Positions 1-64,000 of a stretch of DNA of 64,000 nucleotides are shown here, one piece after another. Origin of the DNA: a bacterium (GTDB lineage: Bacteria > Patescibacteriota > Minisyncoccia > Phycocordibacterales > CAIRYW01); the NCBI GenBank assembly GCA_043744615.1, contig JAYTUJ010000030.1, positions 1,329 through 65,328 on the forward strand. The letters are read 5' to 3'. Below the pieces are notes generated by a model. The model did not search any database and was not told where the DNA came from. It saw only the letters and a program-made list of their open reading frames with translations. Position numbers and translations under genes: made by a program. Positions within the stretch are counted from its first letter, which is position 1, and every line of letters begins with the position of its first letter.

Positions 1-378
1 CGCTAACTTTTTTAGATTTTCTTTTTCAGTTTCTGCTGCAATCATCAATATCATAAAACCGAAATCAAGAGACCATAATGGAAAAGCAGAAATAAAAGGA
101 ATTGCTTTTCCAATCATTATTCCAATACCTACAAGGAGTAATTTAATAATTATCTTTCCTTTAAATAGTTTTTTTCTATTTAAAAATGAGACACCTGTGT
201 ATAAAGTACTCATTCCTAGATCAATAAGCCAGTCCATAATTTCACCTATTCCAATTAAATCTAAAATTGGTGAAAGTATGAGTTGAACAAGATCAACACA
301 GCAGATAAAAATCATAAATATCATCCAAATTGGATGTTCCCCAATAAATTTTAAGATTTTTGCAAAAGCATCTAACAT
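1..378 (-). CDS. Partial multi-TM membrane protein, start-coupled to the VirB4 stop, continues past the window edge. T4SS-associated by position (PrgK/PrgL slot).
   Basis: Hand translation of the reverse strand from the ATG at 376-378 is open through position 1. It shows three or more hydrophobic helices. The VirB4 stop (380-382) lies 1 nt from this ATG. Confidence 0.45.
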   Translation of the reverse strand, partial: MLDAFAKILKFIGEHPIWMIFMIFICCVDLVQLILSPILDLIGIGEIMDWLIDLGMSTLYTGVSFLNRKKLFKGKIIIKLLLVGIGIMIGKAIPFISAFPLWSLDFGFMILMIAAETEKENLKKLA

Positions 379-379
379 A

Positions 380-2251
380 TTACATACTTTCTAACTCCTT
401 TTTTGCTTTTTGAATCGCTAATACTTGTGAAGGGTCTGAGGTAATAATTTGATCTTCGGTGTATGAAGCAATAACTTTGAGGGCTACGTGTTTTGATCCC
501 GCAAAAAAGATACCTTCCCCTACTCCTGATTCGAGTAATAAGAATTTTTCTTCATCGGTGAGGTTAAATGTTTTTTGTACAGCATCAATTGATGACGGAG
601 ACTGTTTAAGTAAAATTTGAATTGATGAGTTGGTAATAATCGGTACACCGTATGGTGAACTCATAAAGTCTTCAACGTCTTGGGTGATTGTTGCTAAACC
701 AAGATAATATTTTCGACATCGTTTTGCTAAACCAAGCAAAAACGAAGCGGTGTCTTCTGATTTCATCATCCACCAAGCCTCGTCGATAACAAGTAATCGC
801 TTGCGAAGTTTTTCTCGGATTGCATTCCAGATGTAATGCATAACAATATACATCGCCACAGGTTTGAGTTCGTCTTCCATGTCTCGTACTGAAAACACAA
901 TGAATTTTGCATTAATGTTTACGTTTGTTGGTTTGTTAATAAACCCTGCCCACGTACCTTTTGTATACTTTGTCATTTTTTGTGACAATGATTCAGCTCC
1001 TTCCATTCCAGAAAGAACCATTTCAAAGTCAGATAATAATGGTGGTTCTACGTTTGAAAAATCAGAGTCGGGAGTAATATCTTTAAGTGCGTATGTTTCA
1101 CTAATTGCTCGGTCGATGATTGCATCTTCTTCGGGAGAAAGCCCTCCAAGCATAAGTCGAAACAAGCCAACAAGATTAATAATGTTTGAACGTAATACAT
1201 CTGAAGCAGATTCGTCTTCACGAGCTTTTGGTAGATCAAACGGGTTAATGTGGTGTTCAGACGTTAAAGAAATATTAAAGTATCGCCCCCCTGTTGCTTC
1301 AGCCATGTATTCATATTCTCGTTCGGGGTCGATTACAATTACATCAGTTTCAAACATGAGTGTTCGAAGAATTTCGAGCTTTGTCATATATGATTTTCCA
1401 GAACCTGCTTTAGCAAATGTTACTGAGTTGTAGTTTTCAAGTGAAAATCGATCAAACAAAATCAAACTTGAGTTGTGTCGGTTGATTCCATACAAAATTC
1501 CTTTGTCTGAAGTAAGGTCAAACGATACGAATGGAAACAAACTTGAAAGCGGCGAAGAGTTTAGTTTTGAGTGTACTAAAAGTTCATCGTTTCCTAATGG
1601 AATAATACTTCTGAATGCCTGTTCTTGTTGAAACAGTGCAGGTTTTACATACACTAATTTTGCTTCAAGAATTGATTTAATTTCAGATTCTATTTTATCA
1701 AGCTCTGCATCGTTTTCACCGTAAATAGAAATGTATAAACCAACATCAAATATTTTTTCTTGAGCTTGTTGTAAGTTGTCTCGTAAACTTTCGAGATCTT
1801 GATATGCAGTATCGAGCATCGGGTCTCGTACCATACCTTTACTTTCTCGGTCGGCAATTTGGCTTTGTACCTCGGCAACCTTTTTTTGAAACGTTCGTAA
1901 AATATCAGACGTATCAATTGGATGGATAAAAATCGAAACATCAAAAACTTTGTCGAGGTTAATAATCGGGGAGAACCAGTTTTCAGAAAGGAAACGAGGA
2001 TATGAGATAACAAAAAATGATCGCACAATTTTGTCGCCAAGATTCAGTGATCGAGGAGTAACTTTTAATGCTGATGGAGCAATGATATCGCGGAGCTCTA
2101 AGTTTGCAGCACTATAAATTTCTTGTGGCAAAATAGAAGTAACCCCTTGCTGTGGTGCAGTGTTTTTGTTTCCTCCTCCAAATAATGTATTAAATATTCC
2201 CATATTATTTTGCAAAGTTACCCATAATGTTTGCTGGCTTATCGATTTCAC
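380..2251 (-). CDS. virB4: VirB4/PrgJ/TcpF-family type IV secretion ATPase
   Basis: Walker A is GSGKSY and Walker B is LLVIDEAWW. The N-terminal IAPSALK motif is typical of Gram-positive VirB4 homologues. The called start is a GTG; an in-frame ATG at 2201-2203 sits 1 nt after the upstream ORF's stop. Confidence 0.85.
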   Translation of the reverse strand: MKSISQQTLWVTLQNNMGIFNTLFGGGNKNTAPQQGVTSILPQEIYSAANLELRDIIAPSALKVTPRSLNLGDKIVRSFFVISYPRFLSENWFSPIINLDKVFDVSIFIHPIDTSDILRTFQKKVAEVQSQIADRESKGMVRDPMLDTAYQDLESLRDNLQQAQEKIFDVGLYISIYGENDAELDKIESEIKSILEAKLVYVKPALFQQEQAFRSIIPLGNDELLVHSKLNSSPLSSLFPFVSFDLTSDKGILYGINRHNSSLILFDRFSLENYNSVTFAKAGSGKSYMTKLEILRTLMFETDVIVIDPEREYEYMAEATGGRYFNISLTSEHHINPFDLPKAREDESASDVLRSNIINLVGLFRLMLGGLSPEEDAIIDRAISETYALKDITPDSDFSNVEPPLLSDFEMVLSGMEGAESLSQKMTKYTKGTWAGFINKPTNVNINAKFIVFSVRDMEDELKPVAMYIVMHYIWNAIREKLRKRLLVIDEAWWMMKSEDTASFLLGLAKRCRKYYLGLATITQDVEDFMSSPYGVPIITNSSIQILLKQSPSSIDAVQKTFNLTDEEKFLLLESGVGEGIFFAGSKHVALKVIASYTEDQIITSDPSQVLAIQKAKKELESM

Positions 2252-2846
2252 CCGGATTAAATAATTTATAGAAAAGTTCTACAAGTTCTTCGGTTCCAAG
2301 CGATACTGTTTTTATTCCCGCACTTGAAAGCCCTTGTTCTACAACGGCAACTCGTTGTTCAAGTTGGCTTCGATGTTCTTCAAATGTTTGGTTTTCTGTA
2401 ATTTTATTTTTTTTACCAATACCAAGCATGCTCCCTATTCCTTTTGATGTATCAAGTGTTGGTGGGCTATATGGTACAACAACAAAAAAAGTTTTTGTCA
2501 TAATGTTTACACTTTCGGTAAATGCTCGGATGAATTCAATATATTCTTTTGTTTGAATTCGCATTAAGTCTGTTGGTTGTGCTTTATAACGATCTTCAAG
2601 TAAAAGTAAATATGGTTTTATATCAAGTCGTCGTGACTGCATAAAAATTTGAACAGAAAAGTTAAGAGAGTTTAAAAAGTTTTGAAATTGCAAAATAATT
2701 GCTGTTTGCTCGTCACCACTTTTGAGTGCAAAGTTAAGTGACGAGGTCATTACAAGTCCTCGCATTGAGCCATCTTTTAAAATTAAGATGCCGTCACGGA
2801 CTTCTTTGATTGGAACGAATTCTTGTGTAGGAGCTGAGTTTGCCAT
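2205..2846 (-). CDS. Hypothetical cytoplasmic protein, translationally coupled to virB4
   Basis: 213-aa ORF. Its stop at 2205-2207 is followed by 1 nt and then the virB4 ATG. No recognisable motif. Confidence 0.5.
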   Translation of the reverse strand: MANSAPTQEFVPIKEVRDGILILKDGSMRGLVMTSSLNFALKSGDEQTAIILQFQNFLNSLNFSVQIFMQSRRLDIKPYLLLLEDRYKAQPTDLMRIQTKEYIEFIRAFTESVNIMTKTFFVVVPYSPPTLDTSKGIGSMLGIGKKNKITENQTFEEHRSQLEQRVAVVEQGLSSAGIKTVSLGTEELVELFYKLFNPGEIDKPANIMGNFAK

Positions 2847-2858
2847 GTATGTATTGTA

Positions 2859-3338
2859 CTAGATTGTAAACGAGTCTGAAACATGGTCTTCCTCACCCTG
2901 TCTAAAACTTTTTCGAGTATTATTACGACTGCTTATTGATTCATTAATATCTAAACTCCACGTAAGGTCGCGTAATTTTGAATCATTTAATTTAGGAACA
3001 AACACTGGTTGTTCATTTGAATTAACAGCACCCATTTGGGTTTGGCTGTTAGTTATTTGCTTTTTCTCCCAGACATATAATTTTTTCCCAAGTGCGTATT
3101 TGATGATGTCATCAACACTTTCTAAAAAAGGTTTTTTGGGATTAACTCGATAAAAAGCAAGTGCTCCTGAAAAAGCACCAACAGGTAACATTAAAATTAG
3201 TGCAACTGGTAATGGTAAAAATTTATAGAGGGTATAACAGATTCCCCCGCCACCGACAATATAAATAAATTGTTTGAGTGTAAATGGCCCAAATATTTTA
3301 TCTTCGATTTCAATAAATTGAGGAACTTGATATCGCAT
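2859..3338 (-). CDS. PrgI-family (VirB3-like) small membrane protein
   Basis: The N-terminal pattern YQVPQFIEIEDKIFGPFTLKQFIYI followed by two hydrophobic helices matches the PrgI/VirB3-like family. The position between the VirB6-like gene and virB4 fits MPF-FATA gene order. Confidence 0.55.
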   Translation of the reverse strand: MRYQVPQFIEIEDKIFGPFTLKQFIYIVGGGGICYTLYKFLPLPVALILMLPVGAFSGALAFYRVNPKKPFLESVDDIIKYALGKKLYVWEKKQITNSQTQMGAVNSNEQPVFVPKLNDSKLRDLTWSLDINESISSRNNTRKSFRQGEEDHVSDSFTI

Positions 3339-3375
3339 GCGTGCTTTTATTTTAGCACATTTTTTGCCGATTAAT

Positions 3376-4161
3376 TTAGTTTATCGGTTCTCGGTACGGG
3401 TCACTGTGTTTAGCGGGCTCCGCAGAAAATTTATTTGCTTTTAAATTTTCTGCTACTACGTTTGAAGTTGGATTGTTTATCGAAACTCCAGAGACAACAG
3501 ATTTTTTTGTTTTATCAGCAAGAAAATCTTTCGTAAAACCAATTGGGGCCATTGATGTGGGCGATGCGATTGATGTTGTCGGTGCAGGCATACTCGATTG
3601 TGCTGGTTCCGTTTCGGTAAATTCTATCACTGGGATTGGTTTTGCAATGGCTGGTTTTATAAGATTAACACTTGAAGCAACCGCAGCAGAAAAAGTTGGT
3701 ACGTTTTTAATCACCGCACCTGTTTTGAAGGGTTGTTCTATTTCTTTGAGTACATCGTTTCTTGTTAGGTCACTATGATCTTCTTCTGCGTGAGGGTCGT
3801 ACTCAGAAACATCATATGCATTTTTTGTCTTTTCACCTTTTTCACCATACAAATCAATCATTTTTTGCTTGATCGGTTTGAATATTTTTTCATCAATGTC
3901 GTGAACAATTTGATCAGCAATATTTTTTTCAATCCCAATTTCTTTGCAAATCATATGTGAGAATTCATTTCCAGGAATGAAACCCATCATCACGTCGATA
4001 GTCATATTAATTAACTGACCTTCTGAATCGATGTGGAGTTTGTGGGCTGTGCCTATTTCATGAATCTTTTCCCAATTTTCATCCGTACTAATTACATCCT
4101 GCACTTCTTGCGGAAGTTTGTTAAAAGTAGCTCTATATTTTTTTCCTGTTATAAATTGCAT
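3376..4161 (-). CDS. Hypothetical soluble protein within the T4SS-like operon
   Basis: 261-aa ORF with no TM segment. The C-terminus is low-complexity and Pro/Ser/Thr-rich. Confidence 0.5.
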   Translation of the reverse strand: MQFITGKKYRATFNKLPQEVQDVISTDENWEKIHEIGTAHKLHIDSEGQLINMTIDVMMGFIPGNEFSHMICKEIGIEKNIADQIVHDIDEKIFKPIKQKMIDLYGEKGEKTKNAYDVSEYDPHAEEDHSDLTRNDVLKEIEQPFKTGAVIKNVPTFSAAVASSVNLIKPAIAKPIPVIEFTETEPAQSSMPAPTTSIASPTSMAPIGFTKDFLADKTKKSVVSGVSINNPTSNVVAENLKANKFSAEPAKHSDPYREPIN

Positions 4162-4171
4162 ATTAATTATG

Positions 4172-7100
4172 TTAAGGAGTTATTATTGATGATTTTGAAC
4201 TTTCTGAAGCAGCTTTAATTTTTTCACGAGCAGTAGTTGTTAATTTATCAGCAGAATGTCCGCTCAATCCAATAAACCTACCGTCTCCGTTGTCTGCAAA
4301 TTTTTCAGCCTTTGAATAATGAACAGATTCTTTGTTAATTGTATCTTTTAGATTATCTATTTCACCTTTGATAAATCCTTTTTCCACATCAGTTTTTGTA
4401 CCCTTTGTACTCTCTAACTCGTCCTCTTTTTTAATTAAGAGTGTTACATTTTTGTCCAAAGATTCTTTTTGATTTTTTAATTTTTCTTTAAAAAGATTTG
4501 CAACAGTATCAAAATCATCTTCTTGCAGTTTTTTAGAACTGATTAAACTTTTTAATAATTCAGGAGTCATACGATCTTGAAAAGCAGCACCATGATTTTT
4601 AATAAGATCGGAAAGAGTTTCTTTGTTTAGTCCGCCCAACTGAGCATCGTTTAATGTAGTTAATTGAGTTTTAACAGCACTAGATTTTTCTGCAGGAGTG
4701 GTTGTCGTTGAGTCTAGAATATGCTGTGTTTCGGTTTGATGGTACGATAAATGACCTTCTTTTGCACGGTTTCTTTCTTGGGTTACTGCGTCCGAAGTTT
4801 TAAAATATTGAGTTTCTTTCCCTGTAATAGGATCTTTCGGTTTTGCCATTGCTGTAAGTGAGCCCTTTTTCTCAAAATAATTGTCTTGAACAGCTTGTTC
4901 TTTTGGTGAAAGGCCTTCATATATTCTTTTTGCTCGGTCGTACGAGGTAGGATCTTTTTTATCCTCAGCAAGTTTCTTTAAGTGCGAAGCAAGTTTTTCG
5001 GGTTTATTTCTAACTTCTCTTGCATACGCATCATCATTTTTCTCAAGCATTTCAGTTTTTGCTTTTAGACTTTGAACAAAAGGTAAGCCTCCTGTTGAGT
5101 TTCCGTGTGAGTCAACCCCAGCCTTGCCCCCCAGACTAAATTCTGTAGCAGCATGAGTCAGAGCGATTTGTTTTCTTGCCCACTTACCTCGCCAAGTATC
5201 CTGAGTCGCCTGTCTTTTTAGTTCCTCCCCCTCTTCACTATTTTCAAGTCTGTGTTCTGCATTATGAGCAAACTGATTCCATTTTTTTTGTGGATATGCT
5301 AATACAGCACCTTTTGCAAAATTAGTCCCTTTACTTCGCATTTTTGCAAATAATGCAGCAGAATTTTCAGCACCGCTTATTCCAAGACGTTTACTGATAG
5401 TCACTGAAAATATAAGCATGGTAATGAGAATTATAAAGTTCAAGACCACACCCAACGCACTTGTTTTTGGTGTATCGCTAAAGGCAGAAGAAAAAGCGGT
5501 AAGTCCTAAACCGTCTTTAAAAGTAGGATCATTAGCTATCCGCAACACTACCCAGATCATGATCAAAAATGCAGGGGCATAAATAGCATTATTAATTAAA
5601 GACTTTTTCCATTCATTACTCATTTCTTCTCCACCCGGAAGTATTGGTGCGACAAACGCAAGTGGAGACAGTATTAAAAGACCAATAAAAGTTACAAATC
5701 TTCCGATAAAAGTAAGGGTTACCGCAAGCATGACAATTGTAAAAAAGAATGCAAATATAATACCCATTGCAAAAAGTAAAAATGGATGTTCGCTTCGAGC
5801 AAAATTACGCCCCGGATCAGCGTCTACTGCATTAGGTGTTTTACCATCAGCATAAAAAGATTGTATACGAACTATCGATAATAGAGCCGTCCCTAGTTTA
5901 CTTTGTGTAATATTTGCTTTTGTATCACCATCTTGAAATGTTATATGACTATAAAATTCAGTTGCAACAATGTTTGATGCATCAATAATTGCTTTGGTAA
6001 AAAATAGACTAAAGTTTATTAACAGCGCTGCAATAATTAGCTTGCTGATTAACTGTTTTACGTTGTATGTATGTAGTTGAAGAATGGTTCCGATTGATGC
6101 ATAAATAAGTGCAAAGATAAAAAAAATGTTTGAGAGATCTCTAAAAGTTTTCCATGCGTCATTAATGACGGTCATGCGTTTTATCTGATCACTCATATTT
6201 AAAACCGTTTTGTCAAAAACTAAATCAAATAGACTTGCTATCCAACCAGCAAGCCACATAAATGCAAACATTATGTAGTAGAGTCCTTGAGTAACACAGT
6301 TAATTAAATGGAAATTCAAAGGATTAAGACTACAAGTACCATCGTCACCAACAGTTCTTCCATTCTGGATTTTAGACAAATCTTTAGGATTTAGTGTTGT
6401 ATTCGCTAATTCCTTATTAGCAGAAGCTTCTTGATTGCGTGTATTTGTTGCAATACCTAATAGCTTTGCAAGTTGAGGTTGATTGTTTATACTACCATCC
6501 CCTCTTTTTTCTGCGGGATTAGTAAAATAAGCACTATTACTATCGTTTTTCCATATCCAGGTTGTTCCATAGTTTGACATGTTTCCATCGCTATACACTG
6601 TTCGTAGATCGTATGCTCCACAGCCATGTTCTTCAGCAGGATTAAATCGAACAAGCCATACTCCTGTTACAAAATCGTCCGCAGAATTTGGTTTTTGATC
6701 GGTTCCTGGGTTATATCGAATTATGTAAGTTTCACTTTTTGTACTATTTTGCAGAGGAACACTTATAAAGTATTCTGCTCTACCGTTTACTAAGGTAGCT
6801 GTGTTCAACTCTATTTTTGTATTTACTTGTTTTGTTGTAGCGTTTAAATCTTTTACATTCCAAAAAATTTGTCCATCAACTGCAGTCCCTCCTCCTGCTC
6901 CTACAAAACTACTTTCACTCTGGTTTTCTTGAGATATAGATATTCTTTTCGCCGCATCTAAATTTACAGAGGTCTGACCGTTTGTCCCATCAGAATATCC
7001 TTTATTACCATAAGTTGCGGTACATTGTTGAGGTGTGTAAAGAGTGTGGTATTGAGGGTCGTTATCATTTGCAATTATTGAAGCTTTAGTATAATCCGCA

Positions 7101-7189
7101 ACAAAAAACTGCCCCACAAACAGCACAGACAAAAAAATCGCTGAAAGCAGTTTGTGTTTTTTTGTTTTTTTGTTGCGTGGTGTGAACAT
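4172..7189 (-). CDS. VirB6/TrbL-like polytopic membrane protein, with a signal peptide, a ~270-aa ectodomain and a ~400-aa hydrophilic coiled-coil tail
   Basis: Signal/anchor at the N-terminus, then 5-7 hydrophobic helices around aa 300-620 typical of VirB6/PrgH/TcpH. A long K/E/T-rich C-terminal region follows. Confidence 0.6.
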   Translation of the reverse strand: MFTPRNKKTKKHKLLSAIFLSVLFVGQFFVADYTKASIIANDNDPQYHTLYTPQQCTATYGNKGYSDGTNGQTSVNLDAAKRISISQENQSESSFVGAGGGTAVDGQIFWNVKDLNATTKQVNTKIELNTATLVNGRAEYFISVPLQNSTKSETYIIRYNPGTDQKPNSADDFVTGVWLVRFNPAEEHGCGAYDLRTVYSDGNMSNYGTTWIWKNDSNSAYFTNPAEKRGDGSINNQPQLAKLLGIATNTRNQEASANKELANTTLNPKDLSKIQNGRTVGDDGTCSLNPLNFHLINCVTQGLYYIMFAFMWLAGWIASLFDLVFDKTVLNMSDQIKRMTVINDAWKTFRDLSNIFFIFALIYASIGTILQLHTYNVKQLISKLIIAALLINFSLFFTKAIIDASNIVATEFYSHITFQDGDTKANITQSKLGTALLSIVRIQSFYADGKTPNAVDADPGRNFARSEHPFLLFAMGIIFAFFFTIVMLAVTLTFIGRFVTFIGLLILSPLAFVAPILPGGEEMSNEWKKSLINNAIYAPAFLIMIWVVLRIANDPTFKDGLGLTAFSSAFSDTPKTSALGVVLNFIILITMLIFSVTISKRLGISGAENSAALFAKMRSKGTNFAKGAVLAYPQKKWNQFAHNAEHRLENSEEGEELKRQATQDTWRGKWARKQIALTHAATEFSLGGKAGVDSHGNSTGGLPFVQSLKAKTEMLEKNDDAYAREVRNKPEKLASHLKKLAEDKKDPTSYDRAKRIYEGLSPKEQAVQDNYFEKKGSLTAMAKPKDPITGKETQYFKTSDAVTQERNRAKEGHLSYHQTETQHILDSTTTTPAEKSSAVKTQLTTLNDAQLGGLNKETLSDLIKNHGAAFQDRMTPELLKSLISSKKLQEDDFDTVANLFKEKLKNQKESLDKNVTLLIKKEDELESTKGTKTDVEKGFIKGEIDNLKDTINKESVHYSKAEKFADNGDGRFIGLSGHSADKLTTTAREKIKAASESSKSSIITP

Positions 7190-7226
7190 CTTTAATCTTT
7201 GTTTTTAATCTCCACTACTCTTTTAT

Positions 7227-8858
7227 TTACCGTGTTCCTCTTTGACGGGTTGTTGTGGCTCCTCGGTTTCGTGTTGTTGTGCTGTTTGTATTACCACTTG
7301 TGCCATCATTACTATTTGCGTAATTTTGAGTACTACCACTACTGTCATTATTTAAAACTTTGTTAAGCGCAAGTTTTACAAGTTCGTTAACAAGAGCACT
7401 TACGACTTGGTCAAATTGATTTGCTAACACTAGGCGATTTTCACCAAGGTTTAATCGATTTTCAACTTTTCCTTGGATAAGTTTACCAGGAGTTGTTACT
7501 TTACAAGGTTCTGTTGCTTTGCCGTTTACAATCGGTCCCTCACATTCTTTAAAGTCCATAAAACCGTTACCAATTTGACGTTCTGTTTGTGCAGAATTAT
7601 TTTGTTTTGCAATTCGTGCTTGCATTTCTTCTTGGGCCTGGTACTTTGCACCATAGTAGTTGTTATTTGGTTGAATTGTTTGAAAGAATCCGTCCATTCC
7701 CCCTTTGCTAAAGTCACCATTTGTAAATTGTTGGTAGTTTTGAGTATTTTGCATGTATGGGCTTAGTGTACAGCCTGACCGTTGTGAATATCCCGAGTTA
7801 TAGTTTACTTTATTTTGTTGATATTGCTGACCTAGGTTATTTTGATTATTTGTGCTTGTTCCTGTATGTACGTTTCCACCACCACCAGTCATACTGCTAC
7901 CGGTCATGTTATTGCTGTAACTATTTAAAAGTCCAAGTTGTACGTCGGTTCTGAAGGGTTGGCAGACCGTATTGCCTTGCCCGATTTCTTGTATAAAAGC
8001 TCCTGCGTTTCGGTCGGCAAGGTTTTGAAAATATTTATCAGGGTTTTCTAAAAAGGCTGGGTTACCATTAAATCCTGATTTAACCCATTCAATTGTGCTT
8101 TGTGCAATATATGTAATCAGGGCGTTTACGATACAGTACCCTACTGAGTCCCAACTGATTCCTGTTGGAATACCGAATACAACAAGACCCGTTTCTTTTG
8201 CATTCAGTGATTTTGGAGCAACAGGAACTTGAGGGTCGGTTTCACTACTAAATAATGAACCGATAAGGTTTCCCGCAATAGTCAAAGCTGCTCGCGCAAC
8301 TGCTTGTCCTAAAATTCCACCAATACATGCACCCGCGGCACCAACACCCGCGGTCTTTGCTGACCGTTGTTGAGTCGTACTCCCATTACCTGTTTGTGCT
8401 AATGAGTTCGCACGTTGATTTACTTGCGCAGCATTTGCTTTTTGAGCTGCCGCCTGTGCCTGGGTGTTTTTAGCATCGGCAGCTTTTTGTTGTGCAGTTT
8501 TTGTTTGATTTGAAGAGTTTTTATTTATGTTATAGTCGTCGGGATTTAATGTTTGTTTAGAAGAAGTTTTTATTAAATTTCCATTTGCATCGTAGGTATA
8601 ATCTGGATTTTGTTGAGAATTAACCTGTTCTTGTTGGTTTGTGTTTCCAAAAGTGTACCCTCCTTCGTTATTTGGATCTTGTGCACTTCCTGCATCAGCA
8701 CCAGCCTGTTGCTGCTGAGCCTCATCACCACTTGTATCTAAAATTATAGCCGCAAAAGTTTGTAATGGAAATGCAAAAAATACTTGAGAAAGCACCATCA
8801 CTAAAAAAAGAAGACTTGATGTTGTTTTTAGTGTGTGTGAATAAAATGTTTTCTTCAT
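7227..8858 (-). CDS. Secreted Gln/Asn/Ser/Thr-rich protein with a central Gly/Ala hydrophobic segment
   Basis: N-terminal signal peptide. Q/N-rich low complexity flanks a GVGAAGACIGGILGQAVARAALTIAGNLIGSLF segment. Confidence 0.55.
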   Translation of the reverse strand: MKKTFYSHTLKTTSSLLFLVMVLSQVFFAFPLQTFAAIILDTSGDEAQQQQAGADAGSAQDPNNEGGYTFGNTNQQEQVNSQQNPDYTYDANGNLIKTSSKQTLNPDDYNINKNSSNQTKTAQQKAADAKNTQAQAAAQKANAAQVNQRANSLAQTGNGSTTQQRSAKTAGVGAAGACIGGILGQAVARAALTIAGNLIGSLFSSETDPQVPVAPKSLNAKETGLVVFGIPTGISWDSVGYCIVNALITYIAQSTIEWVKSGFNGNPAFLENPDKYFQNLADRNAGAFIQEIGQGNTVCQPFRTDVQLGLLNSYSNNMTGSSMTGGGGNVHTGTSTNNQNNLGQQYQQNKVNYNSGYSQRSGCTLSPYMQNTQNYQQFTNGDFSKGGMDGFFQTIQPNNNYYGAKYQAQEEMQARIAKQNNSAQTERQIGNGFMDFKECEGPIVNGKATEPCKVTTPGKLIQGKVENRLNLGENRLVLANQFDQVVSALVNELVKLALNKVLNNDSSGSTQNYANSNDGTSGNTNSTTTRNRGATTTRQRGTR

Positions 8859-8865
8859 ATAAAAT

Positions 8866-9882
8866 TTATTGTAGGGTTTTTAGATTTTCCCATGCAAAAC
8901 CTTGTTCGTTTTCATCAAAAATTATACCATTTTTTTGAAAATAAGTTGCGATACTTTTAAACAGGTCAAGTTGGTGGGCTTCAAGTGCCTGATATGTTTT
9001 TATTCCAAGCAAACCTTTTAACGGATCTTCTTGATACGAAGCAATATTTTTTAATGATTCATATTGTGCATTATATGTATTTAATATTTCCACATGTGTT
9101 GTTGCAAAAACTTTTGGCACAGAGATAAGTGAAAGTTTTTCGGCAACATTTTTGTAAACAATAATTTCTGTATTTGAAAGTAGTTTTGATTGATCTCGAG
9201 AAGCAAACTTCGCAAGTTCTTTTTTGGTGACTTCAATTATTTCGTTTCCATATTGTTTTAATTCATCATTATTTTTTGGTGTAAATGTATGAATACTTGT
9301 GATTGAATATATTGGCTCAGTTGACGGAACATCAATTTTTCCGAGTACATTTGAAACAATTTGTTCTCGGCCAACATCGGAAACCTCACCATTTTGTTGG
9401 TTTGACATGTACTGAGTAAATAATTCTTGAGAAAGTTTGTCAGACAAAGTAGTTTTTAAGGTTGTCGTTGAGCCATCTAATGTGCTTGATGCAAAAGATA
9501 CTGAAGTTGTCATTGAATCATTGGGGCCAGCAATTCGTGGATCACGACTCATCGATATTTCGGCTCCATCAGTTGTTCCATCACCATCAGTATCTGCATT
9601 TTTTGGATCTGTTCCCCACACACTTTCTTCCCAATCTTTTATTCCATCACCATCAGTGTCGATATTGGATGCTGTATAAAATGCAGTAGAGGTACTAAAG
9701 TCCAAAACATTTTGTTCGTTATTTTTTGATGTTCGAGAAAAATCAATATTTGATATTTTTGAAAAACCAGCAATCGTTAAAATAATAATTGCAAAAATAG
9801 AAGCGATGAGTATACGAGAAGGTACTTGAGAAATTTTTGTGTAGATACGATTAAAGAAATTCATATCTAAATTATATATCAA
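8866..9882 (-). CDS. Membrane-anchored protein with thrombospondin type-3-like Ca-binding Asp repeats
   Basis: N-terminal TM helix. Tandem DTDGDGIKDWEE and DTDGDGTTDGAE motifs. The called start is TTG; an in-frame ATG lies 6 codons in. Confidence 0.55.
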   Translation of the reverse strand: MIYNLDMNFFNRIYTKISQVPSRILIASIFAIIILTIAGFSKISNIDFSRTSKNNEQNVLDFSTSTAFYTASNIDTDGDGIKDWEESVWGTDPKNADTDGDGTTDGAEISMSRDPRIAGPNDSMTTSVSFASSTLDGSTTTLKTTLSDKLSQELFTQYMSNQQNGEVSDVGREQIVSNVLGKIDVPSTEPIYSITSIHTFTPKNNDELKQYGNEIIEVTKKELAKFASRDQSKLLSNTEIIVYKNVAEKLSLISVPKVFATTHVEILNTYNAQYESLKNIASYQEDPLKGLLGIKTYQALEAHQLDLFKSIATYFQKNGIIFDENEQGFAWENLKTLQ

Positions 9883-9906
9883 TTTTATATATGCTACAAT
9901 TAAGTT

Positions 9907-11193
9907 ATGAAAAAAAATATCCCCCCTTTTTTATTCTCTTCTATTTTTTTTATTGCACTCAGTTTCTCGGTTCAAATTTCTTCAGTTTTTGCTGAAAATA
10001 ACGATTCACCAAATGTTGTTCTTACAAAAGATTTGCGTCTTACAATGAACGACCCCGAAATTGTTCATTTACAACAAGTTCTTAATGCGAGCGGTTTTGC
10101 TACGGTTTCTGTTGTGGGTGCAGGTTCTAAAGGAAGCGAAACTTCATATTTTGGACTTAAAACTCAACAAGCTGTTATAAAATTTCAAGAAGCATTTGCA
10201 AGTGAAATTTTGGCTCCAATCGGTTTAACACAAGGAACAGGCTTTGTGGGAGCAAAAACTCGAGCAAAAATGAATGAATTATGGTCAAATAACTACTTTT
10301 TCTCATATTACGGCATAGTTTTGCCAGCAAATACGACTGTTAATACAGATACAAGTACAAATACAGACTCTTCAAATCAAGATAATACTAATAACGCTAA
10401 TAATACCTTTAATAACCAAGGTAATTTTTCTCAAACATCAAGTACAACAACGGTTGCAACAAGTACTTCTGCAACAAGTACTGCCACAACAACAAAAACA
10501 ACCACAGCTTCAACAACAAAAACTATTTCAGGGACAGCATATGGAAGCTCAAATGGATATCGCCCCGGTAAAACCATTACAGACTTGTTGGGTGTATGGA
10601 GTGATCCGAATAATAAAGTGAAAGTGTATGAAGTAAATCCTTCTCAAGCAAAACGAGGAGATGAAATTTTAGTTGCAGGATCAGGTTTTACATCAAAAGA
10701 TAATACGATTAAGTTGCGAGGAAAAAGTAAAAATATTTTGATAAAAGGTGTTGAGTCAAAAACAAGTAATGAATTAACTTTTATTCTTCCACAAGGTGCT
10801 GAGTACGGAACGTCAACTGTGTCAGTCTCAAATTCTGCGGGTACCAGTAGAGAAGATTCTGTAAAATCTATTGAACTTATTGTCAGTGCAACAACGACAT
10901 GTGCAACGGTATGTGTCGACTCTGTTGATCAAAAAGGTCACGGTCTTAGCACAGAATTTATAGTTAAAGGAAGTGGTTTTACAGATTCAAAAAATTTAGT
11001 GATGTCACGATTTGGCCCAATTGGTATGTATGATTCTGAAAAGAAAGGAACAATCATAAATATAAAATTAATTGAATCAGGAGTGATTCTTAATGCGCTC
11101 CCTAACTTGAGTGGAAAAATTGATTTTCCAATTATCGTTGCTAACAAAAATGGTTTCTCTAAATTCTTTACGGTCACTGTATCGATGCCTTAA
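9907..11193 (+). CDS. Secreted protein with a peptidoglycan-binding (PG_binding_1-like) domain, a Thr/Ser/Asn-rich linker and IPT/TIG-like domains
   Basis: Signal peptide. LQQVLNASGF...LKTQQAVIKFQ resembles PG_binding_1. GDEILVAGSGFTSKDNTIKL and KGSGFTDSKNLVM resemble IPT/TIG. Confidence 0.6.
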   Translation: MKKNIPPFLFSSIFFIALSFSVQISSVFAENNDSPNVVLTKDLRLTMNDPEIVHLQQVLNASGFATVSVVGAGSKGSETSYFGLKTQQAVIKFQEAFASEILAPIGLTQGTGFVGAKTRAKMNELWSNNYFFSYYGIVLPANTTVNTDTSTNTDSSNQDNTNNANNTFNNQGNFSQTSSTTTVATSTSATSTATTTKTTTASTTKTISGTAYGSSNGYRPGKTITDLLGVWSDPNNKVKVYEVNPSQAKRGDEILVAGSGFTSKDNTIKLRGKSKNILIKGVESKTSNELTFILPQGAEYGTSTVSVSNSAGTSREDSVKSIELIVSATTTCATVCVDSVDQKGHGLSTEFIVKGSGFTDSKNLVMSRFGPIGMYDSEKKGTIINIKLIESGVILNALPNLSGKIDFPIIVANKNGFSKFFTVTVSMP

Positions 11194-11199
11194 TGCAGA

Positions 11200-11742
11200 G
11201 TGATAATTGTTAAAATAAATATGAAGTTATTTTTGTTAAAACAAATAAAAAAGATTATCCGGACATCAGCTCTCGTCTTTGTTTTTATTTGTTTTGTATC
11301 ACTTGGTACATTTAGACATATATATGCGGCTGGTGTTGGTGGAGCTTCTGGAGGTGGAACTGGCGGCGCAACGAGTGGCGCAAGTGCAGGCGGTGGCGCA
11401 GGGGGTTCTTCGGGTGGTGGTTCTGGTAAAACAACAACATATACAAATTTTGGAAGTGAACGCGACACAGTGCTTCCTTGTTTATGTGATTGGGAAGAAG
11501 GAGAAATAAAATTTATTGTGTACCACACAACAATTCCTGACGGCAATTCATTAACTCTTGTGTACAATCTTTTAGAATCAAAAATAAAAGAAAATTATAA
11601 CGTAACTGGAAAATATTATTTAGGACAATATTCATCTCAAACAGATACATGTAATTTTGGAATCGGATATTATTGCGTTGAATTAACTGGTCAAAAATGG
11701 CCAACATGGGGTGACTCATCAACCGGTATTGGAGCTTCTTAA
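11200..11742 (+). CDS. Small secreted protein with a Gly-rich linker and a Cys-containing C-terminal domain
   Basis: Signal peptide, a (GGx)n tract, then a domain with CLC...C...C. Confidence 0.5.
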   Translation: MIIVKINMKLFLLKQIKKIIRTSALVFVFICFVSLGTFRHIYAAGVGGASGGGTGGATSGASAGGGAGGSSGGGSGKTTTYTNFGSERDTVLPCLCDWEEGEIKFIVYHTTIPDGNSLTLVYNLLESKIKENYNVTGKYYLGQYSSQTDTCNFGIGYYCVELTGQKWPTWGDSSTGIGAS

Positions 11743-11771
11743 AAATTATTCCGGGAGGTTTTTTGTAAAAG

Positions 11772-12611
11772 TTATTGTAAGACAGTTAAAGCGGCAGTAA
11801 GAGACATCCATGTTTCTACTTGTATGTCTTCTGCTCGGATCTTTTTATCCAACTTTATTTTTTCAAAAGCAGTTTCGAGTTTTTTTATATTATATCCAGC
11901 GGTTGCAAGATTTTTTAGTAAAAGTTTTCTTTTATGAGCAAAACCAGCATGCACGAGCGATGCAAAAGATGTTTCAGATACAGAATATTTTTGAAATAAT
12001 ATTTTTGAAATATGTTTAAAGGTAATGACTGCAGAGTCTACATTTGGAATCGGAAAAAAGTTTCCCCGTGCCACTTTTTGTGTAATAACGGGAGTGCAAT
12101 ATGCTTTTACAAAAATTGAAAGAATACTTTCTTTTTTATCGCGCGCAATAATTCTCTCTGCAACTTCTTTTTGTACTAAAATTGTAATTAATGATGGCTG
12201 TAAGCTTTCTTCACATTCAAGAAACTTTCTAATGATTGCACCCGTAATGTAATACGGAATATTTGCTATTAATTTGTAATTTATTTTTTGAGATTTTTTT
12301 GCAGGAGGTTTTTTATTTAAAAATATATCTTTTATTTCAATCTCCAAAATATCGCCATGAATAAGTGTAAAAGTGTTGTTCGCTACATAATTATTGAATG
12401 TTTCTGGAAGAATGTTAATAAGCCGATCATCTTTTTCTATAGCAAAAACATGTGCACCAGTGCTTAGAATTTCTCGAGTTAGATTTCCTGTTCCAGGCCC
12501 AATTTCAAGAACAATATCATCTTTTGATATTTCAGAATCAGTTACGATCTTTTTAAGAATGTACGTGTTATTTAAAAAATTTTGACCTAAACTTTTTTTA
12601 GCAAATACCAT
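11772..12611 (-). CDS. rsmA: 16S rRNA (adenine1518/1519-N6) dimethyltransferase RsmA/KsgA
   Basis: N-terminal SLGQNFL and a GPGTGNLT SAM-binding motif. Confidence 0.85.
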   Translation of the reverse strand: MVFAKKSLGQNFLNNTYILKKIVTDSEISKDDIVLEIGPGTGNLTREILSTGAHVFAIEKDDRLINILPETFNNYVANNTFTLIHGDILEIEIKDIFLNKKPPAKKSQKINYKLIANIPYYITGAIIRKFLECEESLQPSLITILVQKEVAERIIARDKKESILSIFVKAYCTPVITQKVARGNFFPIPNVDSAVITFKHISKILFQKYSVSETSFASLVHAGFAHKRKLLLKNLATAGYNIKKLETAFEKIKLDKKIRAEDIQVETWMSLTAALTVLQ

Positions 12612-12635
12612 ATATGTATTAGTATAATCGCAATA

Positions 12636-14567
12636 TTAAAAATCAATAAATATTGCTTTTACACCTGTTGGTTTTTGTTCGTGTTCAATAAGATCTTCCT
12701 CGATATCAAATATAAATTCTGAAGGAACGTTTACTTGTTGCGTTCCAAATATTGTTCGTAGTTGTGCATATGTAAGAAAAACTTTTTTTCGTGCACGAGT
12801 GATTGCAACATAAAATAATCTTCGTTCCTCTTCTGCTTCCTCTTTTGTTATTTCATTTTTATCTAATCGTGTATGTGGAAACAAACCGTCTTCGAGACCG
12901 GTTATAAAAACATAATCAAATTCTAATCCTTTCGACGCATGAACTGTCATAAGCTTTGTTCCAACAGATTTTTCATCCAAAGAATCTTGATCACTCACAA
13001 GCATTGCGTCATCAATAAATTTCATGATTCCATCACCAAGTGGCATTGCGTCGTATCGAGCAGCAAGTGTTACGAGTTCTCGGACGTTTTCTAATCGTTC
13101 TAACTCTTCAGAATCTCCTTGTTTTAACATTGTCTCTATTCCCGATTCAAAAAGTGCAAGTTTTAAAACATCAGAAGGCGTTTTTTTGTAAGCCGCATCT
13201 CGGATACGAGCTAAAATGTTTCGGTATTGCAAAACTTTATCTCTAACGGCTCCAGTAAGTTCATTTTCTTTTCCTTCAAGAACTTTTAACATGGTTACTT
13301 TTCCAATTCCTCGAACCGGCGTATTGATTGTCCTTTTTATATCTCCAAGCGCATCTTCGTTAAGTGCGGCACGAAGATATGAAATAATATCTTTTACTTC
13401 TTTTCGTTCAAAATATTTTGTACCAATCAGATCGTATTTAAGTTCACGTCGCAAAAAAGCATCTTCGATTACTCGTGATTGAAAGTTTGCTCGATATAAT
13501 ACCGCGACTTGTTCCGGTTTTATACCTTTATCAGTAAGTTCTTTTGTTGTTCGAGCAATAAAATTCGCTTCTTCGTTTTCGTCTGGCGCAGCGAATACAC
13601 TGATTTGCTCGCCTTCTTCATTTTTAGTAAATAGATTTTTCTTTTTTCTAATAACGTTTTTATCAATGACCGAATTTGCTGCTTGAAGAATTTTTTGAGT
13701 TGACCGATAATTTTCTTCAAGCAAAATAACGGTTGCCTCGGGATAATCTTTTTCAAAATCTAAAATATTCTTAATATCTGCACCTCGCCAACTATAAATA
13801 TTTTGATCAGCGTCTCCAACCACCGTAATGTTTCGATGTCCTTCTGCTAATGTGTTTGCAATTACGTACTGTACTCGGTTCGTATCTTGATATTCATCAA
13901 TATGAATATACTGCCATTTTTCTTGGTATTTTTTTCGAACCTCGGGAATATTTTTAAGCAAAAATGCAGTCTTATAAATTAGATCATCAAAGTCTAATCC
14001 CTTCTCTTTTTTCAAAATAGATTCATATTCTTTCCATACTTCAGCAACAATTGAACCAAAATACTCATCTCCTTGTTTTATTTCATATTCTTCTTGGCTT
14101 ACATAGGCTCCTTTTTCTTTAGAAATAATCCCAAGTATTTTATTAGGTTCATATTGTTTTGGATCGTACCCTTTTTTTTCAAGAGCCTCTTTTACTGCTT
14201 TTTTTGAATCACTTCGGTCGTAGATACTAAAATTAGCAGGTACCCCAATCACATGACCGTCATGCCGTAATATATTTACACCAAGACTGTGGAAGGTTGA
14301 TAAAAAAGGTTTTTCTTCAAAAGTCATCGGTACATTTAGGCTCGGATCTTCATTGATTAACTTAAAAACTCGTTCCTGCATTTCTTTTGCAGCTTTGTTT
14401 GTGAAGGTAATAGCTAGAATCTTTTTTGGGTCAACTCCTTTTTTAATAAGATTTAATATTCGATGGGTTACCGTATTAGTTTTTCCTGCCCCCGCTCCTG
14501 CAATAATAAGAAGAGGGCCTTCTTTGTGTTCAACCGCTTTAAATTGTTCCGGATTAAGGTGCTTCAT
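12636..14567 (-). CDS. UvrD/PcrA-family DNA helicase
   Basis: Walker A is GAGAGKT. TFTNKAAKEM, DEYQDTN and the helicase C-terminal motifs are present. Confidence 0.85.
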   Translation of the reverse strand: MKHLNPEQFKAVEHKEGPLLIIAGAGAGKTNTVTHRILNLIKKGVDPKKILAITFTNKAAKEMQERVFKLINEDPSLNVPMTFEEKPFLSTFHSLGVNILRHDGHVIGVPANFSIYDRSDSKKAVKEALEKKGYDPKQYEPNKILGIISKEKGAYVSQEEYEIKQGDEYFGSIVAEVWKEYESILKKEKGLDFDDLIYKTAFLLKNIPEVRKKYQEKWQYIHIDEYQDTNRVQYVIANTLAEGHRNITVVGDADQNIYSWRGADIKNILDFEKDYPEATVILLEENYRSTQKILQAANSVIDKNVIRKKKNLFTKNEEGEQISVFAAPDENEEANFIARTTKELTDKGIKPEQVAVLYRANFQSRVIEDAFLRRELKYDLIGTKYFERKEVKDIISYLRAALNEDALGDIKRTINTPVRGIGKVTMLKVLEGKENELTGAVRDKVLQYRNILARIRDAAYKKTPSDVLKLALFESGIETMLKQGDSEELERLENVRELVTLAARYDAMPLGDGIMKFIDDAMLVSDQDSLDEKSVGTKLMTVHASKGLEFDYVFITGLEDGLFPHTRLDKNEITKEEAEEERRLFYVAITRARKKVFLTYAQLRTIFGTQQVNVPSEFIFDIEEDLIEHEQKPTGVKAIFIDF

Positions 14568-14637
14568 TTGAGCTACTATAACATAAAATAGTAATTCTTG
14601 ACGTTATTCATTTATCCCCTTCTAAACATAATAACCT

Positions 14638-14668
14638 TTGACTTTCTATACCATACCTATATCATATA
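14638..14668 (+). promoter_or_regulatory. Candidate sigma70-like promoter (TTGACT, 17 nt, ATCATA) ahead of a ~150-nt leader for the LysM-M23 peptidase gene
   Basis: TTGACT at 14638-14643, a 17-nt spacer and an A/T-rich -10. Downstream lies the hairpin AATGGCT-N6-AGCCATT. Confidence 0.25.
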
Positions 14669-14825
14669 TATGTAGTCACACAGAACGTCACTAAACACTA
14701 AATGGCTTAACAGAGCCATTTTATACCGAGACACCAGAATTAGCCTTAATTTTAAGCTTATTTTACCAAACAAAGATAGAAGAAGCCGGTTTTATATATT
14801 TGTATGTCAATTAGGTGCCCTAGCT

Positions 14826-15857
14826 ATGGGCGCTTCAATATTTTTGTGGCCGCTAGTTACTAATGCGGGCGCCCTCTCTTTTATCAATGATCTGTTTAAA
14901 ACAGACCAAGCACAAGCTCAAAAGGTTGAAGTTAAATCAGAAAGTTCACAAACAATAGATCTTCCTGAGGCTGCTATAAACCCAGATCCTAACCCTATTA
15001 AAAATACTGTCTCTCCTACTATTGTTGGAGAGGCAGCTTTTGTTGCTGAATCTGGACCCGAAGGAACATCTGCAGATATTCAAAGTAAAACAATATCAAG
15101 CGACCATATTTCAGTATATGTTGTTCATCCTTCAGATACATTGGCTCAAATAGCAAAAATGTTTAATGTTTCACCAAATACAATTCTTTGGGCCAATGAT
15201 TTAACCTCTGCTAAAGACATAAAACCAGGGCAGAGTCTCGTTATTTTACCAGTATCTGGAATCAAATATTCTGTTAAAAAGGGCGATACCATAGAGTCTA
15301 TTGCTAAAAAGTTTAAGGGTGACGCTCAAGATATTACTAAATTTAACGATTTTGACTCTGATCAAAAGTTAGTCATTGGGGACACTGTTATTATTCCAGA
15401 TGGTGAAATGGTTGTTGTGGTTAAAAAACCTACTATTGTCGTAAAAGGTGCAGGGATGAAAATCTTTAAAGATGACGGAAGCCTTGTAAAAACATTTTTG
15501 GCTAATACAACAGGATATTTTATGCGCCCTATTACTGGTGGGATGAGAACACAAGGTTTACACGGAAATAACGGTGTTGACCTTGCAAGCTCGTGCGGTG
15601 CTTCTGTTATGGCTGCAGCAGGAGGAAAAGTTATTTTAAGTCGAGAAGGAGGATGGAACGGAGGCTACGGAAATTATATCGTTATCAGTCATTCAAACGG
15701 TACTCAAACTTTGTACGGACACTTGCAAGAGACAAAAGTCTCAGCCGGAGAATCAGTTGATAAGGGTGAAGTGATTGGTCTAATGGGAAGCACAGGTAAT
15801 TCAACAGGCTGTCACCTTCATTGGGAAGTTCGAGGAGGACGAAACCCACTTGGCTAA
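14826..15857 (+). CDS. LysM-domain M23 metallo-endopeptidase (cell-wall hydrolase)
   Basis: Two LysM-like repeats (YVVHPSDTLAQIAKMF; YSVKKGDTIESIAKKF). The M23 motifs HxxxD and HLHWEV are present. Confidence 0.8.
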   Translation: MGASIFLWPLVTNAGALSFINDLFKTDQAQAQKVEVKSESSQTIDLPEAAINPDPNPIKNTVSPTIVGEAAFVAESGPEGTSADIQSKTISSDHISVYVVHPSDTLAQIAKMFNVSPNTILWANDLTSAKDIKPGQSLVILPVSGIKYSVKKGDTIESIAKKFKGDAQDITKFNDFDSDQKLVIGDTVIIPDGEMVVVVKKPTIVVKGAGMKIFKDDGSLVKTFLANTTGYFMRPITGGMRTQGLHGNNGVDLASSCGASVMAAAGGKVILSREGGWNGGYGNYIVISHSNGTQTLYGHLQETKVSAGESVDKGEVIGLMGSTGNSTGCHLHWEVRGGRNPLG

Positions 15858-15885
15858 TAGACGAGAACTATTTTTAAACCATTTT

Positions 15886-17367
15886 CTATTTTTTTCTAAA
15901 TTGAATTGCTTCAAGCACGTGTTCTTTTTTTACTGTATCTGAAAACTCAATACAAGCAATTGTTTTTGCTATTGAAATTATTTTTTCTCTTGACCGCATT
16001 GATATACCGAGTGACTCGATGCAATTATTTACAAGCTCAAGAGCGTCTTTTTCTATACTAATATTTTTTTTATCAATTTTTCGCACCCGATAAATATTTT
16101 CTTGAATCACTTTATAGTTTTTTAATATCTCTGTTTCGTCCCCCACTATTTCTTCTTTGTTTTTTATTGCAGATACTTCACACCATATATCAATACGGTC
16201 TTGAATCGGCCCAGATATTTTTTTTAAATATTTTTTGATTTCAAATAGTCCACATGAACACAATTTAACATTTGAATTAAGATACCCACATGGACAAGGA
16301 TTAAGTGTAAATATAGCTATAAAATCACAAGGGAAAGATACGAGTTCTTTGTTTTTGTATATTTGGATTACTTTTTGTTCAAGGGGTTGTCGTAAAGACT
16401 CAATAACTCTTCTATCAAATTCAGGAAATTCATCCAGAAAAAGAATTCCTTTGTGTGCAAGAGTTATTTCTCCAATCATATTATTTTTTACACCACCTAT
16501 TATTTGTGCGTAAGAAGAAGTCGGATGCGGGTTTCTAAAAGGGACAGAAAAACAAATGTGTTTGTGTATCTGAGCAGCAGAGTATATACAACTAACTTCT
16601 AGTAAATCATCATCACTTAGTGCTGGTAATAAATGTTTTGCGATGTAAGCTAATGTTGTTTTTCCCGCTCCGGGTGGCCCTTGAAATGCAATATGGTGTT
16701 TGCCCGCACAAGCTATTTCAAGTGCACGCAGTGCATTTTTTTGTCCATACAATATCGGTATAGAATTTTCATTTTTATCTTGATTGTTCGATAAAGTTTT
16801 TTCAGAAATTTTATCGAAAATTTTTTCTTTATAGACTCCCTTAAAAAAGCTAATAACGTCCTGAACTTTTTCTATATAAATTATATTTTTTGATTGTATA
16901 TTTGTTTCTAAAATAGAAAGCTCAGCTTTGTTTTTTAAAGGGACAAATATAAAGGACATGTTATGCTCAAAAACTTTTTGTATCATGGGTAATATACCTG
17001 TTGCAGAAAGTACTGTTCCATCAAGTGAAAGCTCGCCAATAAATAAAGATAATTCTGTCTGTTTGTTTTTTATTTCACCACAAGAGATAAGATATCCAAC
17101 AGCAATTGCAAGATCAAACATTGAACCCTCTTTCTTTTGATCCGAAGGTGTCAGGGAGACAATTACTTTATGATTTTTTCTTTTTGGTGTAGGGAGTTTT
17201 GAATTTTTTAAAGCAGAACAAACTCTTTCTCTTGCCTCACCCACTGCTTTGTCCGGCAATCCCACAATTGAAAAATTATATAGTCCTATTGATACGTCAA
17301 CTTCAACAGTTACAACGTAACCGCTTACTCCTTGTATTTGTGCTGAAAAAACTTTAGCTACACTCAT
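15886..17367 (-). CDS. comM: YifB/ComM-family Mg-chelatase-like AAA ATPase
   Basis: Lon-like N-terminal domain, Walker A GPPGAGKTT, and ChlI/YifB C-terminal signature regions. Confidence 0.8.
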   Translation of the reverse strand: MSVAKVFSAQIQGVSGYVVTVEVDVSIGLYNFSIVGLPDKAVGEARERVCSALKNSKLPTPKRKNHKVIVSLTPSDQKKEGSMFDLAIAVGYLISCGEIKNKQTELSLFIGELSLDGTVLSATGILPMIQKVFEHNMSFIFVPLKNKAELSILETNIQSKNIIYIEKVQDVISFFKGVYKEKIFDKISEKTLSNNQDKNENSIPILYGQKNALRALEIACAGKHHIAFQGPPGAGKTTLAYIAKHLLPALSDDDLLEVSCIYSAAQIHKHICFSVPFRNPHPTSSYAQIIGGVKNNMIGEITLAHKGILFLDEFPEFDRRVIESLRQPLEQKVIQIYKNKELVSFPCDFIAIFTLNPCPCGYLNSNVKLCSCGLFEIKKYLKKISGPIQDRIDIWCEVSAIKNKEEIVGDETEILKNYKVIQENIYRVRKIDKKNISIEKDALELVNNCIESLGISMRSREKIISIAKTIACIEFSDTVKKEHVLEAIQFRKK

Positions 17368-17432
17368 TTAAGAAGTGTAGCTAAAGAAGTTAAAGTTTTT
17401 ATTTATTTTTTATAAATTTTATTACAAGTTTC

Positions 17433-17804
17433 TTATTGTCGGTCGTTCATGTGTTCTTTGCATGTTCGAGCCGCAGGATATGCTTCAAGTCGGTCAAGCT
17501 CAATAGGTTTTCCACTTATCTCGCAGGTACCGTAAGCGCCTTCGGAGTTTATTTTTTCAAGTGCATGTTTAACTGCGTTTAGTTCAGTTTCTAACTGACG
17601 CAAGATAGCTGTATTTTCTTCGTAAGATTCAATTTGATCTGCGACCTCGTTTCGATCAGCTGTATCAATGTCCGCCGTGCTTGTTTTTGGTTCCCAATCA
17701 GCTGAATTATTTGGATTTCTTACCCCAACAGTTGCAAGTTCTTCTTCTAATTTTTTTAATTCTAAATTTAATTTTTCTTTAAAGTGTTGTGTATCGATGT
17801 TCAT
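17433..17804 (-). CDS. DksA/TraR-family C4 zinc-finger protein
   Basis: C-terminal CEISGKPIELDRLEAYPAARTC-KEH four-Cys finger with a coiled-coil N-terminus. Confidence 0.65.
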   Translation of the reverse strand: MNIDTQHFKEKLNLELKKLEEELATVGVRNPNNSADWEPKTSTADIDTADRNEVADQIESYEENTAILRQLETELNAVKHALEKINSEGAYGTCEISGKPIELDRLEAYPAARTCKEHMNDRQ

Positions 17805-17824
17805 AGTATTAAGTATACAATAAT

Positions 17825-18949
17825 CTACCTTTTTATTCTTTTAATTGTTAAACGATCTATAATTTCTTTTAAAGCCGTTTCGTCTGAAGTTATGACAAGT
17901 GTTTTTGAGTCAATAAAACAATAAAAGAAAATCAGATTTCCTTCTAGATTATTAAGAGAACGAATGTCTTTGTTATACATTAAACCATCTTGAAACTCAG
18001 GAACTTTATCTGCCGCTGTTGATGAAGACGCTATGTTTAATGATTTATCAGAATATAAAACATCATTTAGATCTTGTCCTAAATATTTTTCCCACCCAAG
18101 CATTCCCGCGTAAGATAAGTCATAAGAATTTGTTTTCAACACTAAAAATTTAATTGGTCTATCAGAATAAAAATTTCCAAACTCGAATACAGAATCAAGA
18201 GATCTTGTAAGTTCAGGAGGCGTTCCTGTCTGTAACAATGAAAATAGTTGGTCTGTACTTATAAGAGACTGTCCTTTTTTGATCTCATATAATTTTATTT
18301 TTCCTTGTTCTAATTTTTCTTTATCGTCATTTATTTTTTTTACAAAAGATGCCTTATCGTCTTCGTCAGAAACTTGAATTTCACTTATTGCATCAGAGTA
18401 TAAAAAATGTTGAAATGTATTTTCTTCCGGCACCACTTGGTTTTTTTGATTATTTATATTTTGTACGTACACAAAAAGAATTGCTCCCCCTAAAAGAATA
18501 GAAAATAAAATAATTATGAAAACTATCCACCCCATTACCCCCCAAGGTTTTTTTTGTTTTTTTACAAAAGAGTTTTCATCTTCTAGTCCAAGGCTTTTTC
18601 TTTTTTGTTGCTCAGCAATTGCAATTTTTACGGTAGATAATTGGTTTGTTTCAACTGCTTGAGCAATATCGTCTTTAAAAGTTCTAACCCTCTGAATGCT
18701 GGGGTAGTCTTTATTTTCATTATTCATTACTTCACCAAAAGATGGTTTTGTAACTCTTTTTACCTCATACCTTCGATTTAGTTTCTGAGCCTCTTGAGAT
18801 TTTAAATTTTGTTGAAAGTTTTGTTCCTCAACAATAGCCTGCCCAAGTTTTTGAGGAACGTTTAAACCAGGAACGTTTAAACCTTCTTGTTTGGGTTTAT
18901 TTTGTCCAAACGGTATAGAGGGGTTTTGTTTTAAACGAAAGTCATCCAT
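17825..18949 (-). CDS. Hypothetical single-pass membrane protein, co-oriented with the dksA-like gene
   Basis: 374-aa ORF with a central hydrophobic helix WGVMGWIVFIIILFSILLGGAILFVYV. Confidence 0.5.
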   Translation of the reverse strand: MDDFRLKQNPSIPFGQNKPKQEGLNVPGLNVPQKLGQAIVEEQNFQQNLKSQEAQKLNRRYEVKRVTKPSFGEVMNNENKDYPSIQRVRTFKDDIAQAVETNQLSTVKIAIAEQQKRKSLGLEDENSFVKKQKKPWGVMGWIVFIIILFSILLGGAILFVYVQNINNQKNQVVPEENTFQHFLYSDAISEIQVSDEDDKASFVKKINDDKEKLEQGKIKLYEIKKGQSLISTDQLFSLLQTGTPPELTRSLDSVFEFGNFYSDRPIKFLVLKTNSYDLSYAGMLGWEKYLGQDLNDVLYSDKSLNIASSSTAADKVPEFQDGLMYNKDIRSLNNLEGNLIFFYCFIDSKTLVITSDETALKEIIDRLTIKRIKR

Positions 18950-18981
18950 TTAAAAGATTATAACACAATCAGTGAGTCCAA

Positions 18982-19512
18982 TTAGTATTTTTTCTGTCGA
19001 GACGGTTGGTTATTTTGGCCAATTAAATATCTTTTTGGCTGTTCTGCGAGATCTAAAAAGTCATCGGCAACTTCAATAAGTTTTGCCGAAGATGATTTTC
19101 CAAAAGAAACTACTTCCACTCGACAACCTTCATGTATTTTTAAATATTCAACAAGAGGAACAAAGTCTCCGTCCCCAGAGACAATAACCACCACATCAAG
19201 TTTTTGAGCTAGTTTAATAGCATCAATAGCTAACCCTACGTCCCAATCCCCTTTTTTTGTTCCACCTGCAAATATTTGAAGTGGTTTTGTCATAATTTCG
19301 ATACCTATTCTTTCAAGTGCTTCAAAAAACATCTTTTCTTCACCAGATTCTGTGTTTATTACATAAGCAAGTGCGCGAATAAGAATTCTTTTAGAAACAG
19401 CGTCTTCGAGAATATTTGAAAAATTAACCCTTGAATGATATAGATTTTTTGCAGAATGATAAAGGTTTTGAGTATCTATAAATACTCCAACCCTTTGATT
19501 TTTATGTTTCAT
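18982..19512 (-). CDS. NYN/LabA-like domain protein (putative RNase)
   Basis: VGVFIDTQNLYHSA ... VVIVSGDGDFVPLVEYL is the NYN signature. Confidence 0.7.
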   Translation of the reverse strand: MKHKNQRVGVFIDTQNLYHSAKNLYHSRVNFSNILEDAVSKRILIRALAYVINTESGEEKMFFEALERIGIEIMTKPLQIFAGGTKKGDWDVGLAIDAIKLAQKLDVVVIVSGDGDFVPLVEYLKIHEGCRVEVVSFGKSSSAKLIEVADDFLDLAEQPKRYLIGQNNQPSRQKKY

Positions 19513-19519
19513 ACGTGTG

Positions 19520-19552
19520 TTTAATAAAAAAAGTGCCTTTTTAGAGCACTTT
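19520..19552 (-). terminator. Rho-independent terminator downstream of rpsO
   Basis: Hairpin AGTGC-N9-GCACT followed by a T-run on the minus strand. Confidence 0.45.
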
Positions 19553-19563
19553 TTGTTTTACTA

Positions 19564-19854
19564 CTAAGCCTTTTTCTTTAATTCTAATTTTTTTGCAATA
19601 GAAGCGTATCTCTTTGGACTGTTTTTTTGTAGGTATTTCATGTGAGATTGTCTATCAGCAACCATTTGCAATAAACCTCTTCGAGAATGGAAGTCCTTTT
19701 TGTTCTTTTTTAGATGACCACTTAATTCCTCAATTCTTTTGGTTAAAAGACCAATTTGCACCTCTGGAGACCCAGTATCTGTGTCGTGAATTTTGGTGTT
19801 TGTGATCACCTTTACTTTCTTTGTCTTGGTTAACATGTGAAGGTATCTTATCAC
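19564..19854 (-). CDS. rpsO: 30S ribosomal protein S15
   Basis: GSPEVQIGLLTKRI...HLKKNKKDFHSRRGLL is the S15 signature. Confidence 0.9.
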   Translation of the reverse strand: MIRYLHMLTKTKKVKVITNTKIHDTDTGSPEVQIGLLTKRIEELSGHLKKNKKDFHSRRGLLQMVADRQSHMKYLQKNSPKRYASIAKKLELKKKA

Positions 19855-19925
19855 GAAACCAATTATTTTGCAATATCACTACAGAAGCAATAGAAAAGGT
19901 GCAATTTTAGCTTAAAAGAGCTATA

Positions 19926-20897
19926 ATGTCGGAAAATATGCAGATAAAACTATCTGATTTAAAAAGGCAGTTTCTAGAATACTTAGAAATTGAAAAAGGC
20001 CGTAGTTTAAAGACAATTAGCAACTACGATCGTTATATTTCTAGCTTTTTAACACATACAAAAGAAGAAAACCCTTCTGCTATTAGTGATAATATGCTTC
20101 GGGAATACCGAATGTCATTAAATAGAAGGGAGTCCGGTGTTATTGAGAGTGGAAGACGTGCAACCCTAAAGAAAAAGACTCAAAATTACTACTTAATCGC
20201 AATAAGAGGCTTTTTAAAGTATCTAGCAAAGATAGGTATAACATCTTTACCTGCAGAAAGGATTGAATTAGCCAAAGTTGGTGATAGATCGCTTGATTTA
20301 ATGAGTAATGAAGAGTTAAAAAGGTTATTAGCTGCTCCATCTGAGTCTGATCTCAAGTCGTTGAGAGACAAGGCTATATTAGAGATGTTATTCTCAACAG
20401 GGTTACGAGTCTCCGAACTTTGCTCTTTAAATAGGGATATTGACCTCACAAAAGATGAATTATCTGTTCGAGGTAAGGGTGATAAGGTAAGAGTTGTGTT
20501 TATATCTGAAGAAGCAAAAAATATACTTCAGCTTTATCTTAAAAAAAGAGATGATATGGACGAAGCTCTATTTGTTCATATTGCGCTAAAATCAGCCAAG
20601 TCTAAAGAAGAAGATGTTTCACGTAAAACAATTTCACGTGAAACAATGAGATTAACCAGCCGATCAATAGAAAGAATTGTAAAGTATTACGCTGTAAAAG
20701 CTGGAATATCAAAAAAAGTTACACCTCACGTCGTAAGACATAGTTTTGCTACTGATTTGCTTATAAATGGTGCAGATCTTCGCTCTGTGCAGATGATGTT
20801 GGGTCATGCAAATATATCTACAACTCAAGTTTACACACACTTTACTGATAAACAGTTAAAAGACATACATAAAAAGTTTCACGGGAAACAAAATTAA
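19926..20897 (+). CDS. Tyrosine site-specific recombinase (XerC/XerD family)
   Basis: C-terminal HVVRHSFATDLL ... LGHANISTTQVYTH catalytic motifs. Confidence 0.85.
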   Translation: MSENMQIKLSDLKRQFLEYLEIEKGRSLKTISNYDRYISSFLTHTKEENPSAISDNMLREYRMSLNRRESGVIESGRRATLKKKTQNYYLIAIRGFLKYLAKIGITSLPAERIELAKVGDRSLDLMSNEELKRLLAAPSESDLKSLRDKAILEMLFSTGLRVSELCSLNRDIDLTKDELSVRGKGDKVRVVFISEEAKNILQLYLKKRDDMDEALFVHIALKSAKSKEEDVSRKTISRETMRLTSRSIERIVKYYAVKAGISKKVTPHVVRHSFATDLLINGADLRSVQMMLGHANISTTQVYTHFTDKQLKDIHKKFHGKQN

Positions 20898-20922
20898 GTT
20901 ATAGTTAAGTAACATAAATTTA

Positions 20923-21702
20923 ATGTTACACATGAAACTAATATCTTGGAATGTTAATGGAATAAGAGCTTGGCACAAAAAAGAAGCCTATAAAGAGGTT
21001 TTTAAGCTAAAACCAGATATTCTTTGCCTGCAAGAGATAAAAGCTGAAGAATCTCAGATTCCACAGGATGTTTCATGTGTAACAGGCTACACAAGTATTT
21101 TTGAGTCTTCTAAAGCAAAGAAGGGTTATAGCGGTGTCGCTGTTTATACAAAGGATAAACCTGTTACACATGAAACAAAGCTAGGTGTTTCCGAATTAGA
21201 TCAAGAAGGAAGGGTCATTGTGGCTATTTTTGAAAAGATAGTTCTACTTAACTGCTATTTCCCAAATGGTGGTGGAGGCCCAGAAAGATTAGAGTATAAA
21301 CTCAAATACTACGATCAGTTTTTAAAAGTTATCGAAAAGTATCGAAAAGACGGTTACGGAGTTATTTTTTGTGGAGATATAAATACTGCTCATAAAGAGG
21401 TTGATCTTGCTCGCCCAAAAGAGAATGAAAAAAATACAGGTTTCTTGCCAATCGAACGTGCTTGGATAGATAAACTAGTTAGTTTAGGCTACGTCGATAC
21501 TTTTAGACATGTTAATCGTGAAACAAAAGATGCCTATAGCTACTGGGATATGAAAACTTTTGCTCGACAAAGGAATGTTGGGTGGAGGATAGACTATTTT
21601 TTTGTGAGCCCAGACCTTGTTGATAAGATAAAAGACGCGTATATATTGTCTGATATACAAGGTTCAGATCATTGTCCTATAGTACTTGAAATCGATTTAT
21701 AG
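20923..21702 (+). CDS. xth: Exodeoxyribonuclease III (AP endonuclease)
   Basis: ISWNVNGIRA at the N-terminus, the QEIK motif, and SDHCPIVLEIDL at the C-terminus. Confidence 0.85.
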   Translation: MLHMKLISWNVNGIRAWHKKEAYKEVFKLKPDILCLQEIKAEESQIPQDVSCVTGYTSIFESSKAKKGYSGVAVYTKDKPVTHETKLGVSELDQEGRVIVAIFEKIVLLNCYFPNGGGGPERLEYKLKYYDQFLKVIEKYRKDGYGVIFCGDINTAHKEVDLARPKENEKNTGFLPIERAWIDKLVSLGYVDTFRHVNRETKDAYSYWDMKTFARQRNVGWRIDYFFVSPDLVDKIKDAYILSDIQGSDHCPIVLEIDL

Positions 21703-21704
21703 CC

Positions 21705-23168
21705 TTATTTAACAAAGTGTTTTTTGTTTATTGACTCAACAGCTTTCTTGTTCTCTTCTTCGATTATTTTTCTTCCTTCTTGTCCTTTTAAAAATAGTTC
21801 CACATCACTTAAGGTATCTAATTCTTTTACTCGCAGTGTGAGTAGTTCAACAGTATTCATCTTAGGATCTTCTATAACTTCATAGAATAAAGCATACAGT
21901 ATATGACCAATTCGAGGTCCTGCTTTTGAATTTGTTATTTCTATTATATTACCCCCATTCAGTTTTAAGCTTGTCACGGATACAGGATCACGCATGACCT
22001 CATCAATCATAGCCTTGTATTTACGAAGTCTATAAGGATCTTCTTTTGGTCTTCCTGTACCAATACGATCACACATTCGAAGGTTAGTAAGCTTTTCTAT
22101 GTTTTCTTTTCCAACATTAGCAACAATTCTTCGAACAGCCGAAAGGGTAATATTCTCAGTATCACTAAAAAACATGTGCCAACGGATAAGTTTACAAACA
22201 GTTTCAATTAATCTTTTAGGGAATTTTAATCTTTCTAATATAATTTTAGCCATTCGACTTCCCACAACTTCGTGGTTATAAAAGGTCCATTCCTTCTTTT
22301 CTTTTGAAAACTCACGAGTTTTTGGTTTTCCTACGTCGTGTAATAAAGCAGATATTCTTATTTCAAAATCCCATTTTTTATCAGCGGCATGTTGTAGGCT
22401 TCGTAAAAGATGTTCAAAAACATCAAAAGAGTGAGCTTGATTTTGTTCACAACCAACACCTTCTAGTAATTCGGGGATAATATAGCCTAAAAGATTGAGT
22501 TTTTGAGCAAAAACAATACCTTGCATTGGTTTATCTGAATTTAAGATACGGATAAGTTCATCTCGTATTCTTTCAAAAGCGATGTTTTTGAGCAGTGCGC
22601 TATCGTTAAAAATAGACAACGCCGTCTCACTACTTATTGTAAAGTCTAATTCTGACGCGAGACGAATAGCTCGTAACATACGTAAGCCATCTTCTTTAAA
22701 TCGTTGATCAGGGTCGCCAACAGCCTTTATAAGCTTTAATTCTAAGTCTTTTCTTCCGTTAAAAGGATCTATAATTAAATCTGCCGAAGAGTCGTAGGCT
22801 ATGGCGTTTATCGTAAAGTCTCTTCTTTGAAGGTCTTCGTCAATTTTTTCACTAAACTCTACATTGTCAGGGTGTCTGTTATCAGAATAAGCAGACTCTT
22901 TTCGATAAGGTGTCACTTCAACTATTTTTAAGCTCGGTTCTTCACATTCTTCGTTAACAACACCGACTGTCCCAAAGGTGTTTTCATAAAATGTCTTTGG
23001 AAATAAGGCTATAATCTGGTCAGGGGTGGCATTAGTAGTTACATCCCAGTCTTTTGGAGTTCTACCTAAAATAAGGTCTCTTACACATCCTCCTACTAAA
23101 AAAGCCTCGAAATTAGCATTTTTTAGTGTATTTGTTACATGTGAAACCTCTTTTGGTATGTTAAACAC
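21705..23168 (-). CDS. cca: CCA-adding tRNA nucleotidyltransferase with an HD domain
   Basis: LVGGCVRDLILGR ... DxD polymerase-beta head, and an HD motif LLHDVGK. Confidence 0.8.
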   Translation of the reverse strand: MFNIPKEVSHVTNTLKNANFEAFLVGGCVRDLILGRTPKDWDVTTNATPDQIIALFPKTFYENTFGTVGVVNEECEEPSLKIVEVTPYRKESAYSDNRHPDNVEFSEKIDEDLQRRDFTINAIAYDSSADLIIDPFNGRKDLELKLIKAVGDPDQRFKEDGLRMLRAIRLASELDFTISSETALSIFNDSALLKNIAFERIRDELIRILNSDKPMQGIVFAQKLNLLGYIIPELLEGVGCEQNQAHSFDVFEHLLRSLQHAADKKWDFEIRISALLHDVGKPKTREFSKEKKEWTFYNHEVVGSRMAKIILERLKFPKRLIETVCKLIRWHMFFSDTENITLSAVRRIVANVGKENIEKLTNLRMCDRIGTGRPKEDPYRLRKYKAMIDEVMRDPVSVTSLKLNGGNIIEITNSKAGPRIGHILYALFYEVIEDPKMNTVELLTLRVKELDTLSDVELFLKGQEGRKIIEEENKKAVESINKKHFVK

Positions 23169-23240
23169 TGTTATATTGTAGTATACATGAAAAGAATATG
23201 CTATAATTTCTTGAGCCTTATAAAATAGGCTTTAAAGTAG

Positions 23241-23315
23241 GTTTTATGCTCTTGTGGTGAAATGGATATCACAACGGTCTTCGGAACCGTTATTGTGGGT
23301 TCGAATCCTGCCAGG
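23241..23315 (+). tRNA. tRNA-Arg (anticodon TCG), CCA encoded
   Basis: Manual cloverleaf: 7-bp acceptor stem, anticodon loop cTTCGga, T-loop GTTCGAATC, 3' ACCA. Confidence 0.7.
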
Positions 23316-23359
23316 AGCACCATTTTTTAAAAACATCTGTGATACCAATGTTTTTTAAT

Positions 23360-23430
23360 GCGGGTATGGTTTAGTGGTAGAATACGTCCTTGCCAAGGAT
23401 GAGACGAGAGTTCGATTCTCTCTACCCGCA
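23360..23430 (+). tRNA. tRNA-Gly (anticodon GCC), CCA not encoded
   Basis: Manual cloverleaf: acceptor GCGGGTA/TACCCGC, anticodon loop tTGCCaa, T-stem GAGAG/CTCTC, discriminator A then CAC. Confidence 0.75.
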
Positions 23431-23503
23431 CACGCTAGTAAGATAGACCGAGAAGGCTGAAAGTTGATAAATTACTACTCAAACCTCTTAAAATAAGTTA
23501 ACA

Positions 23504-24373
23504 TTGAGTTATATGAAAAATAAACAAAAAGGCTTCGTCGTTCCCTTGATTTTGGTAATTGTTGCGATGATTGCCGTAGGCGGAGGAGTATATTTGTATC
23601 AAGAAAATAAAGTACCTGAAAATATAGAGCTTGATAAAATGTCCACAACTACTTCAGTTTCAGATGAAAACAAAGATAAAAAGACAGAAGAAGAAACTCT
23701 AAAAAAAGAAGTTGCCCAAGTACAAAAATGTGAATTAGTAGTCACTTCTCTTACCGCTAATTCAAAGGTCTCTTTTCCTTTGAATGTAAGAGGAACAATT
23801 GATAATAGAGCTGCGGGTTGTTCTTGGCAGATGTTTGAAGGACAGGCAGGTACCGCCCAATTATTCTTCAATTATGAAAATAAAGGTTGGAAACCTATTG
23901 GAGTTTCAGTACCTATAAAAGTCGCTGATTGGGCAGCAAAAACGACTTCTTTTGAGGTTGTTCTTAATTTTAATAATGAAGGTATAGGGATTCCCTCTGG
24001 TACTCCTATGAAAATAGTCTTTACTGCGGAAAATGCAGCAGCGATTGAACCTAGTAAAAAACTTGAGTTACCTATTACTTTAGATCTAAATACAAGCACT
24101 GGCCAAACTGGAAGTGTAAAAATCATGTTATCGGACGGAGACTTATATGACAGCTCATTAACTATTCCTGCTCAGGTAACACTAGAAGATAAGAGTAATA
24201 AAGGAAGAGTTTATTCTGCACATTCCTCAAACGGTATTGCTGTTTTTAATGATATTTTAGCTGGATCTTACATGGTCCACATAGCAGCTTCTGGCTTTAA
24301 AGATGTGTACACTGATCTTGCGATAAAGTCGGGAGATAATGGTTTTGGCCTCTCAGTCGCGCTACATAAATAA
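23504..24373 (+). CDS. Exported protein with a Gmad2-type Ig-like domain and a carboxypeptidase-regulatory-like beta-sandwich
   Basis: N-terminal anchor. SFPLNVRGT...CSWQMFEGQAGTAQLF...ADWAAKTTSFEVVLNF matches the Gmad2 pattern. The C-terminus has AGSYMVHIAASGFKDVYTD. Confidence 0.55.
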   Translation: MSYMKNKQKGFVVPLILVIVAMIAVGGGVYLYQENKVPENIELDKMSTTTSVSDENKDKKTEEETLKKEVAQVQKCELVVTSLTANSKVSFPLNVRGTIDNRAAGCSWQMFEGQAGTAQLFFNYENKGWKPIGVSVPIKVADWAAKTTSFEVVLNFNNEGIGIPSGTPMKIVFTAENAAAIEPSKKLELPITLDLNTSTGQTGSVKIMLSDGDLYDSSLTIPAQVTLEDKSNKGRVYSAHSSNGIAVFNDILAGSYMVHIAASGFKDVYTDLAIKSGDNGFGLSVALHK

Positions 24374-24698
24374 TTGCTTGACATCACCCCCCCCCTCAAA
24401 AAAAATCTAGCTATATTCCCGAATGAGTAATAAGGCAACTATTGAAATCATAGCTTCATCTTGGAAGCAAGGATAATTAGAGGTTTCAGGTTTAATATTT
24501 TGAAACTACCCAAAGAACCCTTGTGGGTCTCTTACCTAACACCGAGACCTTGAGCGGCACAGAAATAGTGTCAAAATGACCTTTAAACTGTGGATAAACA
24601 TGTGAATTGTGTGTAAAAGACAGTCTTTTTAGACTTTTTGACGAACTTTTTACCTTATTTTGATTCATATTTTATCGGACAGGTATATATTTTAATAT

Positions 24699-25055
24699 GT
24701 GAGACATATTAAAATAGGACTTTTAGGTGAACATTTAGCTTGTAAAAAGCTTGTTTCTTTAGGTCATAGTATTGTCCAAAGAAACTTTAGGACTCGCTTT
24801 GGTGAATTAGACATAATTACTCGAAAGGGTAAAAAAGTCTTTTTTATTGAAGTTAAAACAGAGTCTTCAAAGAATAGGGGACAGATAACTTTTTCTGATA
24901 GAATATCAACAATAAAACTGATTCGTCTAAAAAAGACATCTGATATATTTTTATATAATCATCCCGATGTGTTGTTTGAACATGTTGCATGTTTTGTTAG
25001 CCTTGATTTGTTTCGTAAAAAAGTATCTTTTCTTATAATGAGGAATATTTTATAG
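24699..25055 (+). CDS. YraN/UPF0102-family putative endonuclease
   Basis: GEHLACKKL...GELDIITRKGKKVFFIEVKT is the family signature. Confidence 0.65.
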   Translation: MRHIKIGLLGEHLACKKLVSLGHSIVQRNFRTRFGELDIITRKGKKVFFIEVKTESSKNRGQITFSDRISTIKLIRLKKTSDIFLYNHPDVLFEHVACFVSLDLFRKKVSFLIMRNIL

Positions 25056-25091
25056 ATTTGTTATAACTTTATGCTATACTGTCTTTCATAT

Positions 25092-25164
25092 CGGGGCGTA
25101 GTGTAACGGCTAACATTCCTGTTTTGGGAACAGGCGACTCAGGGTTCGAATCCCTGCGCCCCGA
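25092..25164 (+). tRNA. tRNA-Pro (anticodon TGG), CCA not encoded
   Basis: Manual cloverleaf: acceptor CGGGGCG/CGCCCCG, anticodon loop tTTGGga, T-arm CAGGG-TTCGAAT-CCCTG. Confidence 0.75.
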
Positions 25165-25172
25165 CAAATAAA

Positions 25173-26228
25173 ATGATTTCTCGAATTGTAACTCATTTAC
25201 GGCCTCATGCCGATGAATTAGTGGCTCTTATGCTTCTTCGTACCTTTAAACAAGGCGAAGAATTTTTTCCTGGTATTATGCAAGCAAAATTAGAATATAT
25301 GGCCACTGGTCTTATTTCAGAAGGAAAGACGACTTTAGATTTTCCCGACACCGTTTTTCTTGGTTGTGGTGGTGGGATTTTTGACGAACATTCGACTTTT
25401 AAGACAGATCACAAGATTGGTTCTTGTTGTACGACTCTTGTTGCTGAAAAACTTGGAGTTCTCAAAGAAAAAGGACTCGAACGAATTTTGTTTCAGGTTT
25501 TACGAGAAGACGAGGTTGGTGCTAAGGTAAAACATGAAATTCCTTCAATAATTAAGCTTTTGCATAATAAGTATCCAAATGAACCTGAAAAAGTTGCTAC
25601 GTGGACGGTAGAGGCTTACGAAGCTGTTTATAAGCATGATCTTTTAAATAAAATTTATGTTCAAGAACCAATAACTTTTGAGCATGTATTCTCTATTTTA
25701 CAAAAGCAAAACTCGGCAAAAGCGATAGAATGGAAATCAATAGGGGACGGAGCGATAGATTATCAAAATCAACGTTTTCAAGAGGCAGGAATATATTTTA
25801 ATACTCACGCACAAATAGAAAATTTGAATATACCAGAGATAGGGAACATAAAGATTGCCTCGATTATTACCGATAATGAAGAAACAAATAGAGCGGCTCG
25901 TTTTAAAGGTGTTTCGGTTCTTATACAATTTAATACTCGTGGTAATTGTGCAATTTTTACTGATTATAAGAAAAAACTTGATTTAACAAATACATTTGTT
26001 ATGTTACGTCTAGCAGAACAATCGTATCGAGGCTCTGTTGAGATAAAAGACACTCATCTGTTATCAAAGGAAGGTTTCACAGAGGGTATCCCTTATTGGT
26101 TTTTATTTCATACTCGTCAAATGGGTTTTAATGGAAGTCTTACTACATCAGATATTCCTCCAACAATGATTCCACACGAAAAAATTATTAATATTGTAAA
26201 ACAAGGGCTTTTAACAAAATTTCAGTAA
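25173..26228 (+). CDS. MYG1/UPF0160-family metal-dependent hydrolase
   Basis: N-terminal ITHLRPHADELVALMLLR matches the MYG1 signature THxGxFHxDExLAxxLL. Confidence 0.6.
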   Translation: MISRIVTHLRPHADELVALMLLRTFKQGEEFFPGIMQAKLEYMATGLISEGKTTLDFPDTVFLGCGGGIFDEHSTFKTDHKIGSCCTTLVAEKLGVLKEKGLERILFQVLREDEVGAKVKHEIPSIIKLLHNKYPNEPEKVATWTVEAYEAVYKHDLLNKIYVQEPITFEHVFSILQKQNSAKAIEWKSIGDGAIDYQNQRFQEAGIYFNTHAQIENLNIPEIGNIKIASIITDNEETNRAARFKGVSVLIQFNTRGNCAIFTDYKKKLDLTNTFVMLRLAEQSYRGSVEIKDTHLLSKEGFTEGIPYWFLFHTRQMGFNGSLTTSDIPPTMIPHEKIINIVKQGLLTKFQ

Positions 26229-26242
26229 TAAAGTATAAATAC

Positions 26243-26569
26243 ATGTCTAAATTATTTAAGAAAAACAAAGAAGATTTTATTTGTGAAAAAGAAGATTGCA
26301 AAAAAGTTGTAAAAGGTAATGGTTATACGAATCACTGCCCGCAGTGTCTATGGAGTAAGCATGTTGATATTAATCCAGGGGATAGAGAAGCAACTTGTGG
26401 GGCTATGATGAAACCTGTTGATGGGGGTTCTGGAAAAAATAATTTTTATGTCATTCAACAATGTATTATTTGTGGACATCAAAAAAGAAACGAAACTTCA
26501 CCTGAAGATAATTTTGACGTACTGACAAAAGTGATTGAAGAAAAAAATAAAAAATTACTTTCTCGTTAA
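26243..26569 (+). CDS. RNHCP-type zinc-ribbon protein
   Basis: Cys pairs CxxxxC, NHCPQC and CIIC. TNHCP resembles the RNHCP motif. Confidence 0.5.
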   Translation: MSKLFKKNKEDFICEKEDCKKVVKGNGYTNHCPQCLWSKHVDINPGDREATCGAMMKPVDGGSGKNNFYVIQQCIICGHQKRNETSPEDNFDVLTKVIEEKNKKLLSR

Positions 26570-26571
26570 GT

Positions 26572-27663
26572 TTAATTTGAAAGAAGAATCTCTGAAAGTT
26601 TTTTGAGATTGTTTAATTTGAAATCAGATTCTACACTATCTGCAGAATTAATTAATTCGTAGATTGTTTTTCCATAAGAGCTTATTAGGTTCTGATTAAT
26701 ATATGAAAGTGCAATCCCTCGAATGTTTTTTAAGCCATTATCAGTAAGCGTTGTTGCTACCATAATGCCAGTAAGTATTCCTTGTGATGAAAAAATTGCT
26801 CCTCCCGATGAACCTTTTTGTGCAAGAGTAGTTGCTTCTGTTGAAATAAGATCTTTTGTATCGTCCCCGTTTATGCCGTATAAATCAGTAATTGAAGAAT
26901 TTTCAGAAACAAATTTTAAGTTTTTATCTAATTGATCAGCAGTAATATTTTCTGAAGGATAACCACCTAATATTATTTTTTGACTGATAGAATTTTTTTC
27001 TGTTGATATGTCTGAAGAAGTTACGGGATTAACAGTATTGTTTTGAGAAGATGTTTTTAATCTTAAAAATGCATAGTCATTTGCGCCTGTTCCAACTGAA
27101 TTTAAACGAGTCAAACTATTAGAATTATTTGCCACCCATGTAGGTGATAAATATATGACATCAGCTTTGTAAGAGTTTTTTGCTGGTGAACCCGTTCTGA
27201 TATTGCAAGAATAAGAAGGTGAATTCATATAATCTTCTAATAAGACATATTCGGCAACATGGGCATTTGTTAATACGATTCCTTTTGAATTAATTACAAC
27301 GCCACTACCTGTTACCGATTCAATTAAATTACCTTTTGTTATTTTACAATAAATATTAACAACGCTATTTGTACTAGTCTCAGTTTGCCCCAGACCTTTT
27401 AGGTATTCTTCAATTTTCAGTAGACCGTCTTTATTTTCAGTTTCTACTGGTTCTGTCAGAGTTTTGTTTTGTTTAGTCGCGACAGATGTTTTTGAGGAGA
27501 TTGCAATTTTTTGTTTTGGTTTTATATTTTCAATATGAACGGGAACTATTTTAGTAGGGGAATGTTGACGTACGAGTGTTTCGTTTGTGGTCAATCCAAC
27601 AAAAGAAATAAAGTTCAATAGAATTCCTAATAAGTTTTTTATAACCACACTAGATTCTTGCAT
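26572..27663 (-). CDS. Secreted trypsin-like (S1/chymotrypsin fold) serine protease
   Basis: N-terminal signal/anchor. His motif VLTNAHV. Ser motif GSSGGAIF. Confidence 0.7.
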   Translation of the reverse strand: MQESSVVIKNLLGILLNFISFVGLTTNETLVRQHSPTKIVPVHIENIKPKQKIAISSKTSVATKQNKTLTEPVETENKDGLLKIEEYLKGLGQTETSTNSVVNIYCKITKGNLIESVTGSGVVINSKGIVLTNAHVAEYVLLEDYMNSPSYSCNIRTGSPAKNSYKADVIYLSPTWVANNSNSLTRLNSVGTGANDYAFLRLKTSSQNNTVNPVTSSDISTEKNSISQKIILGGYPSENITADQLDKNLKFVSENSSITDLYGINGDDTKDLISTEATTLAQKGSSGGAIFSSQGILTGIMVATTLTDNGLKNIRGIALSYINQNLISSYGKTIYELINSADSVESDFKLNNLKKLSEILLSN

Positions 27664-27747
27664 CTGAGTATTTTATCATAATTCATATAGATATAATTAA
27701 CATTTGTACTTTTTTACGACTTTGCTATAATTCATGTAGATTTTAGA

Positions 27748-27821
27748 GCGGGATTAGTTTAGTGGTAAAACAACAGTTTTCCAAACTGTGGTTGGGAGTT
27801 CGATTCCCCCATCCCGCACCA
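27748..27821 (+). tRNA. tRNA-Gly (anticodon TCC), CCA encoded
   Basis: Manual cloverleaf: acceptor GCGGGAT/ATCCCGC, anticodon loop tTTCCaa, T-loop TTCGATT, 3' ACCA. The T-stem has one A-C mismatch. Confidence 0.7.
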
Positions 27822-27830
27822 TTTAAAAAT

Positions 27831-27986
27831 ATGAATACAAACGGACCAGAAAATTTTCCATTAGAAGAACAAGCACTACCAGAGAGTGTTCCTGAAGCTA
27901 AACTTCCTGGGAACTTAAATGAATCTCAAAGAGGAGATCTACAACAAGCTTTAAGGGAACTGATGAACAATAGTGATATTACATAA
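27831..27986 (+). CDS. Small acidic hypothetical protein (51 aa), immediately after tRNA-Gly
   Basis: ATG at 27831, an open frame to 27986, and a strong terminator directly downstream. The longer ORF called from 27762 overlaps the tRNA and is not credible upstream of this ATG. Confidence 0.3.
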   Translation: MNTNGPENFPLEEQALPESVPEAKLPGNLNESQRGDLQQALRELMNNSDIT

Positions 27987-27989
27987 ATA

Positions 27990-28020
27990 AAAACCCCTCA
28001 TGAATGAGGGGTTTTTATTT
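27990..28020. terminator. Bidirectional rho-independent terminator between the small ORF and hup
   Basis: CCCCTCATGAATGAGGGG hairpin flanked by an A-run and a T-run. Confidence 0.6.
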
Positions 28021-28040
28021 TATCCTTTATATAGATATTT

Positions 28041-28316
28041 TTATTTCTTTACTGCGTCTTTAAGAGCTTTAGCTGCTCGGAATTTAGGAACTTTTGTGGC
28101 TGGAACTTTTACACTTTCACCTGTTCGTGGATTTCGTGCTGTCCGTGCTGCTCGAAGTTTTGCTGAGAAAATGCCGAGTCCTGCAATTGAAACTTCATCA
28201 CCTTTCTTGAGTGACTTTGTAATTGTTTCGATGATTGTCTCAACTACTTGTTCTGCTTGCACTTTTGTTCCTCCGAGTACTTGTTGTACTACTTCTGCGA
28301 GTCCTTGTTTGTTCAT
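28041..28316 (-). CDS. hup: HU-family DNA-binding protein
   Basis: GLGIFSAKLRAARTARNPRTGESVKVPA is the HU/IHF arm signature. Confidence 0.9.
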   Translation of the reverse strand: MNKQGLAEVVQQVLGGTKVQAEQVVETIIETITKSLKKGDEVSIAGLGIFSAKLRAARTARNPRTGESVKVPATKVPKFRAAKALKDAVKK

Positions 28317-28388
28317 TTTTATATTATTAATTTAATAGTTCTAATTTGATTATATGGTATAAGGTTTTTTTAGCAATAGATATAAAAT

Positions 28389-28419
28389 AAAGTGTGGAAA
28401 ACTTTGTTTTCCACACTTT
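28389..28419 (-). terminator. Rho-independent terminator downstream of rny
   Basis: 13-bp perfect inverted repeat AAGTGTGGAAAAC/GTTTTCCACACTT followed by a T-rich run on the minus strand. Confidence 0.55.
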
Positions 28420-28451
28420 ATAACATAAATTTATATTGATGCTATCTAAAA

Positions 28452-29981
28452 CTATCGAGCAAATTCAATTGAACGACTTTCCCTTACAACCATTACTCTA
28501 ATTTCTCCTGGATATTTTAGTTCATTTTCTACTCGTAATACAATATTTCGAGCCATTTCTCGAGCTTCTACATCAGAAACTTTTTCTGGATACACGAATA
28601 CTCTAATTTCTCGTCCAGCTTGTAATGCGTATGATTTTTCAACACCTGGAAATGAATTAGAAATTGCTTCGAGTTCTTGTAATCGTTTAATATAGTTTTC
28701 GATGTTGTCGTGTCGTGCACCTGGTCGTCCACCTGATATTGCATCTGCTGTTTGAACAATACGTGATTCAACAGTTTCGTATGGATATTCTTCATGATGT
28801 GCTCGCATTGCTTTGATGACATCAAGACTCACATTAAATTTTTCAAGAATTCGAATACCAATTTCTACGTGAGTTCCTTGAACTTCATGATCAAGAGCTT
28901 TTCCAATATCGTGTAACAATGCTCCTGCTTTAGAGACTTGTACATTTGCCCCAATTTCTTGTGCAATCATTCCTGCAATGTGTGCCATCTCGATTGAATG
29001 TTGCAAAACGTTTTGTCCATAACTTGTTCTAAAGTGTAATCGTCCAACGATAATAAGTAGGCGAGGATCAAGATTATAAACTCCTGCTTCAAATGCGGCT
29101 TGTTCACCCTTTTCTTTTATAATTTTATTTATTTCTTCTTTTGCCTTTTCAACTTCTTTTTCAATTTTTACTGGTTGAACTCGTCCATCTAAAATAAGAT
29201 TTTCAAGTGCAACTCGTGCAATTTGTCGTCGCACAGGGTCAAATGAAGAAATCGTAATTGTTCCTGGGGTATCGTCAACAATTACTTCTACACCGGTTTC
29301 ACGTTCAAAAGCTTTGATATTTCGGCCTTCTTTTCCGATAATCTTTCCTTTTATTTCATCAGAAGGGATACTCACTGTTGTTGTAAATACATCGTGAGAA
29401 ACCGAAGAAGCTAGTCGTTGAATAGATGTGGCAAGGATTTCCTTCGCTTTGCCCTCAAGGGTGTCATGATTAAACGTTTCGAGTTTTTTAATTCGAACCA
29501 TCAAATCTTCTTCCGAATCAACTTCTATTTTTTTAAATAACTCTTCTTTTGCTGCCTCTGTTGAAAGTTTAGCGATACGCTCAAGCTCTGCCTTTTTACT
29601 TGCTTCGTATTTTTCTGCACGTTCTTTTATCTCACGAATTTCATTCGCTTTATTTTTTAAGCTTTCTACTTCTTTATCAATATCGATTTGCCGATTATCA
29701 AGAAGTTCTTCTTTTTTGATAAGTCGATCCTCACTTTTTTTTATTTGTTCTTCTTTTTCTTTTATCTCTTCTCGTACACCTTTAAGTGTTGACGCAGCCT
29801 CTTCCTCGGCTTCAAGGGTTATCTTTTTGGCCTCTTCCTTAGCCTTGAGCATAAGATCTTTAATATCATGCTCTATTGAATCTTTCTTGCTGATTGCAAG
29901 CATGATTCGAATCATATAGCCAAGTCCGATACCTACGACTCCTGCGATAGCAATCAGGAGAAACGCGGTTGTTGTTGACAT
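28452..29981 (-). CDS. rny: Ribonuclease Y
   Basis: N-terminal TM helix and coiled coil. KH domain GKIIGKEGRNIKAFE. HD domain HSIEMAH...LLHDIGK. Confidence 0.85.
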   Translation of the reverse strand: MSTTTAFLLIAIAGVVGIGLGYMIRIMLAISKKDSIEHDIKDLMLKAKEEAKKITLEAEEEAASTLKGVREEIKEKEEQIKKSEDRLIKKEELLDNRQIDIDKEVESLKNKANEIREIKERAEKYEASKKAELERIAKLSTEAAKEELFKKIEVDSEEDLMVRIKKLETFNHDTLEGKAKEILATSIQRLASSVSHDVFTTTVSIPSDEIKGKIIGKEGRNIKAFERETGVEVIVDDTPGTITISSFDPVRRQIARVALENLILDGRVQPVKIEKEVEKAKEEINKIIKEKGEQAAFEAGVYNLDPRLLIIVGRLHFRTSYGQNVLQHSIEMAHIAGMIAQEIGANVQVSKAGALLHDIGKALDHEVQGTHVEIGIRILEKFNVSLDVIKAMRAHHEEYPYETVESRIVQTADAISGGRPGARHDNIENYIKRLQELEAISNSFPGVEKSYALQAGREIRVFVYPEKVSDVEAREMARNIVLRVENELKYPGEIRVMVVRESRSIEFAR

Positions 29982-30153
29982 GTGTTTTGCTCCGCACCCT
30001 ATTTTTCTAAAGGTATTTCAAGGATTTAACAGTAAAAATGGTTTTCGTTCGGAATTAAATGTACAGGCTAAAAAGGAAAGTGCGAAAAATTAATTTCTAA
30101 CACATTTACAATACTAGATAAAAGAGAAAATGTCTATACGAGTTGTACGATGT

Positions 30154-30726
30154 TTAGAGAACTTTGTCTATAACCCCGTATTTCTTGGCTTCGTCGGCTG
30201 ACATAAAAAAGTCTCGTTCGACGTCTTTTTGTATCTTTGCAAGTGGCTGCCCAGAGTTTTTTGCCAGTATTTTATTTAGGTTTTCTCGGGTTTTTAGGAT
30301 TTGCTTAGCGGTAATTTCAATATCTGTTGCTTGTCCTTGAGCTCCACCTGAAGGTTGGTGAATCATGATTTCAGAGTTTGGAAGTGAGTATCGTTTTCCT
30401 TTTGCTCCGGCTGACAAAATAATAGCGGCGCCTGAAGCAGCAATACCAACGCAGATTGTAGAAACATCCGGTTTAATATGGTTCATAGTGTCGAGCATTG
30501 CTAATGTTGAAGTTACTTGTCCTCCTGGTGAGTTGATATAAAGAGAGATATCTTTTTTAGGATCTTCTGATTGTAAAAAAAGAAGCTGTGCAATAACAAT
30601 ATTTGCAACATCGTCATCGATAGGGCCTCCAAGGAAAATAATTCGTTCTCGAAGCAATCGCGAGTATATGTCATAAGCTCGTTCTCCAAATTGTGATTTT
30701 TCTATTACGGTTGGGATTAACATCAT
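30154..30726 (-). CDS. clpP: ATP-dependent Clp protease proteolytic subunit
   Basis: [11 protein letters not shown]...IIFLGG...INSPGG with catalytic Ser and His context. Confidence 0.9.
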
Positions 30727-30748
30727 TTTAGTATGGGTTATATTTAGT

Positions 30749-31504
30749 ATGAAGTTATATTACAATACTGTTATGCGTTTGCATAGATTTCTTATAGAAC
30801 CACAAATTACTGACATTTCAACAACATCACATGTTGTTATTAAAGACAGTGATCTTATTCATCAATTGTTGCATGTATTTCGTTATGAAGCGGGCACAGA
30901 GTTGATTATTTTTAATGGAAATGGAATCGATTATTCTGCGGTTATTGAAAGTATTGATAAAAAATCTGTAACAATAAATATCGTTTCTCAAAAAGCGAGT
31001 CAATATATTGGTAAAAGTTATATTTCATTATTTCAATCAATTACAAAATCTTCAACCTTTGATACGATTGTTGAAAAGGCAACAGAGCTTGGGGTTGGAA
31101 ATATTATTCCAATAATTTCTGAACGATCAGAACGAAAAGATATAAACAGTGAGCGCTTAAATAAAATTATTAAAGAAGCGATTGAGCAATCAGGAAGAGG
31201 GGACACTGTTACACTCCAACAACCTGTAAAGTTATTTTCATTTAATAAAGATCCTCAAGATGTTTTTGTTTTCGATATGACCGGTCAACCAATAACAAGT
31301 ATGGGAAATCTTCTTGAAATTACAAATAAAAAAGACCAATCAAAAGAAATTTCAATTTTGATTGGTCCAGAAGGGGGTTGGTCACCAGCAGAAATCTCTT
31401 GGTTTACCGAAAAGAAATTTAAAATAATTTCTTTTAATACTCCAGTTCTTCGAGCGGAAACAGCCGCTGTTTCCGCATTAGCTTTACTGCTCTGCACCCA
31501 ATAA
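30749..31504 (+). CDS. rsmE: 16S rRNA (uracil1498-N3) methyltransferase RsmE family
   Basis: N-terminal RLHRFLIEP, a PUA-like domain, and C-terminal [12 protein letters not shown]. Confidence 0.75.
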
Positions 31505-31505
31505 T

Positions 31506-32555
31506 TTAGTTTAAAGCTTCGAGATACTGAAATACTTTTTCATTTGTAAGCATCTCTGCAACATATAATGTTGCTCGAACAATATCTGTCTCAGGATAAT
31601 GTTCTTTAATATGACCAAGTTCTTTTTCAACTTCTTCTTTTGTCGGTTCTATTTTTTCTTGTTGTGCAATTTCGTGTAAAGAAAGTTGGATTTTAACTCG
31701 TTTTATAGCATCTTTGTGCCATTCTACCCGCATATCTTCTACAGTTTTATTAATATTTTTCAGGTAGTCTTCAACTTTTAATCCCATTCGTTCTATTTGT
31801 CTGCCAAAATCAGAAACCATTCTATCGAGTTCACTTTCAATAAGAATAGAAGGTACTGCAATATCAACTTTTTCTACAAGAGCATCAACAAGTTCTTGTC
31901 GTCTTTTTTCTCGAGCTTTAATTTCTTTTTCTTGAGTTAAACTTTTTTTAATTTGTACTTTAAAATCTTCAACATCGTTAAATTCTCCGAGGGTTGCTAC
32001 AAATTCATCATTTAATTCAGGAAGAACTTCTGTGTTTTCTGACTTAGCTTTTTCTTTTTGAAGTTGTTCAATAATATGAGCCACGTCTTCAGGTGTTACT
32101 TCAATAGATTCTTTTTTAACGTTGATTTTTGCAAGAACATCTTTGTATTCGCCAACAGTAACTTTGGGCATGATTGCAGTTTTGATTGTAACTTCGAGAG
32201 GGTTTCCCTTTGCTAATTTTTTAATTGTAATTGAAGGTCGTCCAATTGCATCAATATTTTTTTCTTTTACTATATCAGAATACAGTTCACTAATTGTTAT
32301 TTCAGCAGCTTCTTCGAGAATTGCATATTCACCAATTTTCTCAATAATCATTTTTTCAGGAACATGGCCTTTTCTAAATCCGTCAACGGAAACATGATGA
32401 CTAATTCTTTCAACCGCTTTTTTCCAATTTTTTTCAAGAGCAGAAGGTTCAATAGAAACTTCAATCTCTTTTTCTGAATCTGGTAAATCTGATAAAGATA
32501 CTACGTTATAAGGTTTTTTTGTTGTTTCTGTCATATATTTTAAGTACAGAAACAA
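31506..32555 (-). CDS. tig: Trigger factor (short form; a more likely start is 7 codons in, at 32534)
   Basis: Ribosome-binding signature GFRKGHVP. Overall length ~342-349 aa against ~430 for typical trigger factor. Confidence 0.7.
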   Translation of the reverse strand: MFLYLKYMTETTKKPYNVVSLSDLPDSEKEIEVSIEPSALEKNWKKAVERISHHVSVDGFRKGHVPEKMIIEKIGEYAILEEAAEITISELYSDIVKEKNIDAIGRPSITIKKLAKGNPLEVTIKTAIMPKVTVGEYKDVLAKINVKKESIEVTPEDVAHIIEQLQKEKAKSENTEVLPELNDEFVATLGEFNDVEDFKVQIKKSLTQEKEIKAREKRRQELVDALVEKVDIAVPSILIESELDRMVSDFGRQIERMGLKVEDYLKNINKTVEDMRVEWHKDAIKRVKIQLSLHEIAQQEKIEPTKEEVEKELGHIKEHYPETDIVRATLYVAEMLTNEKVFQYLEALN

Positions 32556-32582
32556 TACATGATTTGCTTATAAAAGTAAATA

Positions 32583-32608
32583 AAAACCCCGCCAAAGGCG
32601 GGGTTTAT
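32583..32608 (-). terminator. Rho-independent terminator downstream of the FMN reductase gene
   Basis: CCCCGCC-AAAG-GCGGGG hairpin with a T-run on the minus strand. Confidence 0.55.
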
Positions 32609-32609
32609 T

Positions 32610-33128
32610 TTATTTCTTCCAATCAACAAGTTGGGCGATTAAATTTTCAACTCGTTTTAAGTAACTTTGATCAAGGATCATTCCTTTTTCATCAAATAAT
32701 TTTTCAATGTTAGAAAAATAAACAGCAAGAGGAATATTTACTAAACCATAATTAACTGCGATTTGCCGAAGTTGTTCTACTGCACGTACTCCTCCAAGAC
32801 CTCCTGAAGAAACTCCACAAAATGCAACAGGTTTTTTTGTGTACTCATCAAGCGCGGCATCTAATAATATTTTGAGTTCTCCAGGATATCCGTGATTGTA
32901 TTCTGGACTTACAATTATGAGTGCATCTGCTTTTGAAATGATTTCTCTATATGAATTTGTTTTTGGATTTGGTGTCCAAGGAGGAATCGTTGCTCCCCAC
33001 ATATAGTTTTTCACATCAATAAGTATTGTTTCGTGACCCGCTTTTTTTACTTCTTCAAAAACAAAATTTGCTGCTTTTTCTGAAAACCTCCCTTCTCGTG
33101 CTGTTCCTAAAATAACCGGAATAAACAT
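32610..33128 (-). CDS. NAD(P)H-dependent FMN reductase / flavodoxin-like fold protein
   Basis: LIIVSPEYNHGYPGELKILLD is the FMN_red signature. Confidence 0.7.
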   Translation of the reverse strand: MFIPVILGTAREGRFSEKAANFVFEEVKKAGHETILIDVKNYMWGATIPPWTPNPKTNSYREIISKADALIIVSPEYNHGYPGELKILLDAALDEYTKKPVAFCGVSSGGLGGVRAVEQLRQIAVNYGLVNIPLAVYFSNIEKLFDEKGMILDQSYLKRVENLIAQLVDWKK

Positions 33129-33130
33129 TA

Positions 33131-33412
33131 CTATTGAAGAGCTTGAAGTTCTGTATCGTTTGAAGCAAGGTCTTGATCGAGACCATTTAAGTCTGCACTC
33201 GCACTTGAGCTTGCTGTGATTTGTGTATCAGTAGATGTTGCTTTTGTAGGTTGAGGCGCAGTATTTTTTTGTTCCATGACTTTATTATCTTGGGTAGTAT
33301 AATTTATCTCTGAGTTTTTTCCAAAGAAATAAATTCCTCCACCAATTACCAAAAGAAGAAGTACAACTACCCCTACAATTGGACCTGTTGTTGATGTTTT
33401 CTGTGGTTCCAT
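33131..33412 (-). CDS. Small membrane-anchored protein with a Ser/Thr-rich tail
   Basis: 93-aa ORF with one TM helix (VVVLLLLVIGGGIYFF). Confidence 0.4.
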   Translation of the reverse strand: MEPQKTSTTGPIVGVVVLLLLVIGGGIYFFGKNSEINYTTQDNKVMEQKNTAPQPTKATSTDTQITASSSASADLNGLDQDLASNDTELQALQ

Positions 33413-33430
33413 AATGTGTGTATTATTTTA

Positions 33431-34246
33431 TTAATTTGTTACTGTCGAAGTTGTAGCAGATGTTGAAGCTGTCACTGAAGTTGAAACCTCAACTTTTTCT
33501 TTTGGCATAGATTCTCGAAGGGTTTTTACAACAAGTCTAAGGCTTTGACGTGCTTTTTCTATAAGAACTCGAATATCTTTTGCTGGAGTACTTGTTCCTG
33601 CCGCATTACTTGCTGTCTCTGCTGCACTGATTGCTACATCTGCATCAACAAGTTTTGTTTGAGCAGCTGAAACATTTACTTTTCCTTTTGCACTTACTTT
33701 ACTGATTACAAGAACAATTTTAGCTCGAAGTTCTTTTAGGTGTGCAATTCGTTCTGCAAAAATTTCTTTTTTCTTTGATTGAACTTCTTCTTTTCGTTGG
33801 TCTCTCATTTCACCAACTTTTTCTTTTTGGGTATTTTTTGAGTCTTCGATTTTCTTTCGATCCCCTTTAATTTCGTCTCTTTTTAATTTCTTTTCTTCTG
33901 CACTCATTGTAGTACTTGCACTCTTTATACTTTCTCGAGTTGTTTTGATGTCTTCTCGAATACCTTTTCTTTCAACTGTTCCTGAAGCCCTTACATTTTT
34001 TATTTCGTTTGCCGAAGTTTTTCTGATTACTTGAATATCTTTTCTAAGTTCTAGATGAGGTTTTGGGGCAGTAACGGTAGTATGTGTTTCAACTGTTGCA
34101 TCTTCAGCGTGTGCAACGAAAGCACAAGAAAGAACAGCTACAAAAGCAGTGGTTCCTAAATGTTTGTAAAACTTTTTCATAAATATTTTTTTAAATTTTA
34201 AATTACCCGATTGATAATAATATAAGTATATCAAAAAACACTCCAC
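33431..34246 (-). CDS. Secreted Lys/Glu-rich coiled-coil protein
   Basis: Signal peptide followed by a K/E-rich heptad-like sequence. Confidence 0.5.
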   Translation of the reverse strand: MECFLIYLYYYQSGNLKFKKIFMKKFYKHLGTTAFVAVLSCAFVAHAEDATVETHTTVTAPKPHLELRKDIQVIRKTSANEIKNVRASGTVERKGIREDIKTTRESIKSASTTMSAEEKKLKRDEIKGDRKKIEDSKNTQKEKVGEMRDQRKEEVQSKKKEIFAERIAHLKELRAKIVLVISKVSAKGKVNVSAAQTKLVDADVAISAAETASNAAGTSTPAKDIRVLIEKARQSLRLVVKTLRESMPKEKVEVSTSVTASTSATTSTVTN

Positions 34247-34285
34247 AATTGTGGAGTGTTTTTTGATAACTATTTTGAATACAAG

Positions 34286-34810
34286 TTACTTTGTTTTTTG
34301 TTCGATATACATTTCACAACCTCGTTTAAACGCTGTGGTTGCAGCCTCTTTTCCTTCCCAGCTAAGAATTTTTACTTCTTTCTTTTGTATATTTTTATAT
34401 GTACTAAAGAAATGCTCGATCTCTTTTATTGTGTGTTTGTTAATGTCCTTTAGATCGTGAATATCTGCAAAGCGGGGATCTTCAACGGGTACTGCAATTA
34501 TTTTTGCATCTGATTCGCCAGCATCAATCATATTCATGATTGCAACTTCTCGAACCCGAACAAGAATTCCTGGAAACAGTGGATATGTTGTGAGTAAAAC
34601 TACATCAAGAGCATCGCCATCATCCCATAATGTTTGAGGTACAAAACCATAATCAAAAGGGTAGTCTTGTGAAGTATGCATTACTCGATCAAGAGCAATC
34701 AAACCCGTTTCTTTGTCGATTTCGTATTTATTTTTTGAACCTTTATTGATTTCAATAATGGTTGTGATGTTTCCACTTTCTCCTGGTTTTAGATCGTGTA
34801 AATAATTCAT
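34286..34810 (-). CDS. ppa: Inorganic pyrophosphatase (family I)
   Basis: DDGDALDVVLL and the EVAIMNMIDAGESDAKIIAVP context. Confidence 0.85.
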   Translation of the reverse strand: MNYLHDLKPGESGNITTIIEINKGSKNKYEIDKETGLIALDRVMHTSQDYPFDYGFVPQTLWDDGDALDVVLLTTYPLFPGILVRVREVAIMNMIDAGESDAKIIAVPVEDPRFADIHDLKDINKHTIKEIEHFFSTYKNIQKKEVKILSWEGKEAATTAFKRGCEMYIEQKTK

Positions 34811-34813
34811 ATA

Positions 34814-36031
34814 TTATTCATTATTACTTGATTCAACTTCGGCAGTTGCAGTATTTGATGTTTCTGCTGGTTGCTCGATAATTTCTTCCACAACTTCTTC
34901 GTCAACAGTGTCATCTAAATTTTCTGAAGCCCCTTTAATTGATTTAATATCAATTCGTACTCCAGTTAATTTTGCAGCAAGTCGAACATTTTGTCCGCCT
35001 TTACCAATCGCAAGAGATTGTTGATCTTCGATAACAGTGACGTCCATTTTTTTCTCTGCTTCGTTCCAACTTACACTAACTACTTCTGCTGGAGATAAAG
35101 AATCTTGAACAAATTGATCAATACTTTCTGACCATTCGATAATATCAATTTTTTCTCCACCAAGCTCGCTCATTACTGTCGAAACTCGAACCCCTCGTTG
35201 TCCAACCATTGAACCAACTGGATCAATATGGCTATCTGTCGAAGAAACTGCGATTTTTGATCGTGATCCTGCTTCTCGTGCAATTGATTTAATAACAACG
35301 CTTCCTGATTTAATTTCGGGAACCTCTGCTTCAAATAATTTTGCAAGAAATTGTGGATGTGATCGTGAAAGTCGAACGAAAATTCCTCGAACACTTTCTT
35401 CTACTCGAGCAAGATATGCCCGAACTCGCTCACCTTGTTTAAGTCGTTCACCAGGAATTTGTTCTTCATATGGAAGTACTCCGATTGCTCGTCCCATATC
35501 AATGTATACACTTCCTCGTTCTTGTCGTTGAACCGTTCCAACGATAATTTCACCTTCTCGTTTGCCAAATTCATTCATTACAGAAACTTTTTCCGCTTCT
35601 CGAATTTTTTGGATAATAACTTGTTTTGCAGTTTGAGCAGCGATTCGGCCGTAATCTGTCTGTGTTTCAAGAGGAAAGACTACTTCTTCATCAAGTTTTG
35701 CGTCTTTTTTAATCATGCGAGCATCATCAAGCATAATGTGGTGTTCAGAACTAAATCGAACTCGTTCGTCGTTAGGATCTATACTTTCTTCCTCTCCTTC
35801 TTTCGAGATAATTACTCGTGATTCGTCAACAACAATTTTTACTTGAAAAAAGTCAGCTTTTCCAGAACTCAAGTCAAATGTTGCACGAATAATTTGTCCG
35901 CGTTTTCCGTATTCTTTTTTGTATGCAGTTGCAAGGGCAGATTCGATTGCCTCGATGATTCGTTCTCGGGGGATTCCACGTTCTTGTTCAAGTTGATCAA
36001 GAACAGAGTGTATTACTTTTAAGTCAAACAT
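34814..36031 (-). CDS. nusA: Transcription termination/antitermination factor NusA
   Basis: NusA N-terminal domain, S1 domain and two KH domains (GxxG motifs). Acidic C-terminal tail. Confidence 0.9.
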   Translation of the reverse strand: MFDLKVIHSVLDQLEQERGIPRERIIEAIESALATAYKKEYGKRGQIIRATFDLSSGKADFFQVKIVVDESRVIISKEGEEESIDPNDERVRFSSEHHIMLDDARMIKKDAKLDEEVVFPLETQTDYGRIAAQTAKQVIIQKIREAEKVSVMNEFGKREGEIIVGTVQRQERGSVYIDMGRAIGVLPYEEQIPGERLKQGERVRAYLARVEESVRGIFVRLSRSHPQFLAKLFEAEVPEIKSGSVVIKSIAREAGSRSKIAVSSTDSHIDPVGSMVGQRGVRVSTVMSELGGEKIDIIEWSESIDQFVQDSLSPAEVVSVSWNEAEKKMDVTVIEDQQSLAIGKGGQNVRLAAKLTGVRIDIKSIKGASENLDDTVDEEVVEEIIEQPAETSNTATAEVESSNNE

Positions 36032-36209
36032 ATATTTGTTTTTTTATTGTGGCAGAATATTGCCACCTCTATTAAAAAAGTAAGCTCGCTCCCAGAAACT
36101 GAGGCGAACTTGACTTAAATAATATTATAGCATGAAAAAGGTTCGAGGGGCAAGGGAAAGGGTTTCCCCGTGTGGGTTATTTTTGAGAAATTATCACAGT
36201 GATAGGAGA

Positions 36210-36266
36210 TAAAAAAAGACCCTCACCTGACAGAAAGGCGGGGCCTGTTCTGTTGGGTGAGGGAGG
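36210..36266 (-). terminator. Rho-independent terminator downstream of the 36269-36673 ORF
   Basis: Minus strand reads CCCTCACC...GGTGAGGG then TCTTTTTTT. Confidence 0.5.
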
Positions 36267-36268
36267 GA

Positions 36269-36673
36269 TTACTTACTTAACATCATACCTTTTTGCATTC
36301 GGGGGAACTCGATGACTACGTGGGTCGCCCCTGTCCCTAGGAGTTGTTCCGTTTGGGATACTATTAAAGGCCCCATTTTCTCTTCGTAATCTGTTTTTTT
36401 GAGGATGGGAAGGATTTTTTTCAGTGCTTCATCAAAGTCTGCTCTGATTTTTTTTATAGATTCCTCAGCACCTTTTTTTGGTATTCCCACGAAACTTATC
36501 GCAAGGTAAGGAATTGCTGGAGGAATGTCTCCGGGGTTATAGAAATATATAGTCGTGTTTTGTCGCTCGACCTCGGGTTCGACTGCTTTGATCGCAGCGA
36601 ACGAAGTAGTAGGGAAAGGGAGGAGTGCGAAGAGGGCGATGATGGTATGTAGTTTTTGAAGGAGCTTTTTCAT
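36269..36673 (-). CDS. Secreted hypothetical protein
   Basis: 134-aa ORF with a signal peptide. No recognised motif. Confidence 0.5.
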   Translation of the reverse strand: MKKLLQKLHTIIALFALLPFPTTSFAAIKAVEPEVERQNTTIYFYNPGDIPPAIPYLAISFVGIPKKGAEESIKKIRADFDEALKKILPILKKTDYEEKMGPLIVSQTEQLLGTGATHVVIEFPRMQKGMMLSK

Positions 36674-36978
36674 TTTTTGTTTGTTTTTTGGTTTTAGACA
36701 CAGTATCAGGTAATACGAGTGTACAGCCTGAAGTCTGTGTCTAAATTACAATAATTAAAAACAACCCTAAAAAATTTCTTATAAAACTATACTTTAAAGT
36801 TCAGATTTGTCAAATAAAACGTTGATAGACTTTTTCATGACTTATTCTCACCAGCAACTGCATTTCTGATTCAAACAGATGAAATAGTTTTTTCTCTAAA
36901 ACAATTTTTTGAATTGCTTCAGGAGACAGTTGTTGATTAACGTATTTAATATGGCAAAAGTTTGATAGAATATATCTA

Positions 36979-38733
36979 ATGTACATTGAGCAAAAACAAC
37001 TCATCGATTTTATTATTGATTCCGGACTCTCGTCTCGGTCAGATATAGATGAATCACTTAAAGAATCTTTGGTAACTAAAGTTCCTTTTGAAAACGTTCT
37101 TGTTAAAAAAGGAAAAATAACCGAAGAAGATTTACGTCGAATTCAGGCGTATATTGTTGGAGTATCTTTTATTGATTTAAAAGATCAAAAAATAGATTTT
37201 GAAGTTCTTACTTTAATTCCTGAACCGATTGCCCGTAAACATAACATTGTTGCGTTTAAAAAAACCACAGAGGCTCTTGAAGTTGCGATGCTCGATACTG
37301 AAGATTTGTCTGCTATTGATTTCGTAAAAAAGAAAGTAGGAATAAAAATTCTCCCTCGTCTTACTTCTGTAGAATCAATGAAGAGTGCTCTTTTGCAATA
37401 TCAAAAAAGTTTGAAAGCAGATTTTGGAGATCTCATTAAGCAGGAGTCAACACTTTTAACAGCAATTAAAGATAGTGATGGAAGCGAACCTCAAAGTGAA
37501 AGCGATCTTAAAAAAATTGCTGAAGATTTACCGGTAGTTCGAATTGTTGATACGCTCTTAAAACACGCCATTATTCAAGATTCTTCTGATATTCATATTG
37601 AACAAATGGAACATGAAGTTGTTGTTCGATATCGAATCGACGGAATGCTTCACGATGCGATGATTTTACCTAAAGAAGCTGGTGCATCTATTACTGCGCG
37701 TATTAAAGTGCTTGCGAGTTTAAAACTTGATGAAAAACGTTTGCCACAAGACGGACGATTTAAAATTGAACTAAACGGCGAACGAGTTGCGTTTCGAGTT
37801 TCTATTTTGCCAACATATTTTGGTGAAAAAACTGTAATGCGACTTTTGCGTGAAAACGTTTCTGGTTTTTCTTTAGAAAAATTAGGATTCCATGGTGAAG
37901 GCCTTGAACAAATTTATGCTGCAACTAAATTAACAACAGGAATGATTCTTGCAACAGGGCCAACTGGTTCTGGAAAAAGTACAACGCTGTATACTATTTT
38001 AGATATTGTAAATACTCCCGATGTAAATATTTCTACTATCGAAGACCCTGTTGAGTATCAAATGAAACGAGTAAACCAAACACAAGTAAAACCAGAAATT
38101 GGTTTTACGTTTGCCTCAGGTCTTCGTTCTTTGATGCGACAAGATCCAGACATTATTATGGTGGGAGAAATTCGAGATAATGAAACCGCTTCGCTCGGTA
38201 TCAACGCTGCGCTTACTGGTCACTTAGTGCTTTCAACATTGCACACAAACTCTGCTGCAGGTGCCATTCCTCGATTAATGGACATGCATGCAGAACCGTT
38301 TCTTTTGGTTTCTACATTGAGTGTAATAATTGGTCAACGACTGATTCGAAAACTTGCAGGAGTAAAAGAAAAATATTTTCTTACAAAAGATGAACTTGCT
38401 GTATTAGGCCGACATGCTGACCTTGATCGTATCCTTAGTTTATTAAAAATAGAAAAAATTGTTGATGAAGGTGCGACATGGGAAAAAATTTCTTTTTATA
38501 AACCAAAGCCTTCACCGGAATCTGAAGACGGATACAAATCTCGAACAGGTATTCATGAAGTGCTTCGTATGACACCAACAATTCGTAGTCTAATTATGAA
38601 AGGTGCAACTTCAGATGAAATTGAAATACAAGCAAAAAAAGAAGGAATGGTTACAATGTTTGAAGATGGAATTTTTCAAGCAGTTCAAGGAACAACTACT
38701 ATTGAAGAAGTGCTACGTGTTGTGTCAGAATAG
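36979..38733 (+). CDS. pilB: Type IV pilus / type II secretion assembly ATPase (GspE/PilB family)
   Basis: GspE N-terminal domain. Walker A ATGPTGSGKSTT, Asp box and His box motifs. Confidence 0.85.
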   Translation: MYIEQKQLIDFIIDSGLSSRSDIDESLKESLVTKVPFENVLVKKGKITEEDLRRIQAYIVGVSFIDLKDQKIDFEVLTLIPEPIARKHNIVAFKKTTEALEVAMLDTEDLSAIDFVKKKVGIKILPRLTSVESMKSALLQYQKSLKADFGDLIKQESTLLTAIKDSDGSEPQSESDLKKIAEDLPVVRIVDTLLKHAIIQDSSDIHIEQMEHEVVVRYRIDGMLHDAMILPKEAGASITARIKVLASLKLDEKRLPQDGRFKIELNGERVAFRVSILPTYFGEKTVMRLLRENVSGFSLEKLGFHGEGLEQIYAATKLTTGMILATGPTGSGKSTTLYTILDIVNTPDVNISTIEDPVEYQMKRVNQTQVKPEIGFTFASGLRSLMRQDPDIIMVGEIRDNETASLGINAALTGHLVLSTLHTNSAAGAIPRLMDMHAEPFLLVSTLSVIIGQRLIRKLAGVKEKYFLTKDELAVLGRHADLDRILSLLKIEKIVDEGATWEKISFYKPKPSPESEDGYKSRTGIHEVLRMTPTIRSLIMKGATSDEIEIQAKKEGMVTMFEDGIFQAVQGTTTIEEVLRVVSE

Positions 38734-38739
38734 TATTAT

Positions 38740-39948
38740 ATGAAATTCAACGTAAAAACTCGTACATCATCAGGAGAAGAAGTTGAATCTGTAAAAGAGG
38801 CTCAAGATAAGTATACTCTTTTTAAGGATGTAAAAAAAAATGGAGAAACTTTAATTTCTTTTAAAGCTGTTAAGGATGGTAGCTCATTTTTTTCTTTAAA
38901 ATTCAGTGGAGGAAAAGTAAAAGAACTTGAAAAAATAACATTTGCCCGAAATCTTGGTTCAATGCTTGAAGCAGGTCTTGCTCTTTCAAGAGGACTTACT
39001 GTTCTTGAAAAACAATCTAACAAAGCTTCTTTTAAAAAAGTCGTGATTGGACTTAACAATGCAATTAGCGAAGGAAAATCTTTCCATGAAGCTATTGAAA
39101 TGCATCCAACTGTTTTCCCTAAAATATTTTCTGCGATGGTAAAAGCGGGTGAAGAAAGTGGATCGCTTTCTGAATCACTTAAACTTGTTGCATATCAAAT
39201 GGAAAAGATATTTCTTTTGAAAAAGAAAATTAAGGGGGCAATGATTTATCCCGGAGTTGTTGTTTCTTTGATGATCGTGATTGCAATTTTGATGCTTATT
39301 TATGTGGTACCAAGCCTAACTGCTACGTTTAAAGAGCTCGGTGCAAAACTTCCGGCGAGTACTCAATTAATTATTGATGTCAGTGATTTTTTGAAAGAAC
39401 ACACAGTTATGGCTTTCGTTATTTTGTTTGGAGGAGGGTTTTCGTTTACGCGTTTAATTGCAACAAAAAAAGGACAAAGATTTTCAGATTGGTTTGTACT
39501 TCATATGCCACTTATTTCTGAAATGGCAAAACAAACAAATGCAGCACGAAGTACACGAACACTTTCGTCACTTATTAATTCTGGAGTAAGTATCGTACAA
39601 GCTTCAGAGATTGCTGCCGAGGTTGTGCAGAATTCATATTATCAAGAAGTTCTAAATAAAATTAGCGCACGAGTTGAAAAAGGGGAAACGCTTTCTTCGG
39701 TGTTTGAAGAATACCCACATTTATTTCCTGTCTTTGTGACCGAAATGGTAAGTGTAGGAGAAGAAACAGGAAAATTAGGGAGTATGCTTTTGGGTGTTGC
39801 TACATACTACGAAAACGAAGTTGAGCAAAAAACAAAAGACCTCTCAACTATTATTGAACCGTTGTTGATGATTTTAATTGGTCTTGGTGTAGGATTTTTT
39901 GCGATCTCGATGATTACTCCAACGTATACTGTATTGAATAATATTTAA
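38740..39948 (+). CDS. pilC: Type IV pilus assembly platform protein (GspF/PilC family)
   Basis: Two GspF repeats with 3-4 TM helices. Directly downstream of pilB. Confidence 0.85.
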   Translation: MKFNVKTRTSSGEEVESVKEAQDKYTLFKDVKKNGETLISFKAVKDGSSFFSLKFSGGKVKELEKITFARNLGSMLEAGLALSRGLTVLEKQSNKASFKKVVIGLNNAISEGKSFHEAIEMHPTVFPKIFSAMVKAGEESGSLSESLKLVAYQMEKIFLLKKKIKGAMIYPGVVVSLMIVIAILMLIYVVPSLTATFKELGAKLPASTQLIIDVSDFLKEHTVMAFVILFGGGFSFTRLIATKKGQRFSDWFVLHMPLISEMAKQTNAARSTRTLSSLINSGVSIVQASEIAAEVVQNSYYQEVLNKISARVEKGETLSSVFEEYPHLFPVFVTEMVSVGEETGKLGSMLLGVATYYENEVEQKTKDLSTIIEPLLMILIGLGVGFFAISMITPTYTVLNNI

Positions 39949-39959
39949 TAAATTAATTT

Positions 39960-40742
39960 ATGTTTATAATTGCAAACTGGAAGACAAATCCTCAAACCAC
40001 ATCGGACGCACTGACACTGGTTTCTTCTTTAAAAAAGAATTTAAAAAAAATATCTATCCCAACAAAACATTCTGTTATTGTTTGTCCACCACACACATTT
40101 TTGTCAGCAGTATCAAAGTCTATTTTAAAAAGTCGAATCAAACTCGGCGCACAAGATATAAGTGAATTTACAGAAGGTGCTCATACAGGTAGTGTAACTG
40201 CTCGAATGATAAAAGATGCGGGAGCGCAATATTGCATTGTCGGTCATTCTGAAAGAAGAAAAGCAGGAGAAACTAATATTCAAGTTGCCGAAAAAATTAA
40301 AAGATGTCTCGAATTAAAAATCACTCCGATTGTTTGTATCGGTGAATGGGAGCGTGATGAACAAGGTGTATATCTTTCGGTGCTTACAAAACAATTTGAA
40401 GAAAGCTTTTTACAAATAAGTAAACAAGATTTTGAAAAAATTATTATTGCCTATGAGCCGGTGTGGGCTATTAGTACTTCACAAACAATGGCCCCAACTG
40501 GTCATAAGACTTCAATGGATACACATACGATTCATGAAACCGTTTTATTTTTACGAAAAATAATTGCCGAGAAATTTAAAATCAATTCTTTGAAATCAGT
40601 TCCTATTTTATATGGGGGTTCAGTTGATTGTCATAATGCTCAAGATATTGTTAAAAACGGCCATGTTCAAGGCTTACTTGTCGGCAAAGCAAGTTTGAAT
40701 GCAGAAGAATTTTCCCAGCTGGTCAAAAATGTTCTAGAATAG
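39960..40742 (+). CDS. tpiA: Triosephosphate isomerase
   Basis: ANWKTN at the N-terminus, the AYEPVWAI motif and the catalytic HSERR context. Confidence 0.85.
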   Translation: MFIIANWKTNPQTTSDALTLVSSLKKNLKKISIPTKHSVIVCPPHTFLSAVSKSILKSRIKLGAQDISEFTEGAHTGSVTARMIKDAGAQYCIVGHSERRKAGETNIQVAEKIKRCLELKITPIVCIGEWERDEQGVYLSVLTKQFEESFLQISKQDFEKIIIAYEPVWAISTSQTMAPTGHKTSMDTHTIHETVLFLRKIIAEKFKINSLKSVPILYGGSVDCHNAQDIVKNGHVQGLLVGKASLNAEEFSQLVKNVLE

Positions 40743-40746
40743 GTGA

Positions 40747-41907
40747 ATGGCTCAATCAAATACGTCTGCACAAATTTCATATTTAAACGAAGAAACCAAT
40801 TTAAAAGGTAAGCATGTTTTATTACGGGTTGATTTTAACGTTCCTATTATTGATGGCATTATCCAAAATGATTTTAGAATTCGACAAGAAATTCCAACAA
40901 TTGAATTATTGCAATCAAAGGGTGCAAAAATTATTTTGATTAGCCATTTGACTGATAAAAATAATGTAACGCTCGAGCCGGTGGCTCGAGCGCTCGTTGC
41001 AAAGTTTCCTCGCCTTTATTTTATTACTGATATTTTTGATAAAAAATCACACGATATTGTTGATGCGATGAAAGAAGGGGATATTGTCCTTTTTGAAAAT
41101 CTTCGACAATGGCCTGGAGAAGAATCAAACAGTGAAACCTTTGCAGACAATCTTGCTTCTTTTGCAGATGTGTTTGTTAACGATGCTTTTGCAGTTTCTC
41201 ACCGACCACACGCCTCGATTGTAGGTTTACCAAAACGATTACCTTCGTACTGTGGACCTCTTTTGGAAACTGAAATTAAAGAACTTTCAAAAGTATTTTC
41301 ACCAAAACATCCATTTTTATTTATTCTTGGTGGTGCAAAATTTGAAACAAAACTTCCACTTATTCAAAAATATTTAAAGACAGCAGACAATGTTTTTGTC
41401 GGTGGCGCTCTTGCACACGATATTTTTAAAACACGTGATTTATTTGTTGGTGATTCTTTAGTTGCTGATAAACCAATTGATTTGTCAGAAATTTCAAAAG
41501 ATTCTAAATTAATTGTTCCCGTTGACGTAGTTGTTCGACATAAAGGAATTCTAGAAACAAAAACACCCCAAACAATTTCAGTTGGAGATAATATTATTGA
41601 TGCTGGGCCCAAAACACTTTCTGAATTAAAAAAATTGATAGATCAAGCCGAATTTATTTTGTGGAACGGACCCATTGGTATGTATATTGGTGGTTTCAAA
41701 CAAGGTACTCTAGAACTTGCACAAATGATTGCACAAAGAACTTCTGAAGGAGGATCGATGTCTATTATTGGAGGAGGAGACACCTTAGCTTCGATTGATG
41801 AACTTGGAATTGAAAATAAATTTTCTTTTGTTTCAACAGGAGGCGGAGCAATGCTTGATTTTTTAGCAGATGAAACACTTGTCGGAATTGACGCTTTAAA
41901 AAAATAA
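40747..41907 (+). CDS. pgk: Phosphoglycerate kinase
   Basis: RVDFNVP N-terminal signature and a GGGA...DxL C-terminal domain. Confidence 0.9.
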   Translation: MAQSNTSAQISYLNEETNLKGKHVLLRVDFNVPIIDGIIQNDFRIRQEIPTIELLQSKGAKIILISHLTDKNNVTLEPVARALVAKFPRLYFITDIFDKKSHDIVDAMKEGDIVLFENLRQWPGEESNSETFADNLASFADVFVNDAFAVSHRPHASIVGLPKRLPSYCGPLLETEIKELSKVFSPKHPFLFILGGAKFETKLPLIQKYLKTADNVFVGGALAHDIFKTRDLFVGDSLVADKPIDLSEISKDSKLIVPVDVVVRHKGILETKTPQTISVGDNIIDAGPKTLSELKKLIDQAEFILWNGPIGMYIGGFKQGTLELAQMIAQRTSEGGSMSIIGGGDTLASIDELGIENKFSFVSTGGGAMLDFLADETLVGIDALKK

Positions 41908-41935
41908 AACATAATTTTTTGCAGGTAATATATTT

Positions 41936-43669
41936 ATGGAATTAAATATTCGAACATCTTTGACTTCAACAGAGTCAGAACCTTTTGGTCAACTTCACGA
42001 GCTTGTTGCGAAGCTTCTTTTTTATCGTGATATAAAAACAAAAGATGATGCCGACATTTTTATTAATCCAAATTATGATGTGCATGTCCACGATCCTTTT
42101 TTAATGAAGGACATGCAAAAAACAGTTGTACGAATTTTTGATGCAATGGCGCGACAACAAAAAATTGTTGTGTACGGCGATTACGATGCTGATGGAATTC
42201 CGGCGTCAGTAATTCTTCATGATTATTTTAAAAAAGTCGGATATAAAAACTTTTCTGTGTATATTCCGCATCGAGATAATGAAGGTTTTGGTTTACACAT
42301 TGATGCAATAAATACACTTCATGCAGAAGAAGCAAAATTAATTATCACGGTTGATTGCGGGATTACAAATGTGAAAGAAGTTTTGCATGCAGAAAAACTT
42401 GGTATCGATGTAATTATTACCGATCACCATTTACCTCACGGAGAACTTCCTCCAGCGTATGCAATTTTAAATCCAAAACAAATTGGATGTGGATATCCAT
42501 ACAAAATGTTATGTGGTTCTGGCGTCGCATTTAAACTGGTGCAAGCACTTGCGAAATATCAGGATACAATAGACGAATCAAATTTTCCTAAAGATTTTAT
42601 AAAACTTCCCGTCGGCTTTGAAAAATGGTCTCTTGATTTAGCAGGTCTCGCGACTATTGCCGACATGGTTCCGTTACAAGGAGAGAACAGAGCTTTGGCA
42701 TATTATGGTTTACAAGTGATGCGAAAAACTCGTCGACTTGGTTTGCAAGTATTGTTTAAAAAATTGTCGGTTAATCAACAAAATATAACTGAAGACGATA
42801 TTTCATTTACTGTTGTTCCACGAATTAATGCCGCATCACGAATGGGAAATCCATACGAAGCATTTAAATTACTTTCAACCACTGACTTTGAAGAAGCTCG
42901 TGAGGTTGTTGCTCATTTAGAAAAAATAAACAAAGAACGAAAAGGTGTTGTTGGTTCAATTGTTAAAGACGCAAAAGCTCGACTCAATAAACGTGACCTT
43001 GAAGATAAACCAGTTATTGTTATCGGTAATCCTGATTGGAAACCCGCACTTCTCGGACTTGTTGCAACGTCCTTAGTAAAAGATTATTCGCGCCCTGTCT
43101 TTTTATGGGGACGTGATGGAAAAAACAAAATCAAAGGATCATGTCGTTCTGATAAAACTGTTAATCTTGTTTCACTTCTTGAAGCGATGCCGGCTGATGC
43201 CCTTCTCGAGTTCGGGGGTCACGGACCAACCGGAGGTTTTTCTGTTTCAGATGATGCAATTCATACATTTGAAGAAAATTTAATAAAAGTATACCAAGAA
43301 TCATTGGTTGCAGATTCTGTGAAACATGGTTCCGTAGAAATTGATGCAGAACTTTCTCCGCGTGATGTTACGTTAAATTTTTATAATCATCTTTCTAAAC
43401 TCGCACCATTTGGTGAAGAAAATAAAAAACCATTATTTCTTTTTAGAGATGTCTTTGTTGAACAAACAAAACAATTTGGTCAGACAAAAAACCATGCCGA
43501 AATAATTCTCTCAAAAGACGGGCGACGCCTTAAAGCAATAGAATTTTTCTCGGACAGACTAGAAACACTTGCTGAATTTAACGGTAAAACAATTTCTATA
43601 ATTGGTCATATTGAAAAAGACTTTTTTCCACAAAATAGCTTTCGGTTAAGAATTGTTGATATACTGTAA
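41936..43669 (+). CDS. recJ: Single-stranded-DNA-specific exonuclease RecJ
   Basis: DHH motifs (GDYDADG; ITDHH) and a DHHA1 region. Confidence 0.85.
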   Translation: MELNIRTSLTSTESEPFGQLHELVAKLLFYRDIKTKDDADIFINPNYDVHVHDPFLMKDMQKTVVRIFDAMARQQKIVVYGDYDADGIPASVILHDYFKKVGYKNFSVYIPHRDNEGFGLHIDAINTLHAEEAKLIITVDCGITNVKEVLHAEKLGIDVIITDHHLPHGELPPAYAILNPKQIGCGYPYKMLCGSGVAFKLVQALAKYQDTIDESNFPKDFIKLPVGFEKWSLDLAGLATIADMVPLQGENRALAYYGLQVMRKTRRLGLQVLFKKLSVNQQNITEDDISFTVVPRINAASRMGNPYEAFKLLSTTDFEEAREVVAHLEKINKERKGVVGSIVKDAKARLNKRDLEDKPVIVIGNPDWKPALLGLVATSLVKDYSRPVFLWGRDGKNKIKGSCRSDKTVNLVSLLEAMPADALLEFGGHGPTGGFSVSDDAIHTFEENLIKVYQESLVADSVKHGSVEIDAELSPRDVTLNFYNHLSKLAPFGEENKKPLFLFRDVFVEQTKQFGQTKNHAEIILSKDGRRLKAIEFFSDRLETLAEFNGKTISIIGHIEKDFFPQNSFRLRIVDIL

Positions 43670-43672
43670 TTC

Positions 43673-44500
43673 ATGGATACGCTCAGTTTGTTTCACAAAG
43701 AAAGTTACACAGTATTTACTGACGGGTCTTCTCGAGGTAACCCAGGTCCGGGGGGCTTTGCGGCAATCGTTATATTACAGCGTATTTCGAATGTGTACTC
43801 ATCTTGTGAAACATATGTTTCAGAAATCGGGGGATTTGAGCCGAATACTACGAATAACAGAATGGAGCTCAGTGCAGTCATAAAGGGGATTGCATATATT
43901 CTTCAAGATATAGAGTCAAAAAAAGTTTCTTCAGATGATATTCCTGTAAACATATACCTCGATTCTGCATATGTACTTAATGGAGCTACAAAATGGATAT
44001 ATGGATGGCAAAAGAATAACTGGGTAACATCACAAAAAACTTCTGTTGAAAATCAAGATTTATGGAAAGAACTTGTTGAAGCTTTGGTTATAGTCAAAGA
44101 CAAGAATATAAAAATTACATGGACAAAAGTTAAAGGTCACAACGGTGTTATTTTAAATGAACGATGCGATGAGATTGCTACAAGTTTTGCAACGAAAGAA
44201 AATATTGTGTTATACACTGGTAAACTTGAAACATATCGCATAAAGATTACTACAGAAGAAATTAATAATGGAACTTTTTTAAATACTACACAAAGCACAA
44301 GTTCTATTAAAAAGTCTTCATCAAAAAATAAACCAGCCTACTCGTATATCAGTTTAGTAGATAAAAAAGTCTACATAGACCATTCTTGGATTGATTGTGA
44401 AAAAAGAGTCAAAGGTAAGTCGGGTGTGAAATTTAAAAAGTCTTTAAATGCTGAGGACGAGCAAAATATTATAGCGGACTTTAAAAAGTTTTTAAACTAA
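43673..44500 (+). CDS. rnhA: Ribonuclease HI with a ~120-aa C-terminal extension
   Basis: VFTDGSSRGNPGPGGFAAIV ... TNNRMEL ... the HNGVILNERCDEIA catalytic core. The extra C-terminal domain is unassigned. Confidence 0.75.
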   Translation: MDTLSLFHKESYTVFTDGSSRGNPGPGGFAAIVILQRISNVYSSCETYVSEIGGFEPNTTNNRMELSAVIKGIAYILQDIESKKVSSDDIPVNIYLDSAYVLNGATKWIYGWQKNNWVTSQKTSVENQDLWKELVEALVIVKDKNIKITWTKVKGHNGVILNERCDEIATSFATKENIVLYTGKLETYRIKITTEEINNGTFLNTTQSTSSIKKSSSKNKPAYSYISLVDKKVYIDHSWIDCEKRVKGKSGVKFKKSLNAEDEQNIIADFKKFLN

Positions 44501-44539
44501 ATTCAGTTTTTCTTTAGTTCTCTAGTGTAGGTTGTATAC

Positions 44540-46039
44540 ATGCGCACGTATGCGCTTTACATTATTACAATTGGTTTTTTATTAGGTGATATTTTTTCAC
44601 TTTTATTAAATCTTGAGACTCGTATTTTTGCGATAGTTGTTTTCTGTTGTGCAACTATTTTTTTGAATTTAAAAATAACCGGATATAAAAATTTAAGTTC
44701 TTACTATTTTTCCCTCGCTATAGTTTTAGTTTTTTTCTTTGGTATGTATCGTGGGCAAGTTGCACTTTTTTATATTGATCACAATTCTCTTTCTTCATAC
44801 ATTTCAGAACATAAAAATAAAAACATTTTAATCGAAGGACAGATAGTCACCGACCCAGTGACGATTGAAAATAAAACAAGTTATGTTCTTGAGATATCCT
44901 CAGTTGAACACCAGACGTTGCAAAATAAAATTAAGGCGAAAATTTCACAAAGATTTTATTTCGATAAAGATTTAAAGATAGACGATGTTGTGAGTGTTGA
45001 AGGAACATTACAAACCGTTAAAAATTTTAAAACAAAAAATGGTAGAGAATTTGAATATCAAAAGTTTTTAGCGTCAACAAATATTTTTTATCAGTTTAAA
45101 GTTTCACAAATTATTTCACAAAAAATAATATATACATTACAAAAAAGTATTGTCGATTTTAAACATGAATTTATAATAAGATTTTTTACGTATCTTCCGT
45201 ATCACGAAGCTGTTCTTATGTCGGGTCTTTTGGTTTCCGGAAAAAGTATGTTTCCGAGTTATTTAGTTACTCAGTTTCAAAAAGCTGGGCTGATACATAT
45301 CGTTGTTCTTTCAGGTTTTAATGTTTCAATCGTTATTGGTACTGCGATGTTTATTTTTTTTCGAATTCCTTTTGTCCGCAGATGGCAGGTTTTGTTTTTA
45401 GGCATCCTTTCAATTTATTTTTTTGTTCTTATGGTTGGCAGTGACCCTCCCGTTTTGCGAGCGGCTTTTATGAGTTTTTTTGCTTTGCTCGCTCGACTTT
45501 TATATCGAAAGAATTTAGTTTCCCGAACATTACTTTTTTCTGTGTTGTGTATATCAGTGTTGTATCCATTAATGCCAATATACAACCCATCATTTTTATT
45601 GAGTGTAATCGCAACTGCTGGAGTTATTCATTTTTCACCTTTATTTTTAGATGTATTTTATTTTTTACCTCAAAAGTTTGCGGTACGTGATTTTATTAGT
45701 GCAACAATCGGCACTCAAATTTTTGTTTTACCTTTTTTATTGTATTTAACAGGTAATTTTTCGCTTATTTCTTTTTTGGTTAATATTATTGTCTTACCTT
45801 TTGTACCCATTATTATGTTGCTTGGGGTGATATTATTTATCTTTTCTTATATAAGTGTATATGTGTCGGTTATGATTGCTATCTTTTCTCATACACTCAT
45901 CGCAGGTCTTTTTTGGATTGTAGAACATGCTTCAAATCTAAGTATCTCTACGATTCCAATACAAATGCCAATAGTAACAATGTTTTTTTGGTACATTGTC
46001 TTTTTGACACTGATTTTTTTAAAAAGAGATATTAGATAA
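44540..46039 (+). CDS. comEC: ComEC/Rec2-family DNA internalisation channel (no beta-lactamase domain)
   Basis: DUF4131-like N-terminus. The competence domain motif AGLIHIVVLSGFNVSIV sits within a polytopic membrane protein. Confidence 0.75.
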   Translation: MRTYALYIITIGFLLGDIFSLLLNLETRIFAIVVFCCATIFLNLKITGYKNLSSYYFSLAIVLVFFFGMYRGQVALFYIDHNSLSSYISEHKNKNILIEGQIVTDPVTIENKTSYVLEISSVEHQTLQNKIKAKISQRFYFDKDLKIDDVVSVEGTLQTVKNFKTKNGREFEYQKFLASTNIFYQFKVSQIISQKIIYTLQKSIVDFKHEFIIRFFTYLPYHEAVLMSGLLVSGKSMFPSYLVTQFQKAGLIHIVVLSGFNVSIVIGTAMFIFFRIPFVRRWQVLFLGILSIYFFVLMVGSDPPVLRAAFMSFFALLARLLYRKNLVSRTLLFSVLCISVLYPLMPIYNPSFLLSVIATAGVIHFSPLFLDVFYFLPQKFAVRDFISATIGTQIFVLPFLLYLTGNFSLISFLVNIIVLPFVPIIMLLGVILFIFSYISVYVSVMIAIFSHTLIAGLFWIVEHASNLSISTIPIQMPIVTMFFWYIVFLTLIFLKRDIR

Positions 46040-46619
46040 ATCTTTTTTCGACAACCTTCCAATTTGTATTAGCGAGGTAAGCGTCAATATATTTTTTCTT
46101 TTCAGAAGGAAGGTAATCAAGCATGTATGAATGCTCCCACATATCGATACCGTATAAAAATACGAGTCCATTGAGGTGTCCAAGATGTTGTTCGTCTACC
46201 CATGTTTGTACAAGAACATCTTGTTTTGGATCGTAGCAAAGTATTGCCCAGCCAATTCCTCGGGTCATTGCGATCGACTTAAATCGATTCATCCACGCAT
46301 CAAAATTACCCCATGTGTCAGAAATTCTTTTGTATAGATTACTCGATGAATCAATAGGTGTAGGTCCATGCTCAAGTTGTTCAAAATAATATTCATGATT
46401 TCGCATTCCATCAAATTCAAAACCAAATCTTCTTTGAATTTCAGATATCGCATATGCATTTTTTTCGGCATCTTCAGGAGTTTGAGAATACTCTTTGATT
46501 TTTTCTTGAATAAGGTTTGCATGTTTTACATAACCAGCATATAGCTTTAGGTGCTCATCTATTGTTTTTTGAGATATGCCAACAAGTGCTAGAATAATAA
46601 ACTTTTTTTCTGGAAACAT
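46032..46619 (-). CDS. sodA: Fe/Mn superoxide dismutase
   Basis: N-terminal KHH...Y motif and C-terminal GIDMWEHSY metal ligands. Confidence 0.85.
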   Translation of the reverse strand: MFPEKKFIILALVGISQKTIDEHLKLYAGYVKHANLIQEKIKEYSQTPEDAEKNAYAISEIQRRFGFEFDGMRNHEYYFEQLEHGPTPIDSSSNLYKRISDTWGNFDAWMNRFKSIAMTRGIGWAILCYDPKQDVLVQTWVDEQHLGHLNGLVFLYGIDMWEHSYMLDYLPSEKKKYIDAYLANTNWKVVEKRFI

Positions 46620-46700
46620 ATATTTTAATTTAGGAAATAATTTAATCTTTTTGTATATATAGTATATCTCATATTGCTATAACCTAAGAGGTGTCTTTTT

Positions 46701-47420
46701 ATGATAAAACAGCTAACTTTTTATATTAAATGTATTTCCGGCTTTTGTTTGCTGGGTATTTTAGCATTATATGCTTTTAATCAATATCAAAACTATCAAC
46801 TTAAAAACGATCCTTTTAAGGCACTTTTCTTTTTAAAACACGGCTCAGCATCTTTTTATATAGAAGATACTTTCAAAAATATATTTATATCTTTTTCAGA
46901 TTCAATACCAGATGAGGTTCGTGTTTTTATGCCTCTTTTTAAAAAACAAATTAATTCGTATGTTGTGTTTAAAACAGTGAACAAAAAATTAGATAATCTA
47001 GGATGTTTTAAACCACAAGAAATTACACAAAGACTTATTTCTTTTGATAAAACAGAATGTTTTTTTTCAGGGATATTTTCTCTGCGTTCAAAAGTGTATA
47101 AAGATCAGACATTGCAAACATATTTTAGTAAGGATTCTATCTTTTTTAAACAAAACAAAACATTGTACATATTTAATTATTTTCTTTTTAAAAAAGAAAA
47201 TGTTTCGATTGCTTTTTTACCATTAACTAATTCACAAATTAAAAAGAATGAAAATATTTTAATATCAAATAAAAAGTTATACGGCACCGCGTGTATTTTT
47301 ACAAAACAAAAACTTTTTATGTTTGATCCTTTAACACAAAGTTATAAACAAAAAATGGTTTCCGATGTTATCGGAAACCATCAATTTGTTGACCTTACAG
47401 ATATTTGTTTACTTAATTAA
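46701..47420 (+). CDS. Hypothetical membrane-anchored protein
   Basis: 239-aa ORF with an N-terminal TM helix. Its 3' end overlaps the convergent L28 gene by 12 nt. Confidence 0.45.
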   Translation: MIKQLTFYIKCISGFCLLGILALYAFNQYQNYQLKNDPFKALFFLKHGSASFYIEDTFKNIFISFSDSIPDEVRVFMPLFKKQINSYVVFKTVNKKLDNLGCFKPQEITQRLISFDKTECFFSGIFSLRSKVYKDQTLQTYFSKDSIFFKQNKTLYIFNYFLFKKENVSIAFLPLTNSQIKKNENILISNKKLYGTACIFTKQKLFMFDPLTQSYKQKMVSDVIGNHQFVDLTDICLLN

Positions 47421-47654
47421 ACCAGCTTTTTTGAGAGTTATGTAAGCGCCGTTTTTGTTGATAGTTTTGATTCCTCGTGCGGTAACTTCGATAGCAATTG
47501 ATTTTTTAAGTTCAGGAACATACACTCGCTTCTTTTGAAGGTTTGGGTATTTTCGTTTTGTTCCGGTAGGGTTAAACTGAGTTGCTCGAGTTCGGTTTGA
47601 GTAACCCCCCATTACAATTGATGTTTTTTTAGTGATTGGACAAACTTTAGCCAT
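47409..47654 (-). CDS. rpmB: 50S ribosomal protein L28
   Basis: MAKVCPITKK...NLQKKRVYVPEL is the L28 signature. The start is placed at the MAKV methionine inside the longer called ORF. Confidence 0.8.
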   Translation of the reverse strand: MAKVCPITKKTSIVMGGYSNRTRATQFNPTGTKRKYPNLQKKRVYVPELKKSIAIEVTARGIKTINKNGAYITLKKAGLIK

Positions 47655-47729
47655 ATAATTTACGAATCTATGTCGGCTCAATATACCATAGTGTTATTTT
47701 TTTGCAAATAACGGTATACTATTATTTAC

Positions 47730-48368
47730 ATGAACGACTTCGATATTGTAAAACTAGTCTTTGGAGTCGTAATCTTAATTATTTCTGTTGTTGCTCATGA
47801 AGTTGCTCACGGCCTTGCTGCTTATAAACTTGGTGATCCAACCGCAAAGCTTCTCAATAGACTTTCTATGAACCCAATACGTCATATTGACCCTATTGGC
47901 TCTATTATATTGCCAGCAGTTACCTATATGTCAGGAGGTTTTATTTTTGGATGGGCAAAACCAGTTCCATATAATCCTCAATTTTTTAAAAATCCTAAAT
48001 CAGGCGAAGGAATTGTAGCGTTTGCTGGCCCTCTAATGAATATCTCTATAGCTTTTATTACAGGTCTTTTTTTAAGATTTTCAGTGTTTATTAAACCTTT
48101 ATTGATCTATTTCAATATGCATCCAGCAGTTGTTGGTCTTTTAGGGATGATTATTATTACCAATCTTATGTTGGCATTGTTTAATTTAATGCCAATTCCT
48201 CCTTTAGACGGTTCAAAAATTCTTTTTTCTTTTTTACCTTCAGATAGCCGAATAAAACACTTTCTTTCTCAATACAGTCTTATAATTGGACTTGTTTTTA
48301 TATTTTTTGTATGGGATAAAATAGCTCCAGCAGCCTTTTTTATTACTCGTTTTTTGATTGGTTCATAG
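47730..48368 (+). CDS. M50-family (site-2-protease-like) membrane metalloprotease
   Basis: HEVAHGL HExxH motif in a TM helix. Downstream NLMPIPPLDG motif. Confidence 0.7.
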   Translation: MNDFDIVKLVFGVVILIISVVAHEVAHGLAAYKLGDPTAKLLNRLSMNPIRHIDPIGSIILPAVTYMSGGFIFGWAKPVPYNPQFFKNPKSGEGIVAFAGPLMNISIAFITGLFLRFSVFIKPLLIYFNMHPAVVGLLGMIIITNLMLALFNLMPIPPLDGSKILFSFLPSDSRIKHFLSQYSLIIGLVFIFFVWDKIAPAAFFITRFLIGS

Positions 48369-48425
48369 TTTTATCTTTTAAATACTTGCATTACACTATT
48401 TTGTATAGTAAAGTATGTGCCACAA

Positions 48426-48839
48426 ATGCCAACAATTAATCAGCTTACAAAAAGGAACCGAACAAAGACAAAACGAAAGTCAAAGTCGGTAGCTCTTACT
48501 CGAGGTTTTAACACAATTAAAAACCGACCAATCTTTTTTAATTCTCCTTTTAAACGAGGGGTTTGTACAAAAGTAACTACAAAAACACCTAAGAAACCTA
48601 ACTCAGCGGTTCGAAAGATTGCCCGAGTACGATTAACAAACGGTCTTGAAGTAACAGCGTATATTCCAGGAATCGGACACAACTTACAAGAACACTCTGT
48701 AGTAGTTGTACGAGGAGGACGAGTAAAAGACGTCGGACTTCGATACCAGGTTGTACGAGGTGTTCTCGACTCAACAGGAGTAGAAAAACGAGGTCAATCT
48801 CGAAGTCGATATGGAGCTAAACGGCCAAAAGCTAAGTAA
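48426..48839 (+). CDS. rpsL: 30S ribosomal protein S12
   Basis: MPTINQL...[10 protein letters not shown]...[10 protein letters not shown]. The called ORF begins 3 codons earlier, at 48417. Confidence 0.9.
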
Positions 48840-48847
48840 TAAATTTT

Positions 48848-49318
48848 ATGCGAAGACCCTTAAAACGAAAACATACAGTAAAAGCTGATCCTGTATATGG
48901 TTCAGAAAAAGTTGAAAAGTTTATCAACTATGTTATGGAACGTGGAAAAAAGAACGCTGCTCGAAAGATCATCTACGGAGCTCTTGAAACAATAAAAGAA
49001 AAACTTAAAGTTGAAAATCCTATGGAAGTGTTTGATCTAGCTATCGTAAACACAAGTCCTATCATGGAAGTTCGATCACGACGAGTTGGGGGTGCTAACT
49101 ATCAAGTTCCTCGAGAAGTTCGACCAGAACGACGACTACAACTTTCTATGCGATGGATCAAAGACGCTGCAAGGTCAAAAAAGGGTCAACCAATGCACAT
49201 CAAAATTGCTGATGAAATTATCGCTGCTTCAAAAAATGAAGGCGAAGCTATTAAAAAGCGAGAAAACACTCACAAGATGGCAGAAGCCAACAAAGCATTT
49301 GCTCACTTCGCTTGGTAA
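48848..49318 (+). CDS. rpsG: 30S ribosomal protein S7
   Basis: S7 signature GKKNAARKI...RRVGGANYQVP. Confidence 0.9.
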   Translation: MRRPLKRKHTVKADPVYGSEKVEKFINYVMERGKKNAARKIIYGALETIKEKLKVENPMEVFDLAIVNTSPIMEVRSRRVGGANYQVPREVRPERRLQLSMRWIKDAARSKKGQPMHIKIADEIIAASKNEGEAIKKRENTHKMAEANKAFAHFAW

Positions 49319-49441
49319 TCTCACTAAACTAAAAATTAAACAGGTCGCAAGGCCTGTTTTTTTATTGCAAAGATACAAATTTAATGCTATTTTATCTGCA
49401 CGACCTAACTAAGTCGGCTTGTTTATTTATTATTATTTTTT

Positions 49442-51583
49442 ATGAATAGAGACTACCCCCTAGAACGAGTTCGAAACTTTGGAATTATCGCCCACATTGA
49501 TGCGGGTAAAACAACAACATCAGAACGAATCCTGTATTACACAGGTATGAGTCATAAAATTGGTGAAGTTCACAACGGTGAAGCAACAACAGACTGGATG
49601 GAACAAGAAAAAGAACGAGGTATTACAATTACCGCGGCCGCTATTACTTGTTTCTGGAACCCAACATACATGGGAGACGACAAGTCAATGATGCACCGAT
49701 TTAACATCATCGACACCCCTGGTCACGTAGACTTTACGGTAGAAGTAGAACGATCTCTTAAAGTTCTTGACGGAGGAGTTGTAGTTTTTGACGGAGTAGC
49801 TGGAGTAGAACCACAATCAGAAACTGTATGGCGACAAGCTGACAAATATAAAGTTCCTCGAATTTGTTTTATTAACAAGCTCGACCGAACAGGTGCTTCT
49901 TTTGACCGATCATTTAACTCTATTCTTGATCGACTCAACAAAAATGCAGTTCGAATGCAACTTCCAATTGGTCTTGAAGATCAACACGACGGAGTTGTAG
50001 ATTTGCTTACTCGAAAAGCATACAAATTCGAAGGAGACATGGGAAATAAAATCATCATGGAAGATGTTCCTGAAGATATGAAAGCAGATGTTGAAAAATA
50101 TCGAGCTATTTTGATCGAAAAAGTTGCTGAACACGATGAAGTTTTAATGAATATGTATCTTGAAGGAAACGAACCTTCAGTACCTGAACTCAAAAAAGTT
50201 ATTCGAAAGGCAGTTATTTCTAACTCATTGTTCCCAGTATTCGCGGGATCAGCTTTGAAAAACAAAGGAGTACAAATTGTACTTGATGCAGTAGTTGAAT
50301 ACCTTCCATGTCCACTTGATATTCCTCCAGTTCGAGGTCTTGATCCAGCAACAGGAGCAGAAATTTTCCGAAAACCTTCTGACACAGAGCCATTTGCTGC
50401 GCTCGCATTTAAATTGCAAACAGATCCTTTCGTAGGACAACTTACATTCTTCCGAGTATATTCTGGAACAGTTGAATCTGGTTCATATCTATATAACTCA
50501 ACAACTGGTAATAAAGAACGACTAGGACGAATCGTACGACTTCAAGCAAACAAGCGAGAAGAAGTTAAAAAAGTTTTTGCCGGAGAAATTGCAGCTGCGG
50601 TAGGATTAAAAGAAGCAAAAACTTCTCATACATTTTGTGATGAAGCACAACCAATCGTTCTTGATCCAATTAAATTTGCTGAACCAGTAGTATCTCTTCG
50701 AATTGAACCTAAAACAAAAGCTGACCAAGAAAAAATGGGTATGGCTCTTAAAAAACTTTCTGATGAAGATCCAACATTCCGAATTTCTTCAAACCAAGAA
50801 ACAGGAGAAACATTGGTTGCGGGTATGGGAGAACTTCATCTCGAAATTATGATCGACCGAATGAAACGAGAATTCGGCGTTGATGCAACTATCGGAAAGC
50901 CACAAGTAGCATACCGAGAAACTATTTTAGGAACTGCAGAAGCTGAACACAAATACATTAAACAATCCGGAGGTAAAGGTCAGTATGGTCACGTTAAAAT
51001 TACTCTTAAGCCAATGGAAAAATTGGAAGAAGGAGCAAAGATTCCTAAAAACGTTAAACGATACGACGACTTTGAATTTATCGACAGTATTAAAGGAGGG
51101 GTTATTCCAAACGAATTTATTCCTGCTGTTGAAAAAGGAGTTCACGAAGCGATGGATCGAGGTATCGTTGCTGGATTCAAAATGGTAAACGTTTCTTGTG
51201 AACTTACATTCGGTTCATATCACGATGTAGACTCTTCTGAAATTGCATACAAAATTGCAGGGTCACAAGCCTTCCAAGATGGTGCGAAACGAGCAAAAGC
51301 GGTTATTCTTGAGCCTATTATGAAGGTAGAGGTAGTTACTCCAGAAAAATTCATGGGAGACATTACAGGAAGTCTTTCATCAAAGCGAGCTCAAATTGAA
51401 GGAATTGAAGACCGAGGACTTTTGAAAGTTATTCGAGCAATGGTTCCACTTTCAGAAATGTTCGGATATGTAACTTCTCTTCGATCAATGACCGAAGGAC
51501 GAGGAAGTTCAACTATGGAATTTGATCACTACGAAGTGGTTCCTCCAAACGTTGAAAAAACTATTGTTGAAGCACGAAAATAA
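49442..51583 (+). CDS. fusA: Elongation factor G
   Basis: [16 protein letters not shown]-domain and full-length EF-G domain organisation. Confidence 0.95.
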
Positions 51584-51613
51584 TCTAAAACTTCTAGATT
51601 AAAATCAAAAAAA

Positions 51614-51651
51614 GAACAGGCTCCACTAAAAAAGTGGAGCCTGTTTTTTTA
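51614..51651 (+). terminator. Rho-independent terminator after fusA
   Basis: ACAGGCTCCACT-AAAAA-AGTGGAGCCTGT followed by T7. Confidence 0.6.
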
Positions 51652-51687
51652 TATTAAGCCGTAAGACCCTTTAAAAAGCAAATAAAT

Positions 51688-51718
51688 TTGACACTTTAGC
51701 GATATTTGCTATTATATT
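51688..51718 (+). promoter_or_regulatory. Candidate sigma70-like promoter for the S19-L5 operon (TTGACA, 17 nt, ATTATA), followed by a short leader hairpin
   Basis: Consensus -35 TTGACA at 51688-51693. -10 at 51711-51716. Leader hairpin GCTCG-TTA-CGAGC plus TGTTTTAGTTT at ~51724-51748. Confidence 0.4.
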
Positions 51719-51755
51719 GCCTAACGCTCGTTACGAGCTGTTTTAGTTTAGTCTT

Positions 51756-52103
51756 ATGACACGATCACTTAAAAAAGGACCATATATTGAAGACCGACTC
51801 TTGAAAAAGATCGAAGGAAAAAAGCCACTTGACGTTGGTCCTATTAAAACATGGTACCGACGAAGCCAAATTTCTCCAGAAATGATTGGTTTTATTTTTG
51901 CGGTTTATAACGGAAAACAACACATCGAAGTTCTTATTAGTGAAGAAATGGTTGGTCATCGACTTGGTGAATTCTCTCCAACACGTAAATTCAACAAACA
52001 CGGAGGTAAGATGCAAAAAGAACTTGATACAGCTAAAAAAGAAGCTGAAATTAACGCTGCAAAATCAGCTAAAGCTCCTGCAGCAACTGGACCTAAAAAA
52101 TAA
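51756..52103 (+). CDS. rpsS: 30S ribosomal protein S19 with a Lys/Ala-rich C-terminal extension
   Basis: [17 protein letters not shown] ... [11 protein letters not shown]. ~23 extra C-terminal residues. Confidence 0.9.
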
Positions 52104-52116
52104 TTAAATATCTATC

Positions 52117-52503
52117 ATGAAAGCATCACTTATAAATTACAGACAATCACCACGAAAAGTTCGACTTGTGGTTGACCTTGTTCGAGGAAAAACAGTAAGT
52201 GAAGCAATCTCCCTTCTTAAATTTACTGAAAAACGAGCTTCAGAAGTTATTTCTAAACTTATCTCTTCAGCTTTTGCAAATGCAAAAAATACTGGAGTAA
52301 ACTCTGATGCAACAGTACTTTTTATTAAAGAAATTTCAGTTGATAAAGGAATCACTCTTAAACGAATGATGCCACGAGCACGAGGATCATCAGCACCAAT
52401 CCGAAAACGATCAAGTCATGTTGAGCTTGTATTAGGTGTTAAAGAAGTAAAAGAAAAAGTAGTAAAAGCAAAAAAAACTAGCTCAACAAAAACTAAAAAA
52501 TAA
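52117..52503 (+). CDS. rplV: 50S ribosomal protein L22
   Basis: L22 signature PRKVRLVVDLVRGK. Lys-rich C-terminal tail. Confidence 0.9.
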   Translation: MKASLINYRQSPRKVRLVVDLVRGKTVSEAISLLKFTEKRASEVISKLISSAFANAKNTGVNSDATVLFIKEISVDKGITLKRMMPRARGSSAPIRKRSSHVELVLGVKEVKEKVVKAKKTSSTKTKK

Positions 52504-52506
52504 TTT

Positions 52507-53166
52507 ATGTCACATACAGTACATCCATATTCACATAGACTAGGAATCATTCGCGACTGGAAAAGTCGTTGGTTTGGAGTTGATGCTGATTATCGACAAA
52601 ATCTAAAGTGTGACATCATGCTTCGAGAATGGCTTCAAAAGAAAATGCGAGGTCAATATGTAAGTTCTGTTGAAATGGAACGAGATTCAAAAGCTCTTCG
52701 ACTTATCATCAAAACTTCACGACCTGGATTTATCATTGGACGAAGTGGAGACGGAATCACTAAGCTTCGAGCAGAAATCGAAAAGAAGATGAAGAAGCTT
52801 AATGTTTTCCGAAAAAACGAAGAACTAAAAATTGATGTTGAAGAAGTGAAGTCTCCGGAGTCGAATGCTTCTATTGTTGCACAAATGGTTTCAGAAGGTC
52901 TCGAAAAGCGAATGCCTTTTAGACGAATTCTAAAACAAACTGTTGAAAAAGTAAGTGCTAACAGAGACGTTCTTGGTGTTAAAATTTCTATGTCAGGCCG
53001 ACTAGGAGGAGCTGAAATGGCTCGACACGAAGTTCTTAAAAAAGGAAGAATTCCACTCCAGACATTTCGAGCAGACATTGACTATGCTCACTACGAAGCT
53101 TTACTTACCTATGGAAAAATAGGTATTAAAGTTTGGGTGTATAAGGGTGAAATTTTCAATAAATAA
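52507..53166 (+). CDS. rpsC: 30S ribosomal protein S3
   Basis: VHPYSHRLGIIRDWKSRWF N-terminus and a KH domain. Confidence 0.9.
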   Translation: MSHTVHPYSHRLGIIRDWKSRWFGVDADYRQNLKCDIMLREWLQKKMRGQYVSSVEMERDSKALRLIIKTSRPGFIIGRSGDGITKLRAEIEKKMKKLNVFRKNEELKIDVEEVKSPESNASIVAQMVSEGLEKRMPFRRILKQTVEKVSANRDVLGVKISMSGRLGGAEMARHEVLKKGRIPLQTFRADIDYAHYEALLTYGKIGIKVWVYKGEIFNK

Positions 53167-53180
53167 TTAATACTACTACC

Positions 53181-53603
53181 ATGTTTTTTCCAAAAAAAGT
53201 AAAATATCGAAAATGGCAAACATCACGACGAAATTCAAAACGTCCTCTTATTGCTACACGAGGAACTAAGCTTTCTTTTGGATTGGCTGGTCTTAAAGCT
53301 ACATCTGCATACCGACTTAAATCAAATCAAATCGAATCAGCTCGAAAAGTAATCAGTCGATCAATTGGTAAAACAGGAAAAGTTTGGATTCGAGTTTTTC
53401 CAGATCGACCGTACACACAAAAACCTCCTGAAGTAGCCATGGGTAAAGGAAAAGGAGATCCACAAGGATATTGTTTCCAAGTTGAATCAGGCCGAGTACT
53501 CTTTGAAGTCGACGGAGTAACTGTACAAATTGCAGAGCAAGCTCTTTTAAAAGCAGCTGCAAAATTGCCTTTGAGTACAAAAGTAATAACACGAGTTGCA
53601 TAA
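53181..53603 (+). CDS. rplP: 50S ribosomal protein L16
   Basis: PKKVKYRK...GLKA signature. Confidence 0.9.
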   Translation: MFFPKKVKYRKWQTSRRNSKRPLIATRGTKLSFGLAGLKATSAYRLKSNQIESARKVISRSIGKTGKVWIRVFPDRPYTQKPPEVAMGKGKGDPQGYCFQVESGRVLFEVDGVTVQIAEQALLKAAAKLPLSTKVITRVA

Positions 53604-53607
53604 ATAT

Positions 53608-53790
53608 ATGAAAGACTTACTTACAAAAGAAGTTTCTGAACTTAAAAAAATGATCGGAGAAAAAAAAGAAGAACTTCGAAAATTTCGATTCGGTGTTGTT
53701 AACGGAAAGACTAAGAACACAAAAGAAGCACACACAATCAAAAAAGATATTGCACGTGTTCTTACTGCAATTAATTCTAAAATGAAATAA
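53608..53790 (+). CDS. rpmC: 50S ribosomal protein L29
   Basis: MKDLLTKEVSELKKMIGEKKEELRKFRF. The start is placed at the MKDLL methionine. Confidence 0.8.
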   Translation: MKDLLTKEVSELKKMIGEKKEELRKFRFGVVNGKTKNTKEAHTIKKDIARVLTAINSKMK

Positions 53791-53791
53791 T

Positions 53792-54058
53792 ATGCCTACT
53801 AAAAAAACAGAAGTAAAAGAAAAAGTAGTTTCACGAAAAAAAGAACTCACAGGAGTTGTTGTTTCAGATAAGATGAAAGACACTATTGTGGTTGCAGTAG
53901 ATAACTACAAGAAACACGAAAAATATCAAAAATTCTTAAAACGAACAAAACGATTTAAGGCTGATGATAAAGGAAACACATGTAAAATTGGTGACAAAGT
54001 AACTATTCAAGAGTGTCGACCAATTTCAAAAGATAAGAAGTTTATCGTAATAAAGTAA
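53792..54058 (+). CDS. rpsQ: 30S ribosomal protein S17
   Basis: GVVVSDKMKDTIVV ... ECRPISKDKKF. Confidence 0.9.
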   Translation: MPTKKTEVKEKVVSRKKELTGVVVSDKMKDTIVVAVDNYKKHEKYQKFLKRTKRFKADDKGNTCKIGDKVTIQECRPISKDKKFIVIK

Positions 54059-54062
54059 TACC

Positions 54063-54443
54063 ATGATTCAAGAACGATCAATTGTAAAAATTGCAGATAA
54101 CTCAGGAGCCAAAGTTGGCCGAGTGTTCAAAGTACTTGGAAGTGCGGCTAAACGATATGCGTATCTTGGTCAGCTTGTAATTCTTTCAGTGCAAAAAGCT
54201 GAACCTCGAAAAGCAGTAAAAAAGAAAGACGTTCTTACTGCAATTGTTGTTCGATCAAAAAATGCACACCGACGAAAAGACGGTTCATATATTCGATTCG
54301 ATGAAAACGCTGTTGTTATTTTACAAAAAGCAGCGAAAGGAAAGTTAGAACCAATGGCTGGACGTATTTTTGGACCTATTCCACGTGAGATTGGTGAATT
54401 GGGATACCAAAAAATTGTTTCTCTTGCTCCAGAAATTGTGTAG
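54063..54443 (+). CDS. rplN: 50S ribosomal protein L14
   Basis: MIQERSIVKIADNSGAK. Confidence 0.9.
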   Translation: MIQERSIVKIADNSGAKVGRVFKVLGSAAKRYAYLGQLVILSVQKAEPRKAVKKKDVLTAIVVRSKNAHRRKDGSYIRFDENAVVILQKAAKGKLEPMAGRIFGPIPREIGELGYQKIVSLAPEIV

Positions 54444-54473
54444 TATTAGTCAATCTCGTAATTTTAAAAAACC

Positions 54474-54689
54474 ATGAGTATCAAAAAAGGCGACAAAGTA
54501 ATAGTGATTACCGGAGGAAACAAAGGTAAAAAAGGAAAAGTACAAACTGTTCTTCGACAAGAAGGAAAGGTTGTTATTGAAGGTGTTAATATGAAAAAGA
54601 AACACGTTAAAGCAACACGAAACAGTAAAGGAAGTGTTATCGAAAAAGCATTCCCGATTCATATTTCTAACGTTAAGATTGAAAAATAA
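54474..54689 (+). CDS. rplX: 50S ribosomal protein L24
   Basis: KKGDKVIVITGGNKGKKGKV (KOW motif). Confidence 0.9.
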   Translation: MSIKKGDKVIVITGGNKGKKGKVQTVLRQEGKVVIEGVNMKKKHVKATRNSKGSVIEKAFPIHISNVKIEK

Positions 54690-54690
54690 T

Positions 54691-55230
54691 ATGATGACAA
54701 TTAAAGAAAAAGTTCAAAAATCATTTGACGCGTTAAAGGGCGAATTTGGTTATAAAAATAAAATGGAAGCTCCACGACTTGTTAAAGTTGTGTTGAGTTC
54801 AGGTATTGGTTCTGTTAAAGATCCAAAACGAAAAGAGTTGATTGGTAAAAAATTAACTTTGATTGCCGGACAAAACGTGATAACACGAACAGCTAAAAAA
54901 TCTATCGCTACTTTTAAAGTTCGACAAGGTGATGCTTCAGGTTACCAAGTTACTCTTCGAGGACAACGAATGTATGATTTTCTTGATAAGTTGGTAAACA
55001 TTTCTCTTCCACGAACAAAAGACTTCCGAGGACTAAAACGAGAAGCAGTAGATGCAATGGGTAACTACACAATTGGTATTAAAGAAAATACTATTTTCCC
55101 AGAAACATCTGACGAAGATCTAAAAGATGTATTCGGTTTCTCAATCATCGTTGTTACCAGTAAGAACGACAAAAAAGAAACTCTCTCATTCTTAACTCAT
55201 CTAGGATTTCCGTTTAAGAAAGAGGCGTAA
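54691..55230 (+). CDS. rplE: 50S ribosomal protein L5
   Basis: L5 signature. The start is placed at the MMTIKEK methionine; the called ORF from 54634 overlaps L24 and is an upstream read-through artefact. Confidence 0.85.
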   Translation: MMTIKEKVQKSFDALKGEFGYKNKMEAPRLVKVVLSSGIGSVKDPKRKELIGKKLTLIAGQNVITRTAKKSIATFKVRQGDASGYQVTLRGQRMYDFLDKLVNISLPRTKDFRGLKREAVDAMGNYTIGIKENTIFPETSDEDLKDVFGFSIIVVTSKNDKKETLSFLTHLGFPFKKEA

Positions 55231-55249
55231 ATAAAAAATTTAAATAAAT

Positions 55250-55300
55250 AAAAAAGAAAACAAGGTCGACTCCAAAAAAGAGTCGACCTTGTTTGTTCCA
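55250..55300. terminator. Bidirectional terminator between rplE and the convergent MazG-like gene
   Basis: CAAGGTCGACTC-AAAAAAG-AGTCGACCTTG flanked by an A-run and a T-run. Confidence 0.6.
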
Positions 55301-55317
55301 GAACCTTTCTTTGGAGG

Positions 55318-55950
55318 TTAACGCTCATCACCTGTTTTGTCTTGAACTTTTCGCTCAATCCGGCTTGCTATTTTTGCCAGATTTTCTATTGCGACATATT
55401 CGAGAGTGGTTTCTAATGTAGAGCATGCATTAGAGATTAGCAAAAGTGTTTCGCTTAATCCTGCTAACAAAACCAGTTTGTCGGCAGGGGTAATTTTACC
55501 TTTCTCGTGCCAGCAAATCCTTTTAAATTTTCCAGTAACTATCGCAACTTTTCCGGCAAGTCGACCTAAAAGTTCGAGACGGCTAAGCTTTGGTTTTCTG
55601 ATACTTTTTTCGAAGTATTCTTTAAATGTAAGACAAGTCTTTCGTTTTGTTTTTTCTTCATGAATTCCAAGCAAAGCAATCTCCTCAAATGACGATCCAA
55701 GGAGTCGTGACAAAGAACAGGTATACCAAAGTATGTCGCCAAGTTCTTTGGTCAATAATTCTAAATCATGTTTACTAGGTGCTTTATTGTCTGAAATGAT
55801 TTGCACAAGTTTTTCGATAAACTCAAGTGTTTCATCGCTGAAACCAAGGATGTTAGCAATAAATGCTGCGAATAGTAGAGGGGTTCCTACAGGACAATCT
55901 GTTCGAGACGCCACTTTTTGATAGCGATTAAACGTCATATGCATACGCAT
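55318..55950 (-). CDS. MazG-like all-alpha nucleoside triphosphate pyrophosphohydrolase
   Basis: ELGDILWY motif and EExxE-type helices. Modest support. Confidence 0.5.
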   Translation of the reverse strand: MRMHMTFNRYQKVASRTDCPVGTPLLFAAFIANILGFSDETLEFIEKLVQIISDNKAPSKHDLELLTKELGDILWYTCSLSRLLGSSFEEIALLGIHEEKTKRKTCLTFKEYFEKSIRKPKLSRLELLGRLAGKVAIVTGKFKRICWHEKGKITPADKLVLLAGLSETLLLISNACSTLETTLEYVAIENLAKIASRIERKVQDKTGDER

Positions 55951-56080
55951 AATATTTCCTCCAAGTTATAGGTTGTGGTCAAAGAGCTATCATTCACCGT
56001 TGTTGGGAATAAAAGGTTTGACCGGTGTTAGCTAGTTATAGCACAGAAGATATTGTATGCAAATTAAAAAATCTTAAAAG

Positions 56081-56112
56081 TTAAAAGAGCATTTTCGTCA
56101 TGATACAATATT
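56081..56112 (+). promoter_or_regulatory. Candidate extended -10 promoter (TGATACAAT) for tatD
   Basis: TGnTACAAT at 56101-56109, ~10 nt before the tatD ATG. Weak -35. Confidence 0.3.
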
Positions 56113-56118
56113 GATTAT

Positions 56119-56937
56119 ATGAATTCAGATTCTCATTTTATCGACATTCACTGCCACACAAATATGGAGCAGTTTGATGCTGATTATAAAGAAGTAATAA
56201 AGCGGGCTCATGAAAAAGATGTGTGGATAATAAATGTGGGTGTGGATAAGTTAACTTCGCAAAAAGCTGTCGAAATTGCTGAACAATATGAAGAGGGAGT
56301 ATATGCAGTTATAGGACTTCATCCGACTGATAGCCCAGAAGATTTTGACTTAGAATTTTATAAAAGTCTTGCGAAGTCAAAAAAAGTTATAGCTATTGGT
56401 GAGTGTGGCCTAGACTTTTTTCACATCGATCCAAATAAAGAAGAGAACCAAGTGAACAATGGTTCACTTAAAAGACAAATTAAAATATTCGAACAACAAA
56501 TTGAGCTTGCTTTAGAGCTTGATCTTCCAATTATGATTCATTGTCGAGATGCTTACAAAGAGACATTAGAAGTCATTGACCGATATAAAGGACAAAATAA
56601 GTTTTTGGGCAAAAAGCTTCGAGGAGACGTTCACTTTTTTGCAGGCGATGTTGCCACAGCAAAAGCTTTTACTGATCGAGACTTTAGTTTGTCCTTTACA
56701 GGGGTGATTACCTTTACGCATGATTATGACGCAACTATCGAATCTGTTTCTGTCGATAATATTATGTCTGAAACAGATAGTCCTTTTGTTGCGCCAGTGC
56801 CGTATCGTAAAACTCGTAATGAACCCGCCTATGTTATTGAGGTCGTAAAACGACTGGCTGAACTCAAAAAAATGACCATTGAACAAGCCAAAGATACTAT
56901 ATTTAAAAACGCCTCAAATCTCTTTACTTTTAGATAA
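56119..56937 (+). CDS. tatD: TatD-family metal-dependent DNase/hydrolase
   Basis: IDIHCH N-terminal His cluster, GECGLD, and C-terminal DSPF metal ligands. Confidence 0.8.
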   Translation: MNSDSHFIDIHCHTNMEQFDADYKEVIKRAHEKDVWIINVGVDKLTSQKAVEIAEQYEEGVYAVIGLHPTDSPEDFDLEFYKSLAKSKKVIAIGECGLDFFHIDPNKEENQVNNGSLKRQIKIFEQQIELALELDLPIMIHCRDAYKETLEVIDRYKGQNKFLGKKLRGDVHFFAGDVATAKAFTDRDFSLSFTGVITFTHDYDATIESVSVDNIMSETDSPFVAPVPYRKTRNEPAYVIEVVKRLAELKKMTIEQAKDTIFKNASNLFTFR

Positions 56938-57089
56938 TTTCTGTTATATTACATGAACGCATTTGCGCTTTTTTAATTTATAAAAACGCATTGTTAATTA
57001 TCAGAACCGTCTTTTAGGTTACTTCTGAAGCCATAATAAGGGCTGGCAGAGGAAAAACTAGGGACAATTTAAAAATACTACATAATTAT

Positions 57090-58283
57090 ATGGCAGAAGT
57101 TTTTGAACGAACAAAACCTCACGTTAACGTTGGTACAATTGGCCACGTTGACCACGGTAAGACAACTCTTACCGCAGCAATACTTAACGTATTGGCTCGA
57201 GCAGGAAACAATTCTAAGGTTAAAGCTGTTGATCAAATTGACAACGCTCCCGAAGAAAAAGCTCGAGGAATCACTATTAACCTTTCTCACAACGAGTACG
57301 AAACAGCAGCTCGACACTACGCTCACATCGATGCACCGGGTCACGCTGACTATATTAAGAACATGATCACAGGAGCCGCACAAATGGACGGCGCTATTCT
57401 TGTGGTTGCTGCTACTGATGGAGCGATGCCTCAAACTCGAGAACACGTTCTTCTTGCTAAACAAGTAGGTGTGCCAAAAATTATCGTTTTCCTAAACAAA
57501 TGCGATATGGTACCTGATAAAGATCTTATTGATCTTGTTGAAGAAGAAGTACGAGAACTTTTGACAAAACAAGGATTCGACGGAGCAAACGCTCCAGTTA
57601 TCCGAGGTTCAGGACTTAAAGCTCTTGAAGCAACAGATAATACCGATGAATGGTCAAAGAAAGTTCTAGAACTTGCTGACGCTCTTGATACATACATCCC
57701 AGTTCCAATTCGAGAAACTGACAAACCTTTCCTTATGCCTATTGAAGACATCTTCACTATCGAAGGACGAGGAACAGTAGTAACAGGACGAATCGAACGA
57801 GGTATGGTAAAAGTTGGAGAAGAAGTTGAAATCATCGGAATCAAACCAACATCTAAAACTACAGTTACTGGTATTGAAATGTTCAATAAGCAACTTAACG
57901 AAGGAATGGCTGGAGACAACGCTGGTATTCTTCTTCGAGGTGTTAAAAAAGAAGATCTTACACGAGGTCAAGTAATTGCAAAAACAGGTTCAGTTTTGCC
58001 TCATACAGAATTTGAATCAGAAGTTTACATTCTTAAAAAAGAAGAAGGTGGACGACACACTCCTTTCTTTACTGGATACAAACCTCAATTTTACATCCGA
58101 ACAACGGACGTAACTGGAGAAGTAACCCTTAACGAAGGAGTAGAGATGGTTATGCCGGGCGATACCGTAACCTTTAAAGTTAAACTCGTAGCTCCTGTAG
58201 CTCTTGAAGACAAGCAACGATTTGCTATTCGAGAAGGAGGAAAGACAGTAGGTGCTGGAGTTGTAACAAAAGTTACACTTTAG
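57090..58283 (+). CDS. tuf: Elongation factor Tu
   Basis: [19 protein letters not shown] ... DCPGHADY. Confidence 0.95.
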
Positions 58284-58308
58284 TCTTATTTGGCCTAGCC
58301 GACATTCT

Positions 58309-58674
58309 ATGTCTACGAAAGAAACAACAAAAAAGAAGGCCGCTAAGTCTGGTGCTAAAGAAGAATCAGGTTCAAAACTTCGAATTCGAGTTCGAGCATA
58401 TGAGCATAAAATATTAGATGCTTCAGTGAAGCAGATAATGGATACTGCTGTTCGATACGATGCGAAGATTGTAGGACCGATTCCTCTTCCAACTGAAATT
58501 CGAAAATATACTGTTAACCGAGCGTCATTCGTTTTTAAGAATGCTCGAGAACAGTTTGAAATGCGAATTCACAAGCGATTATTGGATATCATTAATCCAA
58601 ATCAAAAAATCGTTGAAGCACTAACCAACTTAAGCTTGCCTTCAGGAGTAAATATTGACGTAAAGATGATATAG
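58309..58674 (+). CDS. rpsJ: 30S ribosomal protein S10 with a ~20-aa Lys/Ala-rich N-terminal extension
   Basis: LRIRVRAYEHKILD ... core of S10, preceded by MSTKETTKKKAAKSGAKEESGSK. Confidence 0.9.
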   Translation: MSTKETTKKKAAKSGAKEESGSKLRIRVRAYEHKILDASVKQIMDTAVRYDAKIVGPIPLPTEIRKYTVNRASFVFKNAREQFEMRIHKRLLDIINPNQKIVEALTNLSLPSGVNIDVKMI

Positions 58675-58677
58675 CCT

Positions 58678-59289
58678 ATGAAATTCTTACTCGGAACAAA
58701 ACAAAATATGACGCAGGTGTTCGATGAGGATGGAACTGTTTATCCGGCTACTATCATTAAAACTTCGCCAAACGTTATCTCTCAAATTAAAACTTTAGAG
58801 AGTGATGGATATACTGCAGTGCAAGTTGCATTCGGTACAAAGGCAGAGAAAAATATGAAGAAGCCGCAAAAAGGCCACCTCAAAGATTTAGGAAATTTCG
58901 CAACGTTGCGAGAATTCAGACTAACTGACGTTTCACCATATAAAGTAGGTGATAAAATAGAATCAAGTATTTTTACAGAAAACGAAGAGATTGAAGTTTC
59001 TTCAATTTCAAAAGGAAAAGGGTTTCAAAGTGCTATCAAACGACATGGTTTTCATGGAGGTCCACGAAGTCATGGTCAAAAGCACTCTGAACGAGAACCA
59101 GGTTCTATCGGTGCCGGAGGATACCAACGTGTATTCAAAGGAACTCGAATGGCAGGACGAATGGGAAGTGACAGAGTAACTGTTACTAACCTCAAAGTTC
59201 TTAAAATCAGTCCAGAAACTAATGAAATTTTCATTAGTGGAGCAATTGCAGGTCGAAGAGGAACACTTGTAGAAATTAAATCTGCATAA
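58678..59289 (+). CDS. rplC: 50S ribosomal protein L3
   Basis: L3 signature GTKQNMTQVFDEDG ... GKGFQSAIKRHGF. Confidence 0.9.
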   Translation: MKFLLGTKQNMTQVFDEDGTVYPATIIKTSPNVISQIKTLESDGYTAVQVAFGTKAEKNMKKPQKGHLKDLGNFATLREFRLTDVSPYKVGDKIESSIFTENEEIEVSSISKGKGFQSAIKRHGFHGGPRSHGQKHSEREPGSIGAGGYQRVFKGTRMAGRMGSDRVTVTNLKVLKISPETNEIFISGAIAGRRGTLVEIKSA

Positions 59290-59290
59290 T

Positions 59291-59956
59291 ATGGAAACAA
59301 AAATATACAACCAGTCTGGAAAAGAAGCAGGAAAGGTAATTTTACCTGAAAGCATTTTTGGATTACCATGGAACGCCGATCTTGTTCATCAAGTAGTTAC
59401 TTCGATGATGACAAACGCTCGAATCCATTATGCTCACACAAAAACACGAGGTGAGGTAAGAGGAGGAGGAAAGAAACCTTGGAAACAAAAAGGAACAGGA
59501 CGAGCACGACACGGATCAACACGATCTCCGATCTGGGTTGGTGGAGGTGTTGCGCACGGACCACGAAATGATAAAAACTTTGACCGAAAGGTTAACAAGA
59601 AGATGAAAGCAAAGGCTTTGTACACAATTCTTTCTCAAAAAAATCGTGACGGAGAACTTGTATTCATCGATGATGTAAAAGTAGAAGGAAAAGCAAAAAA
59701 TGCATTAGTAGTTCTTAAGAGTCTTTCAGCTGTAAAAGGTTTTGAAAAACTAACAAAGAAACGAACAAATGCCGCTATTATTGCTACTGCATCAAAAGAT
59801 TTGTTAATTGAACGAGGTTTTGCAAACTTTGGAAGCATGTCTGTTTCAGAAGTTCGAAACTTAAACCCAATTGAAGTTTTGAATCACAAATACTTAGTAA
59901 TTGTGAATCCACAAGTTTCGATCAGTATTTTAGAAGCTCGAAGCGCTAAGAAATAA
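59291..59956 (+). CDS. rplD: 50S ribosomal protein L4
   Basis: KKPWKQKGTGRARHGS signature. Confidence 0.9.
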   Translation: METKIYNQSGKEAGKVILPESIFGLPWNADLVHQVVTSMMTNARIHYAHTKTRGEVRGGGKKPWKQKGTGRARHGSTRSPIWVGGGVAHGPRNDKNFDRKVNKKMKAKALYTILSQKNRDGELVFIDDVKVEGKAKNALVVLKSLSAVKGFEKLTKKRTNAAIIATASKDLLIERGFANFGSMSVSEVRNLNPIEVLNHKYLVIVNPQVSISILEARSAKK

Positions 59957-59961
59957 TTCTC

Positions 59962-60246
59962 ATGAAAACAACTCATTCAGATCATATGGTAAAACCATAC
60001 GTAACCGAAAAAGCTGCTCTTCTTGCGGAAAAAGATAATGCATACACATTTCAAATTTCAAAGACTGCTACAAAAACGGGAATTCTAAAAGCGATCAATA
60101 CTCTGTATAACGTAAAGCCAACAAAAGTTAATATCATTAATCTTCCACGAAAAAAAGTTTTTGTACGAGGAAAAAATGGTGTAACAAAAGCAATAAGGAA
60201 GGCAGTCGTATTCCTTAAAAAAGGTGATAAGATTGATCTTGCATAA
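59962..60246 (+). CDS. rplW: 50S ribosomal protein L23
   Basis: YVTEKA...FQISKTATK...KVNIINLPRKK. Confidence 0.85.
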   Translation: MKTTHSDHMVKPYVTEKAALLAEKDNAYTFQISKTATKTGILKAINTLYNVKPTKVNIINLPRKKVFVRGKNGVTKAIRKAVVFLKKGDKIDLA

Positions 60247-60249
60247 TAT

Positions 60250-61089
60250 ATGAAACGATATAAACCAACATCGAAATCTCGTCGAGAAATGACACACGTT
60301 ACATACCGTGGCGTGCTGACAAATTCAACACCAGAAAAATCACTTGTTAAAGGATACAAGCGTTCAGTTGGACGAAACTCATTTGGCCGAATTACAACTC
60401 GACACAAAGGAGGCGGACACAAACGACTATTCCGAGACGTTGATTTTAAATTCGACAAAAAAGACATTGCAGGAAAAATTGTATCAGTTGAATACGATCC
60501 AAACCGATCAGGATTTATTGGTCTTACTGTGTATCCAGACGGTGAAAAGCGATATGTGCTTTTGCCTACATCAATTAAAGTTGGAGACACAATTGTGACT
60601 TCAGAAAAAGCTGACATCAAAGCTGGAAACCGATTGTTACTTCGAAACATTCCTGTGGGAACTTTCATCTATAACGTTGAAATAAAACCATTAGGAGGTG
60701 CTCGAATTGCTCGATCAGCAGGTGACTACGCAGAACTTATTGCGCTTGACGGTGAATATGTTCAAGTTAAGCTTCCTTCAACAGAAGTTCGAAAACTTCC
60801 AGCTCATGCATGGGCAAGTGTTGGACAAGTTTCAAACGAAGAAAAGCATCTTGAAAACTTTGGAAAGGCAGGACGAAGTCGATGGAAAGGTATTCGACCA
60901 ACAGTTCGAGGTACTGCTCAGAATGCGGTGGATCACCCATACGGAGGAGGAGAAGGACGACAAGGCCGAGGAACCAAACGAGCTAAAACTCGATGGGGAA
61001 AGCCAGTTGGAAAGGGTCAAAAATCACGACGTTCAAAGAAATACTCAAACAAGTTTGTTGTTACACGCCGAAAGGTTGGAAAGAAATAA
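60250..61089 (+). CDS. rplB: 50S ribosomal protein L2
   Basis: RHKGGGHKR ... HPYGGGEGR signature. Confidence 0.95.
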   Translation: MKRYKPTSKSRREMTHVTYRGVLTNSTPEKSLVKGYKRSVGRNSFGRITTRHKGGGHKRLFRDVDFKFDKKDIAGKIVSVEYDPNRSGFIGLTVYPDGEKRYVLLPTSIKVGDTIVTSEKADIKAGNRLLLRNIPVGTFIYNVEIKPLGGARIARSAGDYAELIALDGEYVQVKLPSTEVRKLPAHAWASVGQVSNEEKHLENFGKAGRSRWKGIRPTVRGTAQNAVDHPYGGGEGRQGRGTKRAKTRWGKPVGKGQKSRRSKKYSNKFVVTRRKVGKK

Positions 61090-61114
61090 ACTTCAAAAGT
61101 ATATCTCAAATAAA

Positions 61115-61146
61115 AACACTCTCATCTCGAGAGTGTTTTTATTTTG
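61115..61146. terminator. Bidirectional terminator between rplB and the convergent recA
   Basis: CACTCTC-ATCTC-GAGAGTG hairpin with an A-run before and a T-run after. Confidence 0.55.
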
Positions 61147-61174
61147 CGTAATTTTTATTTCTTCGATTCTAAAA

Positions 61175-62302
61175 TTAGATTTCTTTTAGTTTCTTTCGGA
61201 TATCACTCATGATTTTATCGCCAGTCTTTTTATTGTCTCGAAGATATTGTCGTGTTGCGTCGTAGCCTCGTCCAAGTTTTTCTTCTCCGTATGAATATGA
61301 GATTCCTGTTTTTGTAACGATTCCCATTTTTTCTCCGAGGGCAATCATTTCACCTTCTCGAGAAATTCCTTCGTTGTACATTAAATCAAATTCTGTTTGT
61401 TTAAATGGAGCAGCAACTTTATTTTTTACTACTTTTACTCGAACACGTCCTCCCATAATTTCTTCACCTTTTTTAATTTGAGCAATTCGTCGAATATCGA
61501 GTCGAACCGAAGTGTAAAACTTTAACGCTTTTCCTCCTGGGGTTGTTTCTGGGTTTCCAAACATAACACCAATTTGCATTCGGATTTGGTTAATGAAGAT
61601 TACAATTGTTTTACTTTTTGCAACGATAGCAGTAAGTTTTCGTAATGCTTGTGACATCAATCGAGCTTGTTTTCCAACGTGAAATGCTCCCATGTCTCCT
61701 TCGATTTCATCTTTTGGTGTAAGTGCAGCAACAGAGTCGATAACAATAACATCAAGTTTTCCTGATCGAACTAAACTTTCTGTAATTTCTAGACCTTGTT
61801 CTCCTGTGTCAGGTTGTGAAATTAAAAGTTCTTCAATTTTTACTCCAAGTCGTTTTGCATATTCTGGATCAAGTGCATGTTCAGCATCAACGAATGCACA
61901 AATTCCACCTTTTTTTTGTGCCTCAGCAATAACATGAAGTGATAGGGTAGTCTTACCAGAAGATTCTGGTCCAAAGATTTCGATGATTCTTCCTCGAGGT
62001 AATCCTCCAACTCCAAGTGCTGCATCTAAACCAATTGAGCCAGTAGAAATAGCATCAACATCAGTATGAGGTTTATCACCAAGCATCATAATTGCTTCAT
62101 CACCAAATTTCGTTTTTATTTCTCGAAGTGTTGCCTCGATTGAAATCCCACTGTCGTCTCTGCCTTTCTTTGATTTTTTTATACCAGATTCTTCTTCAGC
62201 GACTTCGGCCATTTCTTTGTCGGTTAATCCCGCGTCAGCTTCTGATCGAATCTCTTTTCCAGCGTCCTTTGCACCTTTACTTTTTTTATTTTTGATAGCC
62301 AT
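61175..62302 (-). CDS. recA: Recombinase RecA with a ~45-aa Lys/Glu/Ala-rich N-terminal extension
   Basis: GPESSGKTT Walker A, the L1/L2 loop regions, and the IFINQIR motif. Confidence 0.95.
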
Positions 62303-62314
62303 AATAATTATTAA

Positions 62315-62713
62315 TTAATGCGAACTACTGCTTGATGCTTCTACACTAACACTTGAAGATAAATTCTTTTCTAAAAAAACATCAATTTTTTTCTCTGTCT
62401 TTTTTCCAAACCTATCTTCTGCTCGTAAGGTAATTATAGTATACCCATATGGCACGAGCAATTTTTCTGAAAAGTTTCCAAACTCATCAACAATCAATAT
62501 TCTATCGTTTATCGTTCGAGAAATACTATTTTTAATATTTCCTGATATGAGGACTTCTGAATTAGCTGTCCGTAGACTACTTTCAGGGCTTTTGAGGTTG
62601 ATTATCGGTCCTTCACGGAGTCTTCTGGTCTGAAAAAAGCTATAAAAAACAATGATTCCAAGAAATATAAGGAAAATTACGATTCGTCTATAATCTCGGT
62701 ATCCAATGCTCAT
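62315..62713 (-). CDS. Hypothetical N-terminally anchored protein
   Basis: 132-aa ORF with one TM helix. Confidence 0.45.
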   Translation of the reverse strand: MSIGYRDYRRIVIFLIFLGIIVFYSFFQTRRLREGPIINLKSPESSLRTANSEVLISGNIKNSISRTINDRILIVDEFGNFSEKLLVPYGYTIITLRAEDRFGKKTEKKIDVFLEKNLSSSVSVEASSSSSH

Positions 62714-62726
62714 TATTTTTTATAAT

Positions 62727-63914
62727 TTATTCAAATTTCACTGCATCCTCACCAGATTCTGTTTTAGAAACAGGGTCAAGAACTTCTCGAGGTCGTGCGC
62801 CATCAGCTGCACCAATAACTCCTCGTTCTTCAAGCATATCCATAAGGCGCGCTGCGCGCGCATAACCTACCCGAAGCTTTCTTTGAATATATGAAGTTGA
62901 AGCTTTTCCCGCACTAATCACAGTTTCTTTTGCATCTTCATATAAATCATCATCGTCATCACTTCCTTCGGTATCGTCAGAGAATGAATTGAATACAACA
63001 TCTTGAGCAGGTTCATCTTTTTGGCTTGCAAATGAAATCTCTGATTGAGGAAGATCATCTTTGTATGCATCAATAATATGTTTTACTACATTTTTTAATT
63101 CGTTTTCAGTAACGTAGGCAGACTGTACTCGTTCTGGTGTAGACATTTCACCTGACATATATAACATGTCTCCGGCACCAAGAAGTTTTTCAGCCCCACC
63201 CATATCAAGAATTGTTCGAGAGTCTATTTGTGAAGCTACTTGAAGAGCAATACGTCCTGGAACGTTTGCTTTAATAAGACCAGTAATAACGTTAACACTT
63301 GGTCGTTGTGTTGAAAGCATTAAGTGAATACCAACTGCTCGAGACATTTGTGCTAAACGAACAATACCTGCTTCAAGTTCTCGAGGATACGTTTGCATGA
63401 TATCTGCCAATTCATCAATAATGAAAATGATGTAAGGCATTTGTTCTGGAACCTCTGCTCCTTCAGCTGCTTTTCCAACCTTTTCTAATTTTTTAAGTGC
63501 TGGTTCAAGAATAGTTTTATGATATGAACCAATATCTCGTACTTTGTGTTCTTCTAATATGTTGTATCGGCGATCCATTTCTTTTGCTGCCCACTTAAGT
63601 GCCAAGATTGCCTTTTTTGCATCGGTGATAACAGGAGTTAATAAGTGGGGGATACCATTATATAGAGTAAGTTCTACTCGTTTCGGATCAACCATGATGA
63701 ATCGAAGGTTTTCAGGCGGGTTTCGATACAGCATTGAAGCGATGAGTGCGTGGATCGTTACTGACTTTCCAGAACCTGTTGCTCCAGCAATAAGAAGGTG
63801 AGGCATCTTTGCAAGGTTTGAAAAATGAGCTTTTCCTGAAACTCCTTTTCCAAGTGCCATAAGCAAATGTTTATCTGATTCTTGAAATTCTGATTGTGAA
63901 AGTAAGTTACCCAA
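62727..63914 (-). CDS. ftsK: DNA translocase FtsK/SpoIIIE (motor plus gamma domain). The N-terminal membrane part probably lies beyond the window edge.
   Basis: Walker A GATGSGKS, FtsK alpha/beta motifs, and C-terminal gamma winged helix TSYIQRKLRVGYARAARLMDMLEE. Confidence 0.8.
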   Translation of the reverse strand: MGNLLSQSEFQESDKHLLMALGKGVSGKAHFSNLAKMPHLLIAGATGSGKSVTIHALIASMLYRNPPENLRFIMVDPKRVELTLYNGIPHLLTPVITDAKKAILALKWAAKEMDRRYNILEEHKVRDIGSYHKTILEPALKKLEKVGKAAEGAEVPEQMPYIIFIIDELADIMQTYPRELEAGIVRLAQMSRAVGIHLMLSTQRPSVNVITGLIKANVPGRIALQVASQIDSRTILDMGGAEKLLGAGDMLYMSGEMSTPERVQSAYVTENELKNVVKHIIDAYKDDLPQSEISFASQKDEPAQDVVFNSFSDDTEGSDDDDDLYEDAKETVISAGKASTSYIQRKLRVGYARAARLMDMLEERGVIGAADGARPREVLDPVSKTESGEDAVKFE

Positions 63915-64000
63915 ACCAACAGTTGTTTTTATTGTGTTTGGAATTTCAATACCAACCAGTGATTTTCCAGGGATAGGTGCTTCAATACGAAGTGGGTGAG

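Follow-up and report, generated by a model that had tools for sequence, protein, structure and literature searches.

The first 9882 positions of the analysed DNA (the window, a 64 kb stretch, GCA_043744615.1 JAYTUJ010000030.1:1329-65328) encoded a type IV secretion system (T4SS) operon. With a probability of about 0.8, the region corresponds to the upstream two-thirds of a T4SS locus that lies in the chromosome of nearly all Paceibacteria (Parcubacteria/OD1, CPR) and is inherited vertically. The host of the locus is an ultra-small Paceibacteria (CPR/Patescibacteria) bacterium. The system is of the Patescibacteria clade and, going by a published tree, derived from MPF-FATA; such systems, and their reading as machines for host interaction, were already published in 2023-2025 (PMC12102498, PMC10633639, PMC12857230), and the finding is correct but not new. 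The window is a clean Paceibacteria example and adds no new kind of system. Patescibacteria, which live on other cells, make up a large part of bacterial diversity, and the T4SS is among the few machines kept by nearly all of them and is essential in the one tractable species.

The eight ORFs of the operon were tightly packed on the minus strand, with spacers of 7, 37, 10, 37, 12, 1, and 1 nt (Table 1), and their coordinates agreed with those of the initial annotation. That annotation described an eight-gene unit; the eight ORFs were present, but the unit was longer and ran past position 1 in relatives. The gene order, from a polytopic giant through PrgI and VirB4 to a multi-TM protein, was found as claimed, together with the Q/N-rich exported protein and the Asp-repeat protein. 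In line with membership of the T4SS superfamily, the VirB4-family ATPase kept its nucleotide-binding motifs intact and was encoded alongside VirB3 and VirB6 partners. The inner-membrane core was of the monoderm type (MPF-FATA-like), comprising VirB4, a TrsD-like N-domain, the VirB3-like PrgI, and an extended VirB6-like protein. TrsD/TraD (4e-5) and PrgI were present and the outer-membrane core VirB7/9/10 was absent, as in MPF-FATA; no operon protein matched the VirB9 or VirB10 family in Pfam or NCBIfam. The core genes were interspersed with fast-evolving exported proteins.

Table 1. Features of the T4SS operon and its neighbourhood in the window.
Feature	Coordinates	Strand	Basis
Bitopic membrane protein, first operon gene, 332 aa	8866-9882	-	TSP3_bac, TM helix
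Exported 543-aa protein, Q/N-rich	7227-8858	-	Sequence features
Putative extended VirB6-like polytopic channel subunit, 1005 aa	4172-7189	-	TM map, orthologue matches
261-aa protein	3376-4161	-	Orthologue alignment
PrgI/VirB3-like small membrane protein, 159 aa	2859-3338	-	Pfam PrgI PF12666
TrsD-like protein, 213 aa (separately encoded VirB4 N-terminal domain)	2205-2846	-	NCBIfam
VirB4 ATPase, 607 aa	380-2203 (ORF 380-2251)	-	NCBIfam conju_CD1110, Pfam P-loop_TraG, Walker motifs
Small polytopic membrane protein, N-terminal 126 aa, runs off window edge	1-378	-	Translation, TM map
Two divergently transcribed exported proteins, 428 and 180 aa	9907-11193, 11200-11742	+	PG_binding_1, signal/TM helices
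ksgA (rRNA dimethyladenosine transferase) and uvrD/pcrA-type helicase	11772-14567	-	Conserved housekeeping boundary

The VirB4 gene started with an ATG at 2203, one base past the TAA of the TrsD-like gene. The protein matched NCBIfam conju_CD1110 at 3.3e-111 (372.9 bits, cutoff 325; profile positions 182-734 of 752) and Pfam P-loop_TraG at 8e-27, and both Walker A (AKAGSGKS) and Walker B (LLVIDE) were intact. The best NCBIfam profiles were CD1110 (Clostridia) and Mbov_0397 (Mycoplasma), while TraC-F and VirB4_CagE ranked lower. The protein also matched the Thermoanaerobacter VirB4 structure (PDB 4AG5) at 5.5e-42 and R388 TrwK at 8e-7. The homologues numbered more than 8000; the best 120 of these were 81-85% identical and 599-703 aa long. 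Those of the best 120 that were named by lineage were Parcubacteria, Paceibacterota, or Patescibacteria, and a few were labelled only '[bacterium]'. A close VirB4 was present in at least 596 species representatives.

The 213-aa protein matched TrsD/TraD, positions 2-111 of the CD1110 profile, and positions 101-233 of VirB4_plasma (NCBIfam), and a precomputed PF26593 TraC-like match was recorded for it. Since the two ORFs together covered CD1110 positions 2-111 and 182-734, they form one split VirB4. The TrsD-like gene lay directly upstream of VirB4 in 77 of the 81 related loci. The initial annotation named a VirB4/PrgJ-like ATPase; the ATPase was confirmed, but the N-domain is a separate gene. 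PrgI matched Pfam PF12666 at 7e-10, above the gathering score, and was also called on public contigs; its expected role is that of a membrane anchor for VirB4. The VirB4 and PrgI calls of the initial annotation were both borne out by profile matches.

The assignment of the 1005-aa giant was less direct. At least six TM helices (residues 303-596) were mapped in the protein, together with a signal/TM helix, an N-domain of about 270 aa on the extracytoplasmic side, and a cytoplasmic tail of about 370 aa rich in K and E. The expected VirB6 profile did not match the window protein, which had no direct match in Pfam or NCBIfam, but Pfam TrbL/VirB6 was matched by five of its 39 syntenic orthologues (best 1.3e-5). 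Furthermore, four of the 39 matched CD3337/EF1877, three MMCAP2_0566, and one Mbov_0396, and these eight member-to-family matches were all to membrane-protein families of Firmicutes/Mycoplasma (monoderm) ICEs. The invariant residues (W346, N392-F393-S394, D403, N406, and R497) all fell in the TM block. The giant may be called VirB6-like through its orthologues only.

The surroundings of the operon were compared in relatives. The order of uvrD-ksgA, T4SS, and yidC-dnaA was the same in about 40 Paceibacteria genomes at species level for which the flanks were complete; uvrD-ksgA-T4SS was kept in most of about 40 full-length related loci, and an RrnaAD match was recorded for L003. The ksgA/uvrD boundary was seen within the window and the dnaA-side boundary in relatives. 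The divergently transcribed secreted genes reported beside the operon were present. The 428-aa protein carried a peptidoglycan-binding domain (PG_binding_1, 2.3e-6) and the 180-aa protein was Gly-rich, with signal/TM helices in the pair. In relatives, the slot between ksgA and the operon held 0-2 unrelated divergent genes, and the pair are occupants of this variable slot, not core components.

Past position 1, the operon of relatives extended by three to four genes, all for envelope proteins. One encodes a small membrane protein, one a protein of three Ig repeats, one a VirB2-like pilin fusion, and one a membrane-anchored beta-propeller. These were followed by yidC, rnpA, rpmH, dnaA, and dnaN. 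Counting from VirB4, the pilin-domain gene came third downstream, or second in loci that lack the small membrane protein, and 36 of 40 downstream orthologues carried the pilin domain PF18895. It was fused to variable domains, often cell-wall hydrolases (M15/VanY, NlpC/P60, YkuD, Amidase_5, SLT, or CHAP). No pilin-profile match occurred anywhere in the window, where the Ig-repeat and propeller genes were missing too, and the place of the pilin-domain gene falls off the window edge; judging from synteny, the pilin, Ig-repeat, and propeller genes would also be present in the source genome.

Median pairwise identity among the 15 genomes with all genes was 78% for VirB4, 61% for the TrsD-like protein, 60% for DnaA, 48% for PrgI, 47% for DnaN, and 25-37% for the exposed parts, in loci chosen by VirB4 similarity, a choice that may make VirB4 look slightly more conserved than it is. 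The motor appears to be under purifying selection, VirB4 more than DnaA in loci picked in this way. The exposed components were hypervariable and modular across relatives.

It is very improbable that the operon belongs to an integrated conjugative element or its remnant, with VirD4, relaxase, and oriT just beyond the window. The core genes were indeed homologous to those of Firmicutes/Mycoplasma ICEs and pGO1-type plasmids, and a XerC/D-type recombinase gene, identified from sequence only, lay at 19926-20897. However, about 40 species-level genomes kept the locus in one place and order, between ksgA and yidC-dnaA. Their flanks of 10 kb on each side held housekeeping genes and neither relaxase nor T4CP, and the genes past position 1, where the initial annotation would have looked for VirD4, relaxase, and oriT, included none of these. 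Within 10 kb either side of the locus, about 40 related genomes had no integrase and no att repeats, and about 40 related loci no unassigned gene of relaxase size adjoining the operon. Moreover, VirB4 outdid DnaA in conservation in these VirB4-selected loci (78% vs 60%). There was no GC shift (0.30-0.38 over the window, about 0.35 over the operon region), and no notable inverted, direct, or att-like repeats were seen in the window. The variable insertion site, atypical composition, and patchy distribution of conjugative elements were thus not observed. The claim that the window lacks VirD4 and relaxase was confirmed: no coupling protein (VirD4/TcpA) was found in the 64 kb window or in the flanks of related loci, and no scanned window protein matched a relaxase family. 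The only FtsK-like ATPase of the window (62727-63998) was rejected as a coupling protein, since its FtsK gamma domain indicates a chromosomal translocase. The source genome could still carry a coupling protein or relaxase at another place; VirD4-like matches lay far from virB4 in many genomes of a 2025 survey (PMC12102498). It is still harder to believe that the cluster is decaying and non-functional, with a frameshifted VirB4 and half the genes unrecognisable, as the two abutting VirB4 ORFs with a frame change and the four ORFs without family match might suggest. The arrangement of about 213 aa plus about 605 aa was conserved in the 77 of 81 related loci and in all of the best 120 matches, and this conservation refutes decay. 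The two-gene VirB4 is also the known TrsD and TrsE layout of pGO1-type systems, the Walker motifs were intact, and the eight ORFs were uninterrupted, all with syntenic orthologues under constraint.

The T4SS most likely serves host interaction as a non-conjugative machine that builds a pilus or tube, and it is probably vital for life on the host cell. The initial annotation proposed a contact or secretion apparatus of a reduced-genome epibiont rather than plasmid transfer; the missing VirD4, relaxase, and oriT and the housekeeping flanks in relatives support it, with the function itself inferred. In such a machine, VirB4 hexamers at the cytoplasmic membrane would dock on PrgI, VirB6, and the TrsD-like protein and spend ATP to extract VirB2-like pilins from this membrane. 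From the pilins, a short pilus or tube could then be built across the cell wall, aided by the hydrolase domains. The Ca-binding helical-bundle, Q/N-rich, and Ig-repeat proteins and the propeller might form a wall-spanning scaffold or host-contact surface. The machine would serve epibiotic or parasitic host interaction, by protein export or as a conduit for host material, and not conjugation. In previous studies, the T4SS and its pilins were essential for epibiotic growth of Southlakia and comEC was dispensable for viability (PMC10633639; PMC12857230). The essentiality of a patescibacterial T4SS was demonstrated only in a Saccharimonadia species (Wang et al. 2023, PMC10633639). In addition, T4SS pilin genes were highly expressed in Paceibacterales on methanogens (PMC10936435), and tubular structures were reported at a parasite-host interface (bioRxiv 10.64898/2026.06.21.733656).

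A T4SS working in reverse, like H. pylori ComB or archaeal Ced, might instead import host DNA, RNA, or nucleotides and feed a cell unable to make nucleotides, possibly with the ComEC/ComM/RecJ/RecA of the same window. We consider this unlikely, and it is a sub-case of the host-interaction machine that differs only in transport direction and cargo. The DNA-uptake set reported for the window was found (PilB, PilC, ComEC, ComM, RecJ, and RecA). VirB4 was weakly similar to CedB (1e-7), but this match reached 31 bits against a cutoff of 700 and reflected P-loop similarity only; CedD reached 16 bits (cutoff 600), and no other Ced or ComB match was found at the family level. A 2026 preprint proposed host-RNA feeding, with tubular structures that may be T4SS pili, and found VirB4 monophyletic in Minisyncoccota (bioRxiv 10.64898/2026.06.21.733656). 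Uptake of host molecules through the pilus was also speculated on in a FEMS review (PMC12857230), and ABY1-class T4SS loci adjoin comF, recG, and radA (PMC12102498). However, deletion of comEC in Southlakia abolished competence, not viability, and the T4SS stayed essential (PMC12857230); therefore, ComEC-dependent DNA uptake is not the essential role. The operon had no recognisable nucleic-acid-binding component. As an improbable extension, the Paceibacteria T4SS might be an essential feeding organelle, in which pilin-domain enzymes on a VirB4-driven tube breach the envelope of a specific host and host macromolecules such as RNA or nucleotides are drawn in through the tube. Doubtful as this part is as well, the pilin-domain proteins might tip or line the tube with their polymorphic enzyme domains (M15/VanY, NlpC/P60, YkuD, amidase, SLT). 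If true, it would explain why the motor exceeds DnaA in conservation, why the locus is locked beside oriC, and why every exposed part evolves fast and swaps adhesin and hydrolase modules between species. The 543-, 261-, 332-, and 126+-aa proteins would then be parts of a new wall-spanning architecture replacing VirB8 and Gram-positive adhesins.

Among known systems, the trs module of pGO1/pSK41 (Staphylococcus), the MPF-FATA prototype, shared the trio of a VirB3-like protein (TrsC/PrgI), TrsD, and a VirB4 without N-domain (TrsE). In the trs operon, TrsC, TrsD, and TrsE are consecutive. However, pGO1 is a plasmid with relaxase, oriT, and the coupling protein TrsK and without a VirB2-like pilin; it has no recognisable VirB6 (PMC12102498), whereas the Paceibacteria locus has an extended one. 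The ICE modules of Firmicutes/Tenericutes gave the best VirB4 profile matches (C. difficile CD1110-type, 3e-111; Mycoplasma Mbov_0397, 3e-78), and their CD3337/EF1877 and Mbov_0396 membrane proteins were among the best for orthologues of the 1005-aa protein. These ICEs are mobile with their own DNA-processing genes, while the Paceibacteria module is fixed in the core chromosome without such genes.

The closest layout was that of Paceibacteria described by Quiñonero-Coronel et al. (2025, Microb Genom, PMC12102498). In that study, the Patescibacteria VirB4 clade was nested in MPF-FATA with 97/98% support, TrsD, VirB3, VirB6, and VirB2 lay near virB4, relaxases were absent, and the Paceibacteria locus was near dnaA, ksgA, rnpA, and rpmH. 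The window agreed in its Patescibacteria-type VirB4, adjacent TrsD homologue, PrgI/VirB3, and VirB6, in the absence of a relaxase, and in ksgA on one side; VirB2-like pilin genes nearby and rnpA, rpmH, dnaA, and dnaN on the other side were seen in relatives. There was no essential difference, and the window is a further instance. The added details are the conservation of VirB4 above DnaA, the link of the giant to VirB6 via orthologues only, the pilin-domain gene with polymorphic, often cell-wall-hydrolase, extensions, and four conserved locus proteins without family, one of them not VirB8-like. The T4SS of Southlakia epibionticum ML1 (SEML1_0006-0019; Wang et al. 2023, Cell, PMC10633639) likewise had Gram-positive-like subunits and pilins, no recognisable coupling protein or relaxase, and a proposed host-interaction role, and was origin-proximal too, judged by locus tags. 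Southlakia belongs to another class (Saccharimonadia), in which the essentiality test was made. There, VirB2-like pilins are encoded by an array of six separate genes, with peptidase/lysozyme genes downstream, whereas in the Paceibacteria relatives one gene carries the pilin domain in fused form.

Family and fold assignments were lacking for about half of the proteins conserved in the locus, including an unnamed family of about 3700 cluster representatives; they are concrete structural and genetic targets for how ultra-small bacteria tap their hosts. The earlier statement that four of the eight ORFs lack a family signature held, in Pfam and NCBIfam, for the window's own 1005-, 543-, 261-, and 126-aa proteins; the components without known family are those of 543, 261, 332, and 126+ aa. 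The 332-aa protein, with a likely start at the ATG at 9864, had a single TM helix at the N-terminal end (residues 18-36), a thrombospondin-type-3 Asp repeat of the calcium-binding kind (TSP3_bac, 3.6e-8), and an all-alpha extracytoplasmic helical-bundle domain (residues 140-330). No VirB8-like (NTF2-fold) bitopic protein was found in the operon; the 332-aa protein was the only candidate by topology and was rejected since its bundle is all-alpha. In the 543-aa protein, a signal peptide and a low-complexity spacer rich in Q/N were accompanied by two hydrophobic/glycine-zipper helices and by a conserved core of about 260 aa, which contained Cys and the motif WINSGFNGNPAF...TPG. The protein had no match in Pfam, NCBIfam, or PDB, and its AF2 model was poor (pLDDT 47.7). 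None of the cluster representatives of the core family had a name, neither the 3708 at E <= 1e-3 nor the 2165 at <= 1e-10, and orthologues carried variable adhesin-type C-terminal domains (F5/8-type-C, Ig-like, or fn3).

In the 261-aa protein, proposed here as a cytoplasmic accessory or adaptor, the N-terminal domain of about 110 aa was conserved, the Pro-rich linker variable, and the C-terminal DPYREPI motif near-invariant. In the alignment of 40 orthologues, D254, P255, Y256, and E258 were invariant or nearly so. None of the 40 family members matched Pfam, and there was no PDB match and no TM segment. The 126-aa fragment and nine counterparts had no Pfam family. The fragment showed four hydrophobic segments and an IP...LPLW motif, and was weakly similar (E 4e-4 to 0.01) to the small 2-4-TM gene after VirB4 in most of the related loci listed.

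The eight consecutive minus-strand ORFs, running from 9882 down to 1, that the initial annotation had described were confirmed by ORF listing and translation, with intergenic spacers of 1-37 nt. Pfam and NCBIfam profile searches were run with the window's own proteins, and the matches are listed in the table below. The 1005-, 543-, 261- and 126-aa products remained unmatched in these searches, in agreement with the earlier count of four ORFs lacking a family signature. The GC content of the operon and its neighbours was about 35%, against 0.30-0.38 for the whole window, and the composition profile showed no shift at the operon. Promoter and terminator counts in the scan equalled the shuffled expectation, and a single consensus-only promoter-like site lay upstream of the operon's first gene. 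The search for att sites, oriT-like inverted repeats and other repeats returned nothing beyond AT-rich matches at chance level and the repeats of the TSP3 coding sequence. Furthermore, the Rfam scan of the window gave only four tRNAs, all distant, and no RNA family within the operon.

Features of the T4SS locus, of related public loci (L-numbers) and of the rest of the window, with profile matches or content and median pairwise identity
Feature	Position	Match or content	Identity
VirB4 ATPase (607 aa)	ATG at 2203	P-loop_TraG, 8e-27; NCBIfam conju_CD1110, 3.3e-111, 372.9 bits (cutoff 325); Mycoplasma ICE VirB4, 3e-78; TraC-F, 2e-55; VirB4_CagE, 2e-37	78% (loci picked by VirB4 similarity)
TrsD-like (213 aa)	TAA at 2207-2205	TrsD/TraD family, 4e-5	61%
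PrgI/VirB3 (159 aa)		PF12666, 7e-10	48%
TSP3 protein (operon's first gene)		TSP3_bac, 3.6e-8	25%
VirB6-like (1005 aa)			28%
543-aa family	core 7344-8141 (-)		31%
261-aa family	3376-4161 (-)		27%
Promoter-like site	9911-9882		
Pilin-domain gene			37%
Ig-repeat gene			31%
Propeller			31%
DnaA			60%
KsgA			48%
DnaN			47%
YidC			41%
L029 pilin fusion	12844-14256	pilin 232-293 + M15_4 397-458	
L051 pilin fusion	6558-8756	pilin 495-563 + VanY 620-730	
L038 pilin fusion	12871-14616		
L057 pilin fusion	8523-9938		
Exported LysM/M23-type protein	14826-15857 (+)	motif HLHWE	
Competence and housekeeping genes	15886-17367, 36979-39948, 41936-46039, 61175-63998	ComM, PilB, PilC, RecJ, ComEC, RecA, FtsK	
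Ribosomal-protein cluster	48417-61089		
Ribosomal block	48.4-55.2 kb	S12-S7-EF-G-S19-L22-S3-L16-(L29)-S17-L14-(L24)-L5	
Ribosomal block	57.1-61.1 kb	EF-Tu-S10-L3-L4-L23-L2	

The 213-aa product covered positions 2-111 of the CD1110 profile and the 607-aa product positions 182-734. Since the two products match successive portions of one profile, the N-domain of VirB4 is encoded as a separate gene, like in pGO1-type systems. At the junction, the ATG of the ATPase gene followed one base after the stop of the 213-aa gene. The lengths of the 120 best VirB4 database matches (all 599-703 aa), the gene of about 213 aa preceding VirB4 in 77 of 81 related loci and the intact Walker A and Walker B motifs ruled out the split as a lesion. 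In-frame TGA recoding was also rejected as its origin, because the 213-aa gene stops at TAA and its frame is one base off that of the ATPase gene. The nearest solved structure was the Firmicute VirB4 4AG5 (5.5e-42), far above R388 TrwK (8e-7). The VirB4 search returned at least 8000 homologues; the best 120 were all 81-85% identical, and those among them with a lineage name were Parcubacteria, Paceibacterota or Patescibacteria.

The initial annotation had named VirD4, a relaxase and oriT just past the window edge as the signs of an integrated conjugative element. The DNA past position 1 was read in relatives rather than in the source contig itself. One genome per GTDB species was scanned, giving at least 596 loci, 80 of which were taken for comparison and annotated by ORF calling and BLAST against the proteins of the window and of L003, a 981-kb contig. 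In L003, ksgA and two divergent genes preceded the operon, which comprised the TSP3 protein, a 638-aa protein, a 991-aa polytopic protein, a 288-aa protein, PrgI, TraC-like/TrsD and VirB4. Downstream of VirB4 lay genes for 377-, 330-, 681- (T4SS_pilin) and 406-aa proteins, and then yidC, rnpA, rpmH, dnaA and dnaN. The gene order was identical in essentially all of the approximately 40 related loci with full flanks, and ORF calling and BLAST found no relaxase- or VirD4-like gene in them. In relatives, envelope genes followed by replication-origin genes thus stand where a finding of VirD4, a relaxase and oriT would have refuted the initial reading, and the same succession is expected past position 1 in the source genome. 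The sole FtsK-like ATPase in the window carried an FtsK gamma domain. The inner-membrane core, complete, constrained and of monoderm type, has a fixed place in the core chromosome and lacks DNA-processing genes in its vicinity, and both an integrated conjugative element and a decayed cluster with a broken VirB4 were effectively excluded. Many GTDB representative MAGs carrying this Paceibacteria-type locus (L004-L083) were titled 'uncultured Candidatus Saccharibacteria bacterium', seemingly a generic or erroneous choice of the submitters, given that VirB4 was about 80% identical, with the same synteny, to Paceibacterota/Parcubacteria records.

Median pairwise identity was computed in the fifteen genomes containing all 14 genes compared. 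VirB4 reached 78% versus 60% for DnaA, with the caveat that the compared loci were picked by VirB4 similarity, and the exposed parts reached 25-37%; thus, the cytoplasmic motor is under tighter constraint than the replication initiator, and the exposed parts diverge fast.

Four conserved components (543, 261, 332 and 126+ aa) are without a family, and one of them, the 332-aa TSP3 protein, was shown not to be VirB8-like. The 1005-aa protein combined a signal/TM helix and at least six further TM helices with an outside domain of about 270 aa and a cytoplasmic tail, rich in K and E, of about 370 aa; this architecture corresponds to the "extended VirB6" of the FEMS review (PMC12857230). It matched no VirB6 model itself; 5 of its 39 syntenic orthologues matched Pfam TrbL/VirB6 (best 1.3e-5), and CD3337/EF1877, MMCAP2_0566 and Mbov_0396, all monoderm ICE membrane proteins, were matched in 4, 3 and 1 of the 39, respectively. 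The invariant residues lay in its TM block. The conserved core of the 543-aa protein contained Cys and spanned about 260 aa; the orthologues carried additional domains of F5/8-type-C, Ig-like or fn3 type. Searches of Pfam, NCBIfam and the PDB found no relative of the core. The AF2 model (21 sequences) was unusable at pLDDT 47.7, and Foldseek gave no PDB match at E ≤ 0.001, an uninformative result. Readings of the 543-aa protein as a divergent pilin or as a relative of the VirB6-like protein were rejected, since hhalign aligned signal peptides only. With 3708 cluster representatives (50% identity) at E ≤ 1e-3 and 2165 at ≤ 1e-10, the core can be taken to define a large unnamed family; none of ten sampled members was named. 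The 261-aa protein showed no TM segment and a conserved N-domain, and its family had no known Pfam or PDB relative. When it was aligned with 39 orthologues, the C-terminus was a near-invariant DPYREPI after a variable Pro-rich linker, which looks like a docking peptide. PDB profile searches with the VirB6-like, 332-aa, 543-aa and 261-aa families gave coiled-coil or low-complexity noise only. The truncated eighth ORF belonged to a fast-evolving family of small proteins with 2-4 TM segments, found downstream of VirB4 in most related loci listed; no Pfam family was found for it and nine counterparts.

In relatives, the 330-aa gene encoded a triple Ig-like repeat protein and the 406-aa gene a TM-anchored beta-propeller. 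The pilin gene was the third after VirB4, or the second where the small membrane protein was missing, and PF18895, the VirB2-like T4SS_pilin domain, was detected in 36 of 40 orthologues. This domain was fused in one ORF to variable domains, often peptidoglycan hydrolases (Peptidase_M15/VanY, NlpC/P60, YkuD, Amidase_5, SLT_3, CHAP) and in some cases TIG; a LAS-type HxxGxxD motif was present in 12 of the 40. No mention of these fusions was found in the sections consulted of a 2025 survey (PMC12102498). The window contained no paralogue of the Ig-repeat, propeller or pilin-domain families. The translation of a gene just past uvrD reads as an exported protein that bears LysM-like repeats and, at its C-terminus, an M23-type peptidase motif; it could be one more cell-wall enzyme in the neighbourhood of the T4SS locus.

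T4SSs of Patescibacteria have been studied previously. According to the survey (Quiñonero-Coronel et al. 2025, PMC12102498), VirB4 occurred in 2417 of 3035 Patescibacteria genomes and formed a monophyletic clade nested in MPF-FATA, with TrsD, VirB3, VirB6 and VirB2-like pilins as neighbours; VirB8 was seldom detected, relaxases were found in just 103 genomes, and the Paceibacteria locus lay near dnaA, dnaN, rnpA, ksgA and rpmH. The Saccharibacteria T4SS and its pilins were essential for epibiotic growth, and recognisable coupling or relaxase proteins were absent (Wang et al. 2023, PMC10633639); the FEMS review (PMC12857230) summarised this essentiality and speculated on a pilus conduit. In addition, T4SS pilins were strongly expressed in Paceibacterales on methanogens (PMC10936435), and a 2026 preprint (bioRxiv 10.64898/2026.06.21.733656) described tubular structures where parasite and host meet and proposed feeding on host RNA. 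Given the match to these published features, the window represents a typical case of a system that has been described before, and the initial reading as a non-conjugative contact or secretion apparatus coincided with the published one. The small additions are the higher conservation of VirB4 than of DnaA, the polymorphic pilin-hydrolase fusions and the four family-less components. VirB4 would dock on PrgI, the TrsD-like protein and VirB6 and drive the building of a VirB2-like pilus or tube across the wall, with the fused hydrolase domains assisting. Scaffold and host-contact surface would come from the variable exported proteins. The machine would thus serve host interaction, and its transport role could be either effector export or import of host material.

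Competence-related genes were scattered elsewhere in the window. PilB, PilC, RecJ, ComEC, ComM and RecA were separate housekeeping or competence genes, and ComEC matched the DUF4131 and Competence domains only, with the metallo-beta-lactamase domain unmatched. The ribosomal-protein cluster appeared rearranged, with identities taken from translations: the S12-to-L5 block precedes the EF-Tu-S10-to-L2 block, and therefore S10-to-L2 lies downstream of S19-to-L5; the two are separated by one gene on the minus strand and another that is TatD-like. The window's called genes showed no sign of in-frame TGA recoding. None of the 68 called genes ended in TGA (54 TAA, 14 TAG), and TGA occurred 1185 times out of frame. 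In homology-supported genes of 83 related loci, TGA made up 8.9% of stops (79/889), giving P of about 0.002 for 0 of 68, which may reflect a lineage-specific avoidance or loss of the TGA stop.

Follow-up and report, generated by a model that had tools for sequence, protein, structure and literature searches.

A 1005-residue protein of a chromosomal Patescibacteria T4SS is probably an extended VirB6-type subunit with a hypervariable ectodomain and a basic tail

The locus studied here encodes, next to the genes of a T4SS, a 1005-aa protein in which a polytopic core lies between two large hydrophilic regions. This raises the question of which component of the machine it is, and on which side of the membrane its added regions are placed. 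The gene is an unbroken ORF of 1005 codons with an ATG start. The first-pass annotation had given its size and coordinates correctly, but the minus strand had gone unnoticed; a plus-strand reading is ruled out by a stop-ridden translation. Scans for tandem repeats, promoters and terminators gave nothing beyond chance. The gene and its parts are as follows.

4172..7189, minus strand: VirB6-like gene, 1005 aa (ORF list and translation; stop codon 4172-4174)
7082..7189, minus strand: basic N-terminus and hydrophobic helix, residues 1-36 (hydropathy; signal peptide or signal anchor)
6311..7081, minus strand: lineage-specific extracytoplasmic domain, residues 37-293 (relatives barely align)
6500..6853, minus strand: candidate degenerate cadherin-like / He_PIG / Big_9-type Ig repeat, residues ~113-230 (weak evidence)
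5375..6310, minus strand: VirB6/TrbL-like hydrophobic core, residues 294-605 (alignment, AlphaFold, Foldseek)
4175..5374, minus strand: charged basic tail, residues 606-1005, 400 aa (part helical, part low-confidence)

The gene is the third of a tight operon, whose other members are listed below in the order of transcription.

8866..9882, minus strand: TSP3 protein, 338 aa, first gene of the operon (N-terminal TM helix; Pfam TSP3_bac 3.6e-08)
7227..8858, minus strand: 543-aa secreted/membrane protein, conserved upstream partner of the VirB6-like gene
3376..4161, minus strand: 261-aa soluble protein, between the VirB6-like gene and PrgI
2859..3338, minus strand: PrgI family protein, VirB3 equivalent (Pfam PF12666 7e-10)
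2205..2846, minus strand: TrsD-family protein, related to the VirB4 N-terminal domain (NCBIfam TrsD NF041427 4e-05; VirB4 N-terminal regions; precomputed PF26593 TraC-like)
380..2251, minus strand: VirB4 ATPase, CD1110 family (NCBIfam NF045971 3.5e-111)

Related loci numbered 427 in species-representative genomes; of the best 80, nearly all carried Patescibacteria lineage labels. A homologue of the 543-aa protein was found upstream of the VirB6-like gene in 57 of 59 related loci (orthologues with E values of 1e-25 to 1e-41), and homologues of the TSP3 protein were found 5' of it in 42 of the 59; the 543-aa protein itself had no match in Pfam or NCBIfam. On the downstream side, same-strand genes for PrgI (54/56), TrsD (54/56) and VirB4 (53/56) were nearly constant. 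Orthologues of the 261-aa protein occupied the same position in loci L003-L005, and 27 of 56 loci had one on the downstream side. The ORF at 2205-2846 could be read as the broken-off part of a split VirB4; this was ruled out by its TrsD-family match, and because the TrsD-family gene is kept separate in 54 of the 56 loci. The true start of VirB4 is likely the ATG at 2203, and with either start codon its sequence had no exact match on record. In relatives, T4SS_pilin genes follow virB4; the matching region here lies past the start of the 64-kb window (the whole stretch of DNA that was analysed), with a partial polytopic ORF (378-1) at its left edge.

The scanned large ORFs of the window were all housekeeping, T4P or comEC genes, among them those for UvrD, RsmA, ComM, an XerC-like protein, CCA, RNase Y, ClpP, trigger factor, NusA, PilB/PilC, TIM, PGK, RecJ, ComEC, EF-G, EF-Tu, RecA and FtsK. 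None of them matched a relaxase or a VirD4 coupling protein. Chromosomal Patescibacteria T4SS have been described (Quinonero-Coronel et al. 2025, PMC12102498), including SEML1_0006-0019 of S. epibionticum ML1 (Wang et al. 2023, PMC10633639), and TrsD is their commonest component (PMC12102498). The present locus is such a published system: it shares with them PrgI, TrsD and a VirB4 of the CD1110/MPF_FATA-like kind, and it is chromosomal, with housekeeping genes around. Both this identity and the TrsD gene between PrgI and VirB4 had been overlooked in the first-pass annotation.

We have then considered the protein itself. Database searching gave 251 relatives at E <= 0.001, of which the 120 listed were used for the family counts. 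None of the 251 carries a name other than "hypothetical", and wherever the organism is named, it belongs to a Patescibacteria group. All 119 listed relatives other than the query align over the core, with conservation limited to query residues ~290-640; identity to the query was at most 40% and confined to the core among the matches listed. Six hydrophobic segments (302-326, 351-374, 377-404, 466-520, 530-554 and 574-605) were delimited in the core and were modelled by AlphaFold as six long helices with pLDDT >90, in agreement with the five to seven TM helices expected from the earlier reading. Residues N392, F393, S394, D403 and R497 are invariant in the alignment of the relatives, and the Cys pair C286/C298 sits just ahead of the core.

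The region that follows the core was described earlier as a long K/E/T/S-rich hydrophilic tail. The composition of residues 640-1005 bears this out (K 13%, E 9%, L 9%, T 9%, A 8.5%, S 8%; K/R/D/E 33%). The same composition had been called unusual, but 119 of the 120 listed relatives have tails of 200 aa or more, with a median length of 353 aa and a median K/R/D/E fraction of 0.33. At the sequence level, the tail alone (641-1005) had no match among the 119 relatives in phmmer and jackhmmer searches, even at E <= 10, so the long BLAST alignments that enter the tail are compositional. A long basic low-complexity tail is thus the family norm, conserved in composition and not in sequence. The coiled coil once assigned to it is unsupported, because the hydrophobic periodicity at heptad a/d positions was no higher than in shuffled controls (maximum of 0.525 vs. 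0.534 +/- 0.08 in 200 shuffles, by a crude scan). AlphaFold modelled many separate helices, the longest of ~35 residues, interrupted by 10 prolines and by low-confidence stretches at 681-709 and 777-857.

Where this tail lies depends on the topology of the core, which is ambiguous: if all six helices cross the membrane after an ectodomain placed outside, the tail would be outside as well. We favour a cytoplasmic tail, because the basic stretch past the last helix fits the positive-inside rule. Family-wide, the net charge is +2.3 in the first ~27 aa past this helix and +6.9 in the next ~70, about +10 over 100 aa, and 97% of the tails are net positive (median of +13). In the proposed arrangement, a cytoplasmic N-terminus would be followed by a signal or anchor helix and by an ectodomain outside, stabilised by disulfides. 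Helices a1 and a2 would form a membrane hairpin; a3 and the acidic, variable loop 405-468 would be outside, compared here with the P2 loop of Agrobacterium VirB6, and a4-a6 would bring the chain back, leaving the basic tail probably in the cytoplasm. The density of K/R was 0.29 before TM1 and 0.06 at the ectodomain's juxtamembrane end. It was low in loop 405-468 (0.057) and in the a5-a6 loop (0.043), and higher in the a4-a5 loop (0.155) and past a6 (0.11-0.18); the short, K/R-rich a2-a3 loop fits this arrangement poorly. Jakubowski et al. are said to have mapped, in 2004, the C-terminus of Agrobacterium VirB6 experimentally to the cytoplasm.

The same family could also be read with an extracellular tail. 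The first two core helices would then span the membrane, the rest of the core would build an extracytoplasmic stalk, and the tail would be a TolA-like spacer or fibre running through the wall, close to the "surface-exposed fibre" suggested earlier. Besides the parity of six helices after an outside ectodomain, which would leave the C-terminus outside, this reading draws on the F-plasmid TraG, whose C-terminal domain is periplasmic, and on a weak match of the family profile to spacers rich in K/E/A, TolA among them (E 0.37). It also agrees with the R388 and Dot/Icm structures, in which just two helices of VirB6 or DotA, a1 and a2, are inserted in the membrane (PMC9259494, PMC12501162). The positive charge of the tails described above argues against it, as does the a5-a6 loop, which is acidic and K/R-poor as for an outside loop that precedes an inward-crossing helix. 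The tails of the query and of the family are also free of Cys, all four Cys of the query being N-terminal, and no coiled-coil or repeat signal points to a fibre. We therefore consider the extracellular placement unlikely, and the fibre less likely than a cytoplasmic tail.

We have also weighed the identity of the core. The query had no VirB6/TrbL match in Pfam or NCBIfam at E <= 0.1 (TrbL PF04610 and its relatives PF19590 and PF19597). Among its relatives, PF04610 was matched by 13 of 68 at E <= 0.01, in some cases over nearly the whole model, and it was the sole recurrent Pfam family. These matches fall on query residues 367-593. One relative exceeded the curated cut-off (P0117, 26.1 bits vs. 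25.9 bits); P0038 reached 25.5 bits and P0045 reached 26.3 bits on TrbL_4. When the core model was compared with the PDB by Foldseek, the top four matches were chains of R388 TrwI/VirB6. The best of them, 8rt9_F, had an E value of 4.6e-3 (above 1e-3), a probability of 1.00 and a modest TM-score of 0.45 on the target; the fifth was DotA, a weak match (E 0.08, probability 0.25). These data, together with the virB3/virB4 neighbourhood, uphold the VirB6-like identity first proposed; the core is probably that of a divergent TrbL/VirB6 family.

A core unrelated to VirB6, for instance that of a permease-like subunit merely co-occurring with T4SS genes, would be compatible with the absence of a direct Pfam or NCBIfam match and with the profile search against PDB sequences, which was dominated by low-complexity tail matches and reached TrwI only at a non-significant E of 0.63. 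Furthermore, all-helical membrane bundles may give spurious fold matches, and SEML1_0013 of S. epibionticum is also labelled "ABC transporter permease". Such a coincidence would leave unaccounted for that TrbL alone recurs among the relatives, that the first five fold matches are all VirB6 or DotA, and that the gene lies immediately 5' of virB3-virB4, the canonical virB6 position in monoderm systems; we consider it very unlikely. Most probably, then, the 1005-aa protein fills the VirB6 place in the chromosomal Patescibacteria T4SS, as its channel or platform subunit. It is built in the extended-VirB6 style recognised earlier, with a hydrophilic ectodomain of ~260 aa and the 400-aa tail added to the polytopic core.

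That a sequencing or assembly error fused a VirB6 core to a separate hydrophilic protein, as the lack of sequence-level homologues of the tail and N-domain among the relatives could suggest, is effectively refuted: an identical product was recovered in independent Logan assemblies of two sequencing runs and in the NCBI record, a contiguous tail follows the core family-wide, and the junctions show no compositional break or repeat. The 1005-aa ORF is real.

The N-terminal region differs from the rest of the protein. It starts with the basic sequence MFTPRNKKTKKHK (5 K/R in residues 1-11); residues 12-34 form a hydrophobic helix, as judged by hydropathy, with a possible signal peptide cleavage after TKA36. 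The signal peptide noted earlier is thereby sustained as a basic N-terminus with a hydrophobic helix, a signal anchor being the alternative; 108 of the 120 listed relatives have a hydrophobic helix within their first 60 residues. The following region (~37-293, ~260 aa) is hydrophilic and N/T/G/S-rich and carries C56, C190 and C286, the fourth Cys, C298, being at the start of the core. This corresponds well to the Cys-bearing N-terminal ectodomain of ~270 aa described before.

Homologues of the ectodomain were scarce. Of the 119 closest listed relatives, none aligned to the query before residue 193, and up to about residue 275 the alignment was sporadic. A word-index homology search with the ectodomain alone returned nothing, the query itself also being missed, and a search of 1.84 billion representatives gave only 3 weak non-self matches. 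The AlphaFold pLDDT of the domain was below 50. Among the 120 listed relatives, the N-region varies from 0 to 322 aa (median of 91 aa), and 35 long N-regions formed clusters no bigger than 3. The ectodomain is the hypervariable, fast-evolving part of the family, unusually long in the query. This outward-facing domain is the sole unusual part of the protein.

One lead to its fold came from phmmer, where the matches of the ectodomain were giant Ig-repeat proteins (P0121 with He_PIG x41, P0122 with PKD and P0123 with RibLong/Big_9). The significance of these matches is a sum of up to 22 weak repeat matches, the best single one scoring 13 bits; one full repeat unit was aligned, plausibly, at 19-25% identity. 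A repeat HMM built without the query scored 18 bits on residues 159-225. Pfam had no match on the ectodomain even at E <= 10, and nothing relevant on the ten relatives whose N-regions are longest. An AF2 model of residues 100-240 had six strands at a pLDDT of 46, with the Ig-repeat alignment as input, a setup that leans toward the assumed fold. Foldseek placed cadherin/Ig folds on top for the ectodomain model, but with E >= 0.2. The ectodomain thus weakly resembles one cadherin/He_PIG-type Ig repeat, an assignment that stays a lead because AlphaFold confidence is low for residues 100-240.

By analogy with R388 TrwI (PMC9259494), Legionella DotA and pCF10 PrgH, the core would oligomerise, probably as a pentamer, atop the VirB3/VirB4 ATPase complex and form a membrane-proximal chamber, serving as a platform for the assembly of VirB2-like pilins and for substrate passage. 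A pentameric AF3 model of PrgH-PrgF with pilins has been reported for pCF10 (bioRxiv 10.64898/2025.12.18.695078). The tail could act as a flexible, compositionally conserved arm that docks or tethers cytoplasmic partners or anionic lipids, and the fast-evolving ectodomain may project across the thin wall and face the surface of the host cell. A bolder proposal is that, in Patescibacteria T4SS, which are without VirB5 and recognisable adhesins, VirB6 took over the distal, host-facing role. The hypervariable ectodomain, here 260 aa long and equipped with disulfides and an Ig-like module of adhesin type, would be the tip or collar of the conduit and set host range, and the basic tail would be a cytoplasmic substrate dock in a system with no dedicated coupling protein. 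We regard this as speculative and rather improbable; if true, turnover of the ectodomain would track host range. The Patescibacteria T4SS is the first shown to be essential to the life of its carrier bacterium (PMC10633639, PMC12857230). The system and its VirB6 homologues are already published, and little is fundamentally new here. Nevertheless, Paceibacteria-type VirB6 proteins emerge as a coherent family, mostly missed by standard HMMs, with a usable signature (LINFSLFFTK-x-IIDASN plus the invariant Arg); this and the tail and ectodomain findings could guide annotation and experiments on the host-contacting part of the machine.

The nearest published counterparts are VirB6 homologues of the Patescibacteria T4SS. 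In S. epibionticum, large genes lie on either side of PrgI: SEML1_0011, of 2997 nt (~998 aa), is essential, and SEML1_0013 has a TrbL/VirB6 fold match with domains annotated to residue 1085 (PMC10633639). Both are comparable in size to the 1005-aa protein. A published HMM survey found 480 Patescibacteria VirB6 proteins for 2,474 virB4 genes (PMC12102498), and the query, which unlike the published VirB6 proteins escapes the Pfam TrbL models, is probably among the majority that this survey missed. Its 260-aa ectodomain, with the possible Ig-like module, has no counterpart in relatives.

Extended VirB6 proteins are exemplified by TcpH of pCW3, Orf15 of Tn916 and ConG of ICEBs1, the C-terminal domain of TcpH being predicted to be cytoplasmic. 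In monoderm MPF_FA systems such proteins have 700-900 aa, with hydrophilic domains added to the core (PMC12857230). The query shares with them a polytopic core and a large hydrophilic, partly unstructured C-terminal region, but it has an extra N-terminal ectodomain ahead of the core, its VirB4 is MPF_FATA-like/CD1110 (PMC12102498), and a tblastn search of 72,556 plasmids with the core matched no plasmid-borne protein. Of the likeness to PrgH and TcpH suggested earlier, the TcpH part stands; PrgH of pCF10 does not fit, MPF_FATA VirB6 proteins having ~300 residues (PMC12857230).

The core is matched best in structure by TrwI/VirB6 of R388 (PDB 7O3V, 8RT9), in which an outward N-terminus is followed by two helices that form a membrane hairpin and then by more hydrophobic helices (PMC9259494). 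TrwI has only 342 aa, without an N-terminal domain or a long tail, and its partners, VirB5 and the outer-membrane complex, are absent from monoderm systems. Legionella DotA (Dot/Icm, PDB 9NGY; PMC12501162) offers a VirB6-like scaffold with a signal peptide, two TM and five hydrophobic helices and a big disulfide-bonded extracytoplasmic domain. However, in DotA this domain comes after the TM hairpin and before the hydrophobic helices, whereas that of the query precedes the hairpin, and DotA is part of a diderm effector-translocating system.

The same extended architecture is found in Bacillota, on the Pontibacillus sp. megaplasmid NZ_CP062975, which encodes the plasmid VirB4 nearest to the one here (34% identity, 93% coverage). 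This cluster differs in being plasmid-borne and in having two T4SS pilin genes ahead of the TrbL-like gene. Unlike the query, its 779-aa TrbL-like protein (WP_207531474) has a match to Pfam TrbL (E 2e-4), and the Patescibacteria core HMM matches just the second half of its core, at 19 bits. Nevertheless, the local order of extended VirB6, VirB3, TrsD-like and VirB4 genes is shared, and so is the layout of the protein, with a signal, a Cys-bearing ectodomain of ~180 aa, the core and a basic low-complexity tail of ~330 aa.

The extended VirB6-like protein is encoded by a single ORF at 4172-7189. The first-pass annotation had placed these coordinates correctly and left the strand unstated; the ORF lies on the minus strand, the plus strand being riddled with stops. 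It had also considered that two genes might have been joined artificially, which was discarded because two sequencing runs each yielded the identical ORF on independent assembly, so that the ORF is not a chimera. Hydropathy analysis gave the following layout.

ATG at 7189, stop at 4172-4174, minus strand: query ORF, 1005 codons
Residues 12-34: hydrophobic helix, with a basic N-terminus
From this helix to residue ~293: hydrophilic, N/T/G/S-rich region
Residues 302-326, 351-374, 377-404, 466-520, 530-554 and 574-605: hydrophobic segments

We refer to residues ~37-293 as the ectodomain, to residues 294-605 (helices a1-a6) as the core and to residues 606-1005 as the tail. The only four cysteines (56, 190, 286 and 298) are all N-terminal to the core. 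[quoted passage not shown]

The gene sits within a minus-strand operon with intergenic gaps of 7-37 nt, flanked by divergently transcribed genes for secreted proteins.

11200-11742, plus strand: 180-aa Gly-rich secreted protein
9907-11193, plus strand: 428-aa PG_binding_1 protein, conserved in two relatives; its long linker is rich in T, S and N
8866-9882, minus strand: 338-aa membrane protein with TSP3 repeats (calcium-binding type), first in the T4SS operon
7227-8858, minus strand: 543-aa protein of no known family, directly upstream of the VirB6-like gene
3376-4161, minus strand: 261-aa soluble protein; its neighbours are the VirB6-like gene and PrgI
2859-3338, minus strand: PrgI/VirB3
2205-2846, minus strand: TrsD, 213 aa
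380-2251 as listed, minus strand: VirB4, CD1110 family

A genome scan revealed 427 related loci in species-representative genomes, and the best 80 of these nearly all carried labels of Patescibacteria lineages, including Paceibacteria, Campbell-, Taylor-, Zambryski-, Kaiser- and Wolfebacteria. Many related loci are labelled "uncultured Candidatus Saccharibacteria", which looks generic. A close relative of the query gene was also borne by a 7.8-kb contig (JBEBJM010000026.1, locus L050) of a MAG labelled Nitrospira sp.; this contig was probably mis-binned. Of 56 loci with sufficient flank, 54 had PrgI, 54 TrsD and 53 VirB4 downstream in the same orientation, and the 543-aa protein was found upstream in 57 of 59. 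The latter had zero Pfam or NCBIfam matches and may be an uncharacterised component of the T4SS. Its features are a signal or TM helix, a low-complexity stretch rich in Q, N and T, a hydrophobic glycine-zipper-like segment (~158-212) and a conserved C-terminal region with Cys. The 261-aa protein, which matched no known family, was detectable in only 27/56 loci, with orthologues at the corresponding position in the three genomes checked.

With its similarity to the N-terminal regions of VirB4 and its overlap with the GTG start listed for that gene, the ORF at 2205-2846 resembles a frameshifted VirB4. This reading was rejected: it is a TrsD-family gene, separate in 54/56 related loci. The true VirB4 start is more likely the ATG at 2203, two bases past the TrsD stop. 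Two bases after the VirB4 stop begins a small polytopic ORF (1-378, minus strand; at least 126 aa) that runs off the window edge and has a short K/R-rich loop, NRKKLFKGK, between hydrophobic helices. Relatives have genes of 112-206 aa at this position, followed by T4SS_pilin-domain genes, so that the ORF could be a pilin-like or membrane component.

On the other side, rsmA, uvrD/pcrA and a LysM-M23 peptidase gene (11772-15857) adjoin the operon. This position was kept in distant Paceibacteria genomes for rsmA (51/59 loci) and uvrD (39/59), and the M23 peptidase was also retained, making the synteny of secretion system and housekeeping genes unusually stable. The peptidase could be a VirB1-like wall hydrolase. 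No relaxase or coupling protein was found among the large ORFs scanned in the window, the remainder of which holds housekeeping genes, comEC and the type IV pilus genes pilB and pilC.

36979-39948, plus strand: PilB-like type IV pilus ATPase (T2SSE plus MshEN)
44540-46039, plus strand: PilC-like type IV pilus platform protein (T2SSF)

The pilus genes and comEC lie 30-40 kb away from the T4SS locus and represent other envelope machines typical of Patescibacteria.

We have compared the query with 119 relatives (120 sequences of the 251 matches at E ≤ 0.001), alignable mainly over the core. The tail had been described as an unusual, charged coiled coil. Its charge was evident (33% K/R/D/E over 640-1005), and such tails proved to be the rule, with at least 200 aa in 119/120 members (median 353 aa, median K/R/D/E fraction 0.33). 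The coiled coil was not borne out either, a heptad-register scan performing no better than shuffled sequence. The AlphaFold model of the tail comprised many separate helices with low-confidence linkers between them, and a tandem repeat scan found no repeats. Searched alone, residues 641-1005 matched 0/119 relatives even at E ≤ 10. What the family conserves is composition (A, K, G, E, L and R, without Cys) and net positive charge, not sequence: 97% of tails are net positive, with a median charge of +13, of which +10 falls within the first 100 residues.

The density of K/R across the family was 0.29 before TM1, 0.06 at the ectodomain end, 0.057 in the variable loop (405-468), 0.155 in the a4-a5 loop, 0.043 in the a5-a6 loop and 0.11-0.18 after a6. 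Agrobacterium VirB6 was reportedly mapped experimentally by Jakubowski et al. in 2004, with the N-terminus out, a large outside loop after TM2 and the C-terminus in. The family pattern fits this topology, and from K/R density we infer that a3 would lie within the outside loop and that the tail would be cytoplasmic. A tail outside the cell, with either all six helices or only a1 and a2 crossing the membrane, seems unlikely given this charge pattern, even if a1 and a2 are the only helices that cross it in R388 and Dot/Icm (PMC9259494, PMC12501162).

The ectodomain is the sole atypical part of the query. The region preceding the core spans 0-322 aa in the family (median 91), the 299 aa of the query being among the ten longest, and the long N-regions form similarity clusters that never exceed three members. 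A relative 39% identical to the query had nothing in common with it across the ectodomain. In half of the family a Cys pair directly precedes the first core helix; in the query this pair is C286 and C298. A Pfam scan of the ectodomain gave no match, and a full HMMER scan of residues 35-295 against 1.84 billion representatives returned only three non-self matches, all Ig-repeat surface proteins (He_PIG/Big_9/cadherin-like, PKD and RibLong). These are not independent evidence, because their significance arises from adding up as many as 22 weak matches to repeats, the best of which scores 13 bits by itself. In the alignment, the query spans a whole Ig repeat unit with 19-25% identity and shows the characteristic pattern TGVF-W-P...GPG-Y...VSDG. 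A repeat HMM built without the query scored 18 bits on residues 159-225 and on no other N-region of the family. AlphaFold, provided with the Ig repeat alignment, modelled six strands (pLDDT 46), and the top Foldseek matches to this model, none of them significant, were cadherin and Ig domains. We thus regard a single degenerate Ig module of the adhesin type in the ectodomain as a lead.

By analogy with TrwI, DotA and PrgH (PMC9259494, PMC12501162, bioRxiv 10.64898/2025.12.18.695078), the core of the VirB6-type subunit may oligomerise above VirB3/VirB4, forming a membrane-proximal chamber and pilin-assembly platform. The ectodomain, putatively disulfide-stabilised, would point outward from the cell, and the basic, flexible tail would remain in the cytoplasm, putatively as an arm that docks cytoplasmic partners or anionic lipids.

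The locus is the chromosomal, relaxase-less, MPF_FATA-like Patescibacteria T4SS of Quinonero-Coronel et al. 2025 (PMC12102498), and the query is an ordinary, poorly annotated component of this published system. The remaining interest is in its hypervariable ectodomain and a tail conserved in composition. That survey found only 480 VirB6 homologues versus 2,474 virB4 genes, and therefore probably missed proteins like the query. In S. epibionticum, where the T4SS is essential (Wang et al. 2023, PMC10633639), the PrgI-adjacent genes are likewise large: SEML1_0011, which is essential, has 2997 nt, and SEML1_0013, annotated with domains up to residue 1085, has a TrbL/VirB6 fold match. "Extended VirB6" is a recognised class, the role of its extra domains not being known (PMC12857230), and the layout is not CPR-specific. 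The closest plasmid-borne VirB4 (34% identity) is that of a Pontibacillus megaplasmid, whose gene order is pilin, pilin, 779-aa protein, VirB3, TrsD-like protein, VirB4 and M23 peptidase. The 779-aa protein scores 19 bits with the Patescibacteria core HMM, matches Pfam TrbL at E 2e-4 and shares the four-part layout of the query, including a basic low-complexity tail of ~330 aa.

Follow-up and report, generated by a model that had tools for sequence, protein, structure and literature searches.

A probable multi-step relocation of ribosomal protein operons in a Paceibacteria-like CPR bacterium

The str-S10-spc genes of an uncultured, very small Paceibacteria-like bacterium of the CPR (Patescibacteria) are arranged in an order that is best read, with a probability of roughly four in five, as a genuine derived state, reached by multi-step relocation of translation-gene operons that were already autonomous ('invasion-separation'). 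Gene order, junction integrity, the gene orders of relatives and motif conservation were observed directly. In the window (the whole 64 kb stretch of DNA analysed) the order is S12-S7-EF-G, S19-L22-S3-L16-L29-S17-L14-L24-L5, MazG-like(-), TatD, EF-Tu-S10-L3-L4-L23-L2 and RecA(-). Each ribosomal protein and elongation factor gene within 48417-61089 was matched by an NCBIfam equivalog model (Table 1); the true start of S12 is likely the ATG at 48426. As a description, this agrees with an earlier sequence-only reading, in which the cluster was cut between L2 and S19 and the halves stood in reversed order, with S19-L5 straight after EF-G and tuf-S10-L3-L4-L23-L2 downstream of L5. In addition, S14-S8-L6-L18-S5-L15-SecY was not found anywhere in the 64 kb window, which reveals a third cut, at L5|S14, that the earlier reading did not contain.

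Table 1. Window coordinates of genes and signals, with the basis of each assignment
Feature	Position	Strand	Basis
rpsL (S12)	48417-48839	+	TIGR00981, 187 bits
rpsG (S7)	48848-49318	+	TIGR01029, 187 bits
Small terminator/attenuator hairpin with U-run, S7-fusA gap	49338-49359	+	-12.8 kcal/mol, z -3.1
fusA (EF-G)	49442-51583	+	TIGR00484, 1051 bits
Strong predicted intrinsic terminator 3' of EF-G	51610-51651		-28.5 kcal/mol, z -6.8
Promoter-like site TTGACA-16-TGcTATTAT, heading the S19 block	51688-51715	+	11/12 positions match
5' leader hairpin GCTCG-tta-CGAGC, followed by U-run	51726-51738	+	kept, covarying in 24 relatives
S19-L5 block	51756-55230	+	NCBIfam equivalogs; separate gene calls on Logan contig L001
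S19	51756-52103	+	
L22	52117-52503	+	
S3	52507-53166	+	
L16	53181-53603	+	
L29	53608-53790	+	
S17	53792-54058	+	
L14	54063-54443	+	
L24	54474-54689	+	
L5	54691-55230	+	
Hairpin between convergent L5 and MazG-like gene	55258-55294		-29 kcal/mol, z -7.0
MazG-like gene, 210 aa	55318-55950	-	Pfam MazG 24.9 bits (cut-off 22), E 2.4e-5
tatD/ycfH-type hydrolase	56119-56937	+	Pfam TatD_DNase, 240 bits; synteny in relatives
tuf-L2 block	57090-61089	+	NCBIfam; Logan contigs L159, L160
tuf	57090-58283	+	
S10	58309-58674	+	
L3	58678-59289	+	
L4	59291-59956	+	
L23	59962-60246	+	
L2	60250-61089	+	
Terminator between convergent L2 and recA	61108-61143		-20.5 kcal/mol, z -5.8; U-runs on both strands
recA	61175-62302	-	Pfam; synteny
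Glucodextranase-B-like gene, 132 aa	62315-62713	-	Pfam; synteny
ftsK	62727-63914 (longest ORF call)	-	Pfam; synteny

Operon boundaries in the window and in relatives

No close relative was present in the databases searched, the best identities being 84% for S19, 66% for L5 and 54% for TatD. The relatives retrieved were Nomurabacteria, Campbellbacteria, Kaiserbacteria and Paceibacterota MAGs, with L5 at most 66% identical, and over the shared ribosomal proteins all of them stood at about 55-64% identity. The gene order of the window was unique, being found in 0 of 60 related CPR loci and absent too from the two closest S19-bearing contigs, which supports the earlier suggestion that it might be usable as a lineage marker.

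The cut at L2|S19, on the other hand, had been taken for a rare event, and this view does not survive comparison: L2 and S19 are adjacent in just 10 of 42 Paceibacteria-type loci, the other 32 having either inserts of 0.4-4.7 kb (26) or a disconnected boundary (6). L5|S14 is similarly open in 32 of 52 relatives (adjacent in 20, inserts in 28, disconnected in 4), and EF-G|tuf carries inserts in 5 of 8. In non-CPR loci, L2|S19 and L5|S14 were never open (0/18 and 0/20, respectively). The inserts in relatives are diverse genes, often on the opposite strand, and include M16 and M3 peptidases, glycosyltransferases and a recurrent IS200-like Y1 transposase.

The promoter that the earlier reading assigned to the S19 block holds up as a motif, with the TTGACA, 16-nt spacer and (TG)c-TATTAT forming the sole match of such quality within 15 kb. 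Among 44 relatives, 27 carry this motif at the matching position before S19 (random windows, 0.9%) and 11 carry it before S14. Each of 24 other genes has it in 0-1 loci, and the non-CPR loci lack it altogether. Promoter-like sites overall show no excess in the region (31, with 35.8 expected from shuffles). The leader hairpin that follows is paired in 85% of cells across 24 relatives (71% in shuffles), with compensatory changes at 5 of 6 pairs, and a covariance model of the leader also detects non-training copies 5' of S19 in two further loci (L004 and L161). The retention of promoter and leader in the lineage suggests that the promoter, which is predicted to be active at S19, is ancestral and not a product of the rearrangement.

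Predicted terminators mark the same boundaries. The hairpin after EF-G, whose 18-bp stem is preceded by an A-run and followed by a U7 tail, could act bidirectionally. This hairpin, as strong as the others, and the smaller one after S7 were both absent from the sequence-only reading. That reading placed strong terminators after L5 and L2; the one after L2 is indeed present, and the hairpin after L5 is strong, but its U-tail is weak on the plus strand and it forms a canonical terminator on the minus strand. It would therefore serve primarily as the terminator of the MazG-like gene, possibly acting in both directions. In relatives, terminator-like hairpins lie after L2 (22 of 34) and after L5 (22 of 53), over a background of 4.7%.

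A second conserved neighbourhood around TatD and RecA

Both genes that the earlier reading placed between L5 and tuf are present, but tatD is not the unrelated gene it was taken to be. It belongs to a MetRS-TatD-S6-SSB-EF-P(-)-RecA(-)-GlucB(-)-FtsK(-) neighbourhood that is kept in 18 metagenome loci. The closest locus, L151 (TatD 54%, RecA 87% identity), is one of them. In these 18 relatives the distance from TatD to RecA(-)-GlucB(-)-FtsK(-) is 1.9-9 kb (median gap 2.7 kb), with S6-SSB-EF-P lying between. In the window the gap is 4.2 kb and is filled exactly by tuf...L2, while MetRS, S6, SSB and EF-P are absent. Judged from gene order, TatD and RecA(-)-GlucB-like(-)-FtsK(-) thus appear to be what is left of another conserved neighbourhood, in which the tuf-L2 block has apparently taken the place of S6-SSB-EF-P.

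The MazG-like protein has a weak Pfam match, though one above threshold, and is predicted to be a divergent, tandem two-domain, all-alpha NTP pyrophosphohydrolase type. A word-indexed search of 5.8 billion proteins returned only the protein itself; a full HMMER search gave 269 remote homologues, and the two halves of the MazG-like protein each match single-domain proteins of about 110 aa.

Alternative explanations and proposed history

The window is part of a 68,399-bp metagenomic contig, and a chimera, joined for example via the conserved tuf gene, could give such an order in a genome that is in reality canonical. However, four single-run Logan assemblies tile 51205-61715 at 100% identity with every junction covered (SRR23617272, window 51205-57771; SRR22198271, 54660-57056; SRR22198270, 57742-61715; SRR23617274, 58043-61222), although these SRA runs may equal the data behind the MAG itself. 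The junctions at 51584-51755 and 55231-57089, which the earlier reading had singled out for checking, are both reproduced. EF-G|S19, L5|MazG-like|TatD|tuf-5' and tuf-3'...L2|RecA are each unbroken in separate assemblies, so S19 follows EF-G and RecA follows L2 whatever the interior of tuf. No Logan contig runs through tuf: all of them end within the gene or beside it, and L001 and L159 overlap there by just 30 nt (57742-57771). The linkage of TatD-tuf to S10 therefore rests on the MAG contig together with TatD-RecA synteny. The 18 relatives in which TatD and RecA are neighbours lend separate support to this linkage, and both halves of tuf share the same relatives (rho 0.65). Misassembly is unlikely, and an assembly or binning artefact that conceals a canonical order is given very little weight. 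There is a similarly small chance that the arrangement is typical of a whole described clade, and hence not new. Open L2|S19 and L5|S14 boundaries are indeed clade-wide, and six relatives lack L2 over the 3.3-6.9 kb upstream of S19; yet EF-G lies upstream of S19 in none of these six, neither an L5-TatD nor an L2-RecA adjacency occurs in any relative locus, and full-text literature searches gave no such description for CPR.

The earlier proposal of a simple exchange of two halves fares better but is still unlikely. A single block transposition, carrying S19...L5 with the MazG-like gene and TatD into EF-G|tuf and leaving tuf...L2 unmoved, would turn A1-A2-A3 into A1-A3-A2 and keep all block orientations. 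It would, however, need L2 already to abut RecA and TatD to land close to RecA by coincidence, whereas the two are near neighbours in the relatives, and MetRS, S6, SSB and EF-P are missing from the window. Instead of a simple exchange, two loci are interleaved, with six ancestral adjacencies broken (EF-G|tuf, L2|S19, L5|S14, MetRS|TatD, TatD|S6 and EF-P|RecA), too many for a single event; they would need at least two transpositions or at least three inversions. Horizontal replacement, in which one ribosomal block from another lineage was inserted elsewhere and the native copy disappeared, would be expected to look like relocation to a non-homologous site. It is the least credible of the alternatives, since the tuf-L2 and S19-L5 blocks have the same phylogenetic affinity, ranking relatives alike (Spearman rho 0.87; about 58-66% and 56-64% identity, respectively), and base composition is even across the region.

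For the multi-step relocation, the following history may be proposed. In the lineage, the cluster would have ceased to be a single co-transcribed array and been split into the autonomous units S12-S7, fusA, tuf-S10...L2, S19...L5 and S14...SecY, with terminators and promoters at EF-G|tuf, L2|S19 and L5|S14. Ahead of S19 would stand an extended -10 promoter close to consensus and then the small conserved leader hairpin. Because such units would be transcriptionally independent, unrelated genes could repeatedly invade their boundaries in relatives. Here the units would have separated and then re-joined: tuf-S10-L3-L4-L23-L2 would have moved between TatD and RecA(-), S19...L5 would have been joined directly to EF-G, and S14...SecY would have moved elsewhere. 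S19-L5 would then be expressed from its own promoter and end at the 55258-55294 hairpin, and tuf-L2 would be expressed from tatD or a weak promoter near 56923 and end at the 61108-61143 terminator. The direction and number of events, and their selective neutrality, are inferred; no repeats or transposase remnants were found at the window junctions. The rearrangement, though real, is modest news, because its cut points are already promoter-led, often-invaded operon boundaries throughout the relatives.

Comparison with known organisations

Two relatives with ribosomal proteins ~60-64% identical to those of the window, a Nomurabacteria MAG (L002, JACKFZ010000002) and a Paceibacterota MAG (L007, JBAYWG010000001), retain the canonical order. 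Like the window, both have the S19 promoter and leader hairpin and a terminator after L2; unlike it, they have S19 preceded by tuf...L2 and L5 followed by S14. L2|S19 holds an insert of 2.1-2.2 kb in both, and L5|S14 an insert in L002 only. In L007 the TatD-RecA neighbourhood apparently lies ~180 kb from the ribosomal cluster, if L007 and L099 are taken as one contig.

The ancestral bacterial str-S10-spc organisation has been reconstructed by Brandis (2019, 2021; PMC6735719, PMC8046335). Gene content and order within the blocks S12-S7-fusA, tuf-S10-L3-L4-L23-L2 and S19-L22-S3-L16-L29-S17-L14-L24-L5 are the same here as in the canonical cluster of E. coli and B. subtilis, and all blocks likewise lie on one strand, within 13 kb. 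In contrast to that cluster, S19 follows fusA, tuf...L2 comes after L5 and two other genes, and S14...SecY is detached. Set against E. coli, the cuts at L2|S19 and L5|S14 are internal to the S10 and spc operons and do not coincide with operon boundaries, whereas the E. coli operon boundary S17|L14 is uninterrupted here, with a 4-nt gap. In cyanobacteria and plastids, where the S10 operon is likewise divided otherwise than in E. coli, S10 is linked to tuf in the str operon and the cut lies at S10|L3, with L3...S17 intact; the tuf-S10 linkage is thus common to both arrangements, but the cut here is at L2|S19.

For the way in which the str-S10-spc cluster breaks up, Brandis (2021; PMC8046335) put forward an invasion-separation model, with tusDCB between rpoBC and str, and bfd-bfr between str and S10, as examples of invasion, and full disconnection following later in descendants of the invaded lineages. 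As in that model, CPR relatives show small multigene insertions at the boundaries, and some lineages are fully disconnected. The present case differs in its CPR host and in the boundaries concerned (L2|S19 and L5|S14), and also in that the separated units appear to have been re-joined beside another conserved neighbourhood and not merely dispersed.

Gene order in the window and soundness of the assembly

Every gene named in the sequence-only reading was confirmed, in the order given there, by the ORF listing and by NCBIfam/Pfam matches. Within the str operon rpsL, rpsG and fusA are contiguous on the same strand (48417-51583), and fusA is then followed after 172 nt by S19 and not by tuf, which lies 5.5 kb beyond. 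All eleven genes of the S10 operon, from S10 to S17, are present, each as a single copy within the window. The contiguity of L2 and S19 has been lost: a terminator and then recA, on the minus strand, come after L2, and S19 lies 9.3 kb upstream, preceded by a promoter motif of its own. The order of the spc operon is also broken, with L5 followed by a hairpin, the MazG-like gene on the minus strand and no S14, and a tblastn search with queries from a relative found none of S14, S8, L6, L18, S5, L15 and SecY in the 64-kb window. Since S14 to SecY are missing from the window, the cluster has been cut at three places, namely EF-G|tuf, L2|S19 and L5|S14 (where X|Y denotes the boundary between genes X and Y).

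Features of the window and of retrieved loci (L-numbers; window coordinates where no locus is named)
Feature	Coordinates	Strand	Basis or remark
S12 (rpsL)	48417-48839	+	ORF listing, NCBIfam/Pfam
S7 (rpsG)	48848-49318	+	ORF listing, NCBIfam/Pfam
Smaller terminator-like hairpin and U-run, S7 to fusA	49338-49359		
EF-G (fusA)	49442-51583	+	ORF listing, NCBIfam/Pfam
Hairpin and U-run after EF-G	51610-51651		-28.5 kcal/mol, z -6.8
Promoter-like motif 5' of S19	51688-51715		TTGACA-16-TGcTATTAT
Leader hairpin	51726-51738		
S19, then L22-S3-L16-L29-S17-L14-L24-L5	S19 51756-52103; L5 end 55230	+	NCBIfam/Pfam
L24	54474-54689		71 aa
Hairpin after L5	55258-55294		-29 kcal/mol
MazG-like gene, 210 aa	55318-55950	-	Pfam, weak MazG domain
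TatD hydrolase	56119-56937	+	Pfam, clear match
Best promoter-like match upstream of tuf	56923-56950		9/12
EF-Tu (tuf), then S10-L3-L4-L23-L2	tuf 57090-58283; L2 end 61089	+	NCBIfam/Pfam
Hairpin and U-run after L2	61108-61143		-20.5 kcal/mol, z -5.8
recA, small Glucodextranase-B-like gene, ftsK	3' of L2	-	Pfam
Leader element, examples	51688-51755; L013:5190-5275; L057:6870-6950; L161:6957-7003		
Y1 transposase	L010:876-1535	-	PF01797
Y1 transposase	L021:6259-6975	-	PF01797
Y1 transposase	L023:6528-7190	-	PF01797
Y1 transposase	L027:4123-4791	-	PF01797
Y1 transposase	L029:2209-2871	+	PF01797
Y1 transposase	L013:2680-3360	+	PF01797
Y1 transposase	L026:2526-3368	-	PF01797
Y1 transposase	L017:11992-12669	+	PF01797
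TatD-RecA neighbourhood, examples	L104:4724-14103; L097:4890-14839; L151; 15 other metagenome loci		

Of the 104 positions in the bacterial model, L24 matches 3-72 and lacks the C-terminal third; in the retrieved loci L162 and L161 the protein has 72 and 99 aa, respectively. Terminal extensions of ∼15-25 aa are carried by the S19, S10 and S17 proteins of the window. The MazG-like protein has diverged strongly and consists of two domains in tandem, and residues ∼5-100 and 131-210 each match ∼110-aa single-domain proteins. A word-indexed protein search returned this protein alone, and the closest relatives in a full HMMER search of 1.8 billion cluster representatives had E-values of 1e-11 or weaker. 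The gene was rejected as a synteny tracer because its homologues are remote only.

Misassembly or horizontal replacement could also lie behind such a gene order, and both are unlikely. The window is drawn from a 68,399-bp NCBI contig, and Logan contigs, which are single-run assemblies of four SRA runs (SRR23617272, SRR22198271, SRR22198270 and SRR23617274), are 100% identical to window positions 51205-57771, 54660-57056, 57742-61715 and 58043-61222. Together they tile the region, so each junction is reproduced. A misassembly might still be suspected at tuf, because the Logan contigs of the organism all end inside or just before this gene, sharing just 30 nt (57742-57771, the next contig starting at 58043), and this is the sole place where the linkage comes from the MAG contig alone. 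However, a break inside tuf is expected because the gene is conserved across community members, and probably reflects a de Bruijn graph tangle of that origin; moreover, a test for a chimera was negative, as both parts of tuf share one set of closest relatives. Against horizontal replacement, the tuf-L2 and S19-L5 blocks rank the relatives identically (Spearman 0.87).

Boundaries, promoter-like motifs and a leader hairpin in the relatives

A scan with L5 of one genome per GTDB species retrieved Nomurabacteria, Campbellbacteria, Kaiserbacteria and Paceibacterota MAGs at identities of at most 66%. The best 80 loci were annotated by tblastn, and the relatives are nearly equidistant from the window genome (55-64% identity over eight ribosomal proteins). 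No S19 more than 84% identical was present in a collection of 5.8 billion proteins other than the protein itself, the metagenome scan gave no TatD closer than 54% identity, and an exact look-up of the EF-G sequence returned no record. As judged from these identities, the organism belongs to Paceibacteria-like CPR bacteria, among which it forms a branch by itself. The possibility that the same order is widespread in the lineage was not borne out: it was found in none of the best 80 loci annotated, and the two closest S19-bearing contigs from the 5.8-billion-protein search have the canonical order.

The cut between L2 and S19 had been described as a rare event within a conserved operon, a view that the relatives contradict. 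Among the best 80 loci, L2 and S19 are adjacent in only 10 of 42 relatives, are separated by an insert of 0.4-4.7 kb in 26 and are disconnected in six (no L2 within 3.3-6.9 kb). At L5|S14 the genes are adjacent in 20/52, with 28 inserts and four disconnections, and at EF-G|tuf in 3/8, with five inserts and no disconnection; the same boundaries are open in none of the non-CPR loci scored (0/18, 0/20 and 0/4, respectively). Inserts at L2|S19 and L5|S14 span 0.4-5.3 kb overall and hold diverse, heterogeneous and often antisense genes, including M16 and M3 peptidases, glycosyltransferases and surface proteins. In this lineage the cluster is divided into modules at further points besides those seen in the window.

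Inserts of 0.4-2.3 kb also occur at S10|L3 (loci L003, L008, L009, L025, L034, L036, L049, L054 and L057) and at EF-G|tuf (L012, L021, L042, L053, L069 and L161), that of L161 including prephenate dehydrogenase and chorismate mutase genes. A small local permutation was seen in the distant CPR relative L066 (4891-5600), where L5 and S14 are separated by an S8-like ORF and the apparent order is L5-S8-S14-L6.

The promoter-like motif of the window lies 40 nt 5' of the S19 start and is the sole 11/12 sigma-70-like site in 15 kb. When the 130 nt 5' of each gene start were searched with the regular expression TTGAC[ATC]-N16-17-TAnnAT, the motif was found 5' of S19 in 27 of 44 CPR loci and 5' of S14 in 11 of 44. 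For each of 24 other cluster genes it was found in no or one CPR locus, in non-CPR loci it was not found, and the background is 0.9% of random windows. Its conservation across relatives indicates that the predicted S19-block promoter is ancestral to the lineage. The TTGACA motif proposed as the S19 block's own promoter is real, but it is not a by-product of the rearrangement.

About 11 nt 3' of the -10 box a 5-6-bp GC-rich hairpin is followed by a U-run. With 24 leaders aligned by MAFFT, paired cells make up 85%, versus 71% in column shuffles, the observed value being reached by 0/500 shuffles; with the 3' partners slid, 29-55% pair, and compensatory changes are present in five of the six pairs. 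A covariance model built from the alignment recovered non-training copies 5' of S19 (in L004 and L161) and 5' of S14 (in L014 and L003), with almost no other matches in 1.3 Mb, and no Rfam family matches the element. Motif, hairpin and U-run may together constitute an undescribed ribosomal-protein operon leader or attenuator.

Apart from four tRNAs, no Rfam family reached its gathering score in the window, and this includes the L4-responsive S10 leader RNA 5' of rpsJ, which is reported to be largely confined to Gammaproteobacteria (PMC3616713). At relaxed thresholds the S19 leader and the region upstream of tuf gave generic sub-threshold matches only, those near the S19 leader falling on the terminator hairpin. 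The tuf-S10 gap is just 25 nt and nothing matches 5' of tuf, where the S19-type motif occurs in only 1/19 relatives.

The regional total of promoter-like and terminator-like matches does not exceed shuffled expectation, so the junction signals count only by their strength, position and conservation. The hairpins after S7 and fusA suggest that S12-S7 and fusA may be separately terminated or attenuated. Of the strong terminators proposed after L2 and L5, the L2 hairpin with its U-run agrees with the proposal, but the L5-side hairpin, with its good U-tail on the minus strand, is predicted to terminate mainly the MazG-like gene, which converges on L5. In relatives, a terminator-like hairpin follows L2 in 22/34 and L5 in 22/53 (background 4.7%). 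From the motif evidence, which is strong, the cuts probably lie at borders between transcription units that already existed.

The TatD-RecA neighbourhood and possible routes to the present order

Loci from a metagenome scan with TatD were annotated in the same way as the ribosomal ones. In relatives the order (466-aa gene)-M16 peptidase-AI-2E transporter-MetRS-TatD-S6-SSB-(small ORFs)-EF-P(-)-RecA(-)-Glucodextranase-B-like gene(-)-FtsK(-) is conserved, with a TatD-RecA distance of 1.9-9 kb (median 2.7 kb) in 18 loci, among them L151, whose proteins are the most similar (TatD 54%, RecA 87%). The corresponding interval in the window is 4.2 kb and is exactly filled by tuf-S10-L3-L4-L23-L2. Only TatD and the RecA trio are retained there, and searches with the relatives' genes found no homologues of M16, AI-2E, MetRS, S6, SSB or EF-P in the window. 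The sequence-only reading had counted TatD among two unrelated genes, a label that does not fit a gene of a conserved neighbourhood shared with the RecA trio; as read from gene order, these ‘unrelated’ genes are what is left of another conserved locus. This locus appears to lie ∼180 kb from the ribosomal cluster, in opposite orientation, in one relative, if L007 and L099, each on a 476,459-bp contig, are taken as one.

In L002, among the closer relatives (best L5 match, 66%), the L2|S19 insert is an M16 peptidase (5399-6664, minus strand). In other loci a member of the M16 family stands at the head of the MetRS-TatD neighbourhood, which may be chance or may hint that the two loci have exchanged genes repeatedly.

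In the simplest account, the tuf-L2 unit would have moved into the TatD-RecA neighbourhood, displacing S6-SSB-EF-P; S12 to EF-G, S19 to L5 and the MazG-like gene would have been joined upstream of TatD, replacing MetRS; and S14 to SecY would have moved elsewhere. The loss of six ancestral adjacencies calls for a minimum of two transpositions or three inversions.

A recurrent insert family of ∼220 aa in eight relatives is an IS200-like Y1 (HUH) transposase (Pfam PF01797) with HxH and catalytic Tyr motifs. Seven divergent relatives have the gene within or beside the L2|S19 gap, and the eighth has it 3' of L5; it may have been domesticated as a syntenic gene or have inserted repeatedly. Rearrangement mediated by IS200/IS605 elements of this type was rejected for the window, in which tblastn with the relatives' proteins found no homologue (E > 0.5) and a search for junction repeats across 47-63 kb gave chance-level matches only.

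Significance and relation to invasion-separation

For a gene order that has stayed fixed throughout Bacteria and Archaea, the str-S10-spc cluster is the textbook example, and it underlies the "16 syntenic ribosomal proteins" placement of uncultured lineages. In a whole CPR class, L2|S19 and L5|S14 would be open boundaries between operons, each equipped with a promoter and leader, and in at least one genome the pieces have been physically re-ordered. A tentative reading, to which we give a probability of roughly 0.3, is that the Paceibacteria clade re-partitioned the S10-spc array into autonomous S19- and S14-headed operons, each with a conserved promoter, 5' hairpin and U-tract, the leader being an undescribed autoregulatory or attenuator element. 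Re-partitioning would have freed the frozen cluster for invasion and dispersal, with the window genome as the most advanced case.

The finding is of moderate value. In the single genome, EF-G next to S19, L5 next to TatD and L2 next to RecA are candidates for rare genomic changes, usable as a set of lineage markers to delimit a so far unsampled lineage. The clade-wide re-partitioning and the conserved S19/S14 promoter and leader hairpin are the more interesting by-product, and offer a natural test of whether transcriptional coupling, not gene function, holds the cluster together. For phylogenomics and binning, demanding the markers on one contig, or presuming their order, fails or misleads for such genomes.

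Full-text literature searches turned up no account of how the ribosomal-protein cluster is organised in CPR. In the invasion-separation model, a small insertion between two operons weakens selection on their synteny, after which descendant lineages lose the connection altogether (Brandis 2021, PMC8046335). The pattern in the window is probably the same process: relatives carry inserts of unrelated genes at the same boundaries (26/42 at L2|S19, 28/52 at L5|S14), and full disconnection is seen in six of them at L2|S19 and four at L5|S14, plus the window. It differs from the cases of Brandis in three respects, namely that it occurs in CPR, that L2|S19 and L5|S14 lie inside the S10 and spc operons of E. 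coli, and that the separated units are finally joined again, next to a different conserved neighbourhood.
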